Part shown: in pieces, positions 1 to 64,000 of the stretch
Position numbering within the stretch: position 1 is the first letter of the stretch
How the letters are laid out: the number at the start of each line of letters is the position of its first letter
Source of the DNA: Podarcis filfolensis
Taxonomy: Eukaryota
Strand: one strand, 5' to 3'
Assembly (NCBI GenBank): GCA_964270895.1
Contig: OZ185440.1
Length of the DNA stretch: 64,000 bases
The notes under the pieces: model-generated
Database searches by the model: none
Seen by the model: the letters and a program-made list of their open reading frames with translations, nothing else
What the model was told of the DNA's origin: nothing
Translations under genes and position numbers: made by a program

Positions 1-1400
1 TAACTTTATAGTTTAAATTGTGTTTGAAAGGATTGATACAAGTGGAGACTGTTTCCCTCTAGAGGGAGCTTTTGAAACTGTTACAAGAGTGGAGCTGGGG
101 TTTTTCCAGCTGCAAGATAAGAACTGTGAGAATCAGAGATTGACCTTGGATCTTAAGAATGTCGACAGAAGGAGCCTTAGTGACTGTATTATGTAAGATA
201 AGCTATTTGTTGGAACAGCTCCACAAGAAGACGGATGTTATGAATACTAAACTTGAGACCTTGGGACAAAAAGTGATTAATTTGGGACAAAAAGTGATCA
301 CCAATACAGAAATTGTTCAGGATTTGACACAGGAACCTACTTTGACAGGACAAACTGGGGAGAAGACGAAGGAGAAAGTTGTTGTTGTTGAACCTAAAGT
401 AACACAAGTGGGAGCCCCAGCCTTTCAGAGGCAAATTGAGGACTATAAGTGGAGGCCTTTTATGATTGAATATAGAAAAAGTCAGAATTTGAAGATTGGA
501 GCCCTGCTTGGACTGGAGAAGGAAGGTTGGATAGACTCTTTCATGCAGGGATTTACTGACCTTTGGGTCCTGAATCTGGGTCAGGAGGTGATTGGAGTTG
601 TGGGGGCCTTTGGATCTGGAGGAGCCTTGAAACATGATTTGAGATATTGTATGGACCTTGGTTCTAGCTGTGGAGAGTTGGCTGGCCTGTCGAGAGGGAA
701 TGGGGGCACGGTTGGGTCAGGGCCCCCCCGAGACCTGCTCTTCAGCATCTCCAGCATCAAAGAATATGAAGAAAAACTGCAGAAGGGACTTGGAAAAGAT
801 TTAAGAGCCTCGGACAGAGGATCACCAGGTTGATGAACTATATGGAATGGACGGAAATGACTGGCAGAATCCGAGACCATGGAGAAGAGATGGTGGAAGA
901 AGATTGGGAAAGTTTAAAGTTTATATATAGAAATATTGTAAAATTAATGAGTGTTGGAAAATTGTTGGAATGAAACTTTATGGCTTTAGCAGAAATGTTA
1001 TAAGGAGTTAAGTATAAATAAGTACTTTAGTATTAATGGAAAATAAGGTTAAAATATGTTAAGGTATTCATAATGATAAAAATAGTGAAAGATGGAAAGG
1101 AATTGCTGAAATGTAACAGAAGTGGAATACAAAAAGGGAGGTGAGAGGAGGTCGATGAAATAAGGGAATGAAAGATAGAGTAATGAAATGGTATGGTATA
1201 TGTTTTTAAATTGTTGTTGTTTTGTTTTGTTTAGTTTAGTGTGTTAAGGTTGTGTTTTGTATTGCTTATATATTGTATTGTATTGTTTTTTCGTTTTTTC
1301 TTTTTTCTTTTCTCCTCTATTTTGTCTTTTTCTCTTGCCTTTTTTCTTCTTTTTTCTTTTCTTGTAAGTCTTAAAAGTAATAAAGATTATTTAAAAAAAT
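1..1400 (+). mobile_element. L1-derived ORF1-only (HAL1-like) retroelement, copy 1, 5' part cut off by window edge
   Basis: Colinear with the reverse complement of 48993-50850: same ORF and stop, followed by an ORF2 C-terminal remnant (MNYMEWTEMTGRIRDHGEE), a T-rich 3' UTR and an AATAAA/A-rich tail near 1378-1400. Confidence 0.8.
159..833 (+). CDS. Intact 224-aa ORF1-like protein of the HAL1-like element (coiled-coil N-terminal half)
   Basis: Open ORF with heptad-like repeat [24 protein letters not shown] resembles the coiled-coil/RRM junction of L1 ORF1p. A homologous disrupted ORF lies at 50033-50680 (-). Confidence 0.6.
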   Translation: MSTEGALVTVLCKISYLLEQLHKKTDVMNTKLETLGQKVINLGQKVITNTEIVQDLTQEPTLTGQTGEKTKEKVVVVEPKVTQVGAPAFQRQIEDYKWRPFMIEYRKSQNLKIGALLGLEKEGWIDSFMQGFTDLWVLNLGQEVIGVVGAFGSGGALKHDLRYCMDLGSSCGELAGLSRGNGGTVGSGPPRDLLFSISSIKEYEEKLQKGLGKDLRASDRGSPG

Positions 1401-1707
1401 AGATTTATTTTTAAGAAAAAGCAGCTGTAGGGCCTTGATCTGGAATCATACACTCCAAGTGACCTGTTTTAAGTGGGGCATACCGGATCACAGAAGCCTT
1501 CTGTTTGGATCCCGGAATGGTTTTTTGGTCTGGAGCTCTGGTGCAAGACACTTGCTCGAGCGCAAGTCAGCAGCGCCTTCCTGGCCGGCACTCCGGGGAC
1601 GACCCTGCTGACAACTGCCAGAGCGCCTGATCGAAAGGTGTGTCTCTCCTGACATCCCATAGGAAAAGGATTTGTGTGATTTAAAATAGACATATACTGT
1701 ACTGTAA

Positions 1708-1734
<27 letters not shown>
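1708..1734. repeat. (AC)n microsatellite
   Basis: Direct reading. Confidence 0.95.
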
Positions 1735-1738
<4 letters not shown>

Positions 1739-2231
1739 GAAATTACTTTGAGATACTTGGAGAGTGATTCCCTGCCCCCACTTTCACAGGGCCACTCTCA
1801 GAAGGAAATGACTTGGGGGGGGGAATGAGGTGTTCCTTACCTTTTAAATACAAGTCAAAAGACAGGAGGGGGTGGAGTGAGTGTTTTACTCTTGTGCTTA
1901 AAGGCATTAAAAACTACTAGAAAGGCTTACATGCACTTTTAAAGCTTTGTTTGTAATTCTAACTTCAGCAAAATCTTCCGGGGTACCACAATAAGCTGAC
2001 AGGGCAGAAGGAGGCATCTGTCTCAGAGACATGCAGCTAGAGCGTGCTCTTTTGTTTTCCATCAGTCAAATGGACCATAATAGAGCCTGATGGGCAACAC
2101 TGTCACATAACCAAAGCAGCTCTGCTTTTAGGTTTGATCCAGGAAAAGCTCCTCACTGTTCACTTCCCCAGGAGGTCTGTGTAATATTTCAACAGACACT
2201 GCAAGGCTTAGGGATGGGAGATCTTCCACTT

Positions 2232-3060
2232 TTGGTCTCCTCAAATCTCTTTTCTGATGAGAGCAGCTTTTGCATCTCATTTGGAAACCAGGGACCCAGA
2301 GTCTGGAGGAAGAATGGGGAGGCACACAATGCCAGATGCTTGAAGTCCAGTGTGAAGTTTCCACAGTCTGTGTTGATTTGGGGAGCCGTGTCATCAGCTG
2401 GTGTTGGTCCACTGTGCTTCATGAAGTCCAGGGTCAACACAGCCGTCCACCAGGAGATTTTGGAGCACTTCATGCTTCCTTCCACAGATGAGCTTTATGG
2501 GGATGCTGACTTCATTTTCCAGCAGGACTTTGGCACCTGCCCACACTGCCAAAAGTACCAAAACCTGGTTCTATGCCCATGGGATTACTGTGCTTGATTG
2601 GCCAGCAAACTCGCCAGACCTTAACCCCATAGAGAATCTATGGGGCATTGCCAAGAGAAAGATGAGAGACATGAGACCGAGCAATGCAGAAGAGCTGAAG
2701 GCTGCTATTGAAGCTTCCTGGTCTTCCATAACACCTCAGCAGTGCCACATGCCATGCCACATTGAGGCAGTAATTGATGCAAAAGGGGCCCAAACCAAGT
2801 ACTGAGTACATATGCATGCTTCTACTTCTCAGAGGTCCAATATTGCTCTATGTGCAGTCCTTGTTTTGCTGGTTTCATTTAATACTCTAATTTTCTGAGA
2901 TTGTTAATTTGGGGTTTTCATCAGCTGTACGCCATGATCATCACAATTATAACAAATAAAGGCTTGACATATCTCGCTTTGCATGTCATGAGTCTATCTC
3001 ATATATTAGTTTCACCTTTTAAGTTGAATTACGATATTCTAATTTTCCGAGTTTCACCTG
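2232..3060 (+). mobile_element. Tc1-family (DD34E) DNA transposon remnant, 5'-truncated
   Basis: Transposase motifs FSDES, WGAVS, FQQD and WPANSPDLNPIENLW, with 34 residues between the second D and E. A +1 frameshift near 2529-2531 splits the two ORFs. Stop at 2803-2805; right TIR ends ...TTTCACCTG followed by TA at 3061. Confidence 0.92.
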
Positions 3061-4586
3061 TATATGCATATTTGTACGTATTGCTTTGCTGAAGACCTGC
3101 TCTGCAAAATCAAGAAAAGTGTGATGTTTGAAAAATGACTGCATTTCAGTTTGCATATTGTTTTGGGACGTGAGAACTAGATAGATACACCTTTAGATGT
3201 GAAATGAATTGAATTCCTCCATCCTTAGTGGGAATGTCCAGTTTGGAGGCCAGGTAGAATTCTCTGCATGCACCTCTATACTTCCATGATTGTTAAAGCA
3301 TGTGGCAGACACATGGCACACAGCACCCTCTAGCTCTTTCACATACATACATGCAGTCACACACCAGACATGCAGGCATGTGTGCATGCACACCCACCCA
3401 CAAAATCAACATTTCCAGACCTTTCCATTCCCTCACTAGGATCTCTAATGAGCAGGCAGAGTGATCTCTCATCTCCAGTCTGAGCGCAAAGCACCACAGC
3501 ACTGAGATCAGACATGCCTGCTTTTTAGAGAAAGATCAGGGAGAGAGCTTATCTTTGATCTTAGTGCTGCTGTTGTACATAATGCTAAGATTAAAGATAA
3601 AGAGATCCATCTGCCTCCTCTTCAAGGGTAAAAGGCATCATTTCAGCTCACACCCACCACAGTGCTGGCTGGCGTGCAGGTGGGGAGGAAAGCCTCCCGG
3701 TGATCAGATGAAAAGGAGAGAAATAGTTGGGTCATCAACTTACTGATGTCCCCAACAGCCAGATCTCAGAATGACTTCATCTCACTTGATTCACTTGGAT
3801 ATTAAATAGCATGAGGGACATGATGTTAACTGTGCAGATCTTCGGAGGTCATTGACTTAGTCAATTTGTATGGGTCTTATGTTCAGAGTATGTCTCTTCA
3901 GTCACAAAAGTCTCTGTGAGAGGGAAAAGATCCTGGCTTTCTAAATTTATATTCATAGCAACAATATCCTTGCTCTGCTAGGGACCATTGGCTCCCTATG
4001 GCAACAGAACTATGTACTCAGCATGGAAGGAGAAATATGCTGGGGAGGGTCAATAGGACAAATACCTGTAAAAAAGCTACCTATCTCCTGAAGGATGAGG
4101 GACTCCATTAATTCCAGCAAGTTAAAGTCAGGAACACAGAGAAATGAACCTCCTACTGTTATTTATACCCATCTCCTTTACCCATGTTTTTCTCATATTT
4201 TCCTTACATCCAGGATATGATATTTCCACCTCTTCTGCCAGATGACATTCTCCTTCAAATCCCACCTTGAGTCGTTCTTCACACAATTTACCTTATATAC
4301 CCCTGACTTTTGCTTACCCTGTCTCCCTTCTCCCAGTTCATTTCTACCTTGTGTAGGTTACTTTAAAGAGGAATCACCAGGACTTGCGTCACTTGATCTA
4401 TAATATCATATTTCACATAGTAAGATTCTCCCCCCCCCCCACCTCCTCACTGCCCCGTCCTTGCTAACTCCTTCGCCTGCTTGGCTGGAAAGCTAGTGTG
4501 GCACTGCTGATAGCAGTCTTTGCAGAACTGTAATTATATCACAATCATAAAAGATGTGTGCCTTAATCCCTTCATGAAGGGAAGAA

Positions 4587-4828
4587 GAGTGGTACCTCGG
4601 GTTACAGACACTTCAGGTTACAGATGCTTCAGGTTACAGACTCCACTAACCCAGAAATAGTACCTCGGATTAAGAACTTTGCTTCAGGATGTGAACAGAA
4701 ATCGTGCTCCGGCAGCGCAGTGGCAGCAGGAGGCCCCATTAGCTAAAGTGGTGCTTCAGGTTAAGAAGAATTTCAGGTTAAGAACGGACCTCCAGAACGA
4801 ATTAAGTTCTTAACCCGAGGTACCACTG
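4587..4828. mobile_element. Tc1/mariner-type MITE (TIR CAGTGGTACCTCGG)
   Basis: TIRs AGTGGTACCTCGGGTTA / TAACCCGAGGTACCACTG with TA flank. A second copy in opposite orientation is at 56882-57123. Confidence 0.85.
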
Positions 4829-4830
4829 TA

Positions 4831-5667
4831 CAGTGGTGCCTCGCAAGACGAAATTAATTCGTTCCGCGAATTTTTTCGCCTAGCGAATTTTTCGTCTTGC
4901 GAAGCACAAAATCCCATAGGAATGCATTGAAAATCAATTAATGCGTTCCTATGGTCAAAAAAAGTCCAAACAAAGCCAAATTTGGTACAACAAGAGTTTA
5001 TTAAGTGCTCTTTAAAGTCACACATACTGTAAAGAGCATTTCAAAATTCAAACCCAGAATTTTTTTAAAAAACCGCAGAGTGGCCCAATGGTCACAGAAA
5101 ATCATAAAAATGCAGGAAAAAAACCACAAGCTTCCAGATTCTTGCAAACCCCTCCCCAACTGTTCCCCCAGCCACCCAGCACACAGAAATTCAAATCCAG
5201 AATTTTTTTTAAAAAACAGCAGAGTGCCCCAATGGTCACAAAAAATCATAAAAATGCAGAAAAAACACACACAAGCTTCTAGATTCTTGCAAACCCCTCC
5301 CCAACACCAAGTCCTTGAATTCCAAATACCCCAACCCAAAATCCAAAACCCCCCAAAAAAGTTTTAAAAGCTTAACTTACCAAATGGCTGCAAAAGAAGT
5401 TTTGGAAAAGCTTCAAAAATCACCAAAGTCTTTAAAAACCTCAAAAAAGGCTACTATGTACACTGCGTTCTATGAGTTGCTCCTCGAAGTCAAGTCGCAA
5501 CTGTATTAACGGTGTTAAGAAAAAGGAAACAAACTTGCAAGACGTTTTCATCTTGCGAAGCAAGCCCATAGGGAAATTCGTCTTGCGAAGCAGCTCAAAA
5601 AACGGAAAACCCTTTCGTCTAGCGAGTTTTCCGTCTTGCGAGGCATTCGTCTTGCGGGACACCACTG
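4831..5667. mobile_element. Non-autonomous Tc1/mariner (pogo/Tigger-like) element
   Basis: TIRs CAGTGGTGCCTCGCAAGACG / CGTCTTGCGGGACACCACTG, TA on both sides, subterminal GTCTTGCG repeats, internal 144-nt tandem duplication. Confidence 0.8.
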
Positions 5668-7391
5668 TATATGAATGCAAACACACACACACACACACAA
5701 CCTTCCAGTTATTTCTATAATCAGATTTTCATTACAGCAACTGCCCAAAAAAGTTCAGTAAATCATGCCTCAAAGCATTTACCCTCTGAAAAATATTATC
5801 TAAATCAAAGAAAGGGGTTGGAATAGATGCTCCTTGGGGCCCTCTCAACTCTGCAATTCTATGCTTCCATGATAAGATTAAAGCCCTGCCCAAGTCCTCT
5901 AGTTAACACACTGTTTTCCCTCTCATTTGTTTTCAACACTCCCCACACTTCAAGTCTATTGACACCAAATGATTAAATGTCTATTTTTGATCCTTTTTAT
6001 TCTTTACACCATCTGTGCTGTCTTTCCCCGCCCCCCTCTAAAGCCCACACTTGCTCTCTTCTCCCTTCAGACTACTTTTTAAAGCCGTGGTAAAAGCTCT
6101 GGGTATCTGCGCAAAGCAGAGCTGTCCTGCCACAGGGAGTCGGCTGCCTCAGGCAGATGGATGTTTGGGGGGGGGTGCGGCACCAGCTGCTCCCAGTACG
6201 TACGCCCAGTCTGAACCCTCTCAGCTACCTTCCTTGCACTCCCTAAGCGACACAGCTGCCTTCAGACACGGTGAAGGATGCTGTCCCTCTTGCCAGAAAA
6301 CCAGAATAAGATTCAGTTGCCAGTCTGGTCAGAGGCTGTAAGTGGAAGGGAGACAGGAGCGCCATCTTGCTCTTTGCCTGAGGATGCAAAATGTCTTAAG
6401 CCAATGCTGTGCCAAAATAACCCAAACTCTGAAGAAAGAAGTTCCAGCTTCTGGTATCAGAATAAGCAATGTATGTGAATCAAACACATTTGAATATATT
6501 TGTGCTTGTTTTGGAGTCATCATTTGAAAAAGAACCTGGAATATTTTTGCTCTGAGACCAACAGACATCTTAATTTAGTATCCATAGCATGAAAAACCCA
6601 GACTCTACAATTACCAAATGACTAGGACTGCAATTGTATACCTGGGAGTAAGCCCCATTTATTTCAGTACTTGTGCATGGACATGTCTAGGCATTTGTGC
6701 TGTAAATTTTTAAAAACCATAAATTTGTATTCTGCCCTTCATTCAAAAATCAAAGCGTGCTTCACAACATAAAAATACAAAATGGCAACACTAAATACAT
6801 AATAAAAACAAGCAGACAAAAACCCTTCCCACAAGCACATTTAAAAGGCCACAGGCAGTTTAATCATTCTGACAGTTTCCCTCGGCTGGCTCTCTTTTCG
6901 TGTGTGAGGGGGGGAATGAATGGCAGAGCCTCTTGCCCTTGGCTGAAAATAGCCTCCCCTCAGAATCCATGTTGAAGCCTCTCCATTAGCTGCAGGAAGG
7001 TGAAACAAAGAATATGCACTCCCTGCTTGTTTCTTGAGGAATTATCTAATTCCTCTTCTAACCCTTTTCCCCTCCAAGATAAATGCATTGAAGAAAATTG
7101 TAAATATGATGGAAGGCGGCCTGATCCTGAACCATGAACCTCTTGAGCTTCTCTGGAAATTAGATAGTAGTACTTGCTGTCAGCTACTGAAGCCCAATCC
7201 ATGTTTATTTTGATATTCTAGCCCACTTATCTGTGTTAAAGACATACTCAAGTGGGCATACAGAATAAAAATATAATAACAAAGGGTAGCTAAGCTACAA
7301 TTCTAAAAGCAGCAGCAAGAAATCCACAGTGGCAGCAGAACAGCACAACACACCAGGCTAAACACACTCAGTTAGGATATATATATGTATG

Positions 7392-7988
7392 CATACCCTC
7401 CAACGTTCCTCAGATGAAAATAGGGACATTTCTCACTCCCCCCCCAACTGACCCTCCTTGAATCCCCATTTTTGTCCCATCCCCCCACCCCCGCATTTCC
7501 TACCCAAAGAACAGTGAGTGCCACAACCACTTCACCAGTGGGACACAGCACACATGCTCTCCGCCGTTCTGAGAAAACCCCTCAATCCTATTTTATTTTA
7601 TTATTTAATAGATTTTTTAAAAAAATACACACTAACAAATACATTTTAGAAAGGGGCAAGATTGGAAGTGGACACACAAAGTATTTTTTTAAATCACGAC
7701 TTCTTGCACTCCAGTCCCCCTTTCGTCCTGCCCTCTGCCTGCCCCTCAGAGCTGGCACATCATGCAGGATCTCTCCTCCTCCTCACCCGCTCTCCAGCAG
7801 CCGCTCTGAGCTGCCCAAGTGAGGAGAGGCAACAGGGTGCTTCCCCACTGCTGCCATCACTCAGGACACCCAATTTGGTGGAAACACTGGCAGGGGAAAT
7901 AGGGACGTTCCAGGATAAAATCAGAAGCTTGGATGGCTTTCATAATTCCAGGACTCTCCCTGGAAAATCAGAACACTTGGAGGGTATG
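7392..7988. mobile_element. Unclassified MITE
   Basis: Perfect 12-bp TIR CATACCCTCCAA / TTGGAGGGTATG; subterminal ATAGGGAC motif occurs near both ends. Confidence 0.6.
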
Positions 7989-8344
7989 CTTATGTGTATG
8001 TATGTTAGGTTGTGGGTGAACATATCAGACGACACAGCGATTCTTCAAACAGCTCTTGTTTGTTCACAGGCCAGAACAGAACTGAACTGAAGGGTTCAGC
8101 CAATCTGCTTATATAGAGCTCCACTAGAACGCAACAGTAACCATTTTCTGTAAGTATCCAATCACTGAACGTCACTTTCGATCCCTTATTTGCATTTGGA
8201 CCTGAGTGAAAACTATCTACAGTATCCCCCTGCTGGCCCAGGGTGAGAACTTCAGTACATAACAATGTATGTATTTATATATACACCACCATTCTGAGAA
8301 ACAGTATATGAAGCAGCTAATAGCAAATCAAAATAGAAAAAGTA

Positions 8345-8582
8345 CAGTGGATGCTTGGGTTGTGAATGTGATCCATGCGGGAAGCACGTTCGCAACCCTC
8401 AGTGTCCACAACCCGCAGCGGCGTATCTGCGCACATGCGGGTTGCAATTTGGCGCTTCTGCGCATGCGCAATCGCCGAAACCCAGAAGTAACCCGTTCTG
8501 GTGCTTCCAGGTTTTGGCGGTTTTGGCGGTCCGCAACCCGAAAAAATGCAACCTGAAGCGTCTGTAACCCGAGGTATGGCTG
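8345..8582. mobile_element. Tc1/mariner-type MITE
   Basis: TA-flanked CAGTGG... / ...GCTG ends; internal segments (CTGAAGCGTCTGTAACCCGAGGTA) shared with the 4587 and 56882 MITEs. Confidence 0.7.
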
Positions 8583-9962
8583 TATTGTGAAATCCATGAA
8601 TCAATAGCAGATTGCAAAACTGCCCTGTGGCACTCAGAGCACATCTCAGCAAATGGGCAAATTAATATGGGATTAAGTAGTTTCATAAGGAACTGCCAGT
8701 AGGAGCTGTATAGTTACTGTTTTTAGCTGGCTCCTATGCTGCTACAGTAATATTTGAATAGCATGGAGCTTACATGATATGGCGTCTACTAAAACCAACT
8801 TTAGCACCCTCATTTTTGAGGAGAAGAAAGGGAGTGCTGTTGCTACCTACATGATTTTCTGGCCCAATATCCCTTGTTGAATGTGATCCCATCTTTCAGA
8901 CACCACCAGACAAGTGGTTTGGACCAGCCACTGGTGAAAAAGCAACCACAATGTTATAGCAACAAATTAAATCAGACTCAGATACAACATAAGTTACCTG
9001 GAGCCACCGCAGACATCTGTACAGCCTCTGTACACCAGCCTGGTTTGGCTAGAAAGGCTGGATCTCTGCCATCTGAACAATGGCTGAGGACCTGGATCCA
9101 GATCTACTTCCTGGCCCCGTATATCATTTTGTGGAAATCCTATTATGCTTGTTCGCCTGAACAGACCAAATTAAGGTTCACCAAGTGCTCCGATAGTACA
9201 ACCCTGTGCACTTGCATAACAGCCATTATCGTCTCTTTCCCTCTGAACCTCCTTTAGCAGCCATTACTCAGAAATTATGAGGGTTATTATGGTTGTGGTA
9301 GTGGAGCAGTGCTTCTGAAAAGTTCAAAGAGTATCTCTGGGACACTCTGTGCATACAATCTTAAAAAAAAGAAAAATATTGAAAAAATAACTCCCTAGCA
9401 TTTCAGTGCTTAAAATCTTTCATTGCTTGTCACAAGAGACTGTTGCCCCAGTGTTGTCAAGGAAGAGCTTAAGGGAAGGGAACGTGGCCAGGAAACATCA
9501 CATGTGAAATGCAAAACAACCTCTCTGCTCCAAATCTGCTATCAATAATGGATGGAGCAGCTAAGTGGGCGAGCAGCTCTTGCCTGCATGCACAAGGGCG
9601 CAGTAAAGGCCGCTAAAAAAACAAGGCCTGGAGCAGCGCGAAGAGGTGTAGCGGGTACACAAAAGCAGGCAAACTTGGTGACATGGTGTTAAACAGAGAT
9701 TTGTAAGGGGAAAGGGTTGATCCAGATATAGGTCAGGCAGCACAGAATGGTGGTCTTCCCACCCTGTTTTTCCTTTAATGCTGCATCTGCTTTAATGTCA
9801 GAGTGCAGGATTAAAGTGTCTCTGGGAACAACTACATTTTGGTCAGTGGGGTGCAGCTTTCCTACCAGCCGTCACACAGTGTGAGATTTTGGGTATTTTG
9901 TCTCCTCGTAAAGCACTGGCTAATTTCCAAAGAGAGAGGAGTCAGAGGACAGATTAGCAGAA

Positions 9963-9977
9963 AGAGAGAGAGACAGA

Positions 9978-10012
<35 letters not shown>
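9963..10012. repeat. (AG)n microsatellite
   Basis: Direct reading. Confidence 0.95.
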
Positions 10013-10080
10013 TCTATATGGGGTGGCGGTGATGTCCCCTCACTGCTGTCCTGATGAAAATCTCCCTCCATCAAGCACAA

Positions 10081-10163
10081 TAGCTGTCAACTTTTATCTT
10101 GCAAGGAATCCTATTCGGAATAAGGGAATTTCCCTTTTAAAAAAAGAGAAACGTTGACAGCTA
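10081..10163. mobile_element. Small hairpin MITE carrying GGGAATTTCC
   Basis: TIR TAGCTGTCAAC / GTTGACAGCTA; homologous copy at 17844-17956. Confidence 0.75.
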
Positions 10164-10839
10164 TGATCAAGCAGCTATTTATCCTGGGAAGAAAGCTTCC
10201 ATTGGCACAGGGTAAATTCCAGTGGCAAAGTGAATTTTCACTGGGACCACAGGTGGGGGAGGGAAAGTAAAAAATTTCTAGGCTTGGGAAGAGTTTTGAG
10301 GGAGCTGCGGGGGGGGGGGTACATCCAGCACCCAGGTCTAAGATCCCCCACCCCTGACCCACGGGCTCCCAAATCTCTTTGTACAAAGCAGGCAATACTG
10401 AGAAGTCAGCATGGTGGTAAAGAGGCACATTTCTGAACTTCTGGCTGACAAAGAAGCTGGCAGTTGAACTTCGGTTGATGGGATGCTGGAGTCAATTAGT
10501 GTGTTTATGTTGCTCCCACAGTAGAGTCCGTTAGTACTACTAAGGCATCGCTTTTCACGACTAGCTAGAAGTGGACCTGAAATGGAGATTCCATGCAGGA
10601 ACTTGATTTATTTCTGTCTTATCTAGCAATGTCCTTCCCCTCTGCCAAGATCCATCTTTAATGACTTCTCATAAGTAAGTGCCATTCAGAAAAGTTTTTC
10701 TCATTGGAGATTCAGCCCACCCATTGCTTGCCTGCTGCAACCTGACTAGGAGATTAATGCTGAACTGACTCTTCTGCTTGTCCTGCCGCTTTCCCTCCGG
10801 AAGCGGAACGAAGGTCAATAGGTTTTTTCTGCTAATTGA

Positions 10840-11340
10840 TGTTCTGATTCAGCAGTAATGGGACGATGGGACAGCAATGAGTGGTCAGAGGGAGAAGACT
10901 GGGAAGAGGAGGTGACAGAACCTGAAGAGGTAACAGGGTTTCGAACTGCTAAGTGGGCAGGAGCTGGAACCAAACAATGGGAGCTCACCTATCATGGGGA
11001 TTTGAACTGAGAGAAGTCCAGAAGCAGAAACAGGAGAGGAGGGAGGCCAAGAGGCAGAGATGAGCTAGGCTGATGAAGTGTCACAGTGTCTCCCCCTCCT
11101 GCTGCAACGAGCTCCCCTCCCCTCTTGTCTCCCAGAACCAGGAGAGGCATGAAAAGGGTGGAGGAGAGGTTGATTGTATGCAGCCACTCTTGCTTTCGGT
11201 CTCAGCAACCGATCCATGGGCCAAGACTTACCAGGGATGAGGTGTTGTGCTCATTAGGCCTGACACTCTGCCAAACCTGGGCTAATAAAGAGTTAACTCC
11301 AATTTGAACAGTGCAATTTATTGCCGGCTTGCTCCTGTCA
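10840..11340 (+). mobile_element. Putative degraded solo LTR
   Basis: TG...CA ends, purine-rich GAG/GAA first half and AATAAA near the 3' end, similar in composition to the LTR at 49092. No TSD identified. Confidence 0.4.
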
Positions 11341-13356
11341 GCCTATAAAGCAGAAGACCTCTCAGAGCTATGCTTTCTAGCCATGGGACAAGTAGAAGTG
11401 TGGATGAGCCCTTATTCAATTTAGACAAAAGTAAAAAGGATGGGCAGATAAATGACTAGTTTATTTTCAACTCCCCATCGCTTTGTAGAAGAATAGTGCT
11501 AGAATAGTACATTAGGCTGCCATGATTTGGACATCTACAACATCATGTAGATTCAGTGTTAAAAAGTGAATGAATGACAGTTCCGGGGAGAAAGGGCTAT
11601 TATAGAAACAAGCTTAGTTGGAGGATGCTGAACAGCATCTGTGGAAGGGGGGTGTATCCCAAAACATAACTGAAACAACAAAATCACTCCCAAAATCTCT
11701 CATTCCCAACTCCTTCCTTCTAGCGACTGGATATGACAGAACCTGGTCACGAAAGTGTAGGGAAGGAAACTCTCCTCGTCCAGTCCCCATTGAAGTCTCA
11801 AGGCAAAGCTCCTCACCTTCCCCTAACACCGAGGTCGGTCACCTGCACAAGCTTTTACAATATCTCCTAAATGGGAATGCCACCTTGTGGGAAGATATTT
11901 GGAGTCCACATTACAGATTAGAAGCAAATGTACTGTGTACCTAAAATGTTATCTGAAAAGGCAACTAGATTATCCAGGTCTGCTGTGTTTTGGCCATTAA
12001 GCAGGAAAAGACACTCTGTGCATGTTCAGAGACACATGTACTCCTGGGGCATGGAACAGTGAGCCTCTTTGAGTGCTTCAATGGAACATCTAGTTCCAAA
12101 AATTTTCCATTATTAAATTAAGTACTGGGGTGGGGGGGTGGGGGGAAGCATCAGCACAGAACATGTGTTTGCCTGCCAACTGGAGTTTTCTCATCACTGA
12201 GCAACCACCCCCACCCCCATGTTTCTGGAATTAGGAAACCAGATTTCCAGTCATGCATAAGCCTTGTGCCCCTTTTCTTAGAAATTAACCACTAGATGCA
12301 CCCAAAGGTGGACACCCTCTCACTAGAAGCAGGAAATCCTCAAGGACAATGTGATTAGCTGATGAGTAGGTAGCAGATGAGCCTTGCAAAATACAAACAG
12401 GTATGTAACTTGAGATGTCAGTAGCAGCCACCCTTGGAGGCCTGTGGCCCAAAACAGCATTTGCAGAGCTGTTAATTGATGGTTTGGAAGGAACCTATGT
12501 TAGGGTTTGTAATGTTAAGGTGGCCCCTGCTCCAGTGCCAGCCCTGTAGGGTAGCTTAGTAGCATCAGACATCCTGTAATTTTGTTCTCTCACTTATGGC
12601 TAGGTGTTGTTCTCTCACTTATGGCTAGGTATGGCTACAGCCTTACAGTAGAGTGGTCTCCTCCAGAGTAGGGGAACAGCCAGCTAAATTCCATCTAAAT
12701 CTCCTGCTTGGCAACTTCAGTCCGCCTCCCATCTGCTCTCTCAGGCACTTCAACAATTAGCAGCCTAGCTCCAAGCAGCCTAAACCACATGGGAGGTTAA
12801 GCAACCCTTGAGTCTGTTCAGAAACCAGTACAGCCCAGTACAACCCACTTCATTGCTATTCAGCAGCTCTGACAGAAACATGTACTGTGGCCTGCTAAGG
12901 GTTTTCTAACCCTTTAGAAAGGATTAGATGAGATTCAGGTGACAGCCTGTTTAGCCACACTATTTCTATCAAGGTAAATTCTCAATATATATACCCTTTC
13001 TTTGCCTATGTCACATGTAGGTTAGACCAGATTTATTTCTCCCAGTTTTGCTCCTTTGTTCTGCTAGGAATCTGACTTTCCTGTATGTTATATAACCACA
13101 GTTTCTCTGTATCTGCCTAATAAGCCTTATAATGTTGCCTCCACAATTTGCTTTCTAACTCTTTTCTAATTCTTCCAGCAGTAATTTGCTTCTATTTCTC
13201 TGTAGAATGAATGAGGGAGAGAGAGAACAACATGGCTCAGTTTATTGAAATAGTGTATGTTGGGACATGCTAATATGCCATGAGGAATAATATAATGAAA
13301 TAATTAACAGTCTTTCAAGAGCCCACCTGCTGCAAATTTGAACCCTTACTCTACCC

Positions 13357-13610
13357 CAGGGGTCAGCAACCTTTTTCAGCCGTGGGCCGGTCCACCGTCC
13401 CTCAGACCATGTGGTGGGCTGGTCTATATTTTTTTGGGGGGGGGGGGTGAACGAATTCCTATGCCCCACAAATAACCCAGAGATGCATTTTAAATAAAAG
13501 GACACATTCTACTCATGTAAAAACACGCTGATTCCCAGACCGCCTGTGGGCCGGATTGAGAAGGTGATTGGGCCGCATCCGGCCCACGGACCTTAGGTTG
13601 CCTACCCCTG
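13357..13610. mobile_element. hAT-like MITE
   Basis: Ends CAGGGGTCAGCAACC / GGTTGCCTACCCCTG with subterminal GGGCCG motifs. Confidence 0.7.
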
Positions 13611-15134
13611 CCTCTGTATGAGTCTCACTGCTTCTTCTGGGTTTACCCCTAGATGGGGTTCAGGCTTAATCAGCTCATGAGCACACAATAATAATTACTA
13701 CTTTAGTCTGACACAGCAATGGAAATGGCAACTGAAACATGTTAGGTGCTTTACCAGTACTTAACATTTCTACTGCCTTTACAACTCTGAGGAGGATGTC
13801 GGGGTTGAAGTGAAAAAACCTTGGTGAGTCAGGCATCTGTGGACAAATGGCATGCAAAGTGTTGAATCAAACGCTGCTGCTCTTGCAGCTGCTGACAATA
13901 GGCTAGATGATGTGGAAATGAGCTTTCCCTGTCATGCAAGCCCCAACTGTTGATCTTCTATGCTAGGCTATTTGCCCACACAGGTTAGCAGTCATATGGT
14001 TGTATATATAACAGAGCTTCCCACATGTGAACGGATCTGTCACAAAGACGCCAGCTAGTGTCTCTCCAAGGCACGCGCACTCTCACACAGGAATAGTTCA
14101 CAGAGCAATTTTTAGCACACTCAGCCATAAAAGCAAGATCAGATCTGAACAAGTGATCCTTGAGAATGCACACACCTTAAGCACACGTGTGAATGACTAT
14201 ATAAATAGTATTCCCTTGAACGTTCATGAAACCTCCCTCCCTTTTGCACGCTCACACACACACAGCATTTGTGCCTCGTGTCTGTAATCAGTGCTGTGCT
14301 ATCATCAGCAGTTGCTCCTGGAAGAGACTGTTTAGTTTCAGTGCTTATTTTCAATGATGGCCAGAAAGGAAAGAACAGAAGAAGAACACACAAGTTATTG
14401 GGAACAAACATTACCATTTCAGATCAGGTGCTTTGGTTTTTTTCTAGTTCACCAGTGGAGAGGGGGGAGAGAGAAAGGAAAGCGCCACACATTTACCTCC
14501 AATACAAACCCACATTTGTATTCACATTCTTCTTCAATCCCCTACATTTCACCTCCCCACTTTGCTATTCTCTTGAATTCCAGGCACTCAGTTCAGAACA
14601 GGGGACTTTTAACTGCAGTATTTACAGCCTCCCCCACCCAATTTCACATGACCCAAGGGCTCACACGCAGGTTATATAGGAGGTGACAATCTGAAGGCTC
14701 TATATCCAAATGACCTATGAGATTAGCTAAATTGAAGAGGGCTGAAAGCAAAGTATCAGTGGAGGCTCCTCTGTTGGGCACTTTTGCTATCAATCCATCA
14801 GTTCCTGGGAGCACAGAACTGAAACATTTCGACTGGAGACGTGTCCACATTTCCAGTGACTGAGAGGCTCCTGGGTGCTTCAGCCCATCTCCTCTGCTTA
14901 GCCAATCAATGTACTGCACTTTTCCGTGTATAAGACTAGGGGTTTTTTTTACTAAAAAATAATGATAAAAAGGGGGGTGGTTGGCTTATACACTGGGCAA
15001 TCTCCCCCCATTTTCTTAATTTTGAGTCCCCCCAAATAGGGGGTGTCTTATATTCCATGTTATACATGGAAAAATATGGTAATCACTATCAGCAGGTCCC
15101 TCCCTGGTCATTTCCCCTAGAAATGACTTGATTA

Positions 15135-15351
15135 CCGTATTGGCCCGAATATAAGATGCACCCGCAAATAAGCCACACTCTGAAAATTGAGGGGGGGGGG
15201 AGAAAAAACACACAATACCAGGGCTGCTTCCTGGGGGGGGGGGGACTGCACTGCTTTGCCAGCAGCATAAGGTGGTGAATATAAGCCACACTTTAACTTT
15301 TCACTGCCAGAATTTGGGGGGAAAGTGTGGCTTATATTTGGGCCAATACGG
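15135..15351. mobile_element. Tc1/mariner-type MITE
   Basis: TIR CCGTATTGGCCCGAATATAAG / CTTATATTTGGGCCAATACGG, TA on both sides. Confidence 0.8.
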
Positions 15352-17269
15352 TAGGTGGTGGATTCTATTATCCTTTTCCTCCCTGTTTTTCTTTGCAAGA
15401 AGCCTTGGAGGAATTAAGCAAGCTGGAACAATAGAAGCAGTGGGTGGGAGTGAGGTGCCCACCATGTCAATCTGCCAACCCGAGCCATGCATTCTTCCCG
15501 TGGGTGTTCATCTTTCTAAACCTGCATTGTGTGTGAGGGGCAGAGACAGAAATAAATTTTCCTCACAGTTAGATTGGAAAAGAAAAAGTGTTTTATATGT
15601 GTTGTATATGTGATGTAACACTGTAACAGCAGATGGCGCTGTGGAGTCCCACCATTCCCAACCGGATTTCCCTGTATGAGTTACAACGTGTTTAACTGAA
15701 ACTCTTCTTGGATGTCTAGAGCAGCTTCCGTAGGAGAAACAAGGGAGCCAAGCCTGCAGCAGTAGGAGCAGTGTGTGTAGGTCAGCCTTTGTTTCTCTGC
15801 TAGAATCCTTAATTTCTCTCCATTCTGCCTTCTTCCAGGAAGCCTGCTCAGGTCCTCCCTCCCACTTTCTTTGGATCTTTCTCTCTGATAGCATTTCCAC
15901 TCCCCTCAATTTTCAAACACCACAGCTCAGGCTAAAAAGCCCACCTCAGATTCTTTCCATGTTGTCTTGGGTTAAAGTTTACCCCTCCCTCATAGAGTTG
16001 CAATGCCCAGCACCCTCACCAAACCACAGCTGCCAGTTATTCCTTGGGGAAAGCTGTATGTTTTGTGTATGGTGTGAATGTGATGTGACACTGCCAACTA
16101 CAAACCACACTCTCAGTTTCCTCAGATAGACATATCCTGTATGCTTTTTTATTCCCAATCCTCTTCTGTCTGATTTGGATCATTATATGAGCAGCCATTG
16201 GTCATATCCCTGTCCCATTCACTTTATTTGTTCAGTTGAAATATTCTGTGTTTGTTTTGGTTTTAGTATGTATTGTGTATAAAATAAACAAGCAAATGGC
16301 ACTCTGATGAGAGGAACTTTATAGCTAAAACTCTCCCGGGCAGCATTAACAACCATAGGAGCTGTGTCCTTCATGGAAGCAGTAACGAAACAGTCATCTT
16401 GTTCTCTGATACATTCAAGCCTCACTTAAAGGACACACTCATCTCTTCTGGCCCCTTTTCTCTGGCTCATCTTGTTCCTCGTATACCTTTCCCTGCAAAT
16501 GACAGCCACTCTCCACAGCTGTTTCCTGCTTGCCTTTCTCCCTGCCTCCCACTCCAGCAGGATTTCACTGCCTCTGAGCCACATCTGTCACTGTGTCAGA
16601 AGGAGCGCCTTTGTTATGTGTTTGCTGGTTCAACACAGCTTCCCGTAGTTCTCAGGGAAGGTGTATCCCCTCCCCCGCACCCTCAGCTGTAGTGGAAATG
16701 CCATGCAAGCCTCAAGTGGAAGTGGGAGACACCTGCGGCGGGGGGGGGGGGACACAGCACCTTTGCCCTCCTCCAGCCCATCCATCACTGCATCACAGGG
16801 TTGTTGCTGTTTTTGAAAAAGAGCAAATGAGTTTCCTTACTGGAAATGCCACACAGCTGTGGAGCTGTGCCCTGCACAGGGCAGCAGAATGAGGCAGTCG
16901 TTCAGGGTTGGTAGAAGTGGCTGAACTGCCACAGGGTGGGGAAGTCCAGGACTGAGGTATCACCCCTTGCCTGACTTCATCCACTGCAATACCACACTTT
17001 CTTCAAAGCTTGAGGCAGCTGTCAAAATATAAAATCAGTTAATAAAACACAAAAAATAAATAGGCACAGCTGAGAGAGGATGGGGGGGGGGAGTAGCATG
17101 ATGCTCCAAAAGCCAATCTAAAAAATGTGAGTTTTATACCTTCAACAGGGAAGTGCCCCAATTCACACCTAATTCTACAGCTTTGGAGCTCCACATGGGG
17201 GAGGGAGAGGCAAGCGGATCCCCAAGGTAGTTATTTTGATTATTTGAAGGAAAGGCACTATTCACATGC

Positions 17270-17490
17270 AAATGGTTGTTGGCATCCATCTGTCTCGGGA
17301 GACCATGGTGGAGTGTGCCTTCGAGGGTGAAGTCAAACTATTGCATTAGCACTGAAGTGACTTCCCTGGGGTGCAAGCCTGGGCAGTGTGCTGTGGCTGA
17401 TACAGGAGAGACATGTTTTATTGCAGCTGGGGCAGATGAAGGTACCTTGTTTCACTACAACAGTCACATCATGGCATTTCTTCTCTCTGC
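17270..17490 (-). mobile_element. RTE-clade LINE 3' fragment
   Basis: Reverse-complement similarity to 52770-52990 (GAGACATGTTTT...GCAGCTGGGGCAGATGAAGG). Confidence 0.6.
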
Positions 17491-17843
17491 ACTCCTCCAG
17501 AAGAAGCCACTGAGGGTAGGAGAATTATCTGCCTTATTGGCTATCAGTAATGAGTAATTGAGCTATGGATGAAAGTACAAGCTGCAGTGCTGTGCCAGGC
17601 AAGGAATCTCTGGACTGGCTTATGCAAACCAGCCTGGCTGGCAAATATGCTAAGGTGGCAAAGGGGATTGATGGGCCATCTGAGAGAAATCCTCTGGCCT
17701 GGGAAGACAGATGTTGCCAAGGTGATGGGGTGTGTGAAGTGATGGGAAAAGAGAATTTTTAGCAACATGTTCTGAGAAGAAGAATGGGAGGGGGAAAAGA
17801 CTGGAATCCATATTAGGTAGGCTGGCTGAAGGCAGGCTAGGAA

Positions 17844-17956
17844 CATAGCTGTCAACTTTTCTCTTTTCTTGTGAGGAATCCTATTCAGAATAAGGGAATT
17901 TCCTATTTCAGAATAAGGGAATTTCCCTTTAAAAAAGGGAAACCTTGTCAGCTATG
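17844..17956. mobile_element. Small hairpin MITE with duplicated NF-kB consensus site
   Basis: TIR CATAGCTGTCAA / TTGTCAGCTATG; GGGAATTTCC at 17894-17903 and 17917-17926 created by an internal tandem duplication. Confidence 0.75.
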
Positions 17957-19860
17957 GCTGGGAGAGAGGCCTTGAACTGCATGGCTGCCCTGATGCAGGG
18001 TACAAGCTCCTCTTGAAATGGCCACGCTGTGAGATCTCGACTCCTCCCATGCAGACTGAAGGTGTAAATAGGTGAGTAAGCCATATTTCTTAAAGCTACG
18101 ACAGTCTCTGCTGTCTCTTATTCCTCCAAAGGAACACAGAAATGGATCATGCCTATTTCAGAGTAACATTCCTGATATAAAAATTACCCCACCTCTTCAT
18201 CCATCAACCCAGTTCCTTACAGTCATGTAGCCCTTAAAATGGGTTGGTTGATGCCATCCTGAGGGATTAAACTAGGTATGCTTTTTAGATATAAATACAG
18301 TGCTATTTTTCTAGAAAAAGAGGTGCCGGAACTCACATGAACTAGGTTACATTCTAAATAGTGCACAGTAGATACGCATACAGACAACTTATTGGGAAGG
18401 TACAGTGATCACCCATAATGTTTTGTAAATGCTGGGCAGATGGCAAATGGATTACAGATTTCATGGGGCAGGGATGGGGAACCCGTGGCCCTTCAGATAT
18501 TCCTGAACGACAATCCTGGTTGTCCCTAGGCATTGGTCATGGTGGATGGGCCGATGGGAGCTAGAGTCCAGCAACATCTGGAGAACTCGAATCTCCATCT
18601 CTGTCCTAGGTAAAAAATGCTCATTATTATCCCTCCGGGGAAAGGTTGAAGGGGAGAGTGGAAGAAAATTTACCAGTCAGGTGTGCCAAGGTTGCCTGAG
18701 TAGGATTTTATTTCTTTAGCTGGAACATGACATGTTTCAACACACACATGGAGGATGTTGGATAATTAATGCTTTTCCTACCCGGGAAGATGGGAGAAAA
18801 AGATGTGAACTGGGAGATATTTCCCCTCTCCTCAAAGCAGACATGGCCCATGGGGGGGTGGGGTGTCCATCCTGTGTACCTACCTGCAAGATGCTTGCGG
18901 TGTGTGACAGGAAAGATGCTCTGCTGTGGAAATTCTAGGTCAGAAGTGAGGGAGCTATGGCCGCCAGATGTTGGGCTCCACCGACCATCAGCCCCTAGCT
19001 GCATGACCTGTGGCAGTAAACATCTGGAGGGCTACCACTTCCCCATTTCCTGTTGGACCAGAGAACATTTAAAAAATAAATACTACATATAAATAAAAGC
19101 ATTTTATCATTGGGCTTTATCCACAGTCACATATTTAAGAATTCACAGTGCAGCTCCCAGGACTGCACTAAACCTGCACAATATGGACACCAACTTTCTC
19201 TGGCATCGTGGTCTGAAGCAGGTTCACTTGGAACACAGTCCTGCCACTTTTAATGAAACTTGTTTCTTGCTGGGCAGGCTTGGAACCATCACATATAAAG
19301 TACAGCAAACAGCATTCGTGACTATTTTTTTCACCATACACTAGGGCTGGATTTAGGTCCTTTATATGTCCAGCTGTCCTTTGTCAACAACAAATTGTCA
19401 CTGTTTTTTGTGTTGAATATATGCTATATGGTAATTTATGGACCTAATAGGTATCTAAAGCCATTTTATTAGTTTTTTATCTTATATTTTGGAAATGTAC
19501 ATCCAGTTTTTTCCCCTTTTAATTTTTTGGGGGCCCCCAAGAGAGTGGGGCCCCAAGCTATAGCTTGTTTAGTTTATACATAAATCCGGCACTGCCATAC
19601 ACTCAGTACTGAAGTGTTTATTTAATTGTGAACCTAGTCACAAAATGCGTTCCCTGAGTCTCTCTGTATGCCCTTCAAATCAACAAATGCTAAGGCACCA
19701 CAGCAACAGAAGAAGGCATATTTTACAATGCAGAATTGGTCTGCTTGTTCTCCTGCCGGGAACTGTTCATGACTGCGCCGCTCAAGGACAGTTCCAGTTC
19801 TTCTTGTCTGGCGGCAGGAGCTGTGCACTTGATTCCCGCTCCCTCCCATTTCCCATCAGA

Positions 19861-19867
19861 TATAAAA
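19861..19867 (+). promoter_or_regulatory. RGS16: TATA box of RGS16
   Basis: TATAAAA 124 nt upstream of the ATG; reverse CCAAT (ATTGG) near 19735. Confidence 0.7.
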
Positions 19868-19984
19868 GCTCCGCTTCCGGACACCGGCACACAGAGCGCT
19901 AAACAGCAAAAGGTGCTGCTGGAGCTGCCCGCTGCTTCTCTTTTCTGCACAGCTTTAGGCAAAGCGTCTGTCTGCTTCCTCACC

Positions 19985-20028
19985 ATGTGTCGGGGGTTAG
20001 CTTCCCTTCCTACAAGCTGCTTGGAAAG
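19985..20028 (+). CDS. RGS16: RGS16 coding exon 1
   Basis: CACC-ATG Kozak; [14 protein letters not shown](R); donor AG|gtaaga. Confidence 0.93.
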
Positions 20029-23000
20029 GTAAGAGGCTGGAAAATATTTGGGGCTCTTAGCAAACAACTGCTGAGTTGATAAAACAGGAGTGTGCTTTGC
20101 TTCAACATCTGTACTGATCGGGGTAACATTTGTGTACAACCATAGCTCAAACTCCTATAGTATCTTCTAAAGAATGGAAAAACTTTTGTTAGTTAGATGA
20201 GCAAGATCTATCACTGGCAAGGGCAGGAAGTGCGGGGGGGGGGATAATTCAAACAAACAAACAAACAAAATAACTGCATTTATCCTGAATTTCTGTTACT
20301 CTTGTTGAGGGATGCTTCCTGGTCCGTACATACTTTTGCTTTCACTTAAAAGGAAGGCTTTTAAATGTTATAATGAAATCTTTTTCTCCAAATGATCACC
20401 TGTTTTTGCAATGCGGTTCTACAAGCCACTTCTGCAAGCAGCACTCTGCACAATTAGCATTCCTGCCACACACCACCCAGAGGGGGGTGAGCTAAGAATA
20501 GAAAGTCATCTACAAACTGTCGCAGTGATGCACCAAACCGGCAGGCACCTCGGTGTGGCTGGTTGCAGACGCACTACAGCAGGCAGGCAGCTGTCATAAG
20601 AAATCTAAAAACGGGAGACCGTGTCCGCATTGTTATGGCTAGTGCAGCAGCAAGTAAATCTGGGTCACTGAGAAGTGGTGCAAAGGAAGTTCAGGAGAGA
20701 TGGTATGGAAGAAACTCAGCTTCATGCTGTTTTGAAGAAGGAATGTGACTGTTGTCATTCGTAGTATTAATTTCTCTACCGTTATTGATGTAACATTTTA
20801 CTTAACCGAATAATAGTGTTCACAGTTTATATTTTGACACTGGGGGAGACAACAAGAGGGGGAGGAAACAAAGAGAAATCATAAATAGGATGTTTTTCTT
20901 GAGCTTAGTTTCAGCTGAGCATGACAACAGAGGGACCGTACAGTGTTGAATGTCTACCTGAAAAGCAGCGTAGTGAGCAGTTTCAGTTGTGACCTTCTTG
21001 AGGCAGGGACCTATCCTTTCCCCTAGTAATTGTAGAAACTCTGGCTTACTGTATTATCCACCCAAGTGAGGCAGACATATCAGTCCTTTTAATAGCAAAG
21101 AAAGAATAATACTATTGCGGGCATGCTCTTCCTGGATTCTATACTTTGTCCAAGAATGTGGGGTTGTTGTTTTATACCTGTGAACAAACACTCCTTCCTG
21201 GAAAGCTTGAGGCATGCAAATAGAGACCTCTTTATGCACTGGTGACGGTGTTCATTCCCCCACCCCACCATCATCTATGGTCAAGCTGTTGTGGTGCTTT
21301 AAAGAGTCAGAGACAGTGGCAGAGGAAAAAGAGTGAATGTGTTAAATCTCTGGACCTTAAATATTCCAGTTCTCTGACATAGAGCTGTGAGGAATAAGAG
21401 AGACTATCAGAGGATGCCTGAGCAGGAAGAGCAATCTTGCAGGGAAACATAAGAGTAGAGGAAGAGACTAAAAGGACAGCAGATGCTCCAAGCGGAAATG
21501 ATTTGGTCTTTACAAAAAGTGGTTAACAAACAGTTCCATCTGCATGTTGTGATATTCCAGTCCTTTTTGCATCTGAAGAGCAGGTGCCACATAACAAAAT
21601 GTACCAAACAAGTGAAGAAACTGTGTCCATCAAAAATGGAGATCTTATGTTGCACTTGCGTCCCACTTGAGAGCTCCCCTGGGGCATCTGGTTGGCCACT
21701 GTGCAAACAGAATTTTGGTTCATTTGTGTAATCTTCGGATCACTTGTTGGAGCCATAGCTGGGCACCATATGTGACAATCATGACAGACTTTCCAAGAGT
21801 CCCCTGGATGATGCCAGGGATGAAGAGAAGCTGTTACAAGAGGTTCCAGTTTATTAAACAGGAAGGGCACTAGTGAATCCTTAATGTTGTAAAGGTTACA
21901 CAGTTCAGATATTAACCACTGAATCTGAAGACTAAAAATAAGCTAGCTTTGCTGCCAGCTAGATCCCATTGTCCATAAAAGTGGGAACTCGGTGGGAAAT
22001 AAAAATCTTTTTTTTTTAAAGGGGAACTCAGGGAAAGTTGTGTAGCCATGAAAGCATGATTAACACACAGAGCCCACAAGCACAAGAAATACAATACACA
22101 ATTGCTGTATTAGAGGCCTGGAATCAGTACAGCAGTCATTGAAGGACCACATGGCCACCCATCTGTCAAAGATGATTAAATTACTTGCATGTGTAATCCT
22201 GCCTTGCCTTCTGCATTAATGGGAATTACAGCTTGATTAGGAATTCTACATTACTGAAATGCTTGCATGCCCTCACACAACAGAAATTAGTACTGTTTCT
22301 CTCTCCCCATCATATGTCTCCTACATTTATTTGAACAAACATGCAACAACTCTTCTCTCCAGCCAGGGGCATAGGAAGGGGGGCGGTGGGGGTGGTCTGT
22401 ACCGGGTGCCCTCACTGAGGGGGGTGACATTCAGATCCCAAGTTGGGGTAAGGGGAGGAGCTGCACCGCCTTGCCGGCGGCACCCCCCCTTTGCCCTTTG
22501 TTTTGACAGCTTGGGGGAGGCTTGGGAGTCGCGGGCAGCAGCGCGCCAAATGTCCGCCATGGGTGGCTCACTCCGCCCCGTGAACAGCTCGCTCCGCCCC
22601 TGGCTGCAGGGCACACACACTGCTCTGGGCACCCAAGCGGTTGTCCCGCGCCTGGGAGGGCCCCCTCCGCGCCATGCCCCCCTCAGGAGCGCGCCTGCCC
22701 TGGGCAGCAAGGATATATGCTCCGCTGCTGTCTCCAGCCCCCAATGTATAGCTCTGCAAATTCACACCAGAAGTGAACAGCCAGTTTGGAACCAGACAGA
22801 TGGTGGTTCTCACTTGAAGCAGCTCTCTTCTTTTGAAGGAACACACACTGCTGCCCCCTCGTGGCCACTTCTTGTTTTACCTTAAAATTCATTTTGACAT
22901 TCTTCCATTCCTCTCATTCTGCAGAGCAAAGGAATTCAAGACCCGCTTGGGGATCCTGCTTCATAAACCAGATCTGGGATATAAAATTGGAAGCCTGAGC

Positions 23001-25874
23001 CGAAGCACAAAGCAGAGGTAAGTCATGTGCTGAAGGCAGCCTAAAAAAAAAACCTGGTCCAACCTAGAGCACTGCTGCAGCTACTTAAGAGGGACCGGTC
23101 CTGAAAGGTGCAATGGAGCAGTGCAACATTAAATATATATATTAGCTCCTAAGGAATTCAGTGAGAGGGAGGAATCATAACTAGCTGTCTATGGAAGAAA
23201 TCTGTTCTTCAGCCATGACCTGCCCTCCTGAGTCTGAGCTGTTGCCATCCATCTGTCTCAAGAGACAACAGCATGCACCTCTGGGCATGAGGTCAAACTG
23301 CTGTGTCAGTAGCCCCCAGGTCACTTCCCCCAGTAACAAGCCTGGGCAGTGTGTCTGGAGGTCCTGGGCTGCCCAGACAACAAGACTCTCGTCTTCATTG
23401 ATGTGGTCCAAAGGAAAGCAGAGCAATACGTTTAGCACCAACTTGGCTGCAGAAGTTGCTGGAAGGAGGCGTACAAGACGCCGTCCAACCATCTTAGGGA
23501 TTCCACTCCAGATTTGTGCAGGGCTCACTCTTTAGCCTTTTCTTCTCCTAAAGATATCCCACAAGTCAGTGGGAGTTTAGGATCATAGTTTTCCTTCTCT
23601 TAGATGGACAATCTTCCCAGGTTGATGAGCCCCATCTGCCCCTCACTTCCCTTTTCAGCACGTGCAGAAACCACCGCTCAACCCATGTAGTCTGAGTAAA
23701 TTCCAGTGATCCAGTGGGGTGGCTTCTGTGTGCTCAAGCTAGAAGCCAGCTTGTTCTCTGCAAGAACAGAGACCCATGTTTTCCCATACAGCTAACAAGA
23801 AATAGGAGAACTGAAGACCTTGCTTCAGCTGTTTTCTAAATATTGTAACCACACCATGGAAACCATACAAGGTGAAATTAAGAGACAGATACATCCTTCT
23901 GCCTCCCCCCCCCCCATAAGTGGTGATGAGGGTGTTCGCTTTAGTTTAGGATCTCTGGGCTTCTTGTCTTGTCTGCTCCTCTGCCTAAACTCTTCACCCC
24001 AACATTCCTATTGGCACCACCATGATTTTTACATTTATTTTCCTCTCCAGATATGCCTTAGAAGAGGTGCTCGGATGGAAGGAGTCTTTTGACCACCTTC
24101 TGAGAAGCAAAAGTGAGTACGTCTTTTCACAGTCCCCAACACATCAAAGGGAGCAGAGATTTTTCCAAAACTTGTTTTAGGAAAACACATTCCTTCCCCC
24201 CATAGCTACCAAATGCACGCCTTGATTGTTCCATAATTCCATCAAGTGTGATATGTCCTACAGTGTACTGTGCCTCAGACAGGTTCACTTCTGGGTCAGA
24301 TTAATGTATGATTAAACATGCCCATGAATGCAACGCTTGGTTTCCCCTGTCTTTTTAAAAAACGAATACCAGCCACAGGCAGCTCCATTTCATATAAGGA
24401 CTACAGTATGCGGGGAGGCGTTTAACTCCCCCCCCCCCCGTGCCATTTCCCCACTGCATATCTCCCCACACATTCCCAGTCCAAGCTGCTAGATCCTGCA
24501 GCTAGAGACAGATAAATAACACAGAGCAGAGAGTGTTCTTTTAAACAGCAATTCAATCCTCAGACAAGGCCATGTGGTGGTTTAAATAATATATATACTA
24601 TAGAAAAGTTAGCTGCCTATCAGTTTGCTCCAAACCTGCTGATTTGGATATATTTATAAAATATTTCCTGCCTATGCCCCAGTTCTCCCAAAATAATTTT
24701 TCTACCAATGTTCTGACCCTTGTTCTGCACAAGGGTTTTATTCCTATGTCTTTTCTAAAAAATAAATAAACCCCATAGCATTGTGTTAATGTCTGTAAGA
24801 AAAAGTGCGTCCTTCTGTTCTCGTCACCCTCCTTCCAAACTAAACGTTCCCTGTCCTCCTTCACAGCTGGCCTGGCAGCATTTCATGGCTTCCTCAAAAC
24901 AGAGTTCAGTGAAGAGAACCTGGAGTTCTGGCTGGCCTGTGAGGAGTATAAGAAAACCCACTCAAAAGCCAAACTAGCAGCCAAAGCCAACAGGATCTTT
25001 GAAGATTTTGTTCAAAATGAGGCCCCCAAAGAGGTGAGTAAAATTTCTTAATATGGTGCAATCCTTAAAAAAAAATACTACTGCATTTGCACCCTATATT
25101 TCCTCTAAGATTCTCAAGACAGTATACATGTTTCCTTCCCCACGATCACTCTATTTTATCCTCACAACGAGCTTGTGAAGTGGGTTAGACTGAGGGATAG
25201 CGCAGGACACTTTGCTGCTTGAAGCAAAATGCCTGGCTGCCACCCCCGGGCCATTGCCCCCCTTGCCACCACTGCAGTCTTGCCTTGGGATGGGGGGGGG
25301 GGGGCGGCGGCGGCATGAGGCTCTGCAATGACTTTTCCTAGAGGAAATTTTTATTTTTATTTGTTAAATTTGTATACCGTCCTATGTCTGTAGATAAAGC
25401 TTCACCGTCAGGAGGGAGGGGTGAGGCTCTGCAAGGAGCGAATCTGCCACCTCTCTGGAGTCTGCTGGGCTGAGGCAACTGCCTCACTTTGCTTCATGGG
25501 CCGGCCAGCCTGCAGCTGACCCCAAGTCACCCTGTGAGGGTTGTGGGTCTCCTCCTTCCATACTCTTCACTGCTTCACACTGGCTCTGCTAGAATGCATA
25601 CAATACCTGTTGCTTTTCCTCACTGTTAAGAAACATATTGGCATAGAATTAATTGCTGCTGTGTTCCTCACAGGTGAACCTTGACCATGAAACCAGAGAG
25701 GCGACCAGGAGGAACCTCACCATTGCCAATTCTGCTTGCTTTGAAGAAGCCCAAGCAAAAACCCACACCTTGATGGAGAAGGACTCCTATCCCAGATTTC
25801 TGAAATCTGCCTATTACAGGGACCTGACAGAGCAAGCGACCAGCCACAGGACAGGCAAGCCCACACACACCTGA
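19985..25874 (+). CDS. RGS16: Regulator of G-protein signaling 16 (complete, 5 coding exons, 188 aa)
   Basis: Exons 19985-20028, 22925-23017, 24051-24112, 24867-25033, 25674-25874 (567 nt, all GT-AG, phases compatible). [16 protein letters not shown]-terminus with Cys2/Cys12, RGS box [14 protein letters not shown]...[12 protein letters not shown], and synteny with RNASEL/RGSL1. Confidence 0.93.
22925..23017 (+). CDS. RGS16: RGS16 coding exon 2
   Basis: tgcag|A; [30 protein letters not shown]; AG|gtaagt. Confidence 0.92.
24051..24112 (+). CDS. RGS16: RGS16 coding exon 3
   Basis: ctccag|A; [20 protein letters not shown]; A|gtgagt. Confidence 0.92.
24867..25033 (+). CDS. RGS16: RGS16 coding exon 4
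   Basis: tcacag|CT; [27 protein letters not shown]...NEAPKE; GAG|gtgagt; 167 nt. Confidence 0.95.
25674..25874 (+). CDS. RGS16: RGS16 coding exon 5 (to stop)
   Basis: cacag|GTG; VNLDHETRE...[18 protein letters not shown]...PTHT*. Confidence 0.95.
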   Translation: MNLDHETREATRRNLTIANSACFEEAQAKTHTLMEKDSYPRFLKSAYYRDLTEQATSHRTGKPTHT

Positions 25875-26641
25875 ACCTGCTCATTGTCACTGCTAGGACT
25901 TGTGTTGGGGGAACAGAGACAAAGAATGAACCAGGAGAGGCAGGAGCCTCAGAGGGAGGTGATAAGAGCTTTCCAGTGGTGGAGTTTAGGCTGGGCCTTT
26001 ACATTGGCCAGGATGCCTGGGACCTCATATGCTTCCATACACCCAGGAGCTCTACCAAGAAAAGGCCCTCCCTGGCATCTAGGAAGGGCAGAAAACAGGC
26101 ACTCATGTGAAAAGCACCGGAGAAAATTGTGTAAGAAAGAACCTGCACTCCAAGTAGGACGAAGAAAGCAGAAGGGAAGGCGAGAATTGAGGGGCAGAGA
26201 ACTAGAAAGGTTGAATTCCTGTCTAAAACTGTGTATCATCCTCGTGTTCAATGTTATGCACCTGTGCACCCATCCGCATGCATCAGACTCGATCTGCTTT
26301 CAGAATCCAGTATCTGCACTTGCAAAACACAGACGACAAACTGTATCTAGCACATAGGGGTTTGAAATCTCCAGCTACCGCATGACAGTTCCAGAAGCAC
26401 ACAGCTCTCTGCATGTTTGTACACCAACCAGCTGAACAGTCAAGACTTAGCATCCTTAACAGTGCAGGTGTTGCTTTGCCTTTGTACCCAGAGGAATGCT
26501 GCATCTGCTTTGATCCAACTGCATATCTGCCTTCTGCTATGATGGGCAAACTTCCTTCCAGTGACATTTGCAGAAGCCAACAAACTCTGTGAACATTATA
26601 AGCAACCTTGGGTGACATGCCCCATTTTTTAATGGTTTCCC

Positions 26642-26699
26642 ATTTATTGTTAATTATTACAGTGATTATTAATAATTATTTATTTAGATAGGGCATTTA
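26642..26699 (+). promoter_or_regulatory. AU-rich element cluster in the likely RGS16 3' UTR
   Basis: Four ATTTA pentamers and one TTATTTATT nonamer within 60 nt, ~770 nt after the stop. That the UTR extends this far is inferred. Confidence 0.45.
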
Positions 26700-27124
26700 A
26701 TGAGCACAGCACTTTCGACACAGGTACAAGTCACTGCAGCAAGGGGCCTGCAAATGATATCTCCGCTGATTTCACGATACCTATAAGACTACATTGACAG
26801 GTGGCATCAGCAGAGAGGTAAAGAAAAAGAGAGTGGGAAACAAGACTAGATTGGCTTTGCAAATATAAGTCTGCAAAAGTTATTAATTCCTCACCCCTCC
26901 ATGAAAAAAACAACTACTACCCTGGTGGTCCAAACAAAACGTGTTACAGAGCATTCTACGCCTGTTTACTTGAAAGAAAGTCCCGCTTTTTTAAATGGGA
27001 CTTGCTCCCAAATAAGTGTGCATGTGTATAGGTTTGCTGTCTCAATCATGTGCAGCACAGCTGACAGATTGAAAGGGCAGGGGAAGAGAAACTTTCCAGT
27101 GAACACACCCTTCCCTGCCTGAAG

Positions 27125-27760
27125 ATTATTTTCTTTTATAAATTGTATTTTTGCATTTTCAATTTTACAAGAATAAACAAAAGAAAGATACACACTCAAA
27201 CAGAAACATACTGTAAAATCCCCATTGATTTCCCTCCCGCCCTTTGTGAATCCTCATAAGATTTTCCCTATGCATCTCTTCCATAACTCTATTCTTATAA
27301 GTCCTTTATCAATCCATAGCTCAAATTTTTACTACAAGTTTTCTGTCAGTCCTACCAATGAATTTGTTTACAATAGTTTTTCAAATAGATTATATACTTT
27401 CCCCATTCCTTATTAAAATTAGCCTCTTCCTGGTTTCTAATTCTTCCTGTAAGTTTTGCCATCTCGGCATAGTTCATCCATTTTATCTGCCATTCTTCAT
27501 TGGTCAGAGTTGTACCATCTTTCCATCTCTGGGCTACCAGAATCCTTGCAGCCGTGGTCGCGAACATAAATAATTTCATCTGGTCCTTCAGAATCTCGGC
27601 ACCTAAAATTCCTAAAAGAAAAGCTTCTGGTCTCTTAAGAAAAGTTATTGTCCATAATCTCTCCCATGCTGCTAACTCAATATTGTACCCCAAATCCTTC
27701 ACCCAGTGAATCATCATGGATTTGACCTGTTCATCTTTTGTTTGCCAATATTATTCTTAC
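27125..27760 (-). mobile_element. L1 LINE 3' fragment (ORF2 C-terminus plus 3' UTR) with internal deletion
   Basis: Peptide MIHWVKDLGYNIELAAWERLWT...PEAFLLG...TAARILVAQRWK...WMNYAEMAKLTGRIRNQ, typical of non-mammalian L1 ORF2 ends, followed by a T-rich 3' UTR. Confidence 0.8.
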
Positions 27761-29031
27761 TTACACAGGTGACCAGGTGACTAGGTATTTGCAGTCCTTG
27801 ACCAAAATGCAATCAGAGAAAGTTAAAAGGCCCAGCAGGGATGAAAAGCTGTCTGATTCACAAGCGACTTACTGCAGACCAGTCTCATTTAAATTCTGAA
27901 AATAGAATAAATGGAGATTATTTGGGGAATATTAAAACACTGTTCAATTGTAGCTTCATCTCCAGTGCAAGACCTGTTGAAACTGATAGCAATTGTGCAT
28001 GTGCTTGTGGAACTTCCAATATTTTTGTAGGGCTATATGCACAGGAGACGTTTCCAGTGAATTGTGCCCGTATACTGACAGGTTTGGAGGAAGGACATTT
28101 TGAAAAAGGAGACAAGGAAAAACCTGGTAAATGAAGAATGATGTGAATGGGCAAACAAAGGCAAAGTCTGCTGCTAAAGCAGTACACACAGAGCAGAGAT
28201 AAATGGTTAAATCATGTTAGCAAGTTAGTAGGCCCATCGTAACTTAGTGCAAGTGACTTAATTTCTGAGAGAGAAGGGCAGCATATAATAGAATGGAAGG
28301 CAGGTGCAGGAGTGGCCCAGTCATTCAGCAGGGCAGACACTATGAGACTTTACTGGTCCAACTTGTGTAATGGATAGACAGGATCCTGGATTACAACTGA
28401 GAAGGGGCACAGGCTCGCAGTCATTGAATCCCTGCTCATTTTTACTTTCATACATCTTGTAATGTACACCAGCTAGGATTGTACGCGCAAGATAATCCTG
28501 GCAGCAACAGAATGTGCCACACCTGGCTGAACAATTGTACGCCAGGTAGTTTGTTAAAATCAGCCCTGACGCCCTGCCTTGCTCATTTGACAAACTGCAA
28601 AATACCAAGCAGAGTATTTGTTCACAACAGAAACCTATCTAGACTTACGTGAATTCAGTACTGGAAGTAGCTGAGAAAATAAACAGTCAAACTGCAACTA
28701 CTGAGCAATTTACAGTGCTGTTTCTGCTGCTGCTGCTAGTAAAGCTTTCAAATACCAGTAAGATCAGTTTATGCTTTTCTTTCATTTATCCACAAGCAAC
28801 ATTTCCCAGAGCAGATGCACCCTGAGCCAATAGCAAAAGCCTCTTGCATGCTGTAACTCATTTGGCAGAGACCATATCCTGAGGTTCTTATTCTGGTTTT
28901 GATTAACCTTATTCAGACAAACTCCTGTTGACTTCTGTGAAGTGTTGTCTGAAAAAGGAGGCATGATGCAGTTTTCCTTCTGAAGTCTATGGTTAAAACC
29001 TCCCTCCATGGACTTCACTGGTGAAAGAACA

Positions 29032-29034
<3 letters not shown>

Positions 29035-29108
<74 letters not shown>
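29035..29108. repeat. Compound (TG)n(TA)n microsatellite
   Basis: Direct reading. Confidence 0.95.
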
Positions 29109-29110
<2 letters not shown>

Positions 29111-32100
29111 TTATATAAGCCAAACCATGTTTACACAAACTTTTCTTTAAAAAAAAAAACACCCAATGCTACTTTTGTGGGTCTACTTGGGGTGAACTCT
29201 TTACTGCTGCAGTGTTTGCATGCCATTGTGATTTAACCATCGATCTGCCTGCATGCCAAAATAAATATTCTTCAGCAGCAAAGGAGGGTGGAGGATATGA
29301 ATTTGAAAAATGTGCTCTACCCAGTTCTTTGCATTATTCTGTTTCGCACAGCTGCCATGCTGCCCCTTTATTGTTGGTTTTCTTGAGAAGTTCTACAAAA
29401 TAAAAAGCATTTCTTAATGCTGAACCACAGATGAGAAATTGTGAGATGCCTGTCTAGTGGAAGGTGATTCCATCAGCAAACCAGCAATGAAGTGACCACG
29501 CCTTTGCAGCCCAGTTTAAAACCTCAGGATGAAATGTACTGTCCTATTGATGAAGTTAGCCTGGCCAGAAGTCTAAGAGAAGATGAACTGGAATTCTCCC
29601 CAAGGCCAGAGCTGCTTTAATATTTATTATTTATTTACAACTGGAACTTATTCCGGTTCTTTCAGTGTGAATGACTGAGATACTACGTTGTGGATTCAAG
29701 AATGTTATAATGTTGTTGTTATATTATTTGAAAATAAATCAGTTACAAAACCAGTGCAATGGAAATCTGTTTCATATTGGCCAGGGAGGAGGAAGGGGTG
29801 GGAGGAAAGGACAACATCTGCATGATATAATTTGGTAGAAACATTTATTCAAACATAAATAAAACTAATATTCACTGTATTTCAGAGTAAGGAAAGCTGG
29901 TTGTTTATTGATGGAACACACTGAGCATAAATCGAAAGTGACTGGTGACGGGATTGGAAGTCTAAGGGTGAAATCCTTTAGCTCCTGTCCATTATAATAT
30001 TGCCCAGATTACTGAAAAGCCTCCTTGTCACTGCTTTTAGATTGCACTGAAACCCTACCATGTTTTTTTAGAAAGGAAGGTGCATCCTTTGTACAACTAC
30101 TAGTGGAGACGCTATGAATGGAAAAAACCAACCAGACCCTAAACATTGTGCATAATACAACTAAGCACAAATCTTAAGAAAACATAACAGACTTTGATAT
30201 TGTTGTGGGTTTGCAGGGGACAAAGACCCCCTAAAATTCCTGGGTGCCAGGTTCTCCCCATAATTTCTGAAGTTTGTAAAGGTGGGGTTTGAAGTCAGAA
30301 GCTTTGCGTAGAGAGGCGGATCAGGTGATGGCAGAGTCTTTACCCTGACAAAAGGTGAGACTTGAAAGGGGGAGGCTATCAGGATTACAGGGGGCATGAT
30401 GTCACCACAGGAAAAAGTGCTTTTTGCAAGATGCTTTGAAAGGGAAGGTGCTGGAATCAGAGTAGTAGTAGTAGTAGTTATTATTAATTGAATTTATATA
30501 CCGCCCTATACCCGAAGGTCTCAGGGCGGTTCACAGAATAGTTCAACATAAAAAGCACAATATATATAATCAAAATAAAAACAACAACCCACCCCCCAAA
30601 GAGACACATTGTAATGTGGTAGGGACATTTGTTAAACATAAATAAAACTAATATTTACTGTATTGCAGAGTAAGGAAAGCTGGTTGTTTATTGATGGGAC
30701 ACATTGGGGGATTACAGGGGATGTGATGTCACCACACGAAAGTGTTTTTTGAAAGTGAGGTTTCCAGGGTGGCGAGGGGGATACGAGAAGCGGCAGGGGA
30801 CGGGTTGTTTTTTGCAAAGGTTTTCTGGGAAGGAGGAGCAAGAAGGAGGCAGAACTCCAGGCAGCAGTGGCTGAAAGAGGCTGCACTGAGAGACCTTGAA
30901 CCATGGCTGGCTGCTGCCTTGGACCCTAGCCATGAGAGGAGAAACGAGGTGTAATGTTCCTGAGGTGTAATGTTCGGCACCCTCTCAACTGAAAGTTATA
31001 AAATTGACTATTAAGAGGAGCAACGCCCATTGTTAAGCAAAGTATCATAGAATTGAAGAGTTGGAAGGGGTTCCAAGGGTCATCTAGTCCAACCCCCTGC
31101 AATGTGGGAGGGGTAGCTAAAGGAATGGTGACCTGTCCTCCATTGTGACACGTCCCCCTGCTGACTGACTTGGCAGTGAACGTTGGGAAGAGCAACCATT
31201 CCAGGCTAGGTAGTTAGTTAGAGAGAAAGCAGCTCGTTGGTGACAAATCGGAGATGTTTCCTGAGGGATTGAAGAGTCTCTCTTCTGCGCAAGTGTATGT
31301 AGGGTTTCCAGTTCTTTTTGCATTCTGCTTGTTTCTATCCCTCAAGATTTAGAAAAATAGGGGATCATGTCTTGGTTGGATTGTTTTCTGACTTTCCCCC
31401 TGTTCTTCCCTAGGTTTCACAGGCTGCTGTCCTGCTGCTGCAGAGCACCAAAATCCCACCCCCTGGTCTGCAAGGAGGAGGAGGAAGAGACGTCACGGTG
31501 ATGAAAAACGAAAAGGCAGCACTCGTGAAAGTCAGTTATCAATGTGCATGGCACATAGTTGGTGGCAAATAAGATATGTTTCCTGAGGGGTTGAAAAGAC
31601 TGCAAGTAGGATTTCTAATTCTTCCTGCATTCTGCTTCTATCACTATCCATCAAGATTTAGAAACATAGGGAACCATGTCATGGTTATTTTTAAAAGATT
31701 GTCCTCAAGGCCACCACAGATGCTTTGAGGGAAATGGCTTTCCATCTCCCTTGTGGGCATCATCACAAGAAGAGCACCTTATCTGATGGTCTTTTTGACA
31801 AGATGCCCTCCTCCCTGGGTCCAGCTCCTTGCTGCACTCTTCATTAGAGGTTCGTGACAGCAAGTTCAGTTGCCAGATACCCCACATTCAGTGCAGAGAT
31901 AGAGAGGATCAAGGAAGTAACTATACCCCATTTCTGACCCTGTTCTTCCTTGGGTTTCAAAGGCTGCACCGGCTGCTGGCCTTCTGTTGCCCCCCTCCTA
32001 TCCATCCCCTGGTCTACATGAAGGAGGGGGAGGCCGAGGAGGTTAGGGTAAGGAAAGATGGAAAGGCAACACCATTAAAAGTAAGGTTCATCTATGTGCA

Positions 32101-32703
32101 CTCCAGCAACCAGGTGGTGGATGCCACCAATCCTGATTTATCAGGTGAGAGATAAGCTGTGCTCATGAGGAACTGTGAGGCCAGAGCGAATCTGGCTTCA
32201 AGAGGAATGAGGCTGGCCTGATTCATGAAGACTTCAGGGACATCCCTTTTGAAGAAGAAAGAGAACCGCTTCTCTTTCCTTTTCCATTACAATGCATATT
32301 TATTTGCATAAAAATTATACCCCAAAAATCCTCAAAGCAGGGGAAAAAACCAGCTGGTCATCCTTGGAGAACCACAACAAATTTTAAACTTCCTTTACTC
32401 ATTGTTGTGCTTGCTCACTTCCTCCCCAGGCCCAGTGAAGTATTTTGAGGCTGCTTCAGTTGCTGCGCAGCAGAAGGCGATGCAGTATTAGGAGTCATGG
32501 GGTGGGGAGAGTGTGTGTATGAATTCAACAGCGCTAGCTTTATTTTTTGGTTGCCGCTTTGTTAATGTTAATACTGTTTTATAGATTATGAATGCTGTAG
32601 TACTTTATGAATCCTATAATATGACTGTTGTATAATATGACTTTCTCGTAATAAGCTGTTTAGCTTATTTTTTTAGCTGTGTTGTTAATAGTGATTTATA
32701 GAT

Positions 32704-32900
32704 TAAAAGGTAAAGGGACCCCTGACCATGAGGTCCAGTCGTGGCTGACTCTGGGGTTGCGGTGCTCATCTCGCTTTATTGGCCGAGGGAGCCAGCATGA
32801 CTAAGCCGCTTCTGACGGACCAGAGCAGCGCATGGAAATGCCGTTGACCTTATCTACTTGCACTTTTTGGTGTGCTTTCGAACTGCTAGGTTGGCAGGAG
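32704..32900 (-). mobile_element. Sauria SINE 3' fragment with internal deletions
   Basis: Reverse complement of the ACCTTT tail (AAAGGTAAAGG) and of CCTGCCAACCTAGCAGTTCGAAAGCAC shared with 38595. Confidence 0.85.
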
Positions 32901-33149
32901 GTTTTATAGATTACAATTGTTTTACTGGAGATTTATATTCTTTATCAATGTTTCTGTGACGTCCTATTATGCTGTAATTTATTGTTTGTACGCCGCTTTG
33001 TGATTCATGTGAGTGAAAAGTGGCCCAGAAATGTAATAAGCCAAGCCCGAGGTCTGCTGTGCATCTGGCTGGGCCAGGGGCCCGATCCTGCAGGCTCTTC
33101 ACCAGCCTCTTCTACACAAGCGCCAAGGAAAACCCCATTTTCAGCCCCG

Positions 33150-33660
33150 AGTGGGACCCCTGCAAGGATATGACCAGAAGCCTTTCCAAGACCTTCCCTG
33201 CGGGCGTCTCCTTCGCCGATTCCCGTCTCCCTGGCCTTCCGAAGAGCTTCCGGAGGGCGCTGCGCACCATTTCTACTTCCCACCTCATTCCATCCTCGCA
33301 ACAACCCGGCGAGGGAGACTGGACGAAGGACGTCATGGCCGGACCGAGGTCACGTGTCTAAAAAAGTGGAGCCCTGGGACTTCCGGTCAGCGCCAGCAAC
33401 TGTAATGGCGGATTTCCTCCGATCTCCGGAGGAAATCTGCTTCGTGGAGCTAGGGTTCTACCGCTACGGTAAGGGTAAGGGTCGGGGGGCGGCTCGGCTG
33501 AGGGTCGCGGGCGGCGCCGAGGGCTTTCCGGCCCCGCAGGCGAGGGAGGAAAAGGCGCCCGGCGCAGGAAGGCCTCCTGGGCGTGGCCTGGATTTTGGGG
33601 GGGGGAGGCCCACCTGCCCCCATTTCTGGGGGGAATTGCTCCGCGCGCCCCGGAAATGTG
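33150..33660 (+). promoter_or_regulatory. RNASEL: CpG-island promoter of RNASEL
   Basis: Only large CpG-rich island upstream of the CDS. It contains an E-box GTCACGTG (~33349), an ETS site ACTTCCGG (33379) and a YY1-type ATGGCGG (33405). Confidence 0.75.
33376..33468 (+). other. RNASEL: Putative RNASEL first (5' UTR) exon; start approximate
   Basis: Ends at donor ACG|gtaagg (tandem second donor at 33475). A matching acceptor ttgcag| at 34746 precedes the ATG by 72 nt. No transcript evidence available. Confidence 0.6.
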
Positions 33661-34818
33661 TCTTCTTGAAGCGAACAGACAGAAAGATGCCATGGCAAAT
33701 ATTCAGTCTTTTGTGTCTCTCTTTTTCTACCTACGTCCTATAGTAAAGAAAGATGTTGTAAATAGGACACCTGGAAGCTTGAAATTATAAAATGACTCAT
33801 TAAAACCAACCACAGTAACATCCGCATTGCACACAGAAAATTAAGATAACAAAGGATTACGTTAAAATAAAAATGACGAATAATCCTAATGAGAAGGATG
33901 AACCTGGTGCTCTGCTATCGATTTATTAATGTTTGGCTCTATTTTTGGCAGCCGCAGCATCCTTAAATCACCTGATTAACTATTTGCAGTTTGTTGCCTT
34001 TTTTTGTTAAGAGATTTGTGACCTCGCTGAGCCCATGTTCCACTAAATACGATGAAGGAAACATGGGTATAGCCAAGGGGGTGGGGGGGCAGCTGTTCGC
34101 CCACATCAAGTAAAACAATAAAAATACTTGACTAACTAACTAATCATGTCAGTTTTGCTGCTCTAACAAAAATCCTGGCTATGCCCATGGAAGAAAATGC
34201 AATTAAAATTGTACTACTGTATAGTCCAGGGGAGGAGGTGTCACTGTCCCACAACAGCACCTGGATAACAGAAAAATCTGTCAAAATCTTCAGTAGGAAG
34301 TTAAATAAAATATTAAAATCATACCAGCATCTTCACCTTATCTTGGTGGTGACAGGTGGGCACAGCAGCAGCAAAAAGAAAAAACACAAGCTGGTATAGC
34401 TAAGAAATGCTGTTACTGGTTCCTGCCCTTTTAATCTTTCCACAATACCTCTCTGCCCCAGTGTAACATTGCTGTGGAGTAACCCTACACTGAGGCACAG
34501 AAGATATTGTGGGGGGAATCAACACGATGGGCACCAGCCACAAGCACTCAGGATCCATGTGACAAAGGCAGTGTGACTAAGTTTTCGCTATGTAGCACCT
34601 CTGTTATTTGAGCCTTCACTATCCAAAACCACTGAATCAAGAGACGCTATGCCTTGCATCCAGCCCTGTGGCACCATAACTCTTTGTGTGAATAGCTCTT
34701 CCATTATTAAGTTGATAATGTCATAGCTGCTGCTTTTGTCTTGCAGTAGAAATATATTCGCAGAAAGCTAATGTAATCACGACTACTGGGAGAGGCGTCA
34801 GAACCCTACAGAAAAGAA

Positions 34819-36229
34819 ATGGCAGCTGATAAAGCCCTTCAGCTAAATAATGCAGTAAGAAGAGGATCGATCGAGACTGTCCGGCAGTTGATAGAAGAAG
34901 GTAATGATATCAATTCAAAGGTGAATGATGGATGGACAGCCCTTCACAGTGCTGTACAAATGAACGAAGAGGCAATTGTTCACCTTCTGCTGGACAGAGG
35001 AGCCGATCCACTTGCTAGGAAGGACAATGGAGCTACCCCCTTTATTCTAGCAGGGATAACAGGCAATGTTGAACTTTTAAAGCTCTTCCTTCAGAAGGGG
35101 TCGGCCATCAATGAGTGTGATTTGAATGGTTTCACGGCATTCATAGAGGCTGCTGGGTATGGGCGAGAAGAGGCCCTGAGGTTTTTGTATGAGTGTGGGG
35201 CAGATGTTAACTTGCCCAGAAATGTGGCTGATGAGGATAAAAGGGCCCTGAATAAAGGTGGCAAAACAGCCCTGATGGATGCTGCCAGGTATGGTCACTG
35301 CTCTGTTGTCAAAGTCCTAGTTGAAGAATTGGGTGCTGATGTGAACATCTGCGACAACTGGGAGAGAAATGCATTGGTCCATGCTCTCTCAGTGACTAAA
35401 AAGGATCAGGCCCAAGGCAAAGAGGCAGCTGCCCTTTTCCTCTTAAAACATGGGGCTGATGTGAATAAGAGAGATGAAGTTGGGAAAACTACTTTGATCC
35501 TGGCAGCTGAAATGCAAAGCCTAGACCTGGTGAAGGCTATATTGGAAAAAGAAGTGGACGTGAACAACGCTGACAAAAACAACAAAACAGCCCTTATGGC
35601 AGCAGTGGAAATGGAAAATTATGAAATAGCGAAGACATTATGTGAAAAGGGAGCAAGAACAGACATTGGGAACTTGATAGATATGGCCAGCCTGAATTAC
35701 AACAACAGAATGATAACGCTTCTTCGCCAGTATGGAGCATTGTCTTGTCTAAGGCAGCCAGAAATACAATGGACCTCTGCTAGCAGACACTGGCAATCCA
35801 AGCTCCGAGATCTTTATGGAAAGTATCGTCCTATGATTGGAAAACTCAAGATCTTCATGGTTTCAGATTTCCGAATTCAGACAAGTTCCCACGGAGGTGT
35901 CTACCTAGGATTCTACAATGGGGAAGAGGTGGCTGTGAAGATATTCCCCACCACTGCAGAAAATGCTAAACGAGAGAAAACCTGCCTTGAGAAGTGCCGT
36001 ACCAGCAAACATCTGGTGAAGTTCTGTGGGTGGGAAGAGCAGAACTCCTGTCTCTACTTGTGTCTTTCCCTATGTGAGAAAAACCTTGAGGAATACTTCA
36101 GGACAGCAGAGACTGAGAATGGAACTATGAGAAGTAATGTTATTATTGAAACAATATTTCAGGCAGTGAAGGAACTGCACTCATTTGGATTTGGGCATCA
36201 AGATCTGCACCCAAGTAACGTTTTGATAG
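34819..36229 (+). CDS. RNASEL: RNASEL coding exon 1 (ankyrin repeats and kinase N-part)
   Basis: GWTALHSAVQ, RKDNGATPF, GFTAFIEAA, YRPMIGKLK, HQDLHPSNVLI; donor G|gtttgt. Confidence 0.95.
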
Positions 36230-36925
36230 GTTTGTGTTCTTTCTTATATGGCTGTCTGTTGAGTGGAACCCAAGCCATTACCCAAGTGTAGTTGAAAGAA
36301 TTTTATGAAAGAAATATGGAGTAGCAGGTTTTCAATTTTATGGTGTAAACCAAGGATGGGGAATCTGTGTCCTTTAAGATACTGTTGGCTAGCAAGTCCC
36401 ATAATCTCGGAACGTGGAGCTGATGGGATTTGGAGTCCAGCACTAACTGGAGCACCACAGGTTCCCTAGCAGGGAATTGGCTAGCCAATCAACTGCAAGG
36501 GGTCAGAAATTCAGATCCAACAGCAAGCATGTGAGCAGCATAGAAGAATAGTTACACACACAAGCTGAAAGAAAACAGCAGCAGATATTGGAGATTTATT
36601 ACAGGGAGTGATATGGGATTGACTCTCTGGTGACATACCAAACCCTTGGATAGTCTAAGCTGTAGTGGTCATAGTGCCCTGCATTTTCCTCTTCTAACCA
36701 GCAGCCTCACTGGTGCAAGGCACAGTCTGACCCGCTCCCTTGGTAATCCTCATAGAACACTAGCCCAATGGTTGCCATTAATTTGATCCTGAATTGATTT
36801 TAGAATGAATTGATTTTAGAATGTATTTCAATTAATTGATTGTGATTTTATGTAAACTGTGTTACTTTTATTGTTGTTAGCCACTCTGAGCCCGGCTTCG
36901 GCTGGGGAGGGCGGGATATAAATAA

Positions 36926-36973
<48 letters not shown>

Positions 36974-39900
36974 GGAAGGAGAGATTCCAGCTCAGGAATA
37001 GAATATCTGCTTTTCAGGCAAAAAGTTAATTATGTTCAACCCCCAGCATCTCCAGGCACGGTTGGGAGAGACTCCTGTGTGGCCCTGTGGAGAGCCACTG
37101 TCAATCTGAGCATAAACAATGTTGAGTGCAGAGGGACCAATGGTCTGACTAGATATAAGGTAGCTTCCTGTGATCCTAGTCTGCACTCTACTCACCCAGC
37201 TCCCAGATCAAGCCGTCTGGAAGCTGACACCACCATCCTAAATCTTGAGAATAATTTCACTACACCTTTTTACTGCTTCAGAAATGTGGCCCGCCCCTCC
37301 AATAGATCTCCATTGTTTACTTACTTATTATGCACTAATACTTCGAATATTATGATTTCTCCTCTGCATTATATCCCCTCAACAAATCTGGAACGTAGGA
37401 CTAAGCAGATGGATGGATGGTTTCAGACAGAAGTCATTCTGGTTCTACCTGGAGAACAACCTACACCAGGCACCCCCAAACTCGGCCCTCCAAAAGTTTT
37501 GGGACCAAAACTCCCACCATCCCTGACCACTGGTCCTGTTAGCTAGGGATGATGGGAGTTGTAGTCCCCAAACATCTGGAGGGCCAAGTTTGGGGGTGTC
37601 TGACCTACATATTCAGATAAAAAAATAAGTTCTGTTGGCATCTACATTAGGGTGGCAAATCTTTTTAGGATCAAAGGTTACATTGCCATGTTGTGACTTC
37701 CAGTAACTGAGCGTGGGGGGGGGGGAGTCCCTGAAGTGATATTAGTGCTTGAGGTGAATATTTATTTATCATACTTCTGTGCTGCCTCAACATCAGAAAT
37801 ATAAAAACAATACATTTCAAATAAAACGTAAAAGCTAAAAGCAGCAGAGATAAAGTGAAACTAGTCAACAATACCATAAAAATGTTCATGACACAGACAC
37901 ATCTTTGATGTTTTAAAATAAAGTGTCAAAATCTCAAAAATCCACAGAAATCAAAAGCCCCTAAAAAGCCTTGGGAAATGAAAATGTCTTCATTTGACCA
38001 TAACAGCAATACAAAGTAGGCATCAGGTGGACTCTCTGGGGAGGCCATTCTATAACTGGGTATAACAGCTGAGAAGGCCTTCTCCCTAGCAACCACCAGC
38101 TAGCTCTCATTAGGCAGGGACATGCAGAGAAGAGCCTCAGGCGCTGACATAAAGTTTCACGTAAGTTTGCATGTGAGCAGGTGAATTGGCTGCTCTTGTT
38201 GAATCTTGAAAGTTTCCAATATGTGCTCTTTCCCCACAAAGCATTCAATACACAAAGATGTGAAAACCATTCCGCTTGATTGCTTCCACTTATGTATTTA
38301 TTTATTTTGCTAGATGTCACAGGCAAGGTTTTTCTAGCAGATTTTGATAAGACCAGAAAATTAGATGATGAAAAAGATCTTACCATCACAGAAGATCTGC
38401 AGGTAAGTTGCCTCTGCAGTTGCCTCTCCAGCCTTCTATATTTGCAGAATGATTATCCCCAACCATTAAGGCAATGTATTGTGTGTTTGTGCACAATATA
38501 CTTTTATGCTTAACCATAACGTAGAGTCGGATTGAATGTTAGTCCTACTCAGAGTAGCCCCATTGAAATTAATGTATCTGGCTAACCTAAGATCGGGGAC
38601 GCGGGTGGCACTGTGGGTAAAACCTCAGCGCCTAGGACTTGCCGATCGCATGGTCGGCGGTTCAAATCCCCGCGGCGGGGTGTGCTCCTGTCGTTCAGTC
38701 CCAGCGCCTGCCAACCTAGCAGTTCGAAAGCACCCCCGGGTGCAAGTAGATAAATAGGGACCGCTTACCAGCGGGAAGGTAAACGGCGTTCCGTGTGCTG
38801 CCCTGGCTCGCCAGATGCAGCTTGTCACGCTGGCCACGTGGCCCGGAAGTGTCTGTGGACAGTGCTGGCTCCCGACCTATAGAGTGAGATGAGCGCACAA
38901 CCCTAGAGTCTGTCAAGACTGGCCCGCACGGGCAGGGGTACCTTTACCTTTACCTTTAACCTAAGATCAGTAATTCCAATGAGTTTACCCAAACTTTGCC
39001 CGGTTCAACTTGTATTTATTTATTTGATTTCTTACCAGTCCTTCACCAAAAGGTGCCAGGGTGGAGTACAACAGTTTTAAATACATTTCTGTATTATTGG
39101 AAACATTTTAAAACAAATTAAAGTCACGGGAATGTGGTAGGTCCTGAAAATGAGTATATCAGGTGTATTGTTCAAAGAACAAGAATAAATTGACATCAGT
39201 AAGAATGTTAATTGCTAGTTCTGGTCCCAGGAGTTCTTTCTGGTAACAGTGTCATTGTTTTTGTGAAATTTTTAATTTCCTGTATAACCCTGGTATAGTC
39301 GTACCTTGGAAGTCGAATGGAATCCGTTCCGGAAGTCCATCCGACTTCCAAAATGTTCAGAAACCAAAGCACAGCTTCTGATTAGCTGCAGGAAGCTCCT
39401 ATAGCCAATCAGAAGCTGCGGAAGCCCCATCGGACGTTCGGGTTCCAAAGAATGTTTGCAAACCGGAACACTCACTTCCAGGTTTGCGGCATTTGGGAGC
39501 CAAAATGTCCAAGTACCAAGGCGTTGAAGATCCAAAGTACGACTGTAGATTAGAGAATTTAATAACCTGTCAGTGCAGCCCTGCGTTTCTAAGGGCCAAA
39601 TTTGATTCCAGTCGTGGTGGTGGGAATCTGATCAGGACCATAGTGGTGAAGAACCAGTGTGTGCCGGGGAATGGTATCTAAACATTCCTCCAACATTTTT
39701 TCCCCAGGTTGAAATTACCTCCATCTGCTATTTAGTCTATAGGGCAAAACATAGAGATACTGAACAAGCTGTAGTATAATCCTATTCTCTAACATTTTAG
39801 GTAGGTTTCTACATGCAAGGGGTGTGTTTGTGTGTAGAAACATTATGTCATGTGATTGCATCACTTGCAATTTAAACTGACACAGCCCAGACACAGATTT

Positions 39901-42900
39901 TTAGCATCTCGGCAAGAACTAAGCCCAGGCACAAAGGATAAAAGTGTGATTCCAGTCTACTTGCCCAAGAATGACATTCTGTGTTGTGAAATCGTATTGC
40001 CATTTGTTCTCACATGTAGGCGCTCAGAAGTCTAGCCCTATATGTTGCTATGAGGGGGACAATCTGCTTTGAAGCCTTGCCTGCGCAGTGTCCGAAGGAT
40101 GTAGATGATTACTTTGAAATAGAAGACCTCAGAGCAAGACTGGAATCTCCTGATGAAAACATCCCAGTCACTGAGCAACTGGGACAGTTGATCTACCATC
40201 CTTATTTCTGGAGCAAGAAGGTGTAAGTACTAAATAAATACAGGAAACTTAGCAACTATCCATTCTTATCATTCTGCCTTCCTCAGTTTGATTTGCCCTG
40301 TTACTACAACAGCATGGAAGAAGAAACTTTGCAAGTAGGATTAGAATGACATTTTGGGAAAATGTTGTAATCCATTCATTTCTATTTTTTGAAATCTTAA
40401 GTTTTGCCTTCAGAATTGAAGCTCAGAATTAGATTACGCTGCTTTATATGTCTTTGTTGCTTATAGACTGTCATGTGCTTTGTCATGTTGTTTAAAATAT
40501 AATGAATGTTCAGGCTGGGTTGTTGTCCCTCATGTGAAAACCACATGGCTAATCATTAATGTAAGATAAAAATAATGCAGTCAAACCTCGGTTGTCAAAT
40601 GTAATCCATTCTGGTTACAGGTAGGTAGCCGTGTTGGTCTGCCGTAGTCGAAACAAAATAAAAAAATACCTTCCAGTAGCACCTTAGAGACCAACTAAGT
40701 TTGTTAATGGTATGAGCTTTCGTGTGCATCCGTTCTGGAAGACTGTTTGACTTCCGAAATGTTTGACAGCCAAGTTGCAGCTTCCGTTTGGTTGCAAGAG
40801 CTTTTTGCACTCAAGCAGAAGCCGCGTTTGAAGTTCAAGTTTCAAGGAACATTCGAAAACAGGAGCATTTACTTCTGGGTTTTTGGCATTAGGGAGCCGA
40901 AACGTTTGAATATGGAGCCATTCGAGAACCGAGGTTTGACTGTATATATATTTCAGTAAATAACTGCAGTGAACTTTGGATAGTGAGTTTGCTGCAGATA
41001 TGACAGCACATTGATGCAGTATTGATATTATTTGTCATTGCTAGCCATCAAATACCAAATGTTGAATATGAACTATGTGACGTGCAATTGGCACTGAAAT
41101 CCATGCACTAAGATTTAAAGGATCAATGTCTGATTCTACGCTACTATTTAGGGCTCTGAAAATCCACCCTCATGCCTAACAAAAAATCTCAAGAGACTTC
41201 AACAGGCAGAAACACACATTTCAAATTGGTTTTGCACAGCCACAATAATAATGCCACATCTGGAGAGCCACAGATTAGCCACACTGCATTAGATGGTAAT
41301 GTGTCAGGGAGAGAAAAGGCAAAATCAGAGTTTTGTTATAAAAGGCAGCTTGCAGAGCAAGGATGCCCCTTCCTTGCATATGACAGGAGTTAATGGGTGC
41401 AGTATACCTGCCCCAGGAGAACAGAGGAAGCTGCTTTATTCTAGGTCAGACTATTTGTCTATGTCTTGGTGTTGTCTGCTCTGCCTGGCTGCCACCAGGG
41501 TCTCATTGCCTGCTACTGGGTCCTTTTAACTGGCGATGGCAGGTGTTGAAGCTGGGACCAAGCGTGTGCTCTGTCCTTTCCCCGTCTCTGAGACCAGCCT
41601 TACCATATGGTCACCTTGGCTCTTTGGGTTCTTAGTAATTGCCTTTTGTTTGCCAGGAGATACAGGGTCTTAAGAGACGTTGGGAATGAGAGCGATATAA
41701 AGACACGCAACACTCGGCACCATAACAGCACTAGTGAAATTCTGAAGGCTCTGAATAGTGAGGAAGATCCTTTCAAGGACTGGACTGAAAAGGTAAGTGA
41801 TCTCTTGCAACTCCGTATGAAAGCTTCAGCCGTGTTGATTTGAACCGCCACATTTGACCTCTTTTCCTTCTGCATTGTCAGTGCCAGTGCTTCATCACTT
41901 CTCAAAGGCATGAGGGCAACTTAAGTGCAAAACAAACAGCTTAGGTCTGATTCATGTCTTTACAATATGTACACCTGGTCCTGGGCAAGTATCTGTTTGC
42001 CCCTGCAAAACCATTCCTATGTCTGTGAAATGATTTGCCGTTAGGTCAGATTTTAAACATAGCTGTACCTCGGAAGTCAAACAGAATCTGTTCCGGAAGT
42101 CCATTCAACTTCTGAAGTGCGGCTTCTGATTGGCTGCAGGAAGCTCCTGAAGCCAATCGGAAGCTGCAGAAGCCCTGCTGGACATTTGGCTTCCAAAAGA
42201 AGGTTCGAAAACTGGAACACTCACTTTTGGTTTTCGATCATTTGGGAGCTGGAATGTTCAACTCCCAAGGTGTTCGGGAGCCAAGGTATGACTGTATTGC
42301 AAAATCTGCCAAGCAATATAACTGGAAACTGTTTCAATAAATTAACCGGTATAGTATTATAATAACCAATATATGTCATACTTCATGCCATTCTGTCAAA
42401 TTTATATTTTTGCATATATTTTTGTATATTTTTGTATACTGTATATTTTTGTGACTTGGAATCTGCCAGCTTGCAGGTCTACATGGAAACTGTATTGTGA
42501 GGAGTGGGTTTCATGGACCCAGATTAATGACAGGGGACATGTGTTTTTTTCAGATTGATAAGGATGTATTGGACTGTATGGTTGGTCCCTTTAATGACAA
42601 GAAAAAGAATAAGAATAAGAAAAACAATAAAGATTATCAAAACTGTGTGACAGATTTACTGAAGCTGATCAGGAATATGGGGGAGCACTTCAGTGAGAAG
42701 GATGAGAAGTAAGTGAGAGTTGTTTTTTTCTAGATTTGCAGCTGTCCCTAGCCTTCTGCAGAGGAGTCACTGAGTGGCCATTTCTATGCAGTGTACTTCC
42801 TCTTCTGTAAACCAGTATGTGAATCCGGACTTAGATAATCACATCTTTGGAAAGGCCTCCCAGTGGTCAAGTGGAGTTTTGCACCTCAGCTACCGGCTTC

Positions 42901-43337
42901 AAGTCAAAGGGCTAAACTGAGGACTCATTCATGCTTCCTTTTGTGCTGCATTTTTTAGGCACAGGTCCGGGCTTTAAAGCGCCACGTCTGAGTGCATTTG
43001 TTTTATCCCAGCACTATGCCCAGGAAAACCCATGCTTTGATGTTGAATCAGAGCATACAGCAATAGGGTTTTCCGTGGATTGGCATTTGCTCCAATTCAG
43101 AGACCAACATTCACATTCTATTTTAAAACAATACAAATCTAAACTACTGCTTGCTTACATACTGGTATTAAAAGGATTCACATTTTCCTCTATTTCAGGG
43201 TGAAGGAAATAATCAAGGAGCCAGAAGACTATTTTCTGAAACTTTTCCCAAATTTAACAACTTATGTCTACCGGACTTTGCATAATATAAAATATGATAA
43301 ACATTTTCCGAATGCACAGAATTCTTCTCAGCTATAA
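34819..43337 (+). CDS. RNASEL: 2-5A-dependent ribonuclease L (complete, 6 coding exons, 710 aa)
   Basis: Exons 34819-36229, 38314-38402, 40020-40222, 41657-41792, 42554-42708, 43199-43337 (2133 nt, phases compatible). Ankyrin repeats, pseudokinase (EVAVK, HQDLHP, LADFD) and RNase domain (LLKLIRNMGEH). Confidence 0.96.
36922..36972. repeat. (AAT)n microsatellite forming the tail of an L2-type 3' end
   Basis: Follows GCCACTCTGAGCCC...GGGCGGGATATAAATAAA. Confidence 0.85.
38314..38402 (+). CDS. RNASEL: RNASEL coding exon 2
   Basis: gctag|AT; DVTGKVFLADFDKTRKL...EDLQ; CAG|gtaagt. Confidence 0.95.
38595..38956 (+). mobile_element. Full-length Sauria SINE
   Basis: tRNA-like head with A/B boxes (GGTGGCACTGTGG; GGTTCAAATCCC), (ACCTTT)n tail and 12-bp TSD TAACCTAAGATC at 38583-38594 and 38957-38968. 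Confidence 0.95.
39296..39545. mobile_element. Tc1/mariner-type MITE (RNASEL intron)
   Basis: TA-flanked TAGTCGTACCTTGG / CAAAGTACGACTG ends; homologous copy at 42060-42294. Confidence 0.75.
40020..40222 (+). CDS. RNASEL: RNASEL coding exon 3
   Basis: tgtag|GCG; ALRSLALYVAMRG...LIYHPYFWSKK; GT|gtaagt. Confidence 0.9.
40578..40942. mobile_element. MITE interrupted by a 113-bp Penelope-like insertion
   Basis: TIR CAGTCAAACCTCGGTT / AACCGAGGTTTGACTG. The insert 40615-40727 is flanked by near-perfect 11-bp repeats ATCCATTCTGG / ATCCGTTCTGG. Confidence 0.75.
41657..41792 (+). CDS. RNASEL: RNASEL coding exon 4
   Basis: gccag|G; RYRVLRDVGNESDIKTR...FKDWTEK; AAG|gtaagt. Confidence 0.95.
42060..42294. 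mobile_element. Tc1/mariner-type MITE, same family as 39296
   Basis: Shared GTTCCGGAAGTCC...GCTGCAGGAAGCTCCT...CCAAGGTATGACTGTA. Confidence 0.75.
42554..42708 (+). CDS. RNASEL: RNASEL coding exon 5 (catalytic RNase motif)
   Basis: ttcag|ATT; DYQNCVTDLLKLIRNMGEHF; AA|gtaagt. Confidence 0.95.
43199..43337 (+). CDS. RNASEL: RNASEL coding exon 6 (to stop)
   Basis: tttcag|G; VKEIIKEPEDYFLKLFPNLTTYVY...KHFP...QL*. Confidence 0.93.
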
Positions 43338-44867
43338 TGGGGACCAAAAGACCGAGATTCTTCATGAGAGTTCTCTTCTGTTTCAAGGTGTAAGGATAAT
43401 TAAGAGGCAAGCAACATGTCCCTCTTTTTCTGAGCCTCTTTCCAGAATTAATCATTTTCATCTTGCCAGAATTTGTGCAACACAGGGTGATATATCTTCT
43501 CCAAGTGCTCAGAACCCTTCTCAGTTGCGATGAGAATCGGCAGCAGTTGATTCATGCACGCGACTCTTCTGCCTTTTTTCAGTTTGCCCCATTCGGCTAA
43601 GATACCAGATAAAGTCAAATAAGAAAGTCAAATAAGAAAGCTGCAGCACGTGTAACATAAAGAGGCAGAAAGGAAGGTTGTGGCTGGCAGAAGGGAGCTT
43701 TAGTTGTCTATGCATTTGCGAAGCTTGTTTGCTTGAAATTGAGGCTTTCTCACCTACCAGCAAAACATCAATCCAGATGTTGTATAATTTCCTGAATTTT
43801 ATGCTCTGCAGTGGAAAGAGAAAATAAATACTTTCTATTACATTCTGCAGTTGTTTGATCTTGGATTGCTCAACAAATGCAAATGAAACTGCAGTCAAAC
43901 TACAGCAGTTCTCTTTAGTGTGCTTGCCCAGAAATGTTGCTACTTCAGATCTCCATGCATTTTCACACTGCAGAGCTGCAATAAGGCAGTCTACAACTTC
44001 AAGTTTGGTATCAACCATGTCAAATGCAACTTATGGTGGGCTAGATTCTTGGCAATATAGCTGCAACTAATGGGGCTTCCATTGCCATTGCACAAAAACA
44101 AGGTGGATGCAAAAGGCCCCCCTTGGGTCTGACACAGATCCCTGCCAAAGAAAACTACATTCTACATTCATGTTGAACTACAGAAAGGACCATGGCTGTC
44201 ATGGTGGACTTTGGAGTTTAAAATTTCAATGGCACCCTGGGCAACACCAAAATTTGCCCCTCCCTGCCTCTCATCTTCCATTGTTTTATCATTGCTGCAA
44301 CACCCCTCCACCCCTCTTGGCTCGGTGCCCAGTGCGGGCGAACCAGTCATGCTCCCCTAAATCCACTTCTGGTGGCTGGCCTAAAGCCTGTTCCAGGAAA
44401 TGAGGGGTGGCGGGGTTGGGGTATAAGTTTGATGTCTTGGCATCTTCAGAGGACTCCAATTTGCTGCCCTTCAGAATAACACTAGGTTAGCTTGATAAGT
44501 GTCTGATCTCTGTGTAATTACAAGGGCCCCTGAGATGATGGGCAGGCACCCTCCCTCCTCCCTCTGAGGGCTCTAATGGGCTTTCCTGGTGGCAACAGTG
44601 GGCTGCATCCGTGCTTGGAGACCTGGGTGGCCCTTTTAATTTCCCACAATGTAGCACAGCTGTGGGGTTGGGAATCAAAATGGCAGCTAGAAATTTAAAG
44701 GGAGGTTCATACCACACATTGTAAGTTAGGAGGCATCTGTTAGGGTTCTGGGACCCTAACAGTTGCCCAAGAATGCTGAGTCCTGGCATCTGCTCTGATG
44801 ACCTGCCTGTCCCATCTGCTCTCTACTGTGTGTTGGTCCCTCTAATAATAATATTTTTTTTAATATT

Positions 44868-45200
44868 TATATCCCGCCAATCTGGCTGGGATTCCCCAGG
44901 CACTCTGGGTGGCTCCCAACAGAGTATTAAAAACACAATAAAATAGCAAACATTAAAAACTTCCCTAAACAGGGCTGCCTTCAGATGTCTTCTAAAAGTC
45001 AGATAGTTGTTTATTTCCTTGACATCTGATGGGAGGGTGTTCCACTAGCGAGAAGGCCCTCTGCCTGGTTCCCTGTAACCTCACTTCTCACAGTGAGGGA
45101 ACCATCAGAAGGCCCTTGGAGCTGGACCTCAGTGTCCAGGTATACTGGGCTGAGGCCATTTAAGGGTTTTAAAGGTCAGGGCCAACACTTTGAATTGTTG
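44868..45200 (-). mobile_element. L2-type LINE 3' fragment
   Basis: Begins TTTATATCCCGCC, the reverse complement of the 3' end seen near 36910, followed by degenerate LINE sequence. Confidence 0.6.
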
Positions 45201-48200
45201 CCTATCTGACAGCTTTGGAACACTGGGCAAGGACAATCAGTTTATGTCACTCAAGATTAGTTCTGAGGTACTTCAAAAGAGTAAGGTGAGTGATGGAATG
45301 ACGGGCATTGGCAGTGGGGTGGTGACCTTGTGACAGGGTGAAGGAAGAAATTCTGAGAGGGAAGGCACCTAGGCTGAGAAGGCAAAACTCCCATTAAGTG
45401 AGTGTGGCAAAATTAGGACTCCCCTGGTGCCCAAAGGGGGGGGTACTATTGGACAGTGTGGATGGTTTATTCCCTGGGAGACCTGTTTTGAACCAATTTA
45501 CTGGGATCTACACACTGAATTACTTGTTATAAACAACTTAAGGGATTAAAAAAAAAATCCGTATTGACAACATTGCTATTACAGATATTCAAAAATGCCC
45601 TTAAAATAACACTTCTCTTTTCTTTGCAATTCAAGCTTAAATCCATGAAGATTGGGCCTTCGATGCTTGTTCTAATTCATACATGTAAACTCTGAAACCT
45701 CTCCACTTGATCTAAGGGGATCTAAAATCTAAGGTTTCTTTTACTTAAATGGAAGGAGAAAAACTTCACCATTACAAATTGCATATTTTACTAGAACAGG
45801 CAAAGAAATTTAAAAGTGCTTGTGTAAACCTCTACTGGTTGATACCATCCCACACCAATCCCACACACTGCTCTGCTGATAGGAAATTATAGCAGCAATA
45901 GGGAATTGGCTGGGCTAGATTTGGAAGTCCATCAGGCCAGAGGTCCTCATCTCTGGTTTAGGGACATAAGAACACTGCTGAGCCCTTCACTGACAAATAT
46001 GGAGAACCTCTCCCGTCTCACCCAACAGAACCCCATGACCTAGCGAATGCAGTTTCGTTAAAGGACTTCAGTCCTGACCTGCAGTGAAGTCTTGTCATCC
46101 AGCAAGAAATGCCTGGAATAATCTTTTCCACGATGCCCAGACAAGGAACAGTGTGAGATCAAGTTATATCAGTTTATTTCCAGCACCTACAGATGAGGTC
46201 CTGTGCAGAAGAATATATAAATAAGAAGAGTCTTCATAAACTGCAATCTGAAACAACAGCTTAGAAGTCTTTTTGGCATATATGCAGTCAATCAATTAAT
46301 TGCAATTACATGCAAACATGACCTCCTGGCTGTACAGCAGTATTAAATGTGTAACTGAGGTCATACACTCAGTTTTATTTAGATATTTATTTAATTTATA
46401 TACCACTCTTCATCTAAGGATCATAGGGCAGTTTAAAGTATAAAAACATATAAGACAGTAACAAACCAAACCAAACAATATTCAACACTATAAAGCACAT
46501 TTGAAACACATTATCACAGTTTCAAGTACCCAGAACTCTTTGAAAGAATTTCCTTTAAAGGTATGTTGTAAACACAGCTTAAGAGCACTCTCGTATATCG
46601 CTTTAACTGTCATGACTTCCCACAAAGAGTCCTGGGAAGTGTAGTTTAATATCAGCTCTGTGAGGGGTCTCCTGACAACTCTCAGCACCCAAACTACAAT
46701 TCCCAGGAATCTTTGGAGGAAGCCATAACTGTTAAAGTGGCATAGGAGTGCTTTAAAGGTATATAGTGGATGTAACCTGAAATAGCCAGTTCGTTGCCAA
46801 TAATTTACTTTAGCTTGTGTGCCACAATCCTCTCTAATCATGGCGGTTGTGTCAAGCATATGTGACTGTTCTTGACACAAACCATTTAATATTGCAATCA
46901 ACATAAAATCAGTTCATGCTTCTCATTTTTTCGTTTTGCTCTTGAGTGGGTATGATTCTGCACAAGTTAAGCACTTGGGTCCCATTCATTTCAGCAGGAG
47001 GATTAAACTTGGTATTCCAAATGTGACTTAAACACATCTAATTCTGACTTGCTAGTGCCCTAAGATTTTAGTTTTCCTGGGTACCTACCGTCTCTGGGGC
47101 ACACTTATGGTTGTTGAAGACTTTCTTAATGCTTCTAAACTTCCCACTGAAGCTGAGGGTAGAAAAAGAGACAGCATATTGTATCTGACACAGTCGTACG
47201 AGGCAGCTGAAATGTTCTAAGACTGTTTTTTCATCCTTCCACCCCAACCAAGGAAGGAGCTATCTAGACAACCATCAGGCATTTTGTCTGTTTATAATTC
47301 TGCAATTCCTCGTTGAGCTATTTTATTGGGTGGTAGTGGTGACTCAATGGGTGGAATTAAGCTGTGACTGGATAGGGTCAGGGTCAGGCCCTTTGGCTGG
47401 ATCTTTGCCCCTCCAGACTGGTGGTTTATTATGACTAAACAACTAAAAAACAACAACAAATTCTGCAACATCTGCTTGACACAGTAACAGTGCACTATTG
47501 GCAGATTTCTTCTGCTTTGGTTTGTTCCGCTTGCATAATGCTACCACATTATTGGTATTCTGAGAGGCTATAGCACAACAAAAGGAGGACAGAAATAAAC
47601 TGGAGCATCTGTGGTATAAAAAGTTTCAGGCAAAAAAAGCAAGCAAGCATGGAATATGCGCTGATTGGCTCTGAAGCCAAATGATGGCCCCCAAACATCT
47701 GCAGTCCCAGATAGCCTTGAAAGTGGATTCACATGTGATCTTCCCAATACATACCCCGATTTGAGTGGGACATCCCAGAATTACAGAGGCTATCCTAGGT
47801 TCTGAATGCATCTTGGAATGTCCCATTTTTTGGTCTGGTGCTGTTGCACGAACCAGCTGGCTTGCACCAGTGAGCTGGACCTAAAGATGCTCGTTCTTTG
47901 CTCTCACGCTCTTGCACAAGTCATCTGGCTCCTGCATCTGATTTTGTGGGGTGTTAGAGGGCAAGCCAATGCTGTCATGAGCACAAATCATCATTGTTGC
48001 ACAATAAAATAATAATGTTCAGAGGGGCCCTAGTGTCTCAGCTCATATACTGTTTCCTGACCAGCTGCAGTCCGGAAGCTGAGAGAATTTAGTAAGGGAC
48101 CCCATCCCTGCCACTCTGTCCACCAGCCTTACTTCACCTTGGAGAAGAGTTAGACTTTGAGTACCAATCTTAGCTTGAGTGTCCAAAGTTCTTGGAAATG

Positions 48201-48835
48201 CAGGTTACAAAGATGGCTGGGTTTCTGTTGGGAATTCCAGTGTCTGGGTAGACTTGTCTTGGGTTCAGTTCCTGAGGCTAATTCTGTCATTGAGGCTGAG
48301 TCATGCCAGCATGTCCCTGGCACCGAACTATCTCTAACATGCAACCCAGCCAATTCTGGGTCAAACTGGAAGTGGTAGATAATGTATATCCTGAAGTGCT
48401 GAGATAATTCAACAACTTTTGTTTTACCCCCCAACACTTGCAGCATGGCTGCAGGATTGCTCATAAGGATAAATTATACACAAAGATTGCGGTGCATGTA
48501 TCTCGGGCAATTGATCTGGCCATGAGGGTCCTTAGCAGGAGAGTCCCAAGGTGGCAGCTCTGCGAGAACTCCCCTGCCCCGCCACCATTGCCACGGAAGT
48601 GGCTCTAGTATCAGCCCAAATCACACCTGAAATCACGAGAGTTTTTGCAGAGCGCTTCTCTACCAGTGGCGGAAGTGGTCAGGCAGGCAGAGAAGTGGTG
48701 CCAGTGGCAGGAGGGCAGGGCAAGGTGGCACTTCCCATTTTGCCTCGAGCAACAAAACAGGACACACCACCCTGGTTCTTGGGCCCCTGTGGGAGATCAG
48801 ACCAGCTCCCACACCACACTCCTGCAGTAACTTAC

Positions 48836-48928
48836 ACTTCTCGACCGGCAATTCTTCTGCTTCTTCCTTCGGCTGCGGCAGGAGTAGCTCAATGCCTCTG
48901 AGTATAGTATACCTGATGACTGGATAAT
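48836..48928 (-). CDS. RGSL1: RGSL1 exon ([31 protein letters not shown])
   Basis: Acceptor tttcaaaaag|AT, donor T|gtaagt; matches recalled human DNAILRFTLLRGIEWLQPQ. Confidence 0.75.
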
Positions 48929-51900
48929 CTTTTTGAAATTGTAATAATAAAAAAGACAAAACATAATATTACACCAGAGGATTCCCAATCTCTCTCTTTT
49001 TTTTTAAATAATATTTATTACTTTTAAAGATTACAGAAAAGGGAAAAAAAGGAAAAAGACAAAAGAGAAAAAACAAAAGAGAGAAGAGACATGTCAGGGA
49101 ACTGACATCGGAGCCAGAGGTGGAGGCAAGGCTCCCAAGCGATGCTGGAGAAGGGCCCAGCAGGGAGAGAGGGAGCTCATCGGCTGGGGAAGGAAATCAG
49201 CGTAACACCAGGGATAAAGGGGGGCAGATGGGGGAATCGGCGAGGGGGCTCCAGGACTCCTCGCCGGAGACCAGCGGGGAGAGCACAGGTCCTCCGCTAC
49301 CCACACCCACCCTGCGCAGAAGACTTCCGCACAGGGAAAGTAGGCGTAGACTTGGCGTCAAAGAACTTCTTTGCTGGAAGAAGTTCAAGAAACGCCCACT
49401 TACGGATTCTGCTAGCGACTGAAACAGCCACGAAGTGAAGGGCTGTCCAGACAGAAAAGGTTTAACCAGGCAACCTAGCCAGGAGTGGCGGCAACTTACG
49501 CACGAGCAATCCCTATAACCATTACAAGACAATACAATACAATATATAAACAATAAAGAACACAACCTAAACACATTAAACTAGACACATTAAACTAAAC
49601 TAAACAAAACCCTAACTCACCCTAACCCTAAACAAAGCAAAACAAAAACCATTTAAAAACATACATCACACCTTTTCCATATCTATCTTTCATTCCCTTG
49701 TTTCCTCGACCTCCTCTCACCTCCCTTTTTGTATTCCACTTCTATTAATTGTTTCAGCAAATCCTTTCCATCTTTCTCTATTTTCTATCATAATATAAAT
49801 ATCTTAACATATTTTTAACGTTATTTTCCATTAAAGATAAAATACTTATATATGCTTAACTCCTTATAACATTTCTGCTAAGGCCATAAAATTTCATTCC
49901 ACCATTTTTCTATCACTCATTAATTTTACAGTATTTCTATATATAAACTTTAAATTTTCCAATCTTCTTCCACCATCTCCTCTCCCTGGTTTCGGGTTCT
50001 GCCAGTCCTTTCCGTCAATTCCATATAGTCCATCAACCTGGCGATCTTATATCCGAGGCTCTTAACTCTTTTCCAGGCCCCTTCTGCAGGTCTTCTTCAT
50101 ATTCTTTAATGCTAAAGAGCAGATCTCGGGAAGACTCCGACCCAACAATACTTTTATTCCCTCTGGACAGGTCAGCCAAATTTCCATAGTTGAAGCTAAG
50201 ATCCATAAAGTGTTTCAGGACATGTTTCAAGATTCCTTCAAATCCAAAGGCCCCCAGAACTTCGATCTCCTCCAAACCCAAGTCCATGTCCCAGAAGTCA
50301 GTTAATCCCTGCATAGAGGGATCTTTCCAACTTTCCTTCTTCAGTCCAAGCCGGGATCCGATCCTCAAAATCTGACTTTTTCTAGATTCAATCATAAAAG
50401 GCCTCAACCTATAGTCCTCAATTTGCTTCTATAAAACTAAGGATCCCTCTTGTACTACTTTAGGTTCAACAACAACAGCTTTCTCCTTCTCCTCCACAAT
50501 TTGTCCTGCCAAAGTGGATTCCTGTACCAAGTCCTGAATTATTTCTGTGTTGGTGCTCACTTTTTGTCTCAGATTAATCACTTTTTGTCCCAAGTTATCA
50601 ATTTTAATAGTCATAGTGAAGCTGTTCCAGCGAATAGCTTACCTTACATAATACGGTCACTATGGCTTCTGTCAACATTCTTAAATGGTCCAAGGTCAAT
50701 TCCCGGTTCTCACAATTTCTTATCTTGCAGCTGGAGATTCCCCAGTTCCACTCCTGTAGCAATTTCAAAAGCTCCCTCTAGAGGGAAACAGTCTCCACTT
50801 GTATCAATCCTTTCAAACACAACTCAAGCAATAAAGATAGTTTCAATTTTCAGTTACTTTTCCTCCTTTTTAAACGCAGAAGAGAACAATGGAAACAGTA
50901 TACTTCTCTTATTTAGTTAGCTGTCAAATACGTTCTGTTCACAGTCAATGAACTCTCCCAAAACGTCACTTTTTCTAGCAGCCCGTTTCCAGGTTTAGAG
51001 CGGTGGTAATTTGATTTTTCGCTCTCTCCTGCAGGCTCGCTAGGTTCAAAATTTCCCCCCTCTTCTCCTGCTTCCAAGGGGGGTTTGGTGTTTTTATCCG
51101 ACGGAAATTAATCCTTTACCAAAGATTTTCCATGACTTTAGCTTGTAACGTCTTTGCTTCAAACTATTTACAAAAGAGGAAGGCGGACTTCCTGTTTAAA
51201 ACCTTCCTGTTTCAATGCCAAATTAAGATATTTGAAGATCCAATTTTCTGTTCTACTCACGGGTAGTTGTTTAAAGTCCAATTGTCCGCAGGAAAAAGTC
51301 AGCGCTCTCCGGCAACAGCAATGCAGCTTCACTCCATGAAAAAAGCAGTCGATTCGAAGCACCGCGCCACTCACCCCACGTCGCTCCGGATCCCCAAAAC
51401 AGGGTTTCCCCGCGGGTAGGGGAGGCGCAAAAGGTGCCAGCCGAATCCCAAGTTCACAAGCTTCTCCCGCCTGTGATTTCAGTGGGTCTCCGCCTTCGCC
51501 GTGGCGGTCAGACCCTGGTTTCCACGGAGCAAGTTCCTCCCGATCGGAGGAGCTCCGCCATTGCCAAAGGCGCCAACCCGGAAGTCCCCAGAGGATTCCC
51601 AATCTCACCAATCACCTTTCTGAAGGTCCGGTTACCCCAGATAGGATAGATGCAAATCTCTGTGGTTGTTAAAAGCACAGAGAATACTTTAAAGAAAACT
51701 GTTCAGAAGCCAGAATTCCATTCTCTTGATGGAATAGACACTTAATAATTACTTGACATGTGCTCAATGCATTTTTGGCTGGCTAACTTCTGAATAGTTT
51801 TTCTGTCAATTAATGCTTATGTGGCATCATCATGCATCTTAAGCCTCAAGACTTGAGCTATATGCAACTTCTCAGCGAGCCTGAAACTGCTCAACAAACT

Positions 51901-54900
51901 AATTGCACAAGATTGCCAGCTTGAAGACTCCTGGAGAAAAAAATGATTTTGATTTCAATATAATAATAATAATAATTATAATAATTATAATAATAATAAT
52001 ACAAGTTACATTTGTTAGTCGCTTTATCTTGCTCAAGGCAACCCAAAGCAACTTACAGAGCAATGGGCAAAGGGGGCTAGAAAGGTGAGATAAGATTCTG
52101 TGGAATATCATAGCACCTATTAGCTTGCTGTGGCCAGGATGGGAGGCTCAGAAGGTGGCTTTCCTTCTTTTTTCCTTTCCCTTCCTTTCCTTCCCTTTAC
52201 TCTCCCTACTGACTCTGCCCCTCACGCTGACCACATCAGCTCCAGGACCTGTTTAGTGGCCTGTCAGGGCAGGGAGGGGCTTAGGGATCAAGGAGAACCA
52301 CGACCCTGACATGTCCCAGTTCAGCCCACACCATCCAAGGAACATCAGCCGTGGGTCACCAACAGTGATGGAGCTTTCCACTCCCATAGGGAAGAAACCT
52401 TTGCCAGCAGACCTCCCTCTCTGCTGACAGGGGTTGTGGTTCCTTCCACTGCCTTGTCTGCTGCCTCAGCCACTCTCCCACAAGGTTGTCATCCAATTTT
52501 CAAAGAACTTAGAATTTTTAACCATGGATTCTGACTTAGTCATAACTGGGCAACTGTGTATTGGAAGAGACTGTATATTGAAACTATGGAGCTAAGCAAA
52601 TTCAACAAGAGAGTATTTCAGATACTTTGAAATACTTCATAATAGTGTTGTGAGTTTTGGTTGTGTGCCTGGGTCCCTTCGGATTCCTGTATCCTCCAAG
52701 GATTGGTAATGCCCCCCTAAGTATGGGTTGTGAAGGTAACAAAGGAAGTGGTTCTGTGCCAGAGAGCAAATGGGTGGGCCCTCCTCCCTCAATCGACCAG
52801 TAGTTTTTGGGACGAGCGCAGAAAGAATAAACGCCATGGTGCATCTGCAGCAGCACAGCTGGATGCCTTCATCTGCCCCAGCTGCAACAAAACATGTCTC
52901 TCCCATATGGGTCTCTACAGCCACAGCAGACACTGTAACTCTCCAACTTCACCTCCAAAGGTTCACTCTTCCATTGTCTTGTGAGACGAGTCTCACACTG
53001 CTCAGAGTGGGGAGGCATGCAACAATATAATTAGAATCATAGAATCATAGAATCATAGAGTTGGAAGAGACCGCAAGGGCCATCGAGTCCAACCCCCTGC
53101 CAAGCAGGAAACACCATCAGAGCACTCCTGACATATGGTTGTCAAGCCTCTGCTTAAAGACCTCCAAAGAAGGAGACTCCACCACACTCCTTGGCAGCAA
53201 ATTCCACTGTCGAACAGCTCTTACTGTCAGGAAGTTCTTCCTAATGTTTAGGTGGAATCTTCTTTCTTGTAGTTTGGATCCATTGCTCCGTGTCCGCTTC
53301 TCTGGAGCAGCAGAAAACAACCTTTCTCCCTCCTCTATGTGACATCCTTTTATATATTTGAACATGGCTATCATATCACCCCTTAACCTCCTCTTCTCTA
53401 GGCTAAACATGCCCAGCTCCCTTAGCTGTTCCTCATAAGGCATCGTTTCCAGGCCTTTGACCATTTTAGTTGCCCTCCTCTGGACCCGTTCCAGTTTGTC
53501 AGTGTCCTTCTTGAACTGTGGTGCCCAGAACTGGACACAGTACTCCAGGTGAGGTCTGACCAGAGCAGAATACAGTGGCACTATTACTTCCCTTGATCTA
53601 GATGCTATACTCCTATTGATGCAGCCCAGAATTGCATTGGCTTTTTTAGCTGCCGCGTCACACTGTTGGCTCATGTCAAGTTTGTGGTCAACCAAGACTC
53701 CGAGATCCTTTTCACATGTACTGCTCTCAAGCCAGGTGTCACCCATCTTGTATTTGTATTTCATAATTAAATATGACATGATCTAAAATGTCAAGAGATG
53801 GTATTTATTCTGCATTATTGGAATATATGGGCACATGAAGACAAACATGCAAAAACACTCACACACACTTTCTGGTCAGATACATATGTCATAAGGTGTA
53901 ACAGATGCAACAGAGTACATAGAATCTGCACACTCTTGCTTACCACCAGTGTAACAGCTGGGCCTCCTAGATAGTTTTGTTGTAACCACTGGAGGAGAAG
54001 GTTCTGTTTTCTCTGACTTGGGTTTTTTGAAGCCCCTCATTGCCTTCCAAGTGCAATATCTGCAAGGATAGCGTTGACATTGGCATACTGTATTTAACTG
54101 AGACAACCAAAGGCATTGTTACTGGCTGGGACAGTCACAAAAGATGGGACTGCACGACAAAAATAGTTGCCAAACCGGCTATAGCTTTATTGAGCCCCTG
54201 CTGATTTGGCCCCAGAGCCATTCTTCCAGCCCTGGTGTCGCTGCAGCTTGCAATGGCTGAATAATAGCTGTTTGTGTTTGCATGGCCACGCCATCACAGA
54301 TTAATTTATCACATAAAACATGCACTTGCAAAATGGTCATGATAAGCTTAGCAAATTATAACCACACCTATTGTGTTAACCCAATTAAATCCTCATCCTC
54401 CGATATCTGCCCCCTAATTTGGCTCCTCTTGAATTTGATTTTTTAAATTGTGTTGTTAAGTTGCAAAGGCAACTTTGGGTCAGATTCAATGAATCTGTTT
54501 ATAATCTACACGCAATGGCTTCATCCATTACCATTATAACAATAATGCACACACTTTGCCTTTCTAATCTACTTACTTCTTCCAGTAGAATAATAAAACT
54601 GGAAAGATACTCATAAAAGCAGAATGATAAAGAATCCTGTTCAGCACACCTTCAGCAATAAAATTTCGGATCTGAACGACCTGTGCATCTGTGAGGTTGA
54701 CCTGGACACAGAAGAAGAGGCCATATCAGGAAGCAGATGACAACTACATCAACCTTCAATTAGAAAGAAACAGAACATTTCATAGCACAGCTGATGTCAC
54801 AGGATCCTTTGGGATCCTACCTTTCAACTGAGGGCTGAATGCAAGAACCTGCATGTGAGGCTTTCTTTGGGGGAAACAGACGCACAATACTAGGGAGGTC

Positions 54901-57900
54901 ATAGTTGACATTTTATCGTCAGTGTGAATCTGGTTTCACAGCTTCCCTCCCACATCTACATACCAGCAATTTAAGCAGTGGCTCATCCCTCAGTCTTGCT
55001 CTGTGTCATGCCTCTGTCAAGACCAGCCTGGAGTCCAATGAAGCCTCTTTAGAAGAGGGCCCCATTTTCAAGCCTAGCTCTCATGAGATTCTAGGAAACT
55101 CAGTGGAAACTGGCAACCCTCTTGAGACCATCTCCCAGGAAGATGCCTCACTTGAGGAAGCTACCCCTGGCCACTCAAAATGGTGCCGCTGCCACAGAAC
55201 ATTGCCAACACTATCAGAGATCACCTCTGTTGCTACCAAACTTGGTGATTAAGCAGTATGCATAGAAATAGCTAAAACAAACATATATCTAGCTGAGTGC
55301 ATATACTGTTGGAAGTGCTGGGGTGCAGCTCAGCTTGCACTGAAGGCTGATGTATCTCCATGAGAAAGGGGAGATGGGGAGAGGAGCCTCCAGACTTTCT
55401 GGTCTGTCCTTCTGATCTTCCTTCAGGGCTAGACTACCGGTATACACTGTACTCTTAGCACTGCTGACTTCACTTCCTGTGTCCATTCCCTTTCTTCTTC
55501 TTATGTGTGTTCCTCATGACAATAGGCATGATTTGATGTCTACTCCTGAGATACAAGAGCAAGAATGGCTTACTGCATCTCCATCTTAGCCAGAGAGAAC
55601 TAGGGATCTTTCCTATCAACATGTATTTCCAATAACAAATACTACCTTTCTTTCCCCTCAAAAATCCGGAGTCTCAGCATGATTGTATCCGGGGGGGGGG
55701 GGTCTGTCTCCATTCAGCTTCTGCCAGCATTTTACTCCAAATGCTACCATTCACTATGGCATTTAGCAGAAGTCCCAATGGCTTCATTTTGTGCCCAACT
55801 GTCTTAGAAAACTTGACTCCAGCCTCTTACCCTCAGTTTAGGTGGGATATCTGAATTCAAAAAGAGCTTGTTGATGGTGGACACTTTGCTCTTCAGAAAG
55901 GCAATATCTTTCTCGGTGTATAACCCAAGGGAGGACAGGACGACCACGGAGTCAGAGAGGTAAAAAAACCTGCGGCAATAAAAGACAGACACAGAGCAGA
56001 AGATGGAGAGATGGGTGGGCAGTGGGAATGGGGGTATGTTGGACACAACACAAAACCTGAGGCAGGATCTCATCATCACAACTGGTGGCTGGAATCTGGA
56101 CACTGGGCAATATCTGGGGTCACTGAGAAGGATCTTTATCAGGGTCATTCTCATGCTGATAAGAGGAAAGCAGGCATATAAACTCAGGACTAATTCCAAG
56201 ATGGTCCCTGCTCGTCATGAGAAACCAGTGCAATCGGAGCTCTTCCATTGTCACCATTAAGCACCTGATGGTACATGGCTGGTAGGAAGCATTCAGTAAA
56301 CAAACAAACAAACCCAACAACATAAGCAATATTTCTTGATCAGGAGCTGGCTGAATTGCAGGAAGCAGAGAGTAAGAATAAATGGACGGTTATCCCAATG
56401 GAAGGATGCAGAAAGTGGAGTCCCACAAGGACTGGTGTTGGGACCTGTCCTTTTAACTTGGCGAGGTTGCCAAGTTTGCTGATGATATGAAATTGCTGTG
56501 TGCGCTTATATCTAAAAAGGATTGTGATGGGCTCCAAGCGGATCTCTTCAAACTGCATGAATAGGCAGTAAAATGGCAAATGCAATTTAATGCAAGCAAG
56601 TGTAAAGCAATGCACATTGGGACAAAATAAAATTCCTAATTTCACATGTGTGCTCATGAGATCTGGACTGGCAATGACTGACTTGGAAGGAAACCTTGTG
56701 GTCATAGGGAAAATGTTGACCTTGTGTGTGGCAGCTGTTAAAACAGCAAATACCACACTAGGTATTGTTAGGAAAGGGACTGAAAATTAAACTGCTGATA
56801 TCGTAATACAGATCTATGGTGTGACCACACCTGGAGTACTGTAGAATACCATTTCAGTTGCCTTCCCTCAAAAAGCTATTACAGTGGTACCTCGGGTTAA
56901 GTACTTAATTCGTTTTGGAGGTCTGTTCTTAACCTGAAACTGTTCTTAACCTGAAGCACCACTTTAGCTAATGGGGCCTCCTGCTGCTGTTGCGCCGCCA
57001 GAGCACAATTTCTGTTCTCATCCTGAAGCAAAGTTCTTAACCCAAGGTACTATTTCTGGGTTAGAGGAGTCTGTAACCTGAAGCGTCTGTAACCTGAAGT
57101 GTATGTAACCCAGGGTACCACTGTATAGAGTTAGAAAAGAGCAACCAAAACATTTGGGACTTTTTAGTTAAGAGAAAAGGCAAGTAAGGGGAGGCATGAG
57201 ATATCTGCATAAGATTATTTGTGGTATGAAGAATTGGGGGTATAGGAAAGTTTTTCTCCCTCTCATAATACCAGAATTCATCCAACGAAGTGGAGCCTTG
57301 GAATATTCAGGACAGACAAAAGAAAGGACTTCTTCACATACCACATAGGTTAATTTGCAAAATATAGCGATGGCCACCAAATTGAATGATTTAATTTTTA
57401 AAAAAGATTAAAAGTGGAGGATAGGCTATCATGGCTCCTAGCAATGATTGGCTATGTTCTCCCTCCCCTGCCAGAGGCCCTGGGCCTGCGAATGCTGTGA
57501 GTCGCTGGTGGAGAGAGGGCTCGGGCTCAGGTCCCAGCTGGTGGGCTTTCCATAGGTAACTAGCTGGCCATGTCAAGTATAGGCTGCCGAATCGGATGGG
57601 CCTTTACCTGATCCAACAGGACTCGTTTTTATATTCTTAATATAATCCAAACTGGCATTTTTACCAGATGACCCTATATGGTGATACTTACAGCACAAGG
57701 CACCACCTTGCTATGTGAGGGCCAATTTAGATGTGATTATGACAAATGCTTCTGTTCAGAGATTTGCCCCGCTAAATGTCTGCTCTGTTCACGCATGGAG
57801 TCCAAGAGGTGTGCAAGGCATGGCAGGAGAAATAACAGAGGCTTGCTCACTCACTTCTCCATCTCCAGGTAAAAATAGAGATCGTTGACCAGGAAGTTGA

Positions 57901-60900
57901 CTGAGATGAGGCGGCCAAAGATCTTGCGCCTCACTTGCGGCACTTCAGCGTCTTCTGACGTGGAGCCGTAACGCCCACTCACTCCACTGAAGCTCCCACG
58001 GGTCTGAGGCGAGGATTGAATATCTATGAAAGAAAAGGGAGGCCCCAGTCACAGCCCCTCCCACAACCACCTGCAGGCCACCTGGCATATTAAAAAACGC
58101 AACTGGTATGTTCCACATAAGTTAATCTGCTTTGATATTTGGGAGTTGGGCAGAGTTTCACTGGGCTTGCAGAAAAATATCACTCAGCCTTCACTTTATG
58201 TACCTGATCTTAGTTCTCTGGGAAGTGGAGTTCCTGGTTTTTGGAGCAGCATATTCCTGATACTAGAGTTAGAAGCAAGGCATGAGAACAGGGCTGGGCT
58301 GGGTGGAGCCATGCAAACAGTGCACATCTTTGCACAGGACTCTGTGAGCAAAGTTACAAGACTTGGGCCTTTTTAGTTTAGAGAAAAGAGGAGCAAGAGG
58401 AGACACGAGAGGGGTGTATACAATTCTGAAAGGTGTGGGGAAACTGCATCGGGAAATGTTTTTCCTCCTACTCTCATGACACTAAGCAAGCACAGGAAAT
58501 AAAACCAAGGAGCTGACTCCTGTCACCTCCCCAAAGGCCAGTCATGTGGGAACAAGAGACTTTAAAAGCACGCACTTTCCTTCTCATTTTTCACTTCCCG
58601 GTGGAGGAAATCTTCAAAGCGTTTGCGCTGCCCTACGTAACTCATTGCCTTTCGGAACTTGCAGACAGTCCTGATGAAAGTACCAAGAATATTCCAGTAC
58701 CTTCTCTGTAGAAGAGAATAACGTTATGTACAGCCCATGGCAGTCACAGTAGTCTCTCGTAACAACAACAACAACAACAAGAAGAAGAACCTTAAAGACC
58801 AACAGATCGATTGCAGTCTGTTTCATCAGGTGCACAAAGCATTAGCCAAGGGTAATGTTAATATCAGGACAGATAGAATGCAGTGCCATGGAAAGCTCTG
58901 AAAAGGGACTGGACACATGTGGGCGAGGAGAGGGAGGGAAAGGAGCTGTGGAGTGCAGACTTCTGAAACTGGCAATGGGTATGTCCACAGTGCAGCAGTC
59001 CATGTGGATGTGCAGCTGTTAGCGTGGGGGTGTTCACATGACGTCTTCCCCATCCCACAGACGTTTTCCCACTTTAAATGCACATCCCCCCAAAATAATC
59101 CTGGCCATTTTGGAGTTTCCAAGGATCAACATGCACACACTCTGCAGTTAAAGGGAGAAGTGTCCAATAAAACACTGGGGGGTGCATCGTGTCCCTACAT
59201 TAATGGGGGGGGGCGGAAGGCAGGTGCAAATCCACATTTTGCTCTTCTGTGGACTAGTCAAATGTTAGATTTGCACAGGGCAAAAGGTGCTTGTGGGCTC
59301 TCTAGGGACTGCTGTTTGAGGAAGGAGTGAACACCCTCCGTACCACATGCAACCACAAGTCCCTTTGCACCTAAGATCTGGAGCTCCCCCAGCCCCATTT
59401 TCTCCATGATTGGAGCACATCCAGTTTTAGACACATGCATTTGATTCTGTTGACAGATCGAATCAAAAGCAACCTCCAGATTCAATGGTTCACCTCCAAA
59501 TATGTCTCAGTTTCGTAGCCAGTAACTCCAGGCCCAGCAATGAATGGGGTGAACATGGGGATGGATGAGATCAGGAAATTCCTTTTAGCAAATTGTGTCT
59601 TCTCCAACATGTAGTCAATGTTTCACTATCACAAACAATCAGCTTTGATTAGTTAACAGAATTCCCAGCATATTGTGAGCTGGGCAAAAGGACACAAGCC
59701 TTTAGACTGCCAGCTCAGGAGCTCACAAGTGTTTCACATCAAACATGGTCTGAATCTATGGCAGGGGGAGACACATCTAAATCCTGCTCCACATTCACCA
59801 CTCACCATCTTTTCTTTCATCAGGGAGCCCCTCCTTCCCCTCCCACCTGCGGTAATGGAAAGGTCACTTTCAGGATATAAGCCTTGATACATTTGGAACC
59901 TGCCAGGATGCAACAAAAAGGAGAGAGAGAGAGAGATAGGTGAGGCAGTTGCTTTGCTCCCCTTATAAGCATAGTCCTCCGTATTCCGCTCATCTGTTTA
60001 TCTCCATGGGATATTTAAAGTGCAGTCAAGCCAACAATTCATGTTTTGCTAGATAGGCACATGACAGAAGCCGAATTTCATAGAGTTTTCTTGTAAACTC
60101 TGTGAGAGACAGCCCCACTGTGCCCTGAGAGGGGGAGGGCAGAGCTATTATTTTCTCCTACCTGCCTGGACACACTCTTTCCATCTCTTTCTGCTCTGCC
60201 AGCAATGTGAGAACATCTGTCTGTCTGAGCTCCATTGCTCAGACTCCATTTTAAACTAGACTACAATATATCTTTGTAACTGGATTACCATTTTAAGCCT
60301 GCCTGAACAAAGCTGTTGTATCTGTTACTCTTCAACAAGTATTCAGAACGAGTAAATCTTATTTTTACCTTCTACAAGACTGTGTTGTGGTTATTTTAAG
60401 GGGGAGAAAAGAAAGAAAGGGGGGAAATGCCAGGAAAATCCAGTTTGCCTTGAAGCATCATGGATTACGTAAACTAAAAGACTAAAACTAGCCTATCTGA
60501 TCTTCCCTTATGGGAAGGAATGGCACTCTGCTGAACATCTAACTTAAATCCATCTTTAATTTTTTTAATTTGGTAATTTATATAGATTATATTATATATC
60601 AAATATAATCTATATTATATAGATTATATTTACTAAACTGCGGGAGGCAGTGGAAGACAGGAGTGCCTGGCGTGCTCTGGTCCATGGGGTCACGACTAAA
60701 CGACTGAACAACAACAATAGATTATATAAACTGGACACCACTGTTTGGAAAGGCAATACAGATGTAAACAAGAAATAAATAATGAATTTGATAAACCAAT
60801 GCACATGGTGATTCACAGAGTTGGATATGGGGAAGGGATGGTCCTTGGCCAAAGAAGCTTCAGCTTTAGCCCTGTTGTAATTGTTGGTGCAAAATACCTA

Positions 60901-63897
60901 TATAAGCAGGAGAACTCCTGGGTCCCAAGATCCAAGTTTGGGACAAGTATCTTTGGTGGGAGAACTCCAGCAGGTATCTAAAGTCACAAAATATGCAGCC
61001 AAGTAAAGTGTGGAAATACAGGCTGCTAGACATTTAAAATATGCCCTTTAAAGTGAGTTCCAAAATGTCCCCTTAAAAAGTCTCTTTCCAAAGTTTCCCT
61101 TTTCCCACAGCATAGGAAAAGACCATACATTTGGTAACTTAAAAAATGATTTACTTACAGTTCTCCAAAGGTCAGATTCATGTGCTTCAGAATAGTTACA
61201 AATGCAGAAAAACTTAGCTTAGTTTCCAAGTTGATGAAAGATTCTAAATTATTTGTACAGGAACTCAAGAGAGCCATGTGAGAGCCTTGCAGCTGAGCTG
61301 GAGCAACCAGCTCAAACCTCTTCACACGTTGAGCTTCTCAAGTAGACTGGGGGAGAACAAAGGCTTGATTACCTAGTTCTTCCCAAGGTGAGGGGAAGTG
61401 GACATAGCTAAGCCTGGCAGGACAGTTTACTCTATGGTATTAACCCCTTAATGTGTCAACTGAACTTAAACATATTGGTTATATGAGGCTGGTTATTCCA
61501 CAGTAATCACTACCACACTCCAGGCCATAAATGTGATGGAATCGTTCTGTTTTGATAATATTAGAACAGAACATTTCATTGCCAGCTGCCGCCTTGTCAG
61601 TTGTATCATTGCCCATTCCACTGTGCTGGTCATATTTGCGCCTCCTGTTTACTCACCATTTCTCTTCCAAGGCCTTCATGACAAAAAATTGTGCTGTGAC
61701 CAACATGGGAACAGTCACATTAGCTGCCCTTGGAATCTCTCTGATAATATCTGCATCACAATCCAACAGCTTTTCTGGGTGGGTAAAACAGAAAAAAAGG
61801 GGGGGGGGGACAGGAAGACATACTTTCCAAAAGAGTCTTCTATTTATTTTTGCCTTTGAGCAATACTGAGTAAACTTGGGCCAATACATTAAGATCATTA
61901 AGAAGTGGTAATTGATACAAAGAGGATGGCCACCTGTCTGTGTTTTCCAGCCAAAATTACCAGGAGAGCTTCACCACACATGTATGACAAAATGCTTTTT
62001 TTGAATGCTTGTTTGCTTTCTAAGCAGGGAATCTAATGCCCAAACTGAATTTTCACTCATGAAGACCTTCAGAGTGGCTTAATTTGAGGAGACAAAAATA
62101 ATCCGAGTTGGGGAGGGAGGGTCCTTCTGATTCGTTGGTCATTTTTGGAGCTGTTAGCAGCCTGGGCCCAATTTATTAGTGTTCCTTGCTTTTTCATTAT
62201 GTGATCCCAGCCAAGCAGGGACCACATCAGAAGCACGATGATGTCACAGGGAGGTTTATCTTGACAAGTGACATCGGAATGCACAATGGATCAAGCATTT
62301 GAGCAACACAGCTGCACCTGGAGCTGCATGCCAACGCTCGTTCCGATGCGTATTCAAGGGCGCATCTGAGCTGATGCTCCTGCTTCAAATCCACTTCCCT
62401 TTGCTGCTACATATAGTGCAGCAATCAGGGAGCATCAACCTGGACATCTCTTTGATCAAGGCTAGGGAGTTCCACAAACAAGGGCAGAGCCTAGCTGCTC
62501 CTTAGGTAGACCCTGGGCTGGCCTGACCTGAAAGTATTAAGCAGATGAGATCCAGAGGCACCAAGGAACTACCTGGGATAGGGGTGGTTGGCAGAGCCAT
62601 GCGGGGACCTGGGACAGGAATGCTGCCCTTGCTTCCTCCACCTGCAGCCTCAAGGGTCCTGGTGCACAGACCAGGAGTCTCCAAGGTGGGTAGGGCTGGT
62701 GCACAAGGCAGGTGGAAGCTCCTGTCATTGACAGGTCAGGGGAAGCTCACACACCTTGCAATTCAAGGGAGTATCTATAGCCTGCGAGTTGATGTGTTGG
62801 GTCTTGTGGGCGAGAGTGAGGTGCAATTGGAGCCTGGCTTGCATACCGGGTGGGATACTGTGGAAGAAGAAAGTCCTGACGCAGTCATTGACCTGAAGGC
62901 GCTGGATCCTGGGATTCCCCTCGTTTTTGAGTTCTTCCACGGCCATCCAGAAAAGGAGTGGGGCTTCAGCATTGTGCATCTTGAGAAACTGCCTGAAGTA
63001 ATCCAAGTGGATGGGGTTCTGCAGCACTTCTGAGAGCGCCCTATAATGGTAAGGAGACATTAGGCGCTGCTGAGGCCATCAGCTCTTTCACCTAAATCAC
63101 GTATTTTTGTACACAGGTCCCAGGTTGTGAATGATGATGGGAAATAGAGGCAGAGAGACCCTTCCCTGTCCTCCAAGACACTGAATCCTAAGAACTGTCA
63201 GCATTGCCTGAAGAACCCAACCCCAAAGGGACTTGCAAAATTCTGTTTAAGAAAATCTCCACTTCAATTTAAAATAATGCTCCTAAGTCTCAGGAAGGAC
63301 AGTGTGATGTAGTTCTCTTATCATTTCTTGTATACCACTCTCTCCTGGTTTAAACAGTCTTGCAGGTTTCTGAAGTGTTGCAATCTTTGCAGTGTAGCCC
63401 TTTGCATGTTTTCACAGAAATAAGTGCTGTTGTGCTCAAGGTGACATTATTCCATCCTGGATAAGTGTCTAAAGAACCACAGCCTTAAACCTCTCAAATC
63501 TATTTGACAAGAGAGGATGTCATGGAAAACGTGCAGACCATTGGCCTATACTGCACTCTGCCTCAACTCTCTGAGAAATATCTTGTCTGTTCTCAGTCTA
63601 TGAACAAACTGGAAGATGGTCTTGGTAGCCCAGAATGGGCAGTTAGTGGGGGCCAAACCAGACATGACATTGAAAGCATGAATTTGCAGGCAATAACAGC
63701 GTCCCCATAATGAACCTCTTGTCTGACTTGGCCCGGAGTGTTGGAGCTAAGTGGCAGGTTGTATCTCTAAGGCACGATGATGTCCTACCTGGGCCTCAGA
63801 GGGGGCTTTCTTGAGGCAGGCCCCTTCCTCATGAAGGACAAGCTTGATCGGGTCCAGTGGAGATTCCTTCTCATAGATAACGGACGACTGAACACGC
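48836..63897 (-). CDS. RGSL1: Regulator of G-protein signaling-like 1, 3' half (5' part beyond window; final exon unresolved)
   Basis: Ten phase-compatible exons: 63789-63897, 62847-63040, 61657-61774, 59806-59899, 58576-58705, 57855-58023, 55831-55969, 54577-54701, 53944-54059, 48836-48928. RGS domain plus motifs matching recalled human RGSL1 ([24 protein letters not shown]); synteny. Confidence 0.88.
48993..51587 (-). mobile_element. Full-length L1-derived ORF1-only (HAL1-like) retroelement, copy 2
   Basis: 19-bp TSD CCAGAGGATTCCCAATCTC at 48974-48992 and 51588-51606. It has a CpG-rich 5' end starting GGACTTCCGG, a disrupted ORF (14-nt deletion plus CAG>TAG), an ORF2 terminal remnant, AATAAA and an A tail. 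Confidence 0.88.
49092..49526. mobile_element. Solo LTR nested in the HAL1-like 3' UTR
   Basis: TGTCAGGG...ATTACA ends, 5-bp TSD AGACA (49087-49091, 49527-49531); absent from copy 1. Confidence 0.85.
51955..52000. repeat. (AAT/TAT)n microsatellite
   Basis: Direct reading. Confidence 0.9.
52770..52990 (+). mobile_element. RTE-clade LINE 3' fragment
   Basis: Encodes [23 protein letters not shown], resembling the C-terminal Cys/His motif of RTE ORFs. Confidence 0.7.
53034..53762 (-). mobile_element. CR1 LINE, 5'-truncated, uninterrupted ORF2 end
   Basis: EKDLGVLVD...[19 protein letters not shown]...[11 protein letters not shown]...FKQRLD; (ATTCTATG)n tail; possible TSD ATAATTA. Confidence 0.95.
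53944..54059 (-). CDS. RGSL1: RGSL1 exon ([14 protein letters not shown]...CYTG)
   Basis: ttgcag|A ... G|gtaagc. Confidence 0.85.
54577..54701 (-). CDS. RGSL1: RGSL1 exon (VNLTDAQ...[11 protein letters not shown])
   Basis: tccag|GTC ... AA|gtaagt. Confidence 0.88.
55831..55969 (-). CDS. RGSL1: RGSL1 exon (FFYLSDS...[12 protein letters not shown])
   Basis: ccgcag|G ... AGG|gtaaga. Confidence 0.9.
56450..57360 (+). mobile_element. Old CR1 fragment interrupted by a MITE (56882-57123)
   Basis: Degenerate KFADD and WQMQFN motifs. The TA-flanked CAGTGGTACCTCGG MITE is an inverted copy of 4587-4828. Confidence 0.75.
57855..58023 (-). CDS. RGSL1: RGSL1 exon (IQSSP...[25 protein letters not shown])
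   Basis: tcatag|AT ... AA|gtgagt. Confidence 0.9.
58576..58705 (-). CDS. RGSL1: RGSL1 exon ([17 protein letters not shown]...[14 protein letters not shown])
   Basis: ctacag|AGA ... A|gtgcgt. Confidence 0.88.
59806..59899 (-). CDS. RGSL1: RGSL1 exon ([10 protein letters not shown]...KEKM)
   Basis: ggcag|G ... ATG|gtgagt; the only candidate found that bridges the phase 2 to phase 0 gap. Confidence 0.8.
60629..60718 (+). mobile_element. BovB (RTE) 3' end fragment
   Basis: AAACTGCGGGAGGCAGTGGAAGACAGGAGTGCCTGGCGTGCTCTGGTCCATGGGGTCACG...(AAC)n tail. Confidence 0.85.
61657..61774 (-). CDS. RGSL1: RGSL1 exon ([14 protein letters not shown]...VMKALEEKW), RGS domain end
   Basis: cccag|AA ... TG|gtgagt. 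Confidence 0.9.
62847..63040 (-). CDS. RGSL1: RGSL1 exon, RGS domain ([20 protein letters not shown]...[10 protein letters not shown])
   Basis: ttatag|G ... G|gtatgc. Confidence 0.92.
63789..63897 (-). CDS. RGSL1: RGSL1 exon ([10 protein letters not shown]...KPPLRP)
   Basis: cccctgcag|GC ... AG|gtagga. Confidence 0.8.
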
Positions 63898-64000
63898 CTG
63901 CAGGGGAAAAGAAGCGCTGCCTCCTTACAATTAGCCACGGGAGGCGGTCTTCTGCAAGCCAGCGGTGCTCCACTCAAGACCACCACCACAGTGACCTCAT

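Follow-up and report, generated by a model that had tools for sequence, protein, structure and literature searches.

A putative L1-derived first exon at RNASEL in the lizard Podarcis filfolensis

Introduction

When the presumed first exon of a host gene and the 5' end of a retrotransposon carry the same sequence, which of the two was the giver, and by what route did the sequence travel? We address this question in a stretch of 64,000 nucleotides from Podarcis filfolensis (GenBank assembly GCA_964270895.1, contig OZ185440.1), called the window below. A first-pass annotation, made from the letters alone, had noticed that the putative first exon of RNASEL resembles the 5' end of an L1-derived element 18 kb away, and it had left two explanations side by side: either the RNASEL mRNA lost a copy of its 5' end to an L1 lineage, which used it as an internal promoter, or RNASEL took up an L1 5' end as its first exon. 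The two make different statements about the history of the gene, and we compared the locus with its orthologues in other lizards, with L1 elements and with sequencing contigs of the same and related species.

The RNASEL gene in the window

The gene is RNASEL and its coding sequence is intact. The encoded RNase L is 95% identical to the 2-5A-dependent ribonuclease of P. lilfordi, the record of which carries PF06479 (Ribonuc_2-5A), and a Pfam search of exon 2 returned Ank repeats and Pkinase. All six coding exons are open, with stops only in the intron overhangs, and the coding sequence is 97% identical to that of P. raffonei. The exons are located as follows:

34553..36229, plus strand: RNASEL exon 2, with the extent that it has in RNA-like contigs of a related species
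38304..43334 (span), plus strand: other RNASEL coding exons, at 38304-38405, about 40020-40223, 41658-41795, 42551-42709 and 43197-43334, found by tblastn with P. raffonei RNase L

The start codon is at 34819, and the sequence ahead of it offers two splice acceptors. RNA-like contigs of a relative at 1.7% divergence cover exactly 34553-36229 and place the start of exon 2 at about 34553, with the acceptor cactcAG/G, 194 nt upstream of a second, stronger-looking acceptor at 34746/34747 that the first-pass annotation had assumed. An intronic contig also breaks at about 34553 and, together with the exon start seen in the RNA-like contigs, this suggests alternative acceptors in the RNASEL 5' UTR. 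Upstream of exon 2, the relative's RNA-like contigs carry 210 nt that are not on the window, and none of them shows a joint to 33468. Contigs were the only form of read evidence used, and transcript starts, strand and expression levels are not readable from them.

A 93-nt similarity to an L1 5' end

The region ahead of intron 1 combines host sequence and a short piece of L1, with these parts:

33300..33375, plus strand: conserved upstream host flank with a CACGTG box, an A-run and GTGGAGCCCTG, orthologous in P. lilfordi, P. muralis, Zootoca and L. agilis
33376..33468, plus strand: L1 fragment and putative new first exon, 93 nt, about nt 1-93 of a lizard clade-1-type L1, in sense
33379..33386, plus strand: ETS-type motif ACTTCCGG of the L1 5' terminus, found by pattern search; the published 5' consensus of lizard L1 has this as its first motif (PMC5381506)
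33405..33411, plus strand: YY1-type core ATGGCGG, invariant in seven of seven aligned L1 5' ends
33407..33441, plus strand: 15-bp hairpin within the L1 fragment, from RNA folding
33469..33480, plus strand: host splice donor GGTAAG, retained and here in tandem duplicate; aligns with GGTAAG in five of five lacertids

The claimed homology between 33376-33469 and the reverse complement of 51499-51588 stands. The pair, 33376-33469 on the plus strand against 51588-51499 on the minus strand, is the best local alignment between the two 500-bp neighbourhoods, with a score of 34, while 500 dinucleotide shuffles gave a mean of 11.6 (sd 1.5) and a maximum of 20; in this shuffle test, which the first-pass annotation had proposed, the alignment is thus significant at a z of about 14. 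By blastn within the window, which is free of any N, the two are 72.9% identical over 96 columns (E 1e-7), and the pair is the sole match of either sequence in the 64 kb. On the RNASEL side the match begins at the first base of the L1-derived partner, a 5' end defined by a target-site duplication (TSD) with all 19 of 19 bases identical, and it ends with ACGG directly before the GT of the RNASEL donor; both borders are those described earlier. That two promoters with ETS and YY1 motifs might have come to look alike by chance or convergence has one point in its favour, the two motifs being the best-aligned blocks. We nevertheless regard the idea as negligible, given the distance from the shuffled scores, a similarity that runs well beyond the motifs over 93 nt to include the hairpin and a 3' block, and the existence of a multicopy family at 98% identity.

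The fragment folds strongly, the whole 93 nt of 33376-33468 reaching -38.5 kcal/mol with a z of -3.2. All seven L1-type 5' ends have a stem just behind the YY1-type core, and it varies mostly on one side. Covariation extends to two of the 24 pairs and we therefore do not claim a selected RNA structure; the hairpin could equally be a palindromic protein-binding site. An upstream ORF begins with the ATG at 33405 and runs for 40 or 48 codons, according to the acceptor used; with the acceptor at 34747 it stops 10 nt beyond the RNASEL start.

The partner element is an L1 derivative

The second half of the matching pair lies at the 5' end of an element with the following parts:

48993..51587, minus strand: partner element, a 2.6-kb L1-derived, ORF1-only (HAL1-like) retroposed element with an L1-type 5' UTR, a decayed ORF1, AATAAA and an A-run
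51588..51606, minus strand: 5' copy of the TSD, 19 bp, matching 48992-48974 at 19 of 19 positions
48974..48992, minus strand: 3' copy of the TSD, 19 bp, preceded by AATAAA and the A-run
4..1403, plus strand: second copy of the element family, 83% identical to 50836-49599 and with the same 3' end, its 5' part cut by the window start

The unit between the TSD copies measures 2596 bp on the minus strand, with AATAAA and a short A-run as its 3' end, and in Zootoca, Lacerta agilis, Podarcis muralis and P. raffonei the site is empty and the 19-mer single; the retroposition is therefore young. The 5' UTR is 68% identical over 865 nt to that of an L1 of P. lilfordi, and the ORF pieces match lacertid L1 ORF1 proteins in tblastn (best E 4e-19), with ORF1 broken by a stop. 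A Pfam search of the ORF pieces found no L1 domain, so the L1 link stands on the 5' UTR similarity and on the tblastn matches to lacertid ORF1. With the poly-A and the 19-bp TSD added to these two, the earlier description of the partner as L1-derived is upheld.

HAL1 (half-L1) elements are ORF1-only L1 derivatives of mammals. Our element is like them in having an L1 5' UTR, a relative of ORF1, no ORF2, a poly-A signal and tail, a long TSD and multiple copies; unlike them, it belongs to a lizard family that shares no common descent with mammalian HAL1, and in this copy a stop interrupts ORF1, which Pfam misses. The element sits inside the range of a neighbouring large RGS-domain gene (1000-1143 aa), which runs opposite to RNASEL; as it shares the orientation of this gene, the element is presumably intronic and sense there. 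Its 3' UTR has an extra GC-rich segment of ~440 bp (49087-49526, minus strand), absent from the second copy (at 1289-1311), which may be a nested insertion or a difference between subfamilies. Farther along, 53117-53779 on the minus strand holds a 220-aa ORF that resembles the C-terminal part of a CR1-type LINE ORF2 (..LEYCVQFW..) and for which Pfam gave no significant family.

The shared terminus belongs to L1

The L1 fragment at RNASEL aligns with the 5' ends of the partner element, of the P. lilfordi L1 and of four ORF1-bearing contigs. The P. lilfordi L1 (L001:20099) has 947 nt upstream of a 370-aa ORF1 (in UniRef, an L1 RRM domain protein), followed by an ORF2 with Exo_endo_phos. This copy (L001:20099-26300) is near full length, with the 947-nt 5' UTR and with the endonuclease and further pieces of ORF2 spread over several ORFs, and it is found only in P. 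lilfordi, 2 kb downstream of RNASEL, where the other lacertid loci have an RGS-domain gene. The same 5' module heads four more contigs (L008, L009, L011 and L016), upstream of ORF1 in each and 71-78% identical to the copy at RNASEL, while their ORF1s are only 55-60% identical to that of P. lilfordi; one of them, L011, starts exactly at GGGACTTCC. After ACGG, all six L1 sequences read CGAAG.CGGGGACCC, and the RNASEL copy instead has the host GTAAGG.

The terminus has been described before. In Anolis, the 5' consensus of clade-1 L1 is GACTTCCGGTG-N8-ATGGCG (Boissinot and Sookdeo 2016, PMC5381506), and the first ~120 bp of these elements are conserved across families (PMC5381506). We searched for GACTTCCGG followed by ATGGCG within about 30 nt and found both at RNASEL, with ACTTCCGG at 33379 and ATGGCGG at 33405. 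Like the published clade-1 terminus (PMC5381506), the fragment starts with G(G)GACTTCCGG and continues to ATGGCG, and it corresponds to the most conserved part of a long 5' UTR that is common to families with very divergent ORFs. It differs in the spacing of the motifs, where CCGG is followed by 18 nt in the RNASEL copy and by 16 in the partner element, against 10 in the Anolis consensus, and in being an isolated 93-nt piece with no L1 body. Taken together, these comparisons indicate that the 5' terminus is L1's own and is old.

The partner element is one more member of the same 5' UTR type and not the donor of the fragment. A closer source shows in the sequencing contigs. For a second sample of the same organism, the contig depth summed over 33362-33488 is 3553 against 9.5-13 in the flanks, and in a relative at 1.1% divergence it is 480 over the 94-mer (33376-33469) against about 1, with the reservation for both figures that depth is not copy number. 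A 136-nt contig of that relative, at a depth of 295, matches 33380-33469 with 2 mismatches in 90 nt and then continues for 46 nt unlike the window. Such a contig fits a near-identical (98%) L1 source family, the source subfamily being seen as a short contig only.

What was replaced, and when

We compared the RNASEL loci of P. lilfordi, P. muralis, P. raffonei, L. agilis, Zootoca and Rhineura; the gene ranges of these orthologues start at the coding sequence. The five lacertids align with the window up to 33361-33376 and again from 33467-33541, and the 94-mer is absent from RNASEL in all five. Between the anchor GTGGAGCCCTG and the donor GGTAAG they instead carry a mutually conserved segment, 448 nt long in P. 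lilfordi in a MAFFT alignment and 380-550 in the five species by BLAST borders. As this segment is shared by five lacertids between the same anchor and donor, it follows that the lineage of the window has replaced the ancestral exon-1 region with nt 1-93 of L1; the ancestral segment was not found anywhere in the window. In a tree of intron 1 and exon 2, the window is sister to P. raffonei with a support of 0.996 (97.9% identity) and nested in Podarcis, and since P. raffonei is without the 94-mer, the replacement is derived and younger than the split of these two.

We also considered the 94-mer as a diverged form of the ancestral segment. The candidate, a patch in P. raffonei reading TGGCG..TTTCCTCC, scores 10 against a shuffle mean of 8.8, with 25% of the shuffles as good, and was rejected. 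Logan contig P0122, examined for an mRNA with the ancestral exon 1, turned out to be genomic DNA and has nothing on the 5' UTR.

In P. raffonei itself, the promoter and exon-1 segment has been rearranged independently (L006:8254-8450, orthologous to window 33362-33376). About 250 bp of the ancestral segment have given way to a 40-bp unit (CCAATCAGACTGCTGCC...) repeated roughly three times in tandem, with the last ~190 bp before the donor kept, and the alignment of the upstream flank to this species ends after GTCTAGGA, ahead of the A-run and the anchor. The RNASEL promoter and exon-1 region looks structurally labile.

The absence of the 94-mer at five loci and the presence of the terminus in divergent L1s set the direction as L1 to RNASEL. 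The reverse, in which the RNASEL mRNA would have supplied an L1 lineage with an internal promoter, would explain why the match ends at a splice donor, as the capture of a spliced mRNA predicts. It is refuted all the same: the five lacertid RNASEL loci, P. raffonei included, lack the sequence, yet L1s of those lizards carry it, at the head of several divergent elements with ORF1 and ORF2; both motifs belong to the consensus published for the clade-1 L1 of Anolis (PMC5381506); and the end at ACGG is accounted for by microhomology between the L1 and the old donor. The alignment of lacertid RNASEL 5' regions, suggested earlier as a check, has therefore not borne out the capture. The opposite proposal, that RNASEL took an L1 5' end, holds as far as an L1 5' end stands at the position of the first exon, and has to be modified in its manner, which was a non-classical replacement with target deletion. 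An argument given for it falls away, the A-run just upstream, once likened to an L1 target site, being ancestral host sequence that is present in other species. As the event came after the split from P. raffonei, the locus says nothing on the origin of L1 5' UTRs.

How the replacement may have happened

There is no TSD at the fragment, the flanks being collinear with the orthologues and nothing duplicated, and no poly-A, the L1 being 3'-truncated at about nt 93 where ACGG passes into the host GTAAGG; nor was an L1 body or poly-A remnant found in intron 1. About 450 bp of host target DNA were lost relative to the state before the insertion. At the 3' junction CGG is common to L1 and host, and at the 5' junction a single G; this microhomology of 1-3 nt is short and hence gives weak support. 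Insertion of L1 at double-strand breaks without its endonuclease was reportedly described by Morrish et al. in 2002. In the published cases, such endonuclease-independent insertions lack a TSD and show truncation, target deletion and junction microhomology (Sen et al. 2007, PMC1920257). The missing TSD and poly-A, the target deletion and the sharing of 1-3 nt at the junctions therefore give our fragment the anatomy of an endonuclease-independent L1 insertion. The missing L1 body and second TSD, earlier taken to favour capture by L1, thus point to a non-classical insertion with target deletion.

On these grounds we think it rather probable, if well short of established, that a recent sense copy of about the first 93 nt of an L1 replaced the ancestral exon-1 region of RNASEL via endonuclease-independent repair and is now placed as a putative first exon. 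The likeness to the known insertions (PMC1920257) covers the lack of TSD and poly-A, the truncated L1, the target deletion, the junction microhomology and the absence of a TT/AAAA cleavage site. There are also differences, as the fragment at RNASEL is very short (93 nt), 5'-complete and in a reptile, and it lands exactly on the first exon of a gene with the donor spared and with a putative RNA template. The course of events could have been as follows. A double-strand break would have occurred in the RNASEL 5' CpG island, and the broken end beside the donor would have annealed via CGG to an L1 RNA at about nt 93; the annealed end could then have primed reverse transcription up to the 5' end of the L1 RNA, and the cDNA would finally have been joined to the upstream end. 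That the template would have been L1 RNA is deduced solely from the start of the fragment at L1 nt 1, and the sequence cannot separate an RNA template from a DNA template.

The same replacement might accordingly have taken place at the DNA level, be it by insertion of a full-length L1 with target deletion and a later loss of everything past nt 93, or by a microhomology-mediated template switch or gene conversion that copied the start of a genomic L1. The CGG at the 3' junction and the one nucleotide at the 5' junction would suit such a route, as would the lability of the promoter segment, with its independent rearrangement in P. raffonei. The exact start at L1 nt 1, however, is the end of an RNA and no landmark in DNA; the two-step version needs a second deletion that ends exactly at the border of L1 and host, and intron 1 has no remnant of an L1 body or poly-A. 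We hold the DNA-level route to be unlikely and prefer endonuclease-independent repair with an L1 RNA as the probable template.

Reliability of the assembly and variation among individuals

For the structure of both junctions in the reference animal, the basis is the share of words found in one sequencing run. In the likely source sample, 0.99 of the sampled words (31-mers) of 32900-35400 are present, with at most about three words missing. A second individual with the same organism label yields a 500-nt contig that fits 33474-33740 and continues for 223 nt unlike the window. The departure of this contig at the right junction is what one might expect if the structure were an assembly artefact or came from a chimeric read in a GC-rich region; with nearly all sampled words held by the source-sample run, and with a flush fit to both L1 nt 1 and the conserved donor that an artefact would hardly produce, we consider this very unlikely. 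An ancestral allele with a single GGTAAG would also yield such a contig, and the replacement could therefore be polymorphic or confined to the reference animal.

Putative role of the fragment

The donor is retained and even duplicated, and the upstream host flank survives together with its CACGTG box and A-run, which leaves the L1 piece where a first exon would lie; from the old donor and the intact coding sequence we infer that it stands as one. The ETS and YY1 motifs of the fragment probably help to set the transcription start, in concert with the retained flank. It is quite possible, if on the unlikely side, that the fragment is instead unused. The allele would then have lost its first exon and core promoter, leaving RNASEL silent, weak or started elsewhere, and would be a neutral or mildly harmful variant and possibly a rare one. 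The contig of the second individual that leaves the window at 33474 would agree with this, and so would the burden on the new leader, which would bear a strong upstream ATG and a 15-bp hairpin. The retained and duplicated donor, the kept flank, the conserved L1 start motifs and a coding sequence still intact and 97% identical to that of P. raffonei nevertheless speak for a fragment in use as a putative first exon.

Host promoters and first exons derived from transposons are well known, among them the chimeric transcripts from the sense and antisense promoters of L1 and the promoters provided by LTRs. As in those cases, the start region of a transposon lies here in sense upstream of a host donor and could start host transcripts; unlike them, the piece at RNASEL replaces the native first exon and is not added as an alternative, and its role in transcription is putative. 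A stronger proposal, that in carriers the 93-nt L1 start would function as a minimal promoter and as the first exon of RNASEL, we regard as doubtful. Were it true, RNASEL would share its activating factors and its repressors with the L1 family that its nuclease could degrade. RNase L restricts engineered L1 in human cells (PMC3973342), and a feedback reading is therefore conceivable: the locus would provide a natural feedback loop, carried by a young and perhaps segregating allele and open to comparison with the ancestral allele within one species.

Even at its most modest, the case has some use. The direction is settled, L1 having given to RNASEL recently, and the locus is no longer a candidate for revealing the source of an L1 promoter. 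It provides a new example of known processes, recent and possibly segregating, and a clean and datable case in a reptile of a non-classical L1 insertion that deleted the first exon of a gene, put the L1 start there and spared the donor. If carriers and non-carriers coexist, they form a natural test of whether transcription can start from no more than the first 93 nt of a lizard L1, and of whether an L1-type leader with an upstream ATG and a 15-bp hairpin alters the output of an innate-immunity gene.

A very high-copy short repeat occupies 32706-32870, immediately before the RNASEL CpG island; its summed contig depth reaches the millions in both DNA runs, it is abundant in RNA-like runs too, and it is probably a SINE.

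Follow-up and report, generated by a model that had tools for sequence, protein, structure and literature searches.

Two copies of a deleted L1 element lie in the 64,000-nucleotide stretch of Podarcis filfolensis DNA analysed here (hereafter, the window), one flanked by TSD copies and the other cut by the start of the window (Table 1). The 19-bp TSD that the initial annotation had called perfect proved exact, could be extended at neither side and occurs only twice in the whole window. The nick site on the opposite strand was presumably TCTC/A, which differs from the mammalian consensus TTTT/A. The TSD-flanked element runs on the minus strand from 51587 to 48993 (2,595 bp); once the nested insert is taken out together with one of the two 5-bp duplicates, it measures 2,155 bp, in agreement with the ~2.15 kb estimated earlier.

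Table 1. Coordinates of the element, its parts and its second copy in the window
Feature	Position	Strand	Remark
TSD, 5' copy (19 bp)	51588..51606	.	exact match to 48974-48992
L1-type 5' UTR / internal promoter	50679..51587	-	lizard clade-1 terminal motif, CpG-rich
Streamlined ORF1 derivative (coiled coil, first RRM half, part of CTD)	50033..50678	-	
40-codon RRM deletion point	50233..50234	-	P0014 residues 214-253 missing
17-codon CTD deletion point	50104..50105	-	~P0014 residues 297-313 missing
L1 ORF2 end, ~50 codons, non-coding	49913..50075	-	probable ORF2, judged in part by motifs
3' UTR, A/G-rich then T-rich	49006..49912	-	interrupted by nested insert; AATAAA 49019-49014
Nested solo-LTR-like insert, 435 bp	49092..49526	.	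TG...CA ends, 5-bp duplication 49527-49531 / 49087-49091
A9 tail (49005-48997) and 4 extra bases before TSD	48993..49005	-	
TSD, 3' copy	48974..48992	.	exact match to 51588-51606
Second copy, cut by window start	1..1403	+	82% identical; open ORF 159-833

The layout claimed initially, that is, a CpG-rich 5' UTR followed by the ORF, the end of ORF2, a T-rich 3' UTR, AATAAA and an A tail, was recovered. The 5' UTR of ~908 nt contains 38 CpG (CpG o/e 0.6-1.0 vs. 0.28 across the window) and three upstream ATGs, where 12-17 would be expected. It begins with the terminal motif of lizard clade-1 L1 (GACTTCCGG ... ATGGCG), in which the spacer measures 16 nt compared to the 10 given for lizard clade-1 L1 in passages of PMC5381506. 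Neither endonuclease (EN) nor reverse transcriptase (RT) sequence is present, as had been noted: the 2,155 bp are fully accounted for, with no room left, and the RT-side ORF2 part of the gene model P0002 (see below) found no match in the window. An autonomous lizard L1 was rejected because ORF2 EN and RT are missing, and a SINE or known structured RNA was rejected as well, since Rfam returned no matches for the element at an E cut-off of 1 and its first part comes from the 5' end of L1. The nested insert, absent from the second copy and single in the window, is a later passenger, LTR-like in its TG...CA ends and its duplication. It also has a short terminal hairpin.

The second, diverged copy had been reported with the same junction, and this was borne out at 82% identity. 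It ends with AATAAA at 1379-1384 and an A7 tract at 1393-1399, whereas its 5' end and TSD fall beyond the window edge. Both copies share the RRM deletion and the junction of ORF1 to the ORF2 tail, and the CTD deletion of the second copy carries a 3-codon insert. They stand on opposite strands, 48 kb apart, with different 3' flanks; since the similarity between them stops at the A tail of the second copy, a segmental duplication was rejected. In all, the deleted unit was seen as DNA in two copies, one with its TSD inside the window, and a frame of the same form in six database proteins. The single ORF1-like ORF of the initial annotation is open in the second copy (224 codons), but in the TSD-flanked copy, where it had been described, two lesions interrupt it: 14 nt are deleted near 50615, and a stop codon stands at 50431-50429.

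The ORF2 tail, put initially at ~45 codons, comprises 44-54 depending on where the junction is placed. Its first 40 nt overlap the end of the ORF in another frame and supply the ORF stop codon. The tail (50075-49913) matched a retroelement 3' fragment at 27352-27750 (11/27 residues, BLASTP E 1e-6), with which it also aligned as DNA. Judging by its motifs and by the 3' UTR that follows it, this fragment is probably L1 ORF2; searched as 27355-27750, it had no match in Pfam or PDB. It is contained in a 5'-truncated L1-like 3' end at 27100-27750 (-), from which the zinc-knuckle segment is presumably missing internally. In both copies the ORF2 tail is frameshifted, holds a stop and is not coding, yet no other DNA is as conserved between them (92%), and it is therefore probably kept as RNA. 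Folding of the 3' region gave no special or stable fold (z +2.6).

Several other features were observed in the window. A stretch of ~100 bp at 33377-33474 (+) matches the 5' end of the element (score 72, shuffle maximum 30). It lies within a CpG island, 1.3 kb upstream of a large exon at 34777-36291 (+) that codes for ankyrin repeats and the first part of a kinase domain, and which we take to be RNase L-like. The match ends at a splice-donor-like GGTAAG, with neither a TSD nor a further L1 match, and it may represent a promoter or first exon that RNase L gained from L1, or else a promoter of the host that is akin to the L1 5' end. In addition, the window contains a Tc1/mariner-like transposase fragment (2091-2805, weak DDE_3), two MITE-like repeat pairs (4588-4830 / 56880-57122, 92% identical; 39295-39547 / 42059-42296, 75% identical), a 144-bp tandem duplication (5067-5360), a probable CR1-like ORF2 end, judged by its motifs (53117-53782), and, presumably, an RGS-domain-like exon near 62725-63078.

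Descent of the frame from lacertid L1 ORF1

Searches with the ORF of the second copy revealed no link to ORF1 in Pfam, in the ESM Atlas or among PDB sequences, nor in any of the 391 candidates of a word-indexed protein search; Pfam gave no name to 16 true ORF1p sequences either. By contrast, an exhaustive phmmer search returned 11 proteins, namely five of ORF1p type, five short relatives and one fragment. Expansion of the ORF1p-type family gave 20 matches; those with a species name come from Podarcis, and a UniRef L1 RRM label is attached to one match. In profile-profile comparison, the short family matched lacertid L1 ORF1p at 99% (E 8.8e-18), which settles the homology check on which the initial reading depended. 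A 16-sequence profile of the parent family in turn matched human ORF1p (HMM, E 1e-4 to 4e-4), and with the model of P0014 human ORF1p took all ten of the top Foldseek ranks (E to 1e-9). Further, the gene model P0002 runs on into L1 ORF2 sequence (E 4e-15) and is the nearest ORF1 in the tree to the short proteins. The ORF thus derives from lacertid L1 ORF1p, with 33-49% identity to P0014 and P0002 in local alignments. In a scan of the window, the short-family profile matched the two copies only. Two Podarcis muralis gene models, P0010 and P0020, join a TRIM39-like RING/B-box to most of L1 ORF1p, either as an annotation artefact or as a real fusion.

The short form was found in six database proteins, which are open by ascertainment: P0001, P0005, P0006, P0007 and P0009 from the phmmer matches, and P0012, encoded on a Podarcis lilfordi chromosome (123-Mb record), from a separate search. 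The same end motif from the ORF2 overlap occurs in five of the six, P0005 stopping earlier. Pairwise identities ranged from 28 to 46% over 15 pairs (the second copy and five of the six proteins; P0005 and the fragment P0008, a broken relative among the phmmer matches, were left out). On its right side, the RRM gap ends at the same point in the short proteins; in P0009 this gap is longer and the CTD segment is still present, a pattern that indicates stepwise erosion. In the tree, the eight short rows fell on one side of a 100/100 branch, beside P0002, and formed four long-branched sub-lineages; such branches may be drawn together artificially, but the shared gaps agree with the tree. The suggestion that the deleted form itself was amplified is in line with its presence in far-diverged sequences, including Podarcis lilfordi, and with the grouping of the short proteins beside lacertid ORF1. 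Taken together, ORF1 homology, diverged short relatives and a single clade speak for an independent squamate HAL1-like family, as had been proposed, and a lacertid-type HAL1-like non-autonomous L1 family is the best reading of the data.

Compared to P0014, much of ORF1p has been lost, conserved RNA-binding arginines included. The ORF starts at a Met equal to P0014 residue 56, so that the 55-residue N-terminus is absent, and a scan of the 5' UTR for ORF1 N-terminal codons revealed no trace. The coiled coil, although the longest part retained, is shorter than in P0014. According to the P0014 model, the RRM gap removes a loop, beta3, alpha2 and beta4; the CTD gap takes 17 residues, and the last ~45 P0014 residues are replaced by a short out-of-frame tail from the ORF2 remnant. 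In the profile alignment to human ORF1p, the RRM gap spans the segment with R206, R210, R211 and REKG, as numbered by counting from R261/R262. Neither the arginine aligned to human R261 nor that of the AFRLG motif is kept in any of the eight short sequences, whereas both are at least 90% conserved in 16 ORF1p. The short proteins have a pI of 4.6-6.7 (7 sequences), as opposed to 6.6-9.1 for ORF1p (13 sequences). The short-ORF model contains a helix at residues 2-55 (pLDDT ~70 at residues 11-30) and no strands, at a weak overall pLDDT of 43 that is too poor for a fold search. A 21-bp (one-heptad) tandem repeat was observed at 50557-50605, in the region coding for the coiled coil; the window copies have this extra heptad, which is missing from the five short database proteins in the alignment. 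As to what these parts do in human L1, passages of published work report that L1 requires the basic N-terminus of ORF1p (PMC5940361) and that a human-cell proxy of HAL1, ORF1mneoI, needs an RNA-binding ORF1p and is killed by R261A/R262A (PMC11260458).

Selection on the frame

Selection was analysed at the DNA level on the two window copies (210 codons). When no transition bias was assumed, the dN/dS ratio was 0.60 (0.39-0.93, an interval that excludes 1); a model that includes the bias gave 0.82 (0.58-1.26). In this comparison, changes after insertion push the ratio towards 1 and dilute selection. Shifted frames gave 0.62-0.94, the same as the true frame, and changes were spread over the codon positions as 34/42/36. 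The ORF was also less alike between the copies than the UTRs and the tail (82% vs. 89-92%). CpG decay was rejected as the cause, since the difference held at non-CpG sites (p 0.0015), and so was positive selection, dN/dS being at or below ~1. Adenine makes up 0.30-0.32 of the ORF, and the commonest inferred change, by a rough count, is A to G.

Among the proteins, substitutions were non-conservative: mismatches between short proteins scored -0.30 to -0.87 in BLOSUM units (15 pairs), compared to -0.66 to -0.74 in neutral simulation and +0.10 to +0.19 for ORF1p pairs (9 ORF1p). Identity within the family was nevertheless 0.43 at columns conserved in ORF1p vs. 0.29 at variable ones (14 ORF1p), a difference that none of 200 neutral runs matched. 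The coiled coil did not stand out, with a dN/dS of 0.85-1.16 and a family column identity of 0.29 vs. 0.32 for the rest. With regard to the frame itself, three of four indels in the ORF are in-frame and none of ten outside it (p 0.011; small counts), one stop was found where 4.3 were expected (p 0.07, not significant alone), and the chance of an open frame at the divergence of the family is below 1%. These figures suggest that the frame stays open while its residues drift almost neutrally, and that a weak residual amino-acid constraint may remain.

The frame and the mobility of the family

The explanation that we prefer as a whole, with a probability of roughly 0.6, is a HAL1-like derivative of a lacertid L1 whose frame is kept open and whose protein function is mostly gone. 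The family would have a single origin: in a lizard L1 of clade 1, an internal deletion would have fused the ORF1 end with the final ~50 codons of ORF2. With regard to its mobility, very probably the element would be transcribed by RNA polymerase II from the CpG-rich 5' UTR, its polyadenylated RNA would be captured by the ORF2p of an active L1, probably with full ORF1p in trans, and insertion would proceed by target-primed reverse transcription, assisted by the conserved ORF2 tail/3' UTR as RNA. Mobilisation in trans by L1 ORF2p is what the hallmarks of the insertion point to, and in human assays Pol II transcripts need both L1 proteins, as stated in PMC2666806.

With regard to the ORF, we put the odds at about even that it serves as an open, translated frame with little protein function, its amino acids being under strongly relaxed, non-zero constraint. 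The product would no longer act as an RNA chaperone, the RNA would be translated before it is copied, and source elements would keep an open, translated frame of ~200-225 codons. Translation would keep the RNA bound to ribosomes, at the place where ORF2p is newly made, or shield it from decay, and being translated may outweigh the protein made. More specifically, and more tentatively, the element could be an L1 parasite that uses its ORF as a translated spacer, with start, stop and frame selected across lineages after RNA binding was lost. According to passages of PMC11260458, GFP-encoding mRNA retrotransposes only rarely in human cells, which implies that translation alone is insufficient there and that some contribution must come from the L1 ends that the element has kept.

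The short protein might instead act as an adaptor, made in cis, whose coiled coil joins L1 ORF1p trimers and thereby recruits ORF1p and ORF2p of the helper to the RNA that encodes it, or else disturbs L1. We consider this unlikely. The retention of the coiled coil as the longest part, its helix at 2-55 in the model and the residual conservation at ORF1p-conserved columns are compatible with such a role; a truncated human ORF1p comprising N-terminus and coiled coil affects L1 in trans (PMC5605252), and multimerisation has been proposed as a role in ORF1-bearing non-autonomous LINEs (passages of PMC5786205). However, the coiled coil shows no more conservation than other parts of the ORF, the N-terminal region needed for the human trans effect and for retrotransposition (PMC5605252, PMC5940361) is absent, and an adaptor without RNA binding would depend on the nascent chain to act in cis.

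That the ORF is decaying without a role, the element moving as a plain bipartite non-coding LINE derivative whose open frames reflect luck and database selection, seems improbable to us. Such a relic would accord with near-neutral substitution, with an ORF that changes faster than the UTRs, with the broken frame in one of the two window copies and in P0008, and with the fact that protein databases display open frames only. It would not account for the open frames, sharing their start and stop, at the tips of short-clade branches of up to ~1.9 changes/site, for the in-frame indels in the unselected window pair or for the depletion of upstream ATGs. That no amplified family exists, and that the window merely holds two relics of local origin or a single deleted L1 duplicated along with its segment, is hardly credible: only two copies are seen as DNA and the TSD of the second lies outside the window, but they are on opposite strands, 48 kb apart and 82% identical, with similarity ending at the A tail, the first has a TSD of its own, and the same form is found in six database proteins, one from Podarcis lilfordi.

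Half-L1 elements are extended to squamates as an independent origin, and, under the preferred reading of an open frame with little protein function, the stated reason why HAL1 keeps ORF1, an RNA-binding ORF1p acting in cis, is called into question. How non-L1 Pol II RNAs obtain ORF2p, and whether passage through the ribosome is required, is an open question in passages of PMC11260458, and a natural family with an open, function-stripped frame makes this testable. If the translated spacer is true, the family would stand naturally midway between HAL1 and bipartite LINEs that code for nothing, and it would provide a third route to L1 ORF2p, besides ORF1p in cis and SRP-bound SINEs. Were the ORF only a relic, the result would add only modestly to the known repeats of lizards.

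Comparison with known systems

Mammalian HAL1 was reportedly described by Smit in 1999 and by Bao and Jurka in 2010. Passages of later work report that it arose several times in mammals (PMC5753468, PMC3627910, PMC4859970). As described in parts of the literature (PMC5753468, PMC5786205, PMC3627910), HAL1 is like the lizard element in being L1-derived and non-autonomous, with a 5' UTR and an ORF1-derived frame, no ORF2 enzymes and a poly(A), and in preserving coding capacity for long. The element shows the corresponding features, that is, derivation from the L1 clade (profile, fold, joint of P0002 to ORF2, tree), the hallmarks of retrotransposition (TSD, poly(A) signal, A tail) and the lack of an ORF2 endonuclease or reverse transcriptase. 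It does not encode the ORF1p with complete coiled coil, RRM and CTD of a standard HAL1. The element would work like HAL1 but has no intact ORF1p and, because its ORF lacks 40 aa of the RRM, 17 aa of the CTD and 55 aa of the N-terminus, is HAL1-like and not a standard HAL1. The initial description as a HAL1-like, ORF1-only element therefore stands as to the descent of the frame, but not as to its state, in that ORF1 has been gutted in RRM, CTD and N-terminus and drifts near-neutrally, unlike in described HAL1. Judged by published descriptions, the lizard element further differs from mammalian HAL1 in its squamate origin, in an ORF1 that has been stripped of the N-terminus, the conserved arginines, half the RRM and some of the CTD, and in the nearly neutral drift of this ORF. 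Passages of PMC11260458 describe HAL1 as needing ORF1p in cis.

No description of a squamate HAL1 was found among the open-access papers that the literature searches brought up; HAL1 does not occur in PMC5381506, and term searches of PMC5203782 yielded nothing relevant. An automated repeat consensus of the lizard family may well exist.

With lizard clade-1 L1, as described in passages of PMC5381506, the element shares the 5' terminal motif, a long CpG-rich 5' UTR, a T-rich 3' UTR, AATAAA and an A tail. It differs in length (2.15 kb vs. ~6.4 kb), in the lack of EN/RT, in the adenine content of its ORF (0.30-0.32 vs. ~0.43 reported for amniote ORF1) and in the cuts to the RRM and CTD, which the same passages describe as very conserved in L1.

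Finally, the bipartite ORF-less LINEs derived from RTE, Ingi, Vingi and R2 likewise consist of 5' and 3' LINE parts joined by an internal deletion and moved in trans, and HeT-A and Ag-Sponge are ORF1-bearing non-autonomous LINEs (passages of PMC5786205). The lizard element differs from both groups in belonging to the L1 clade and stands between the classes, with its frame kept and its protein function apparently largely lost.
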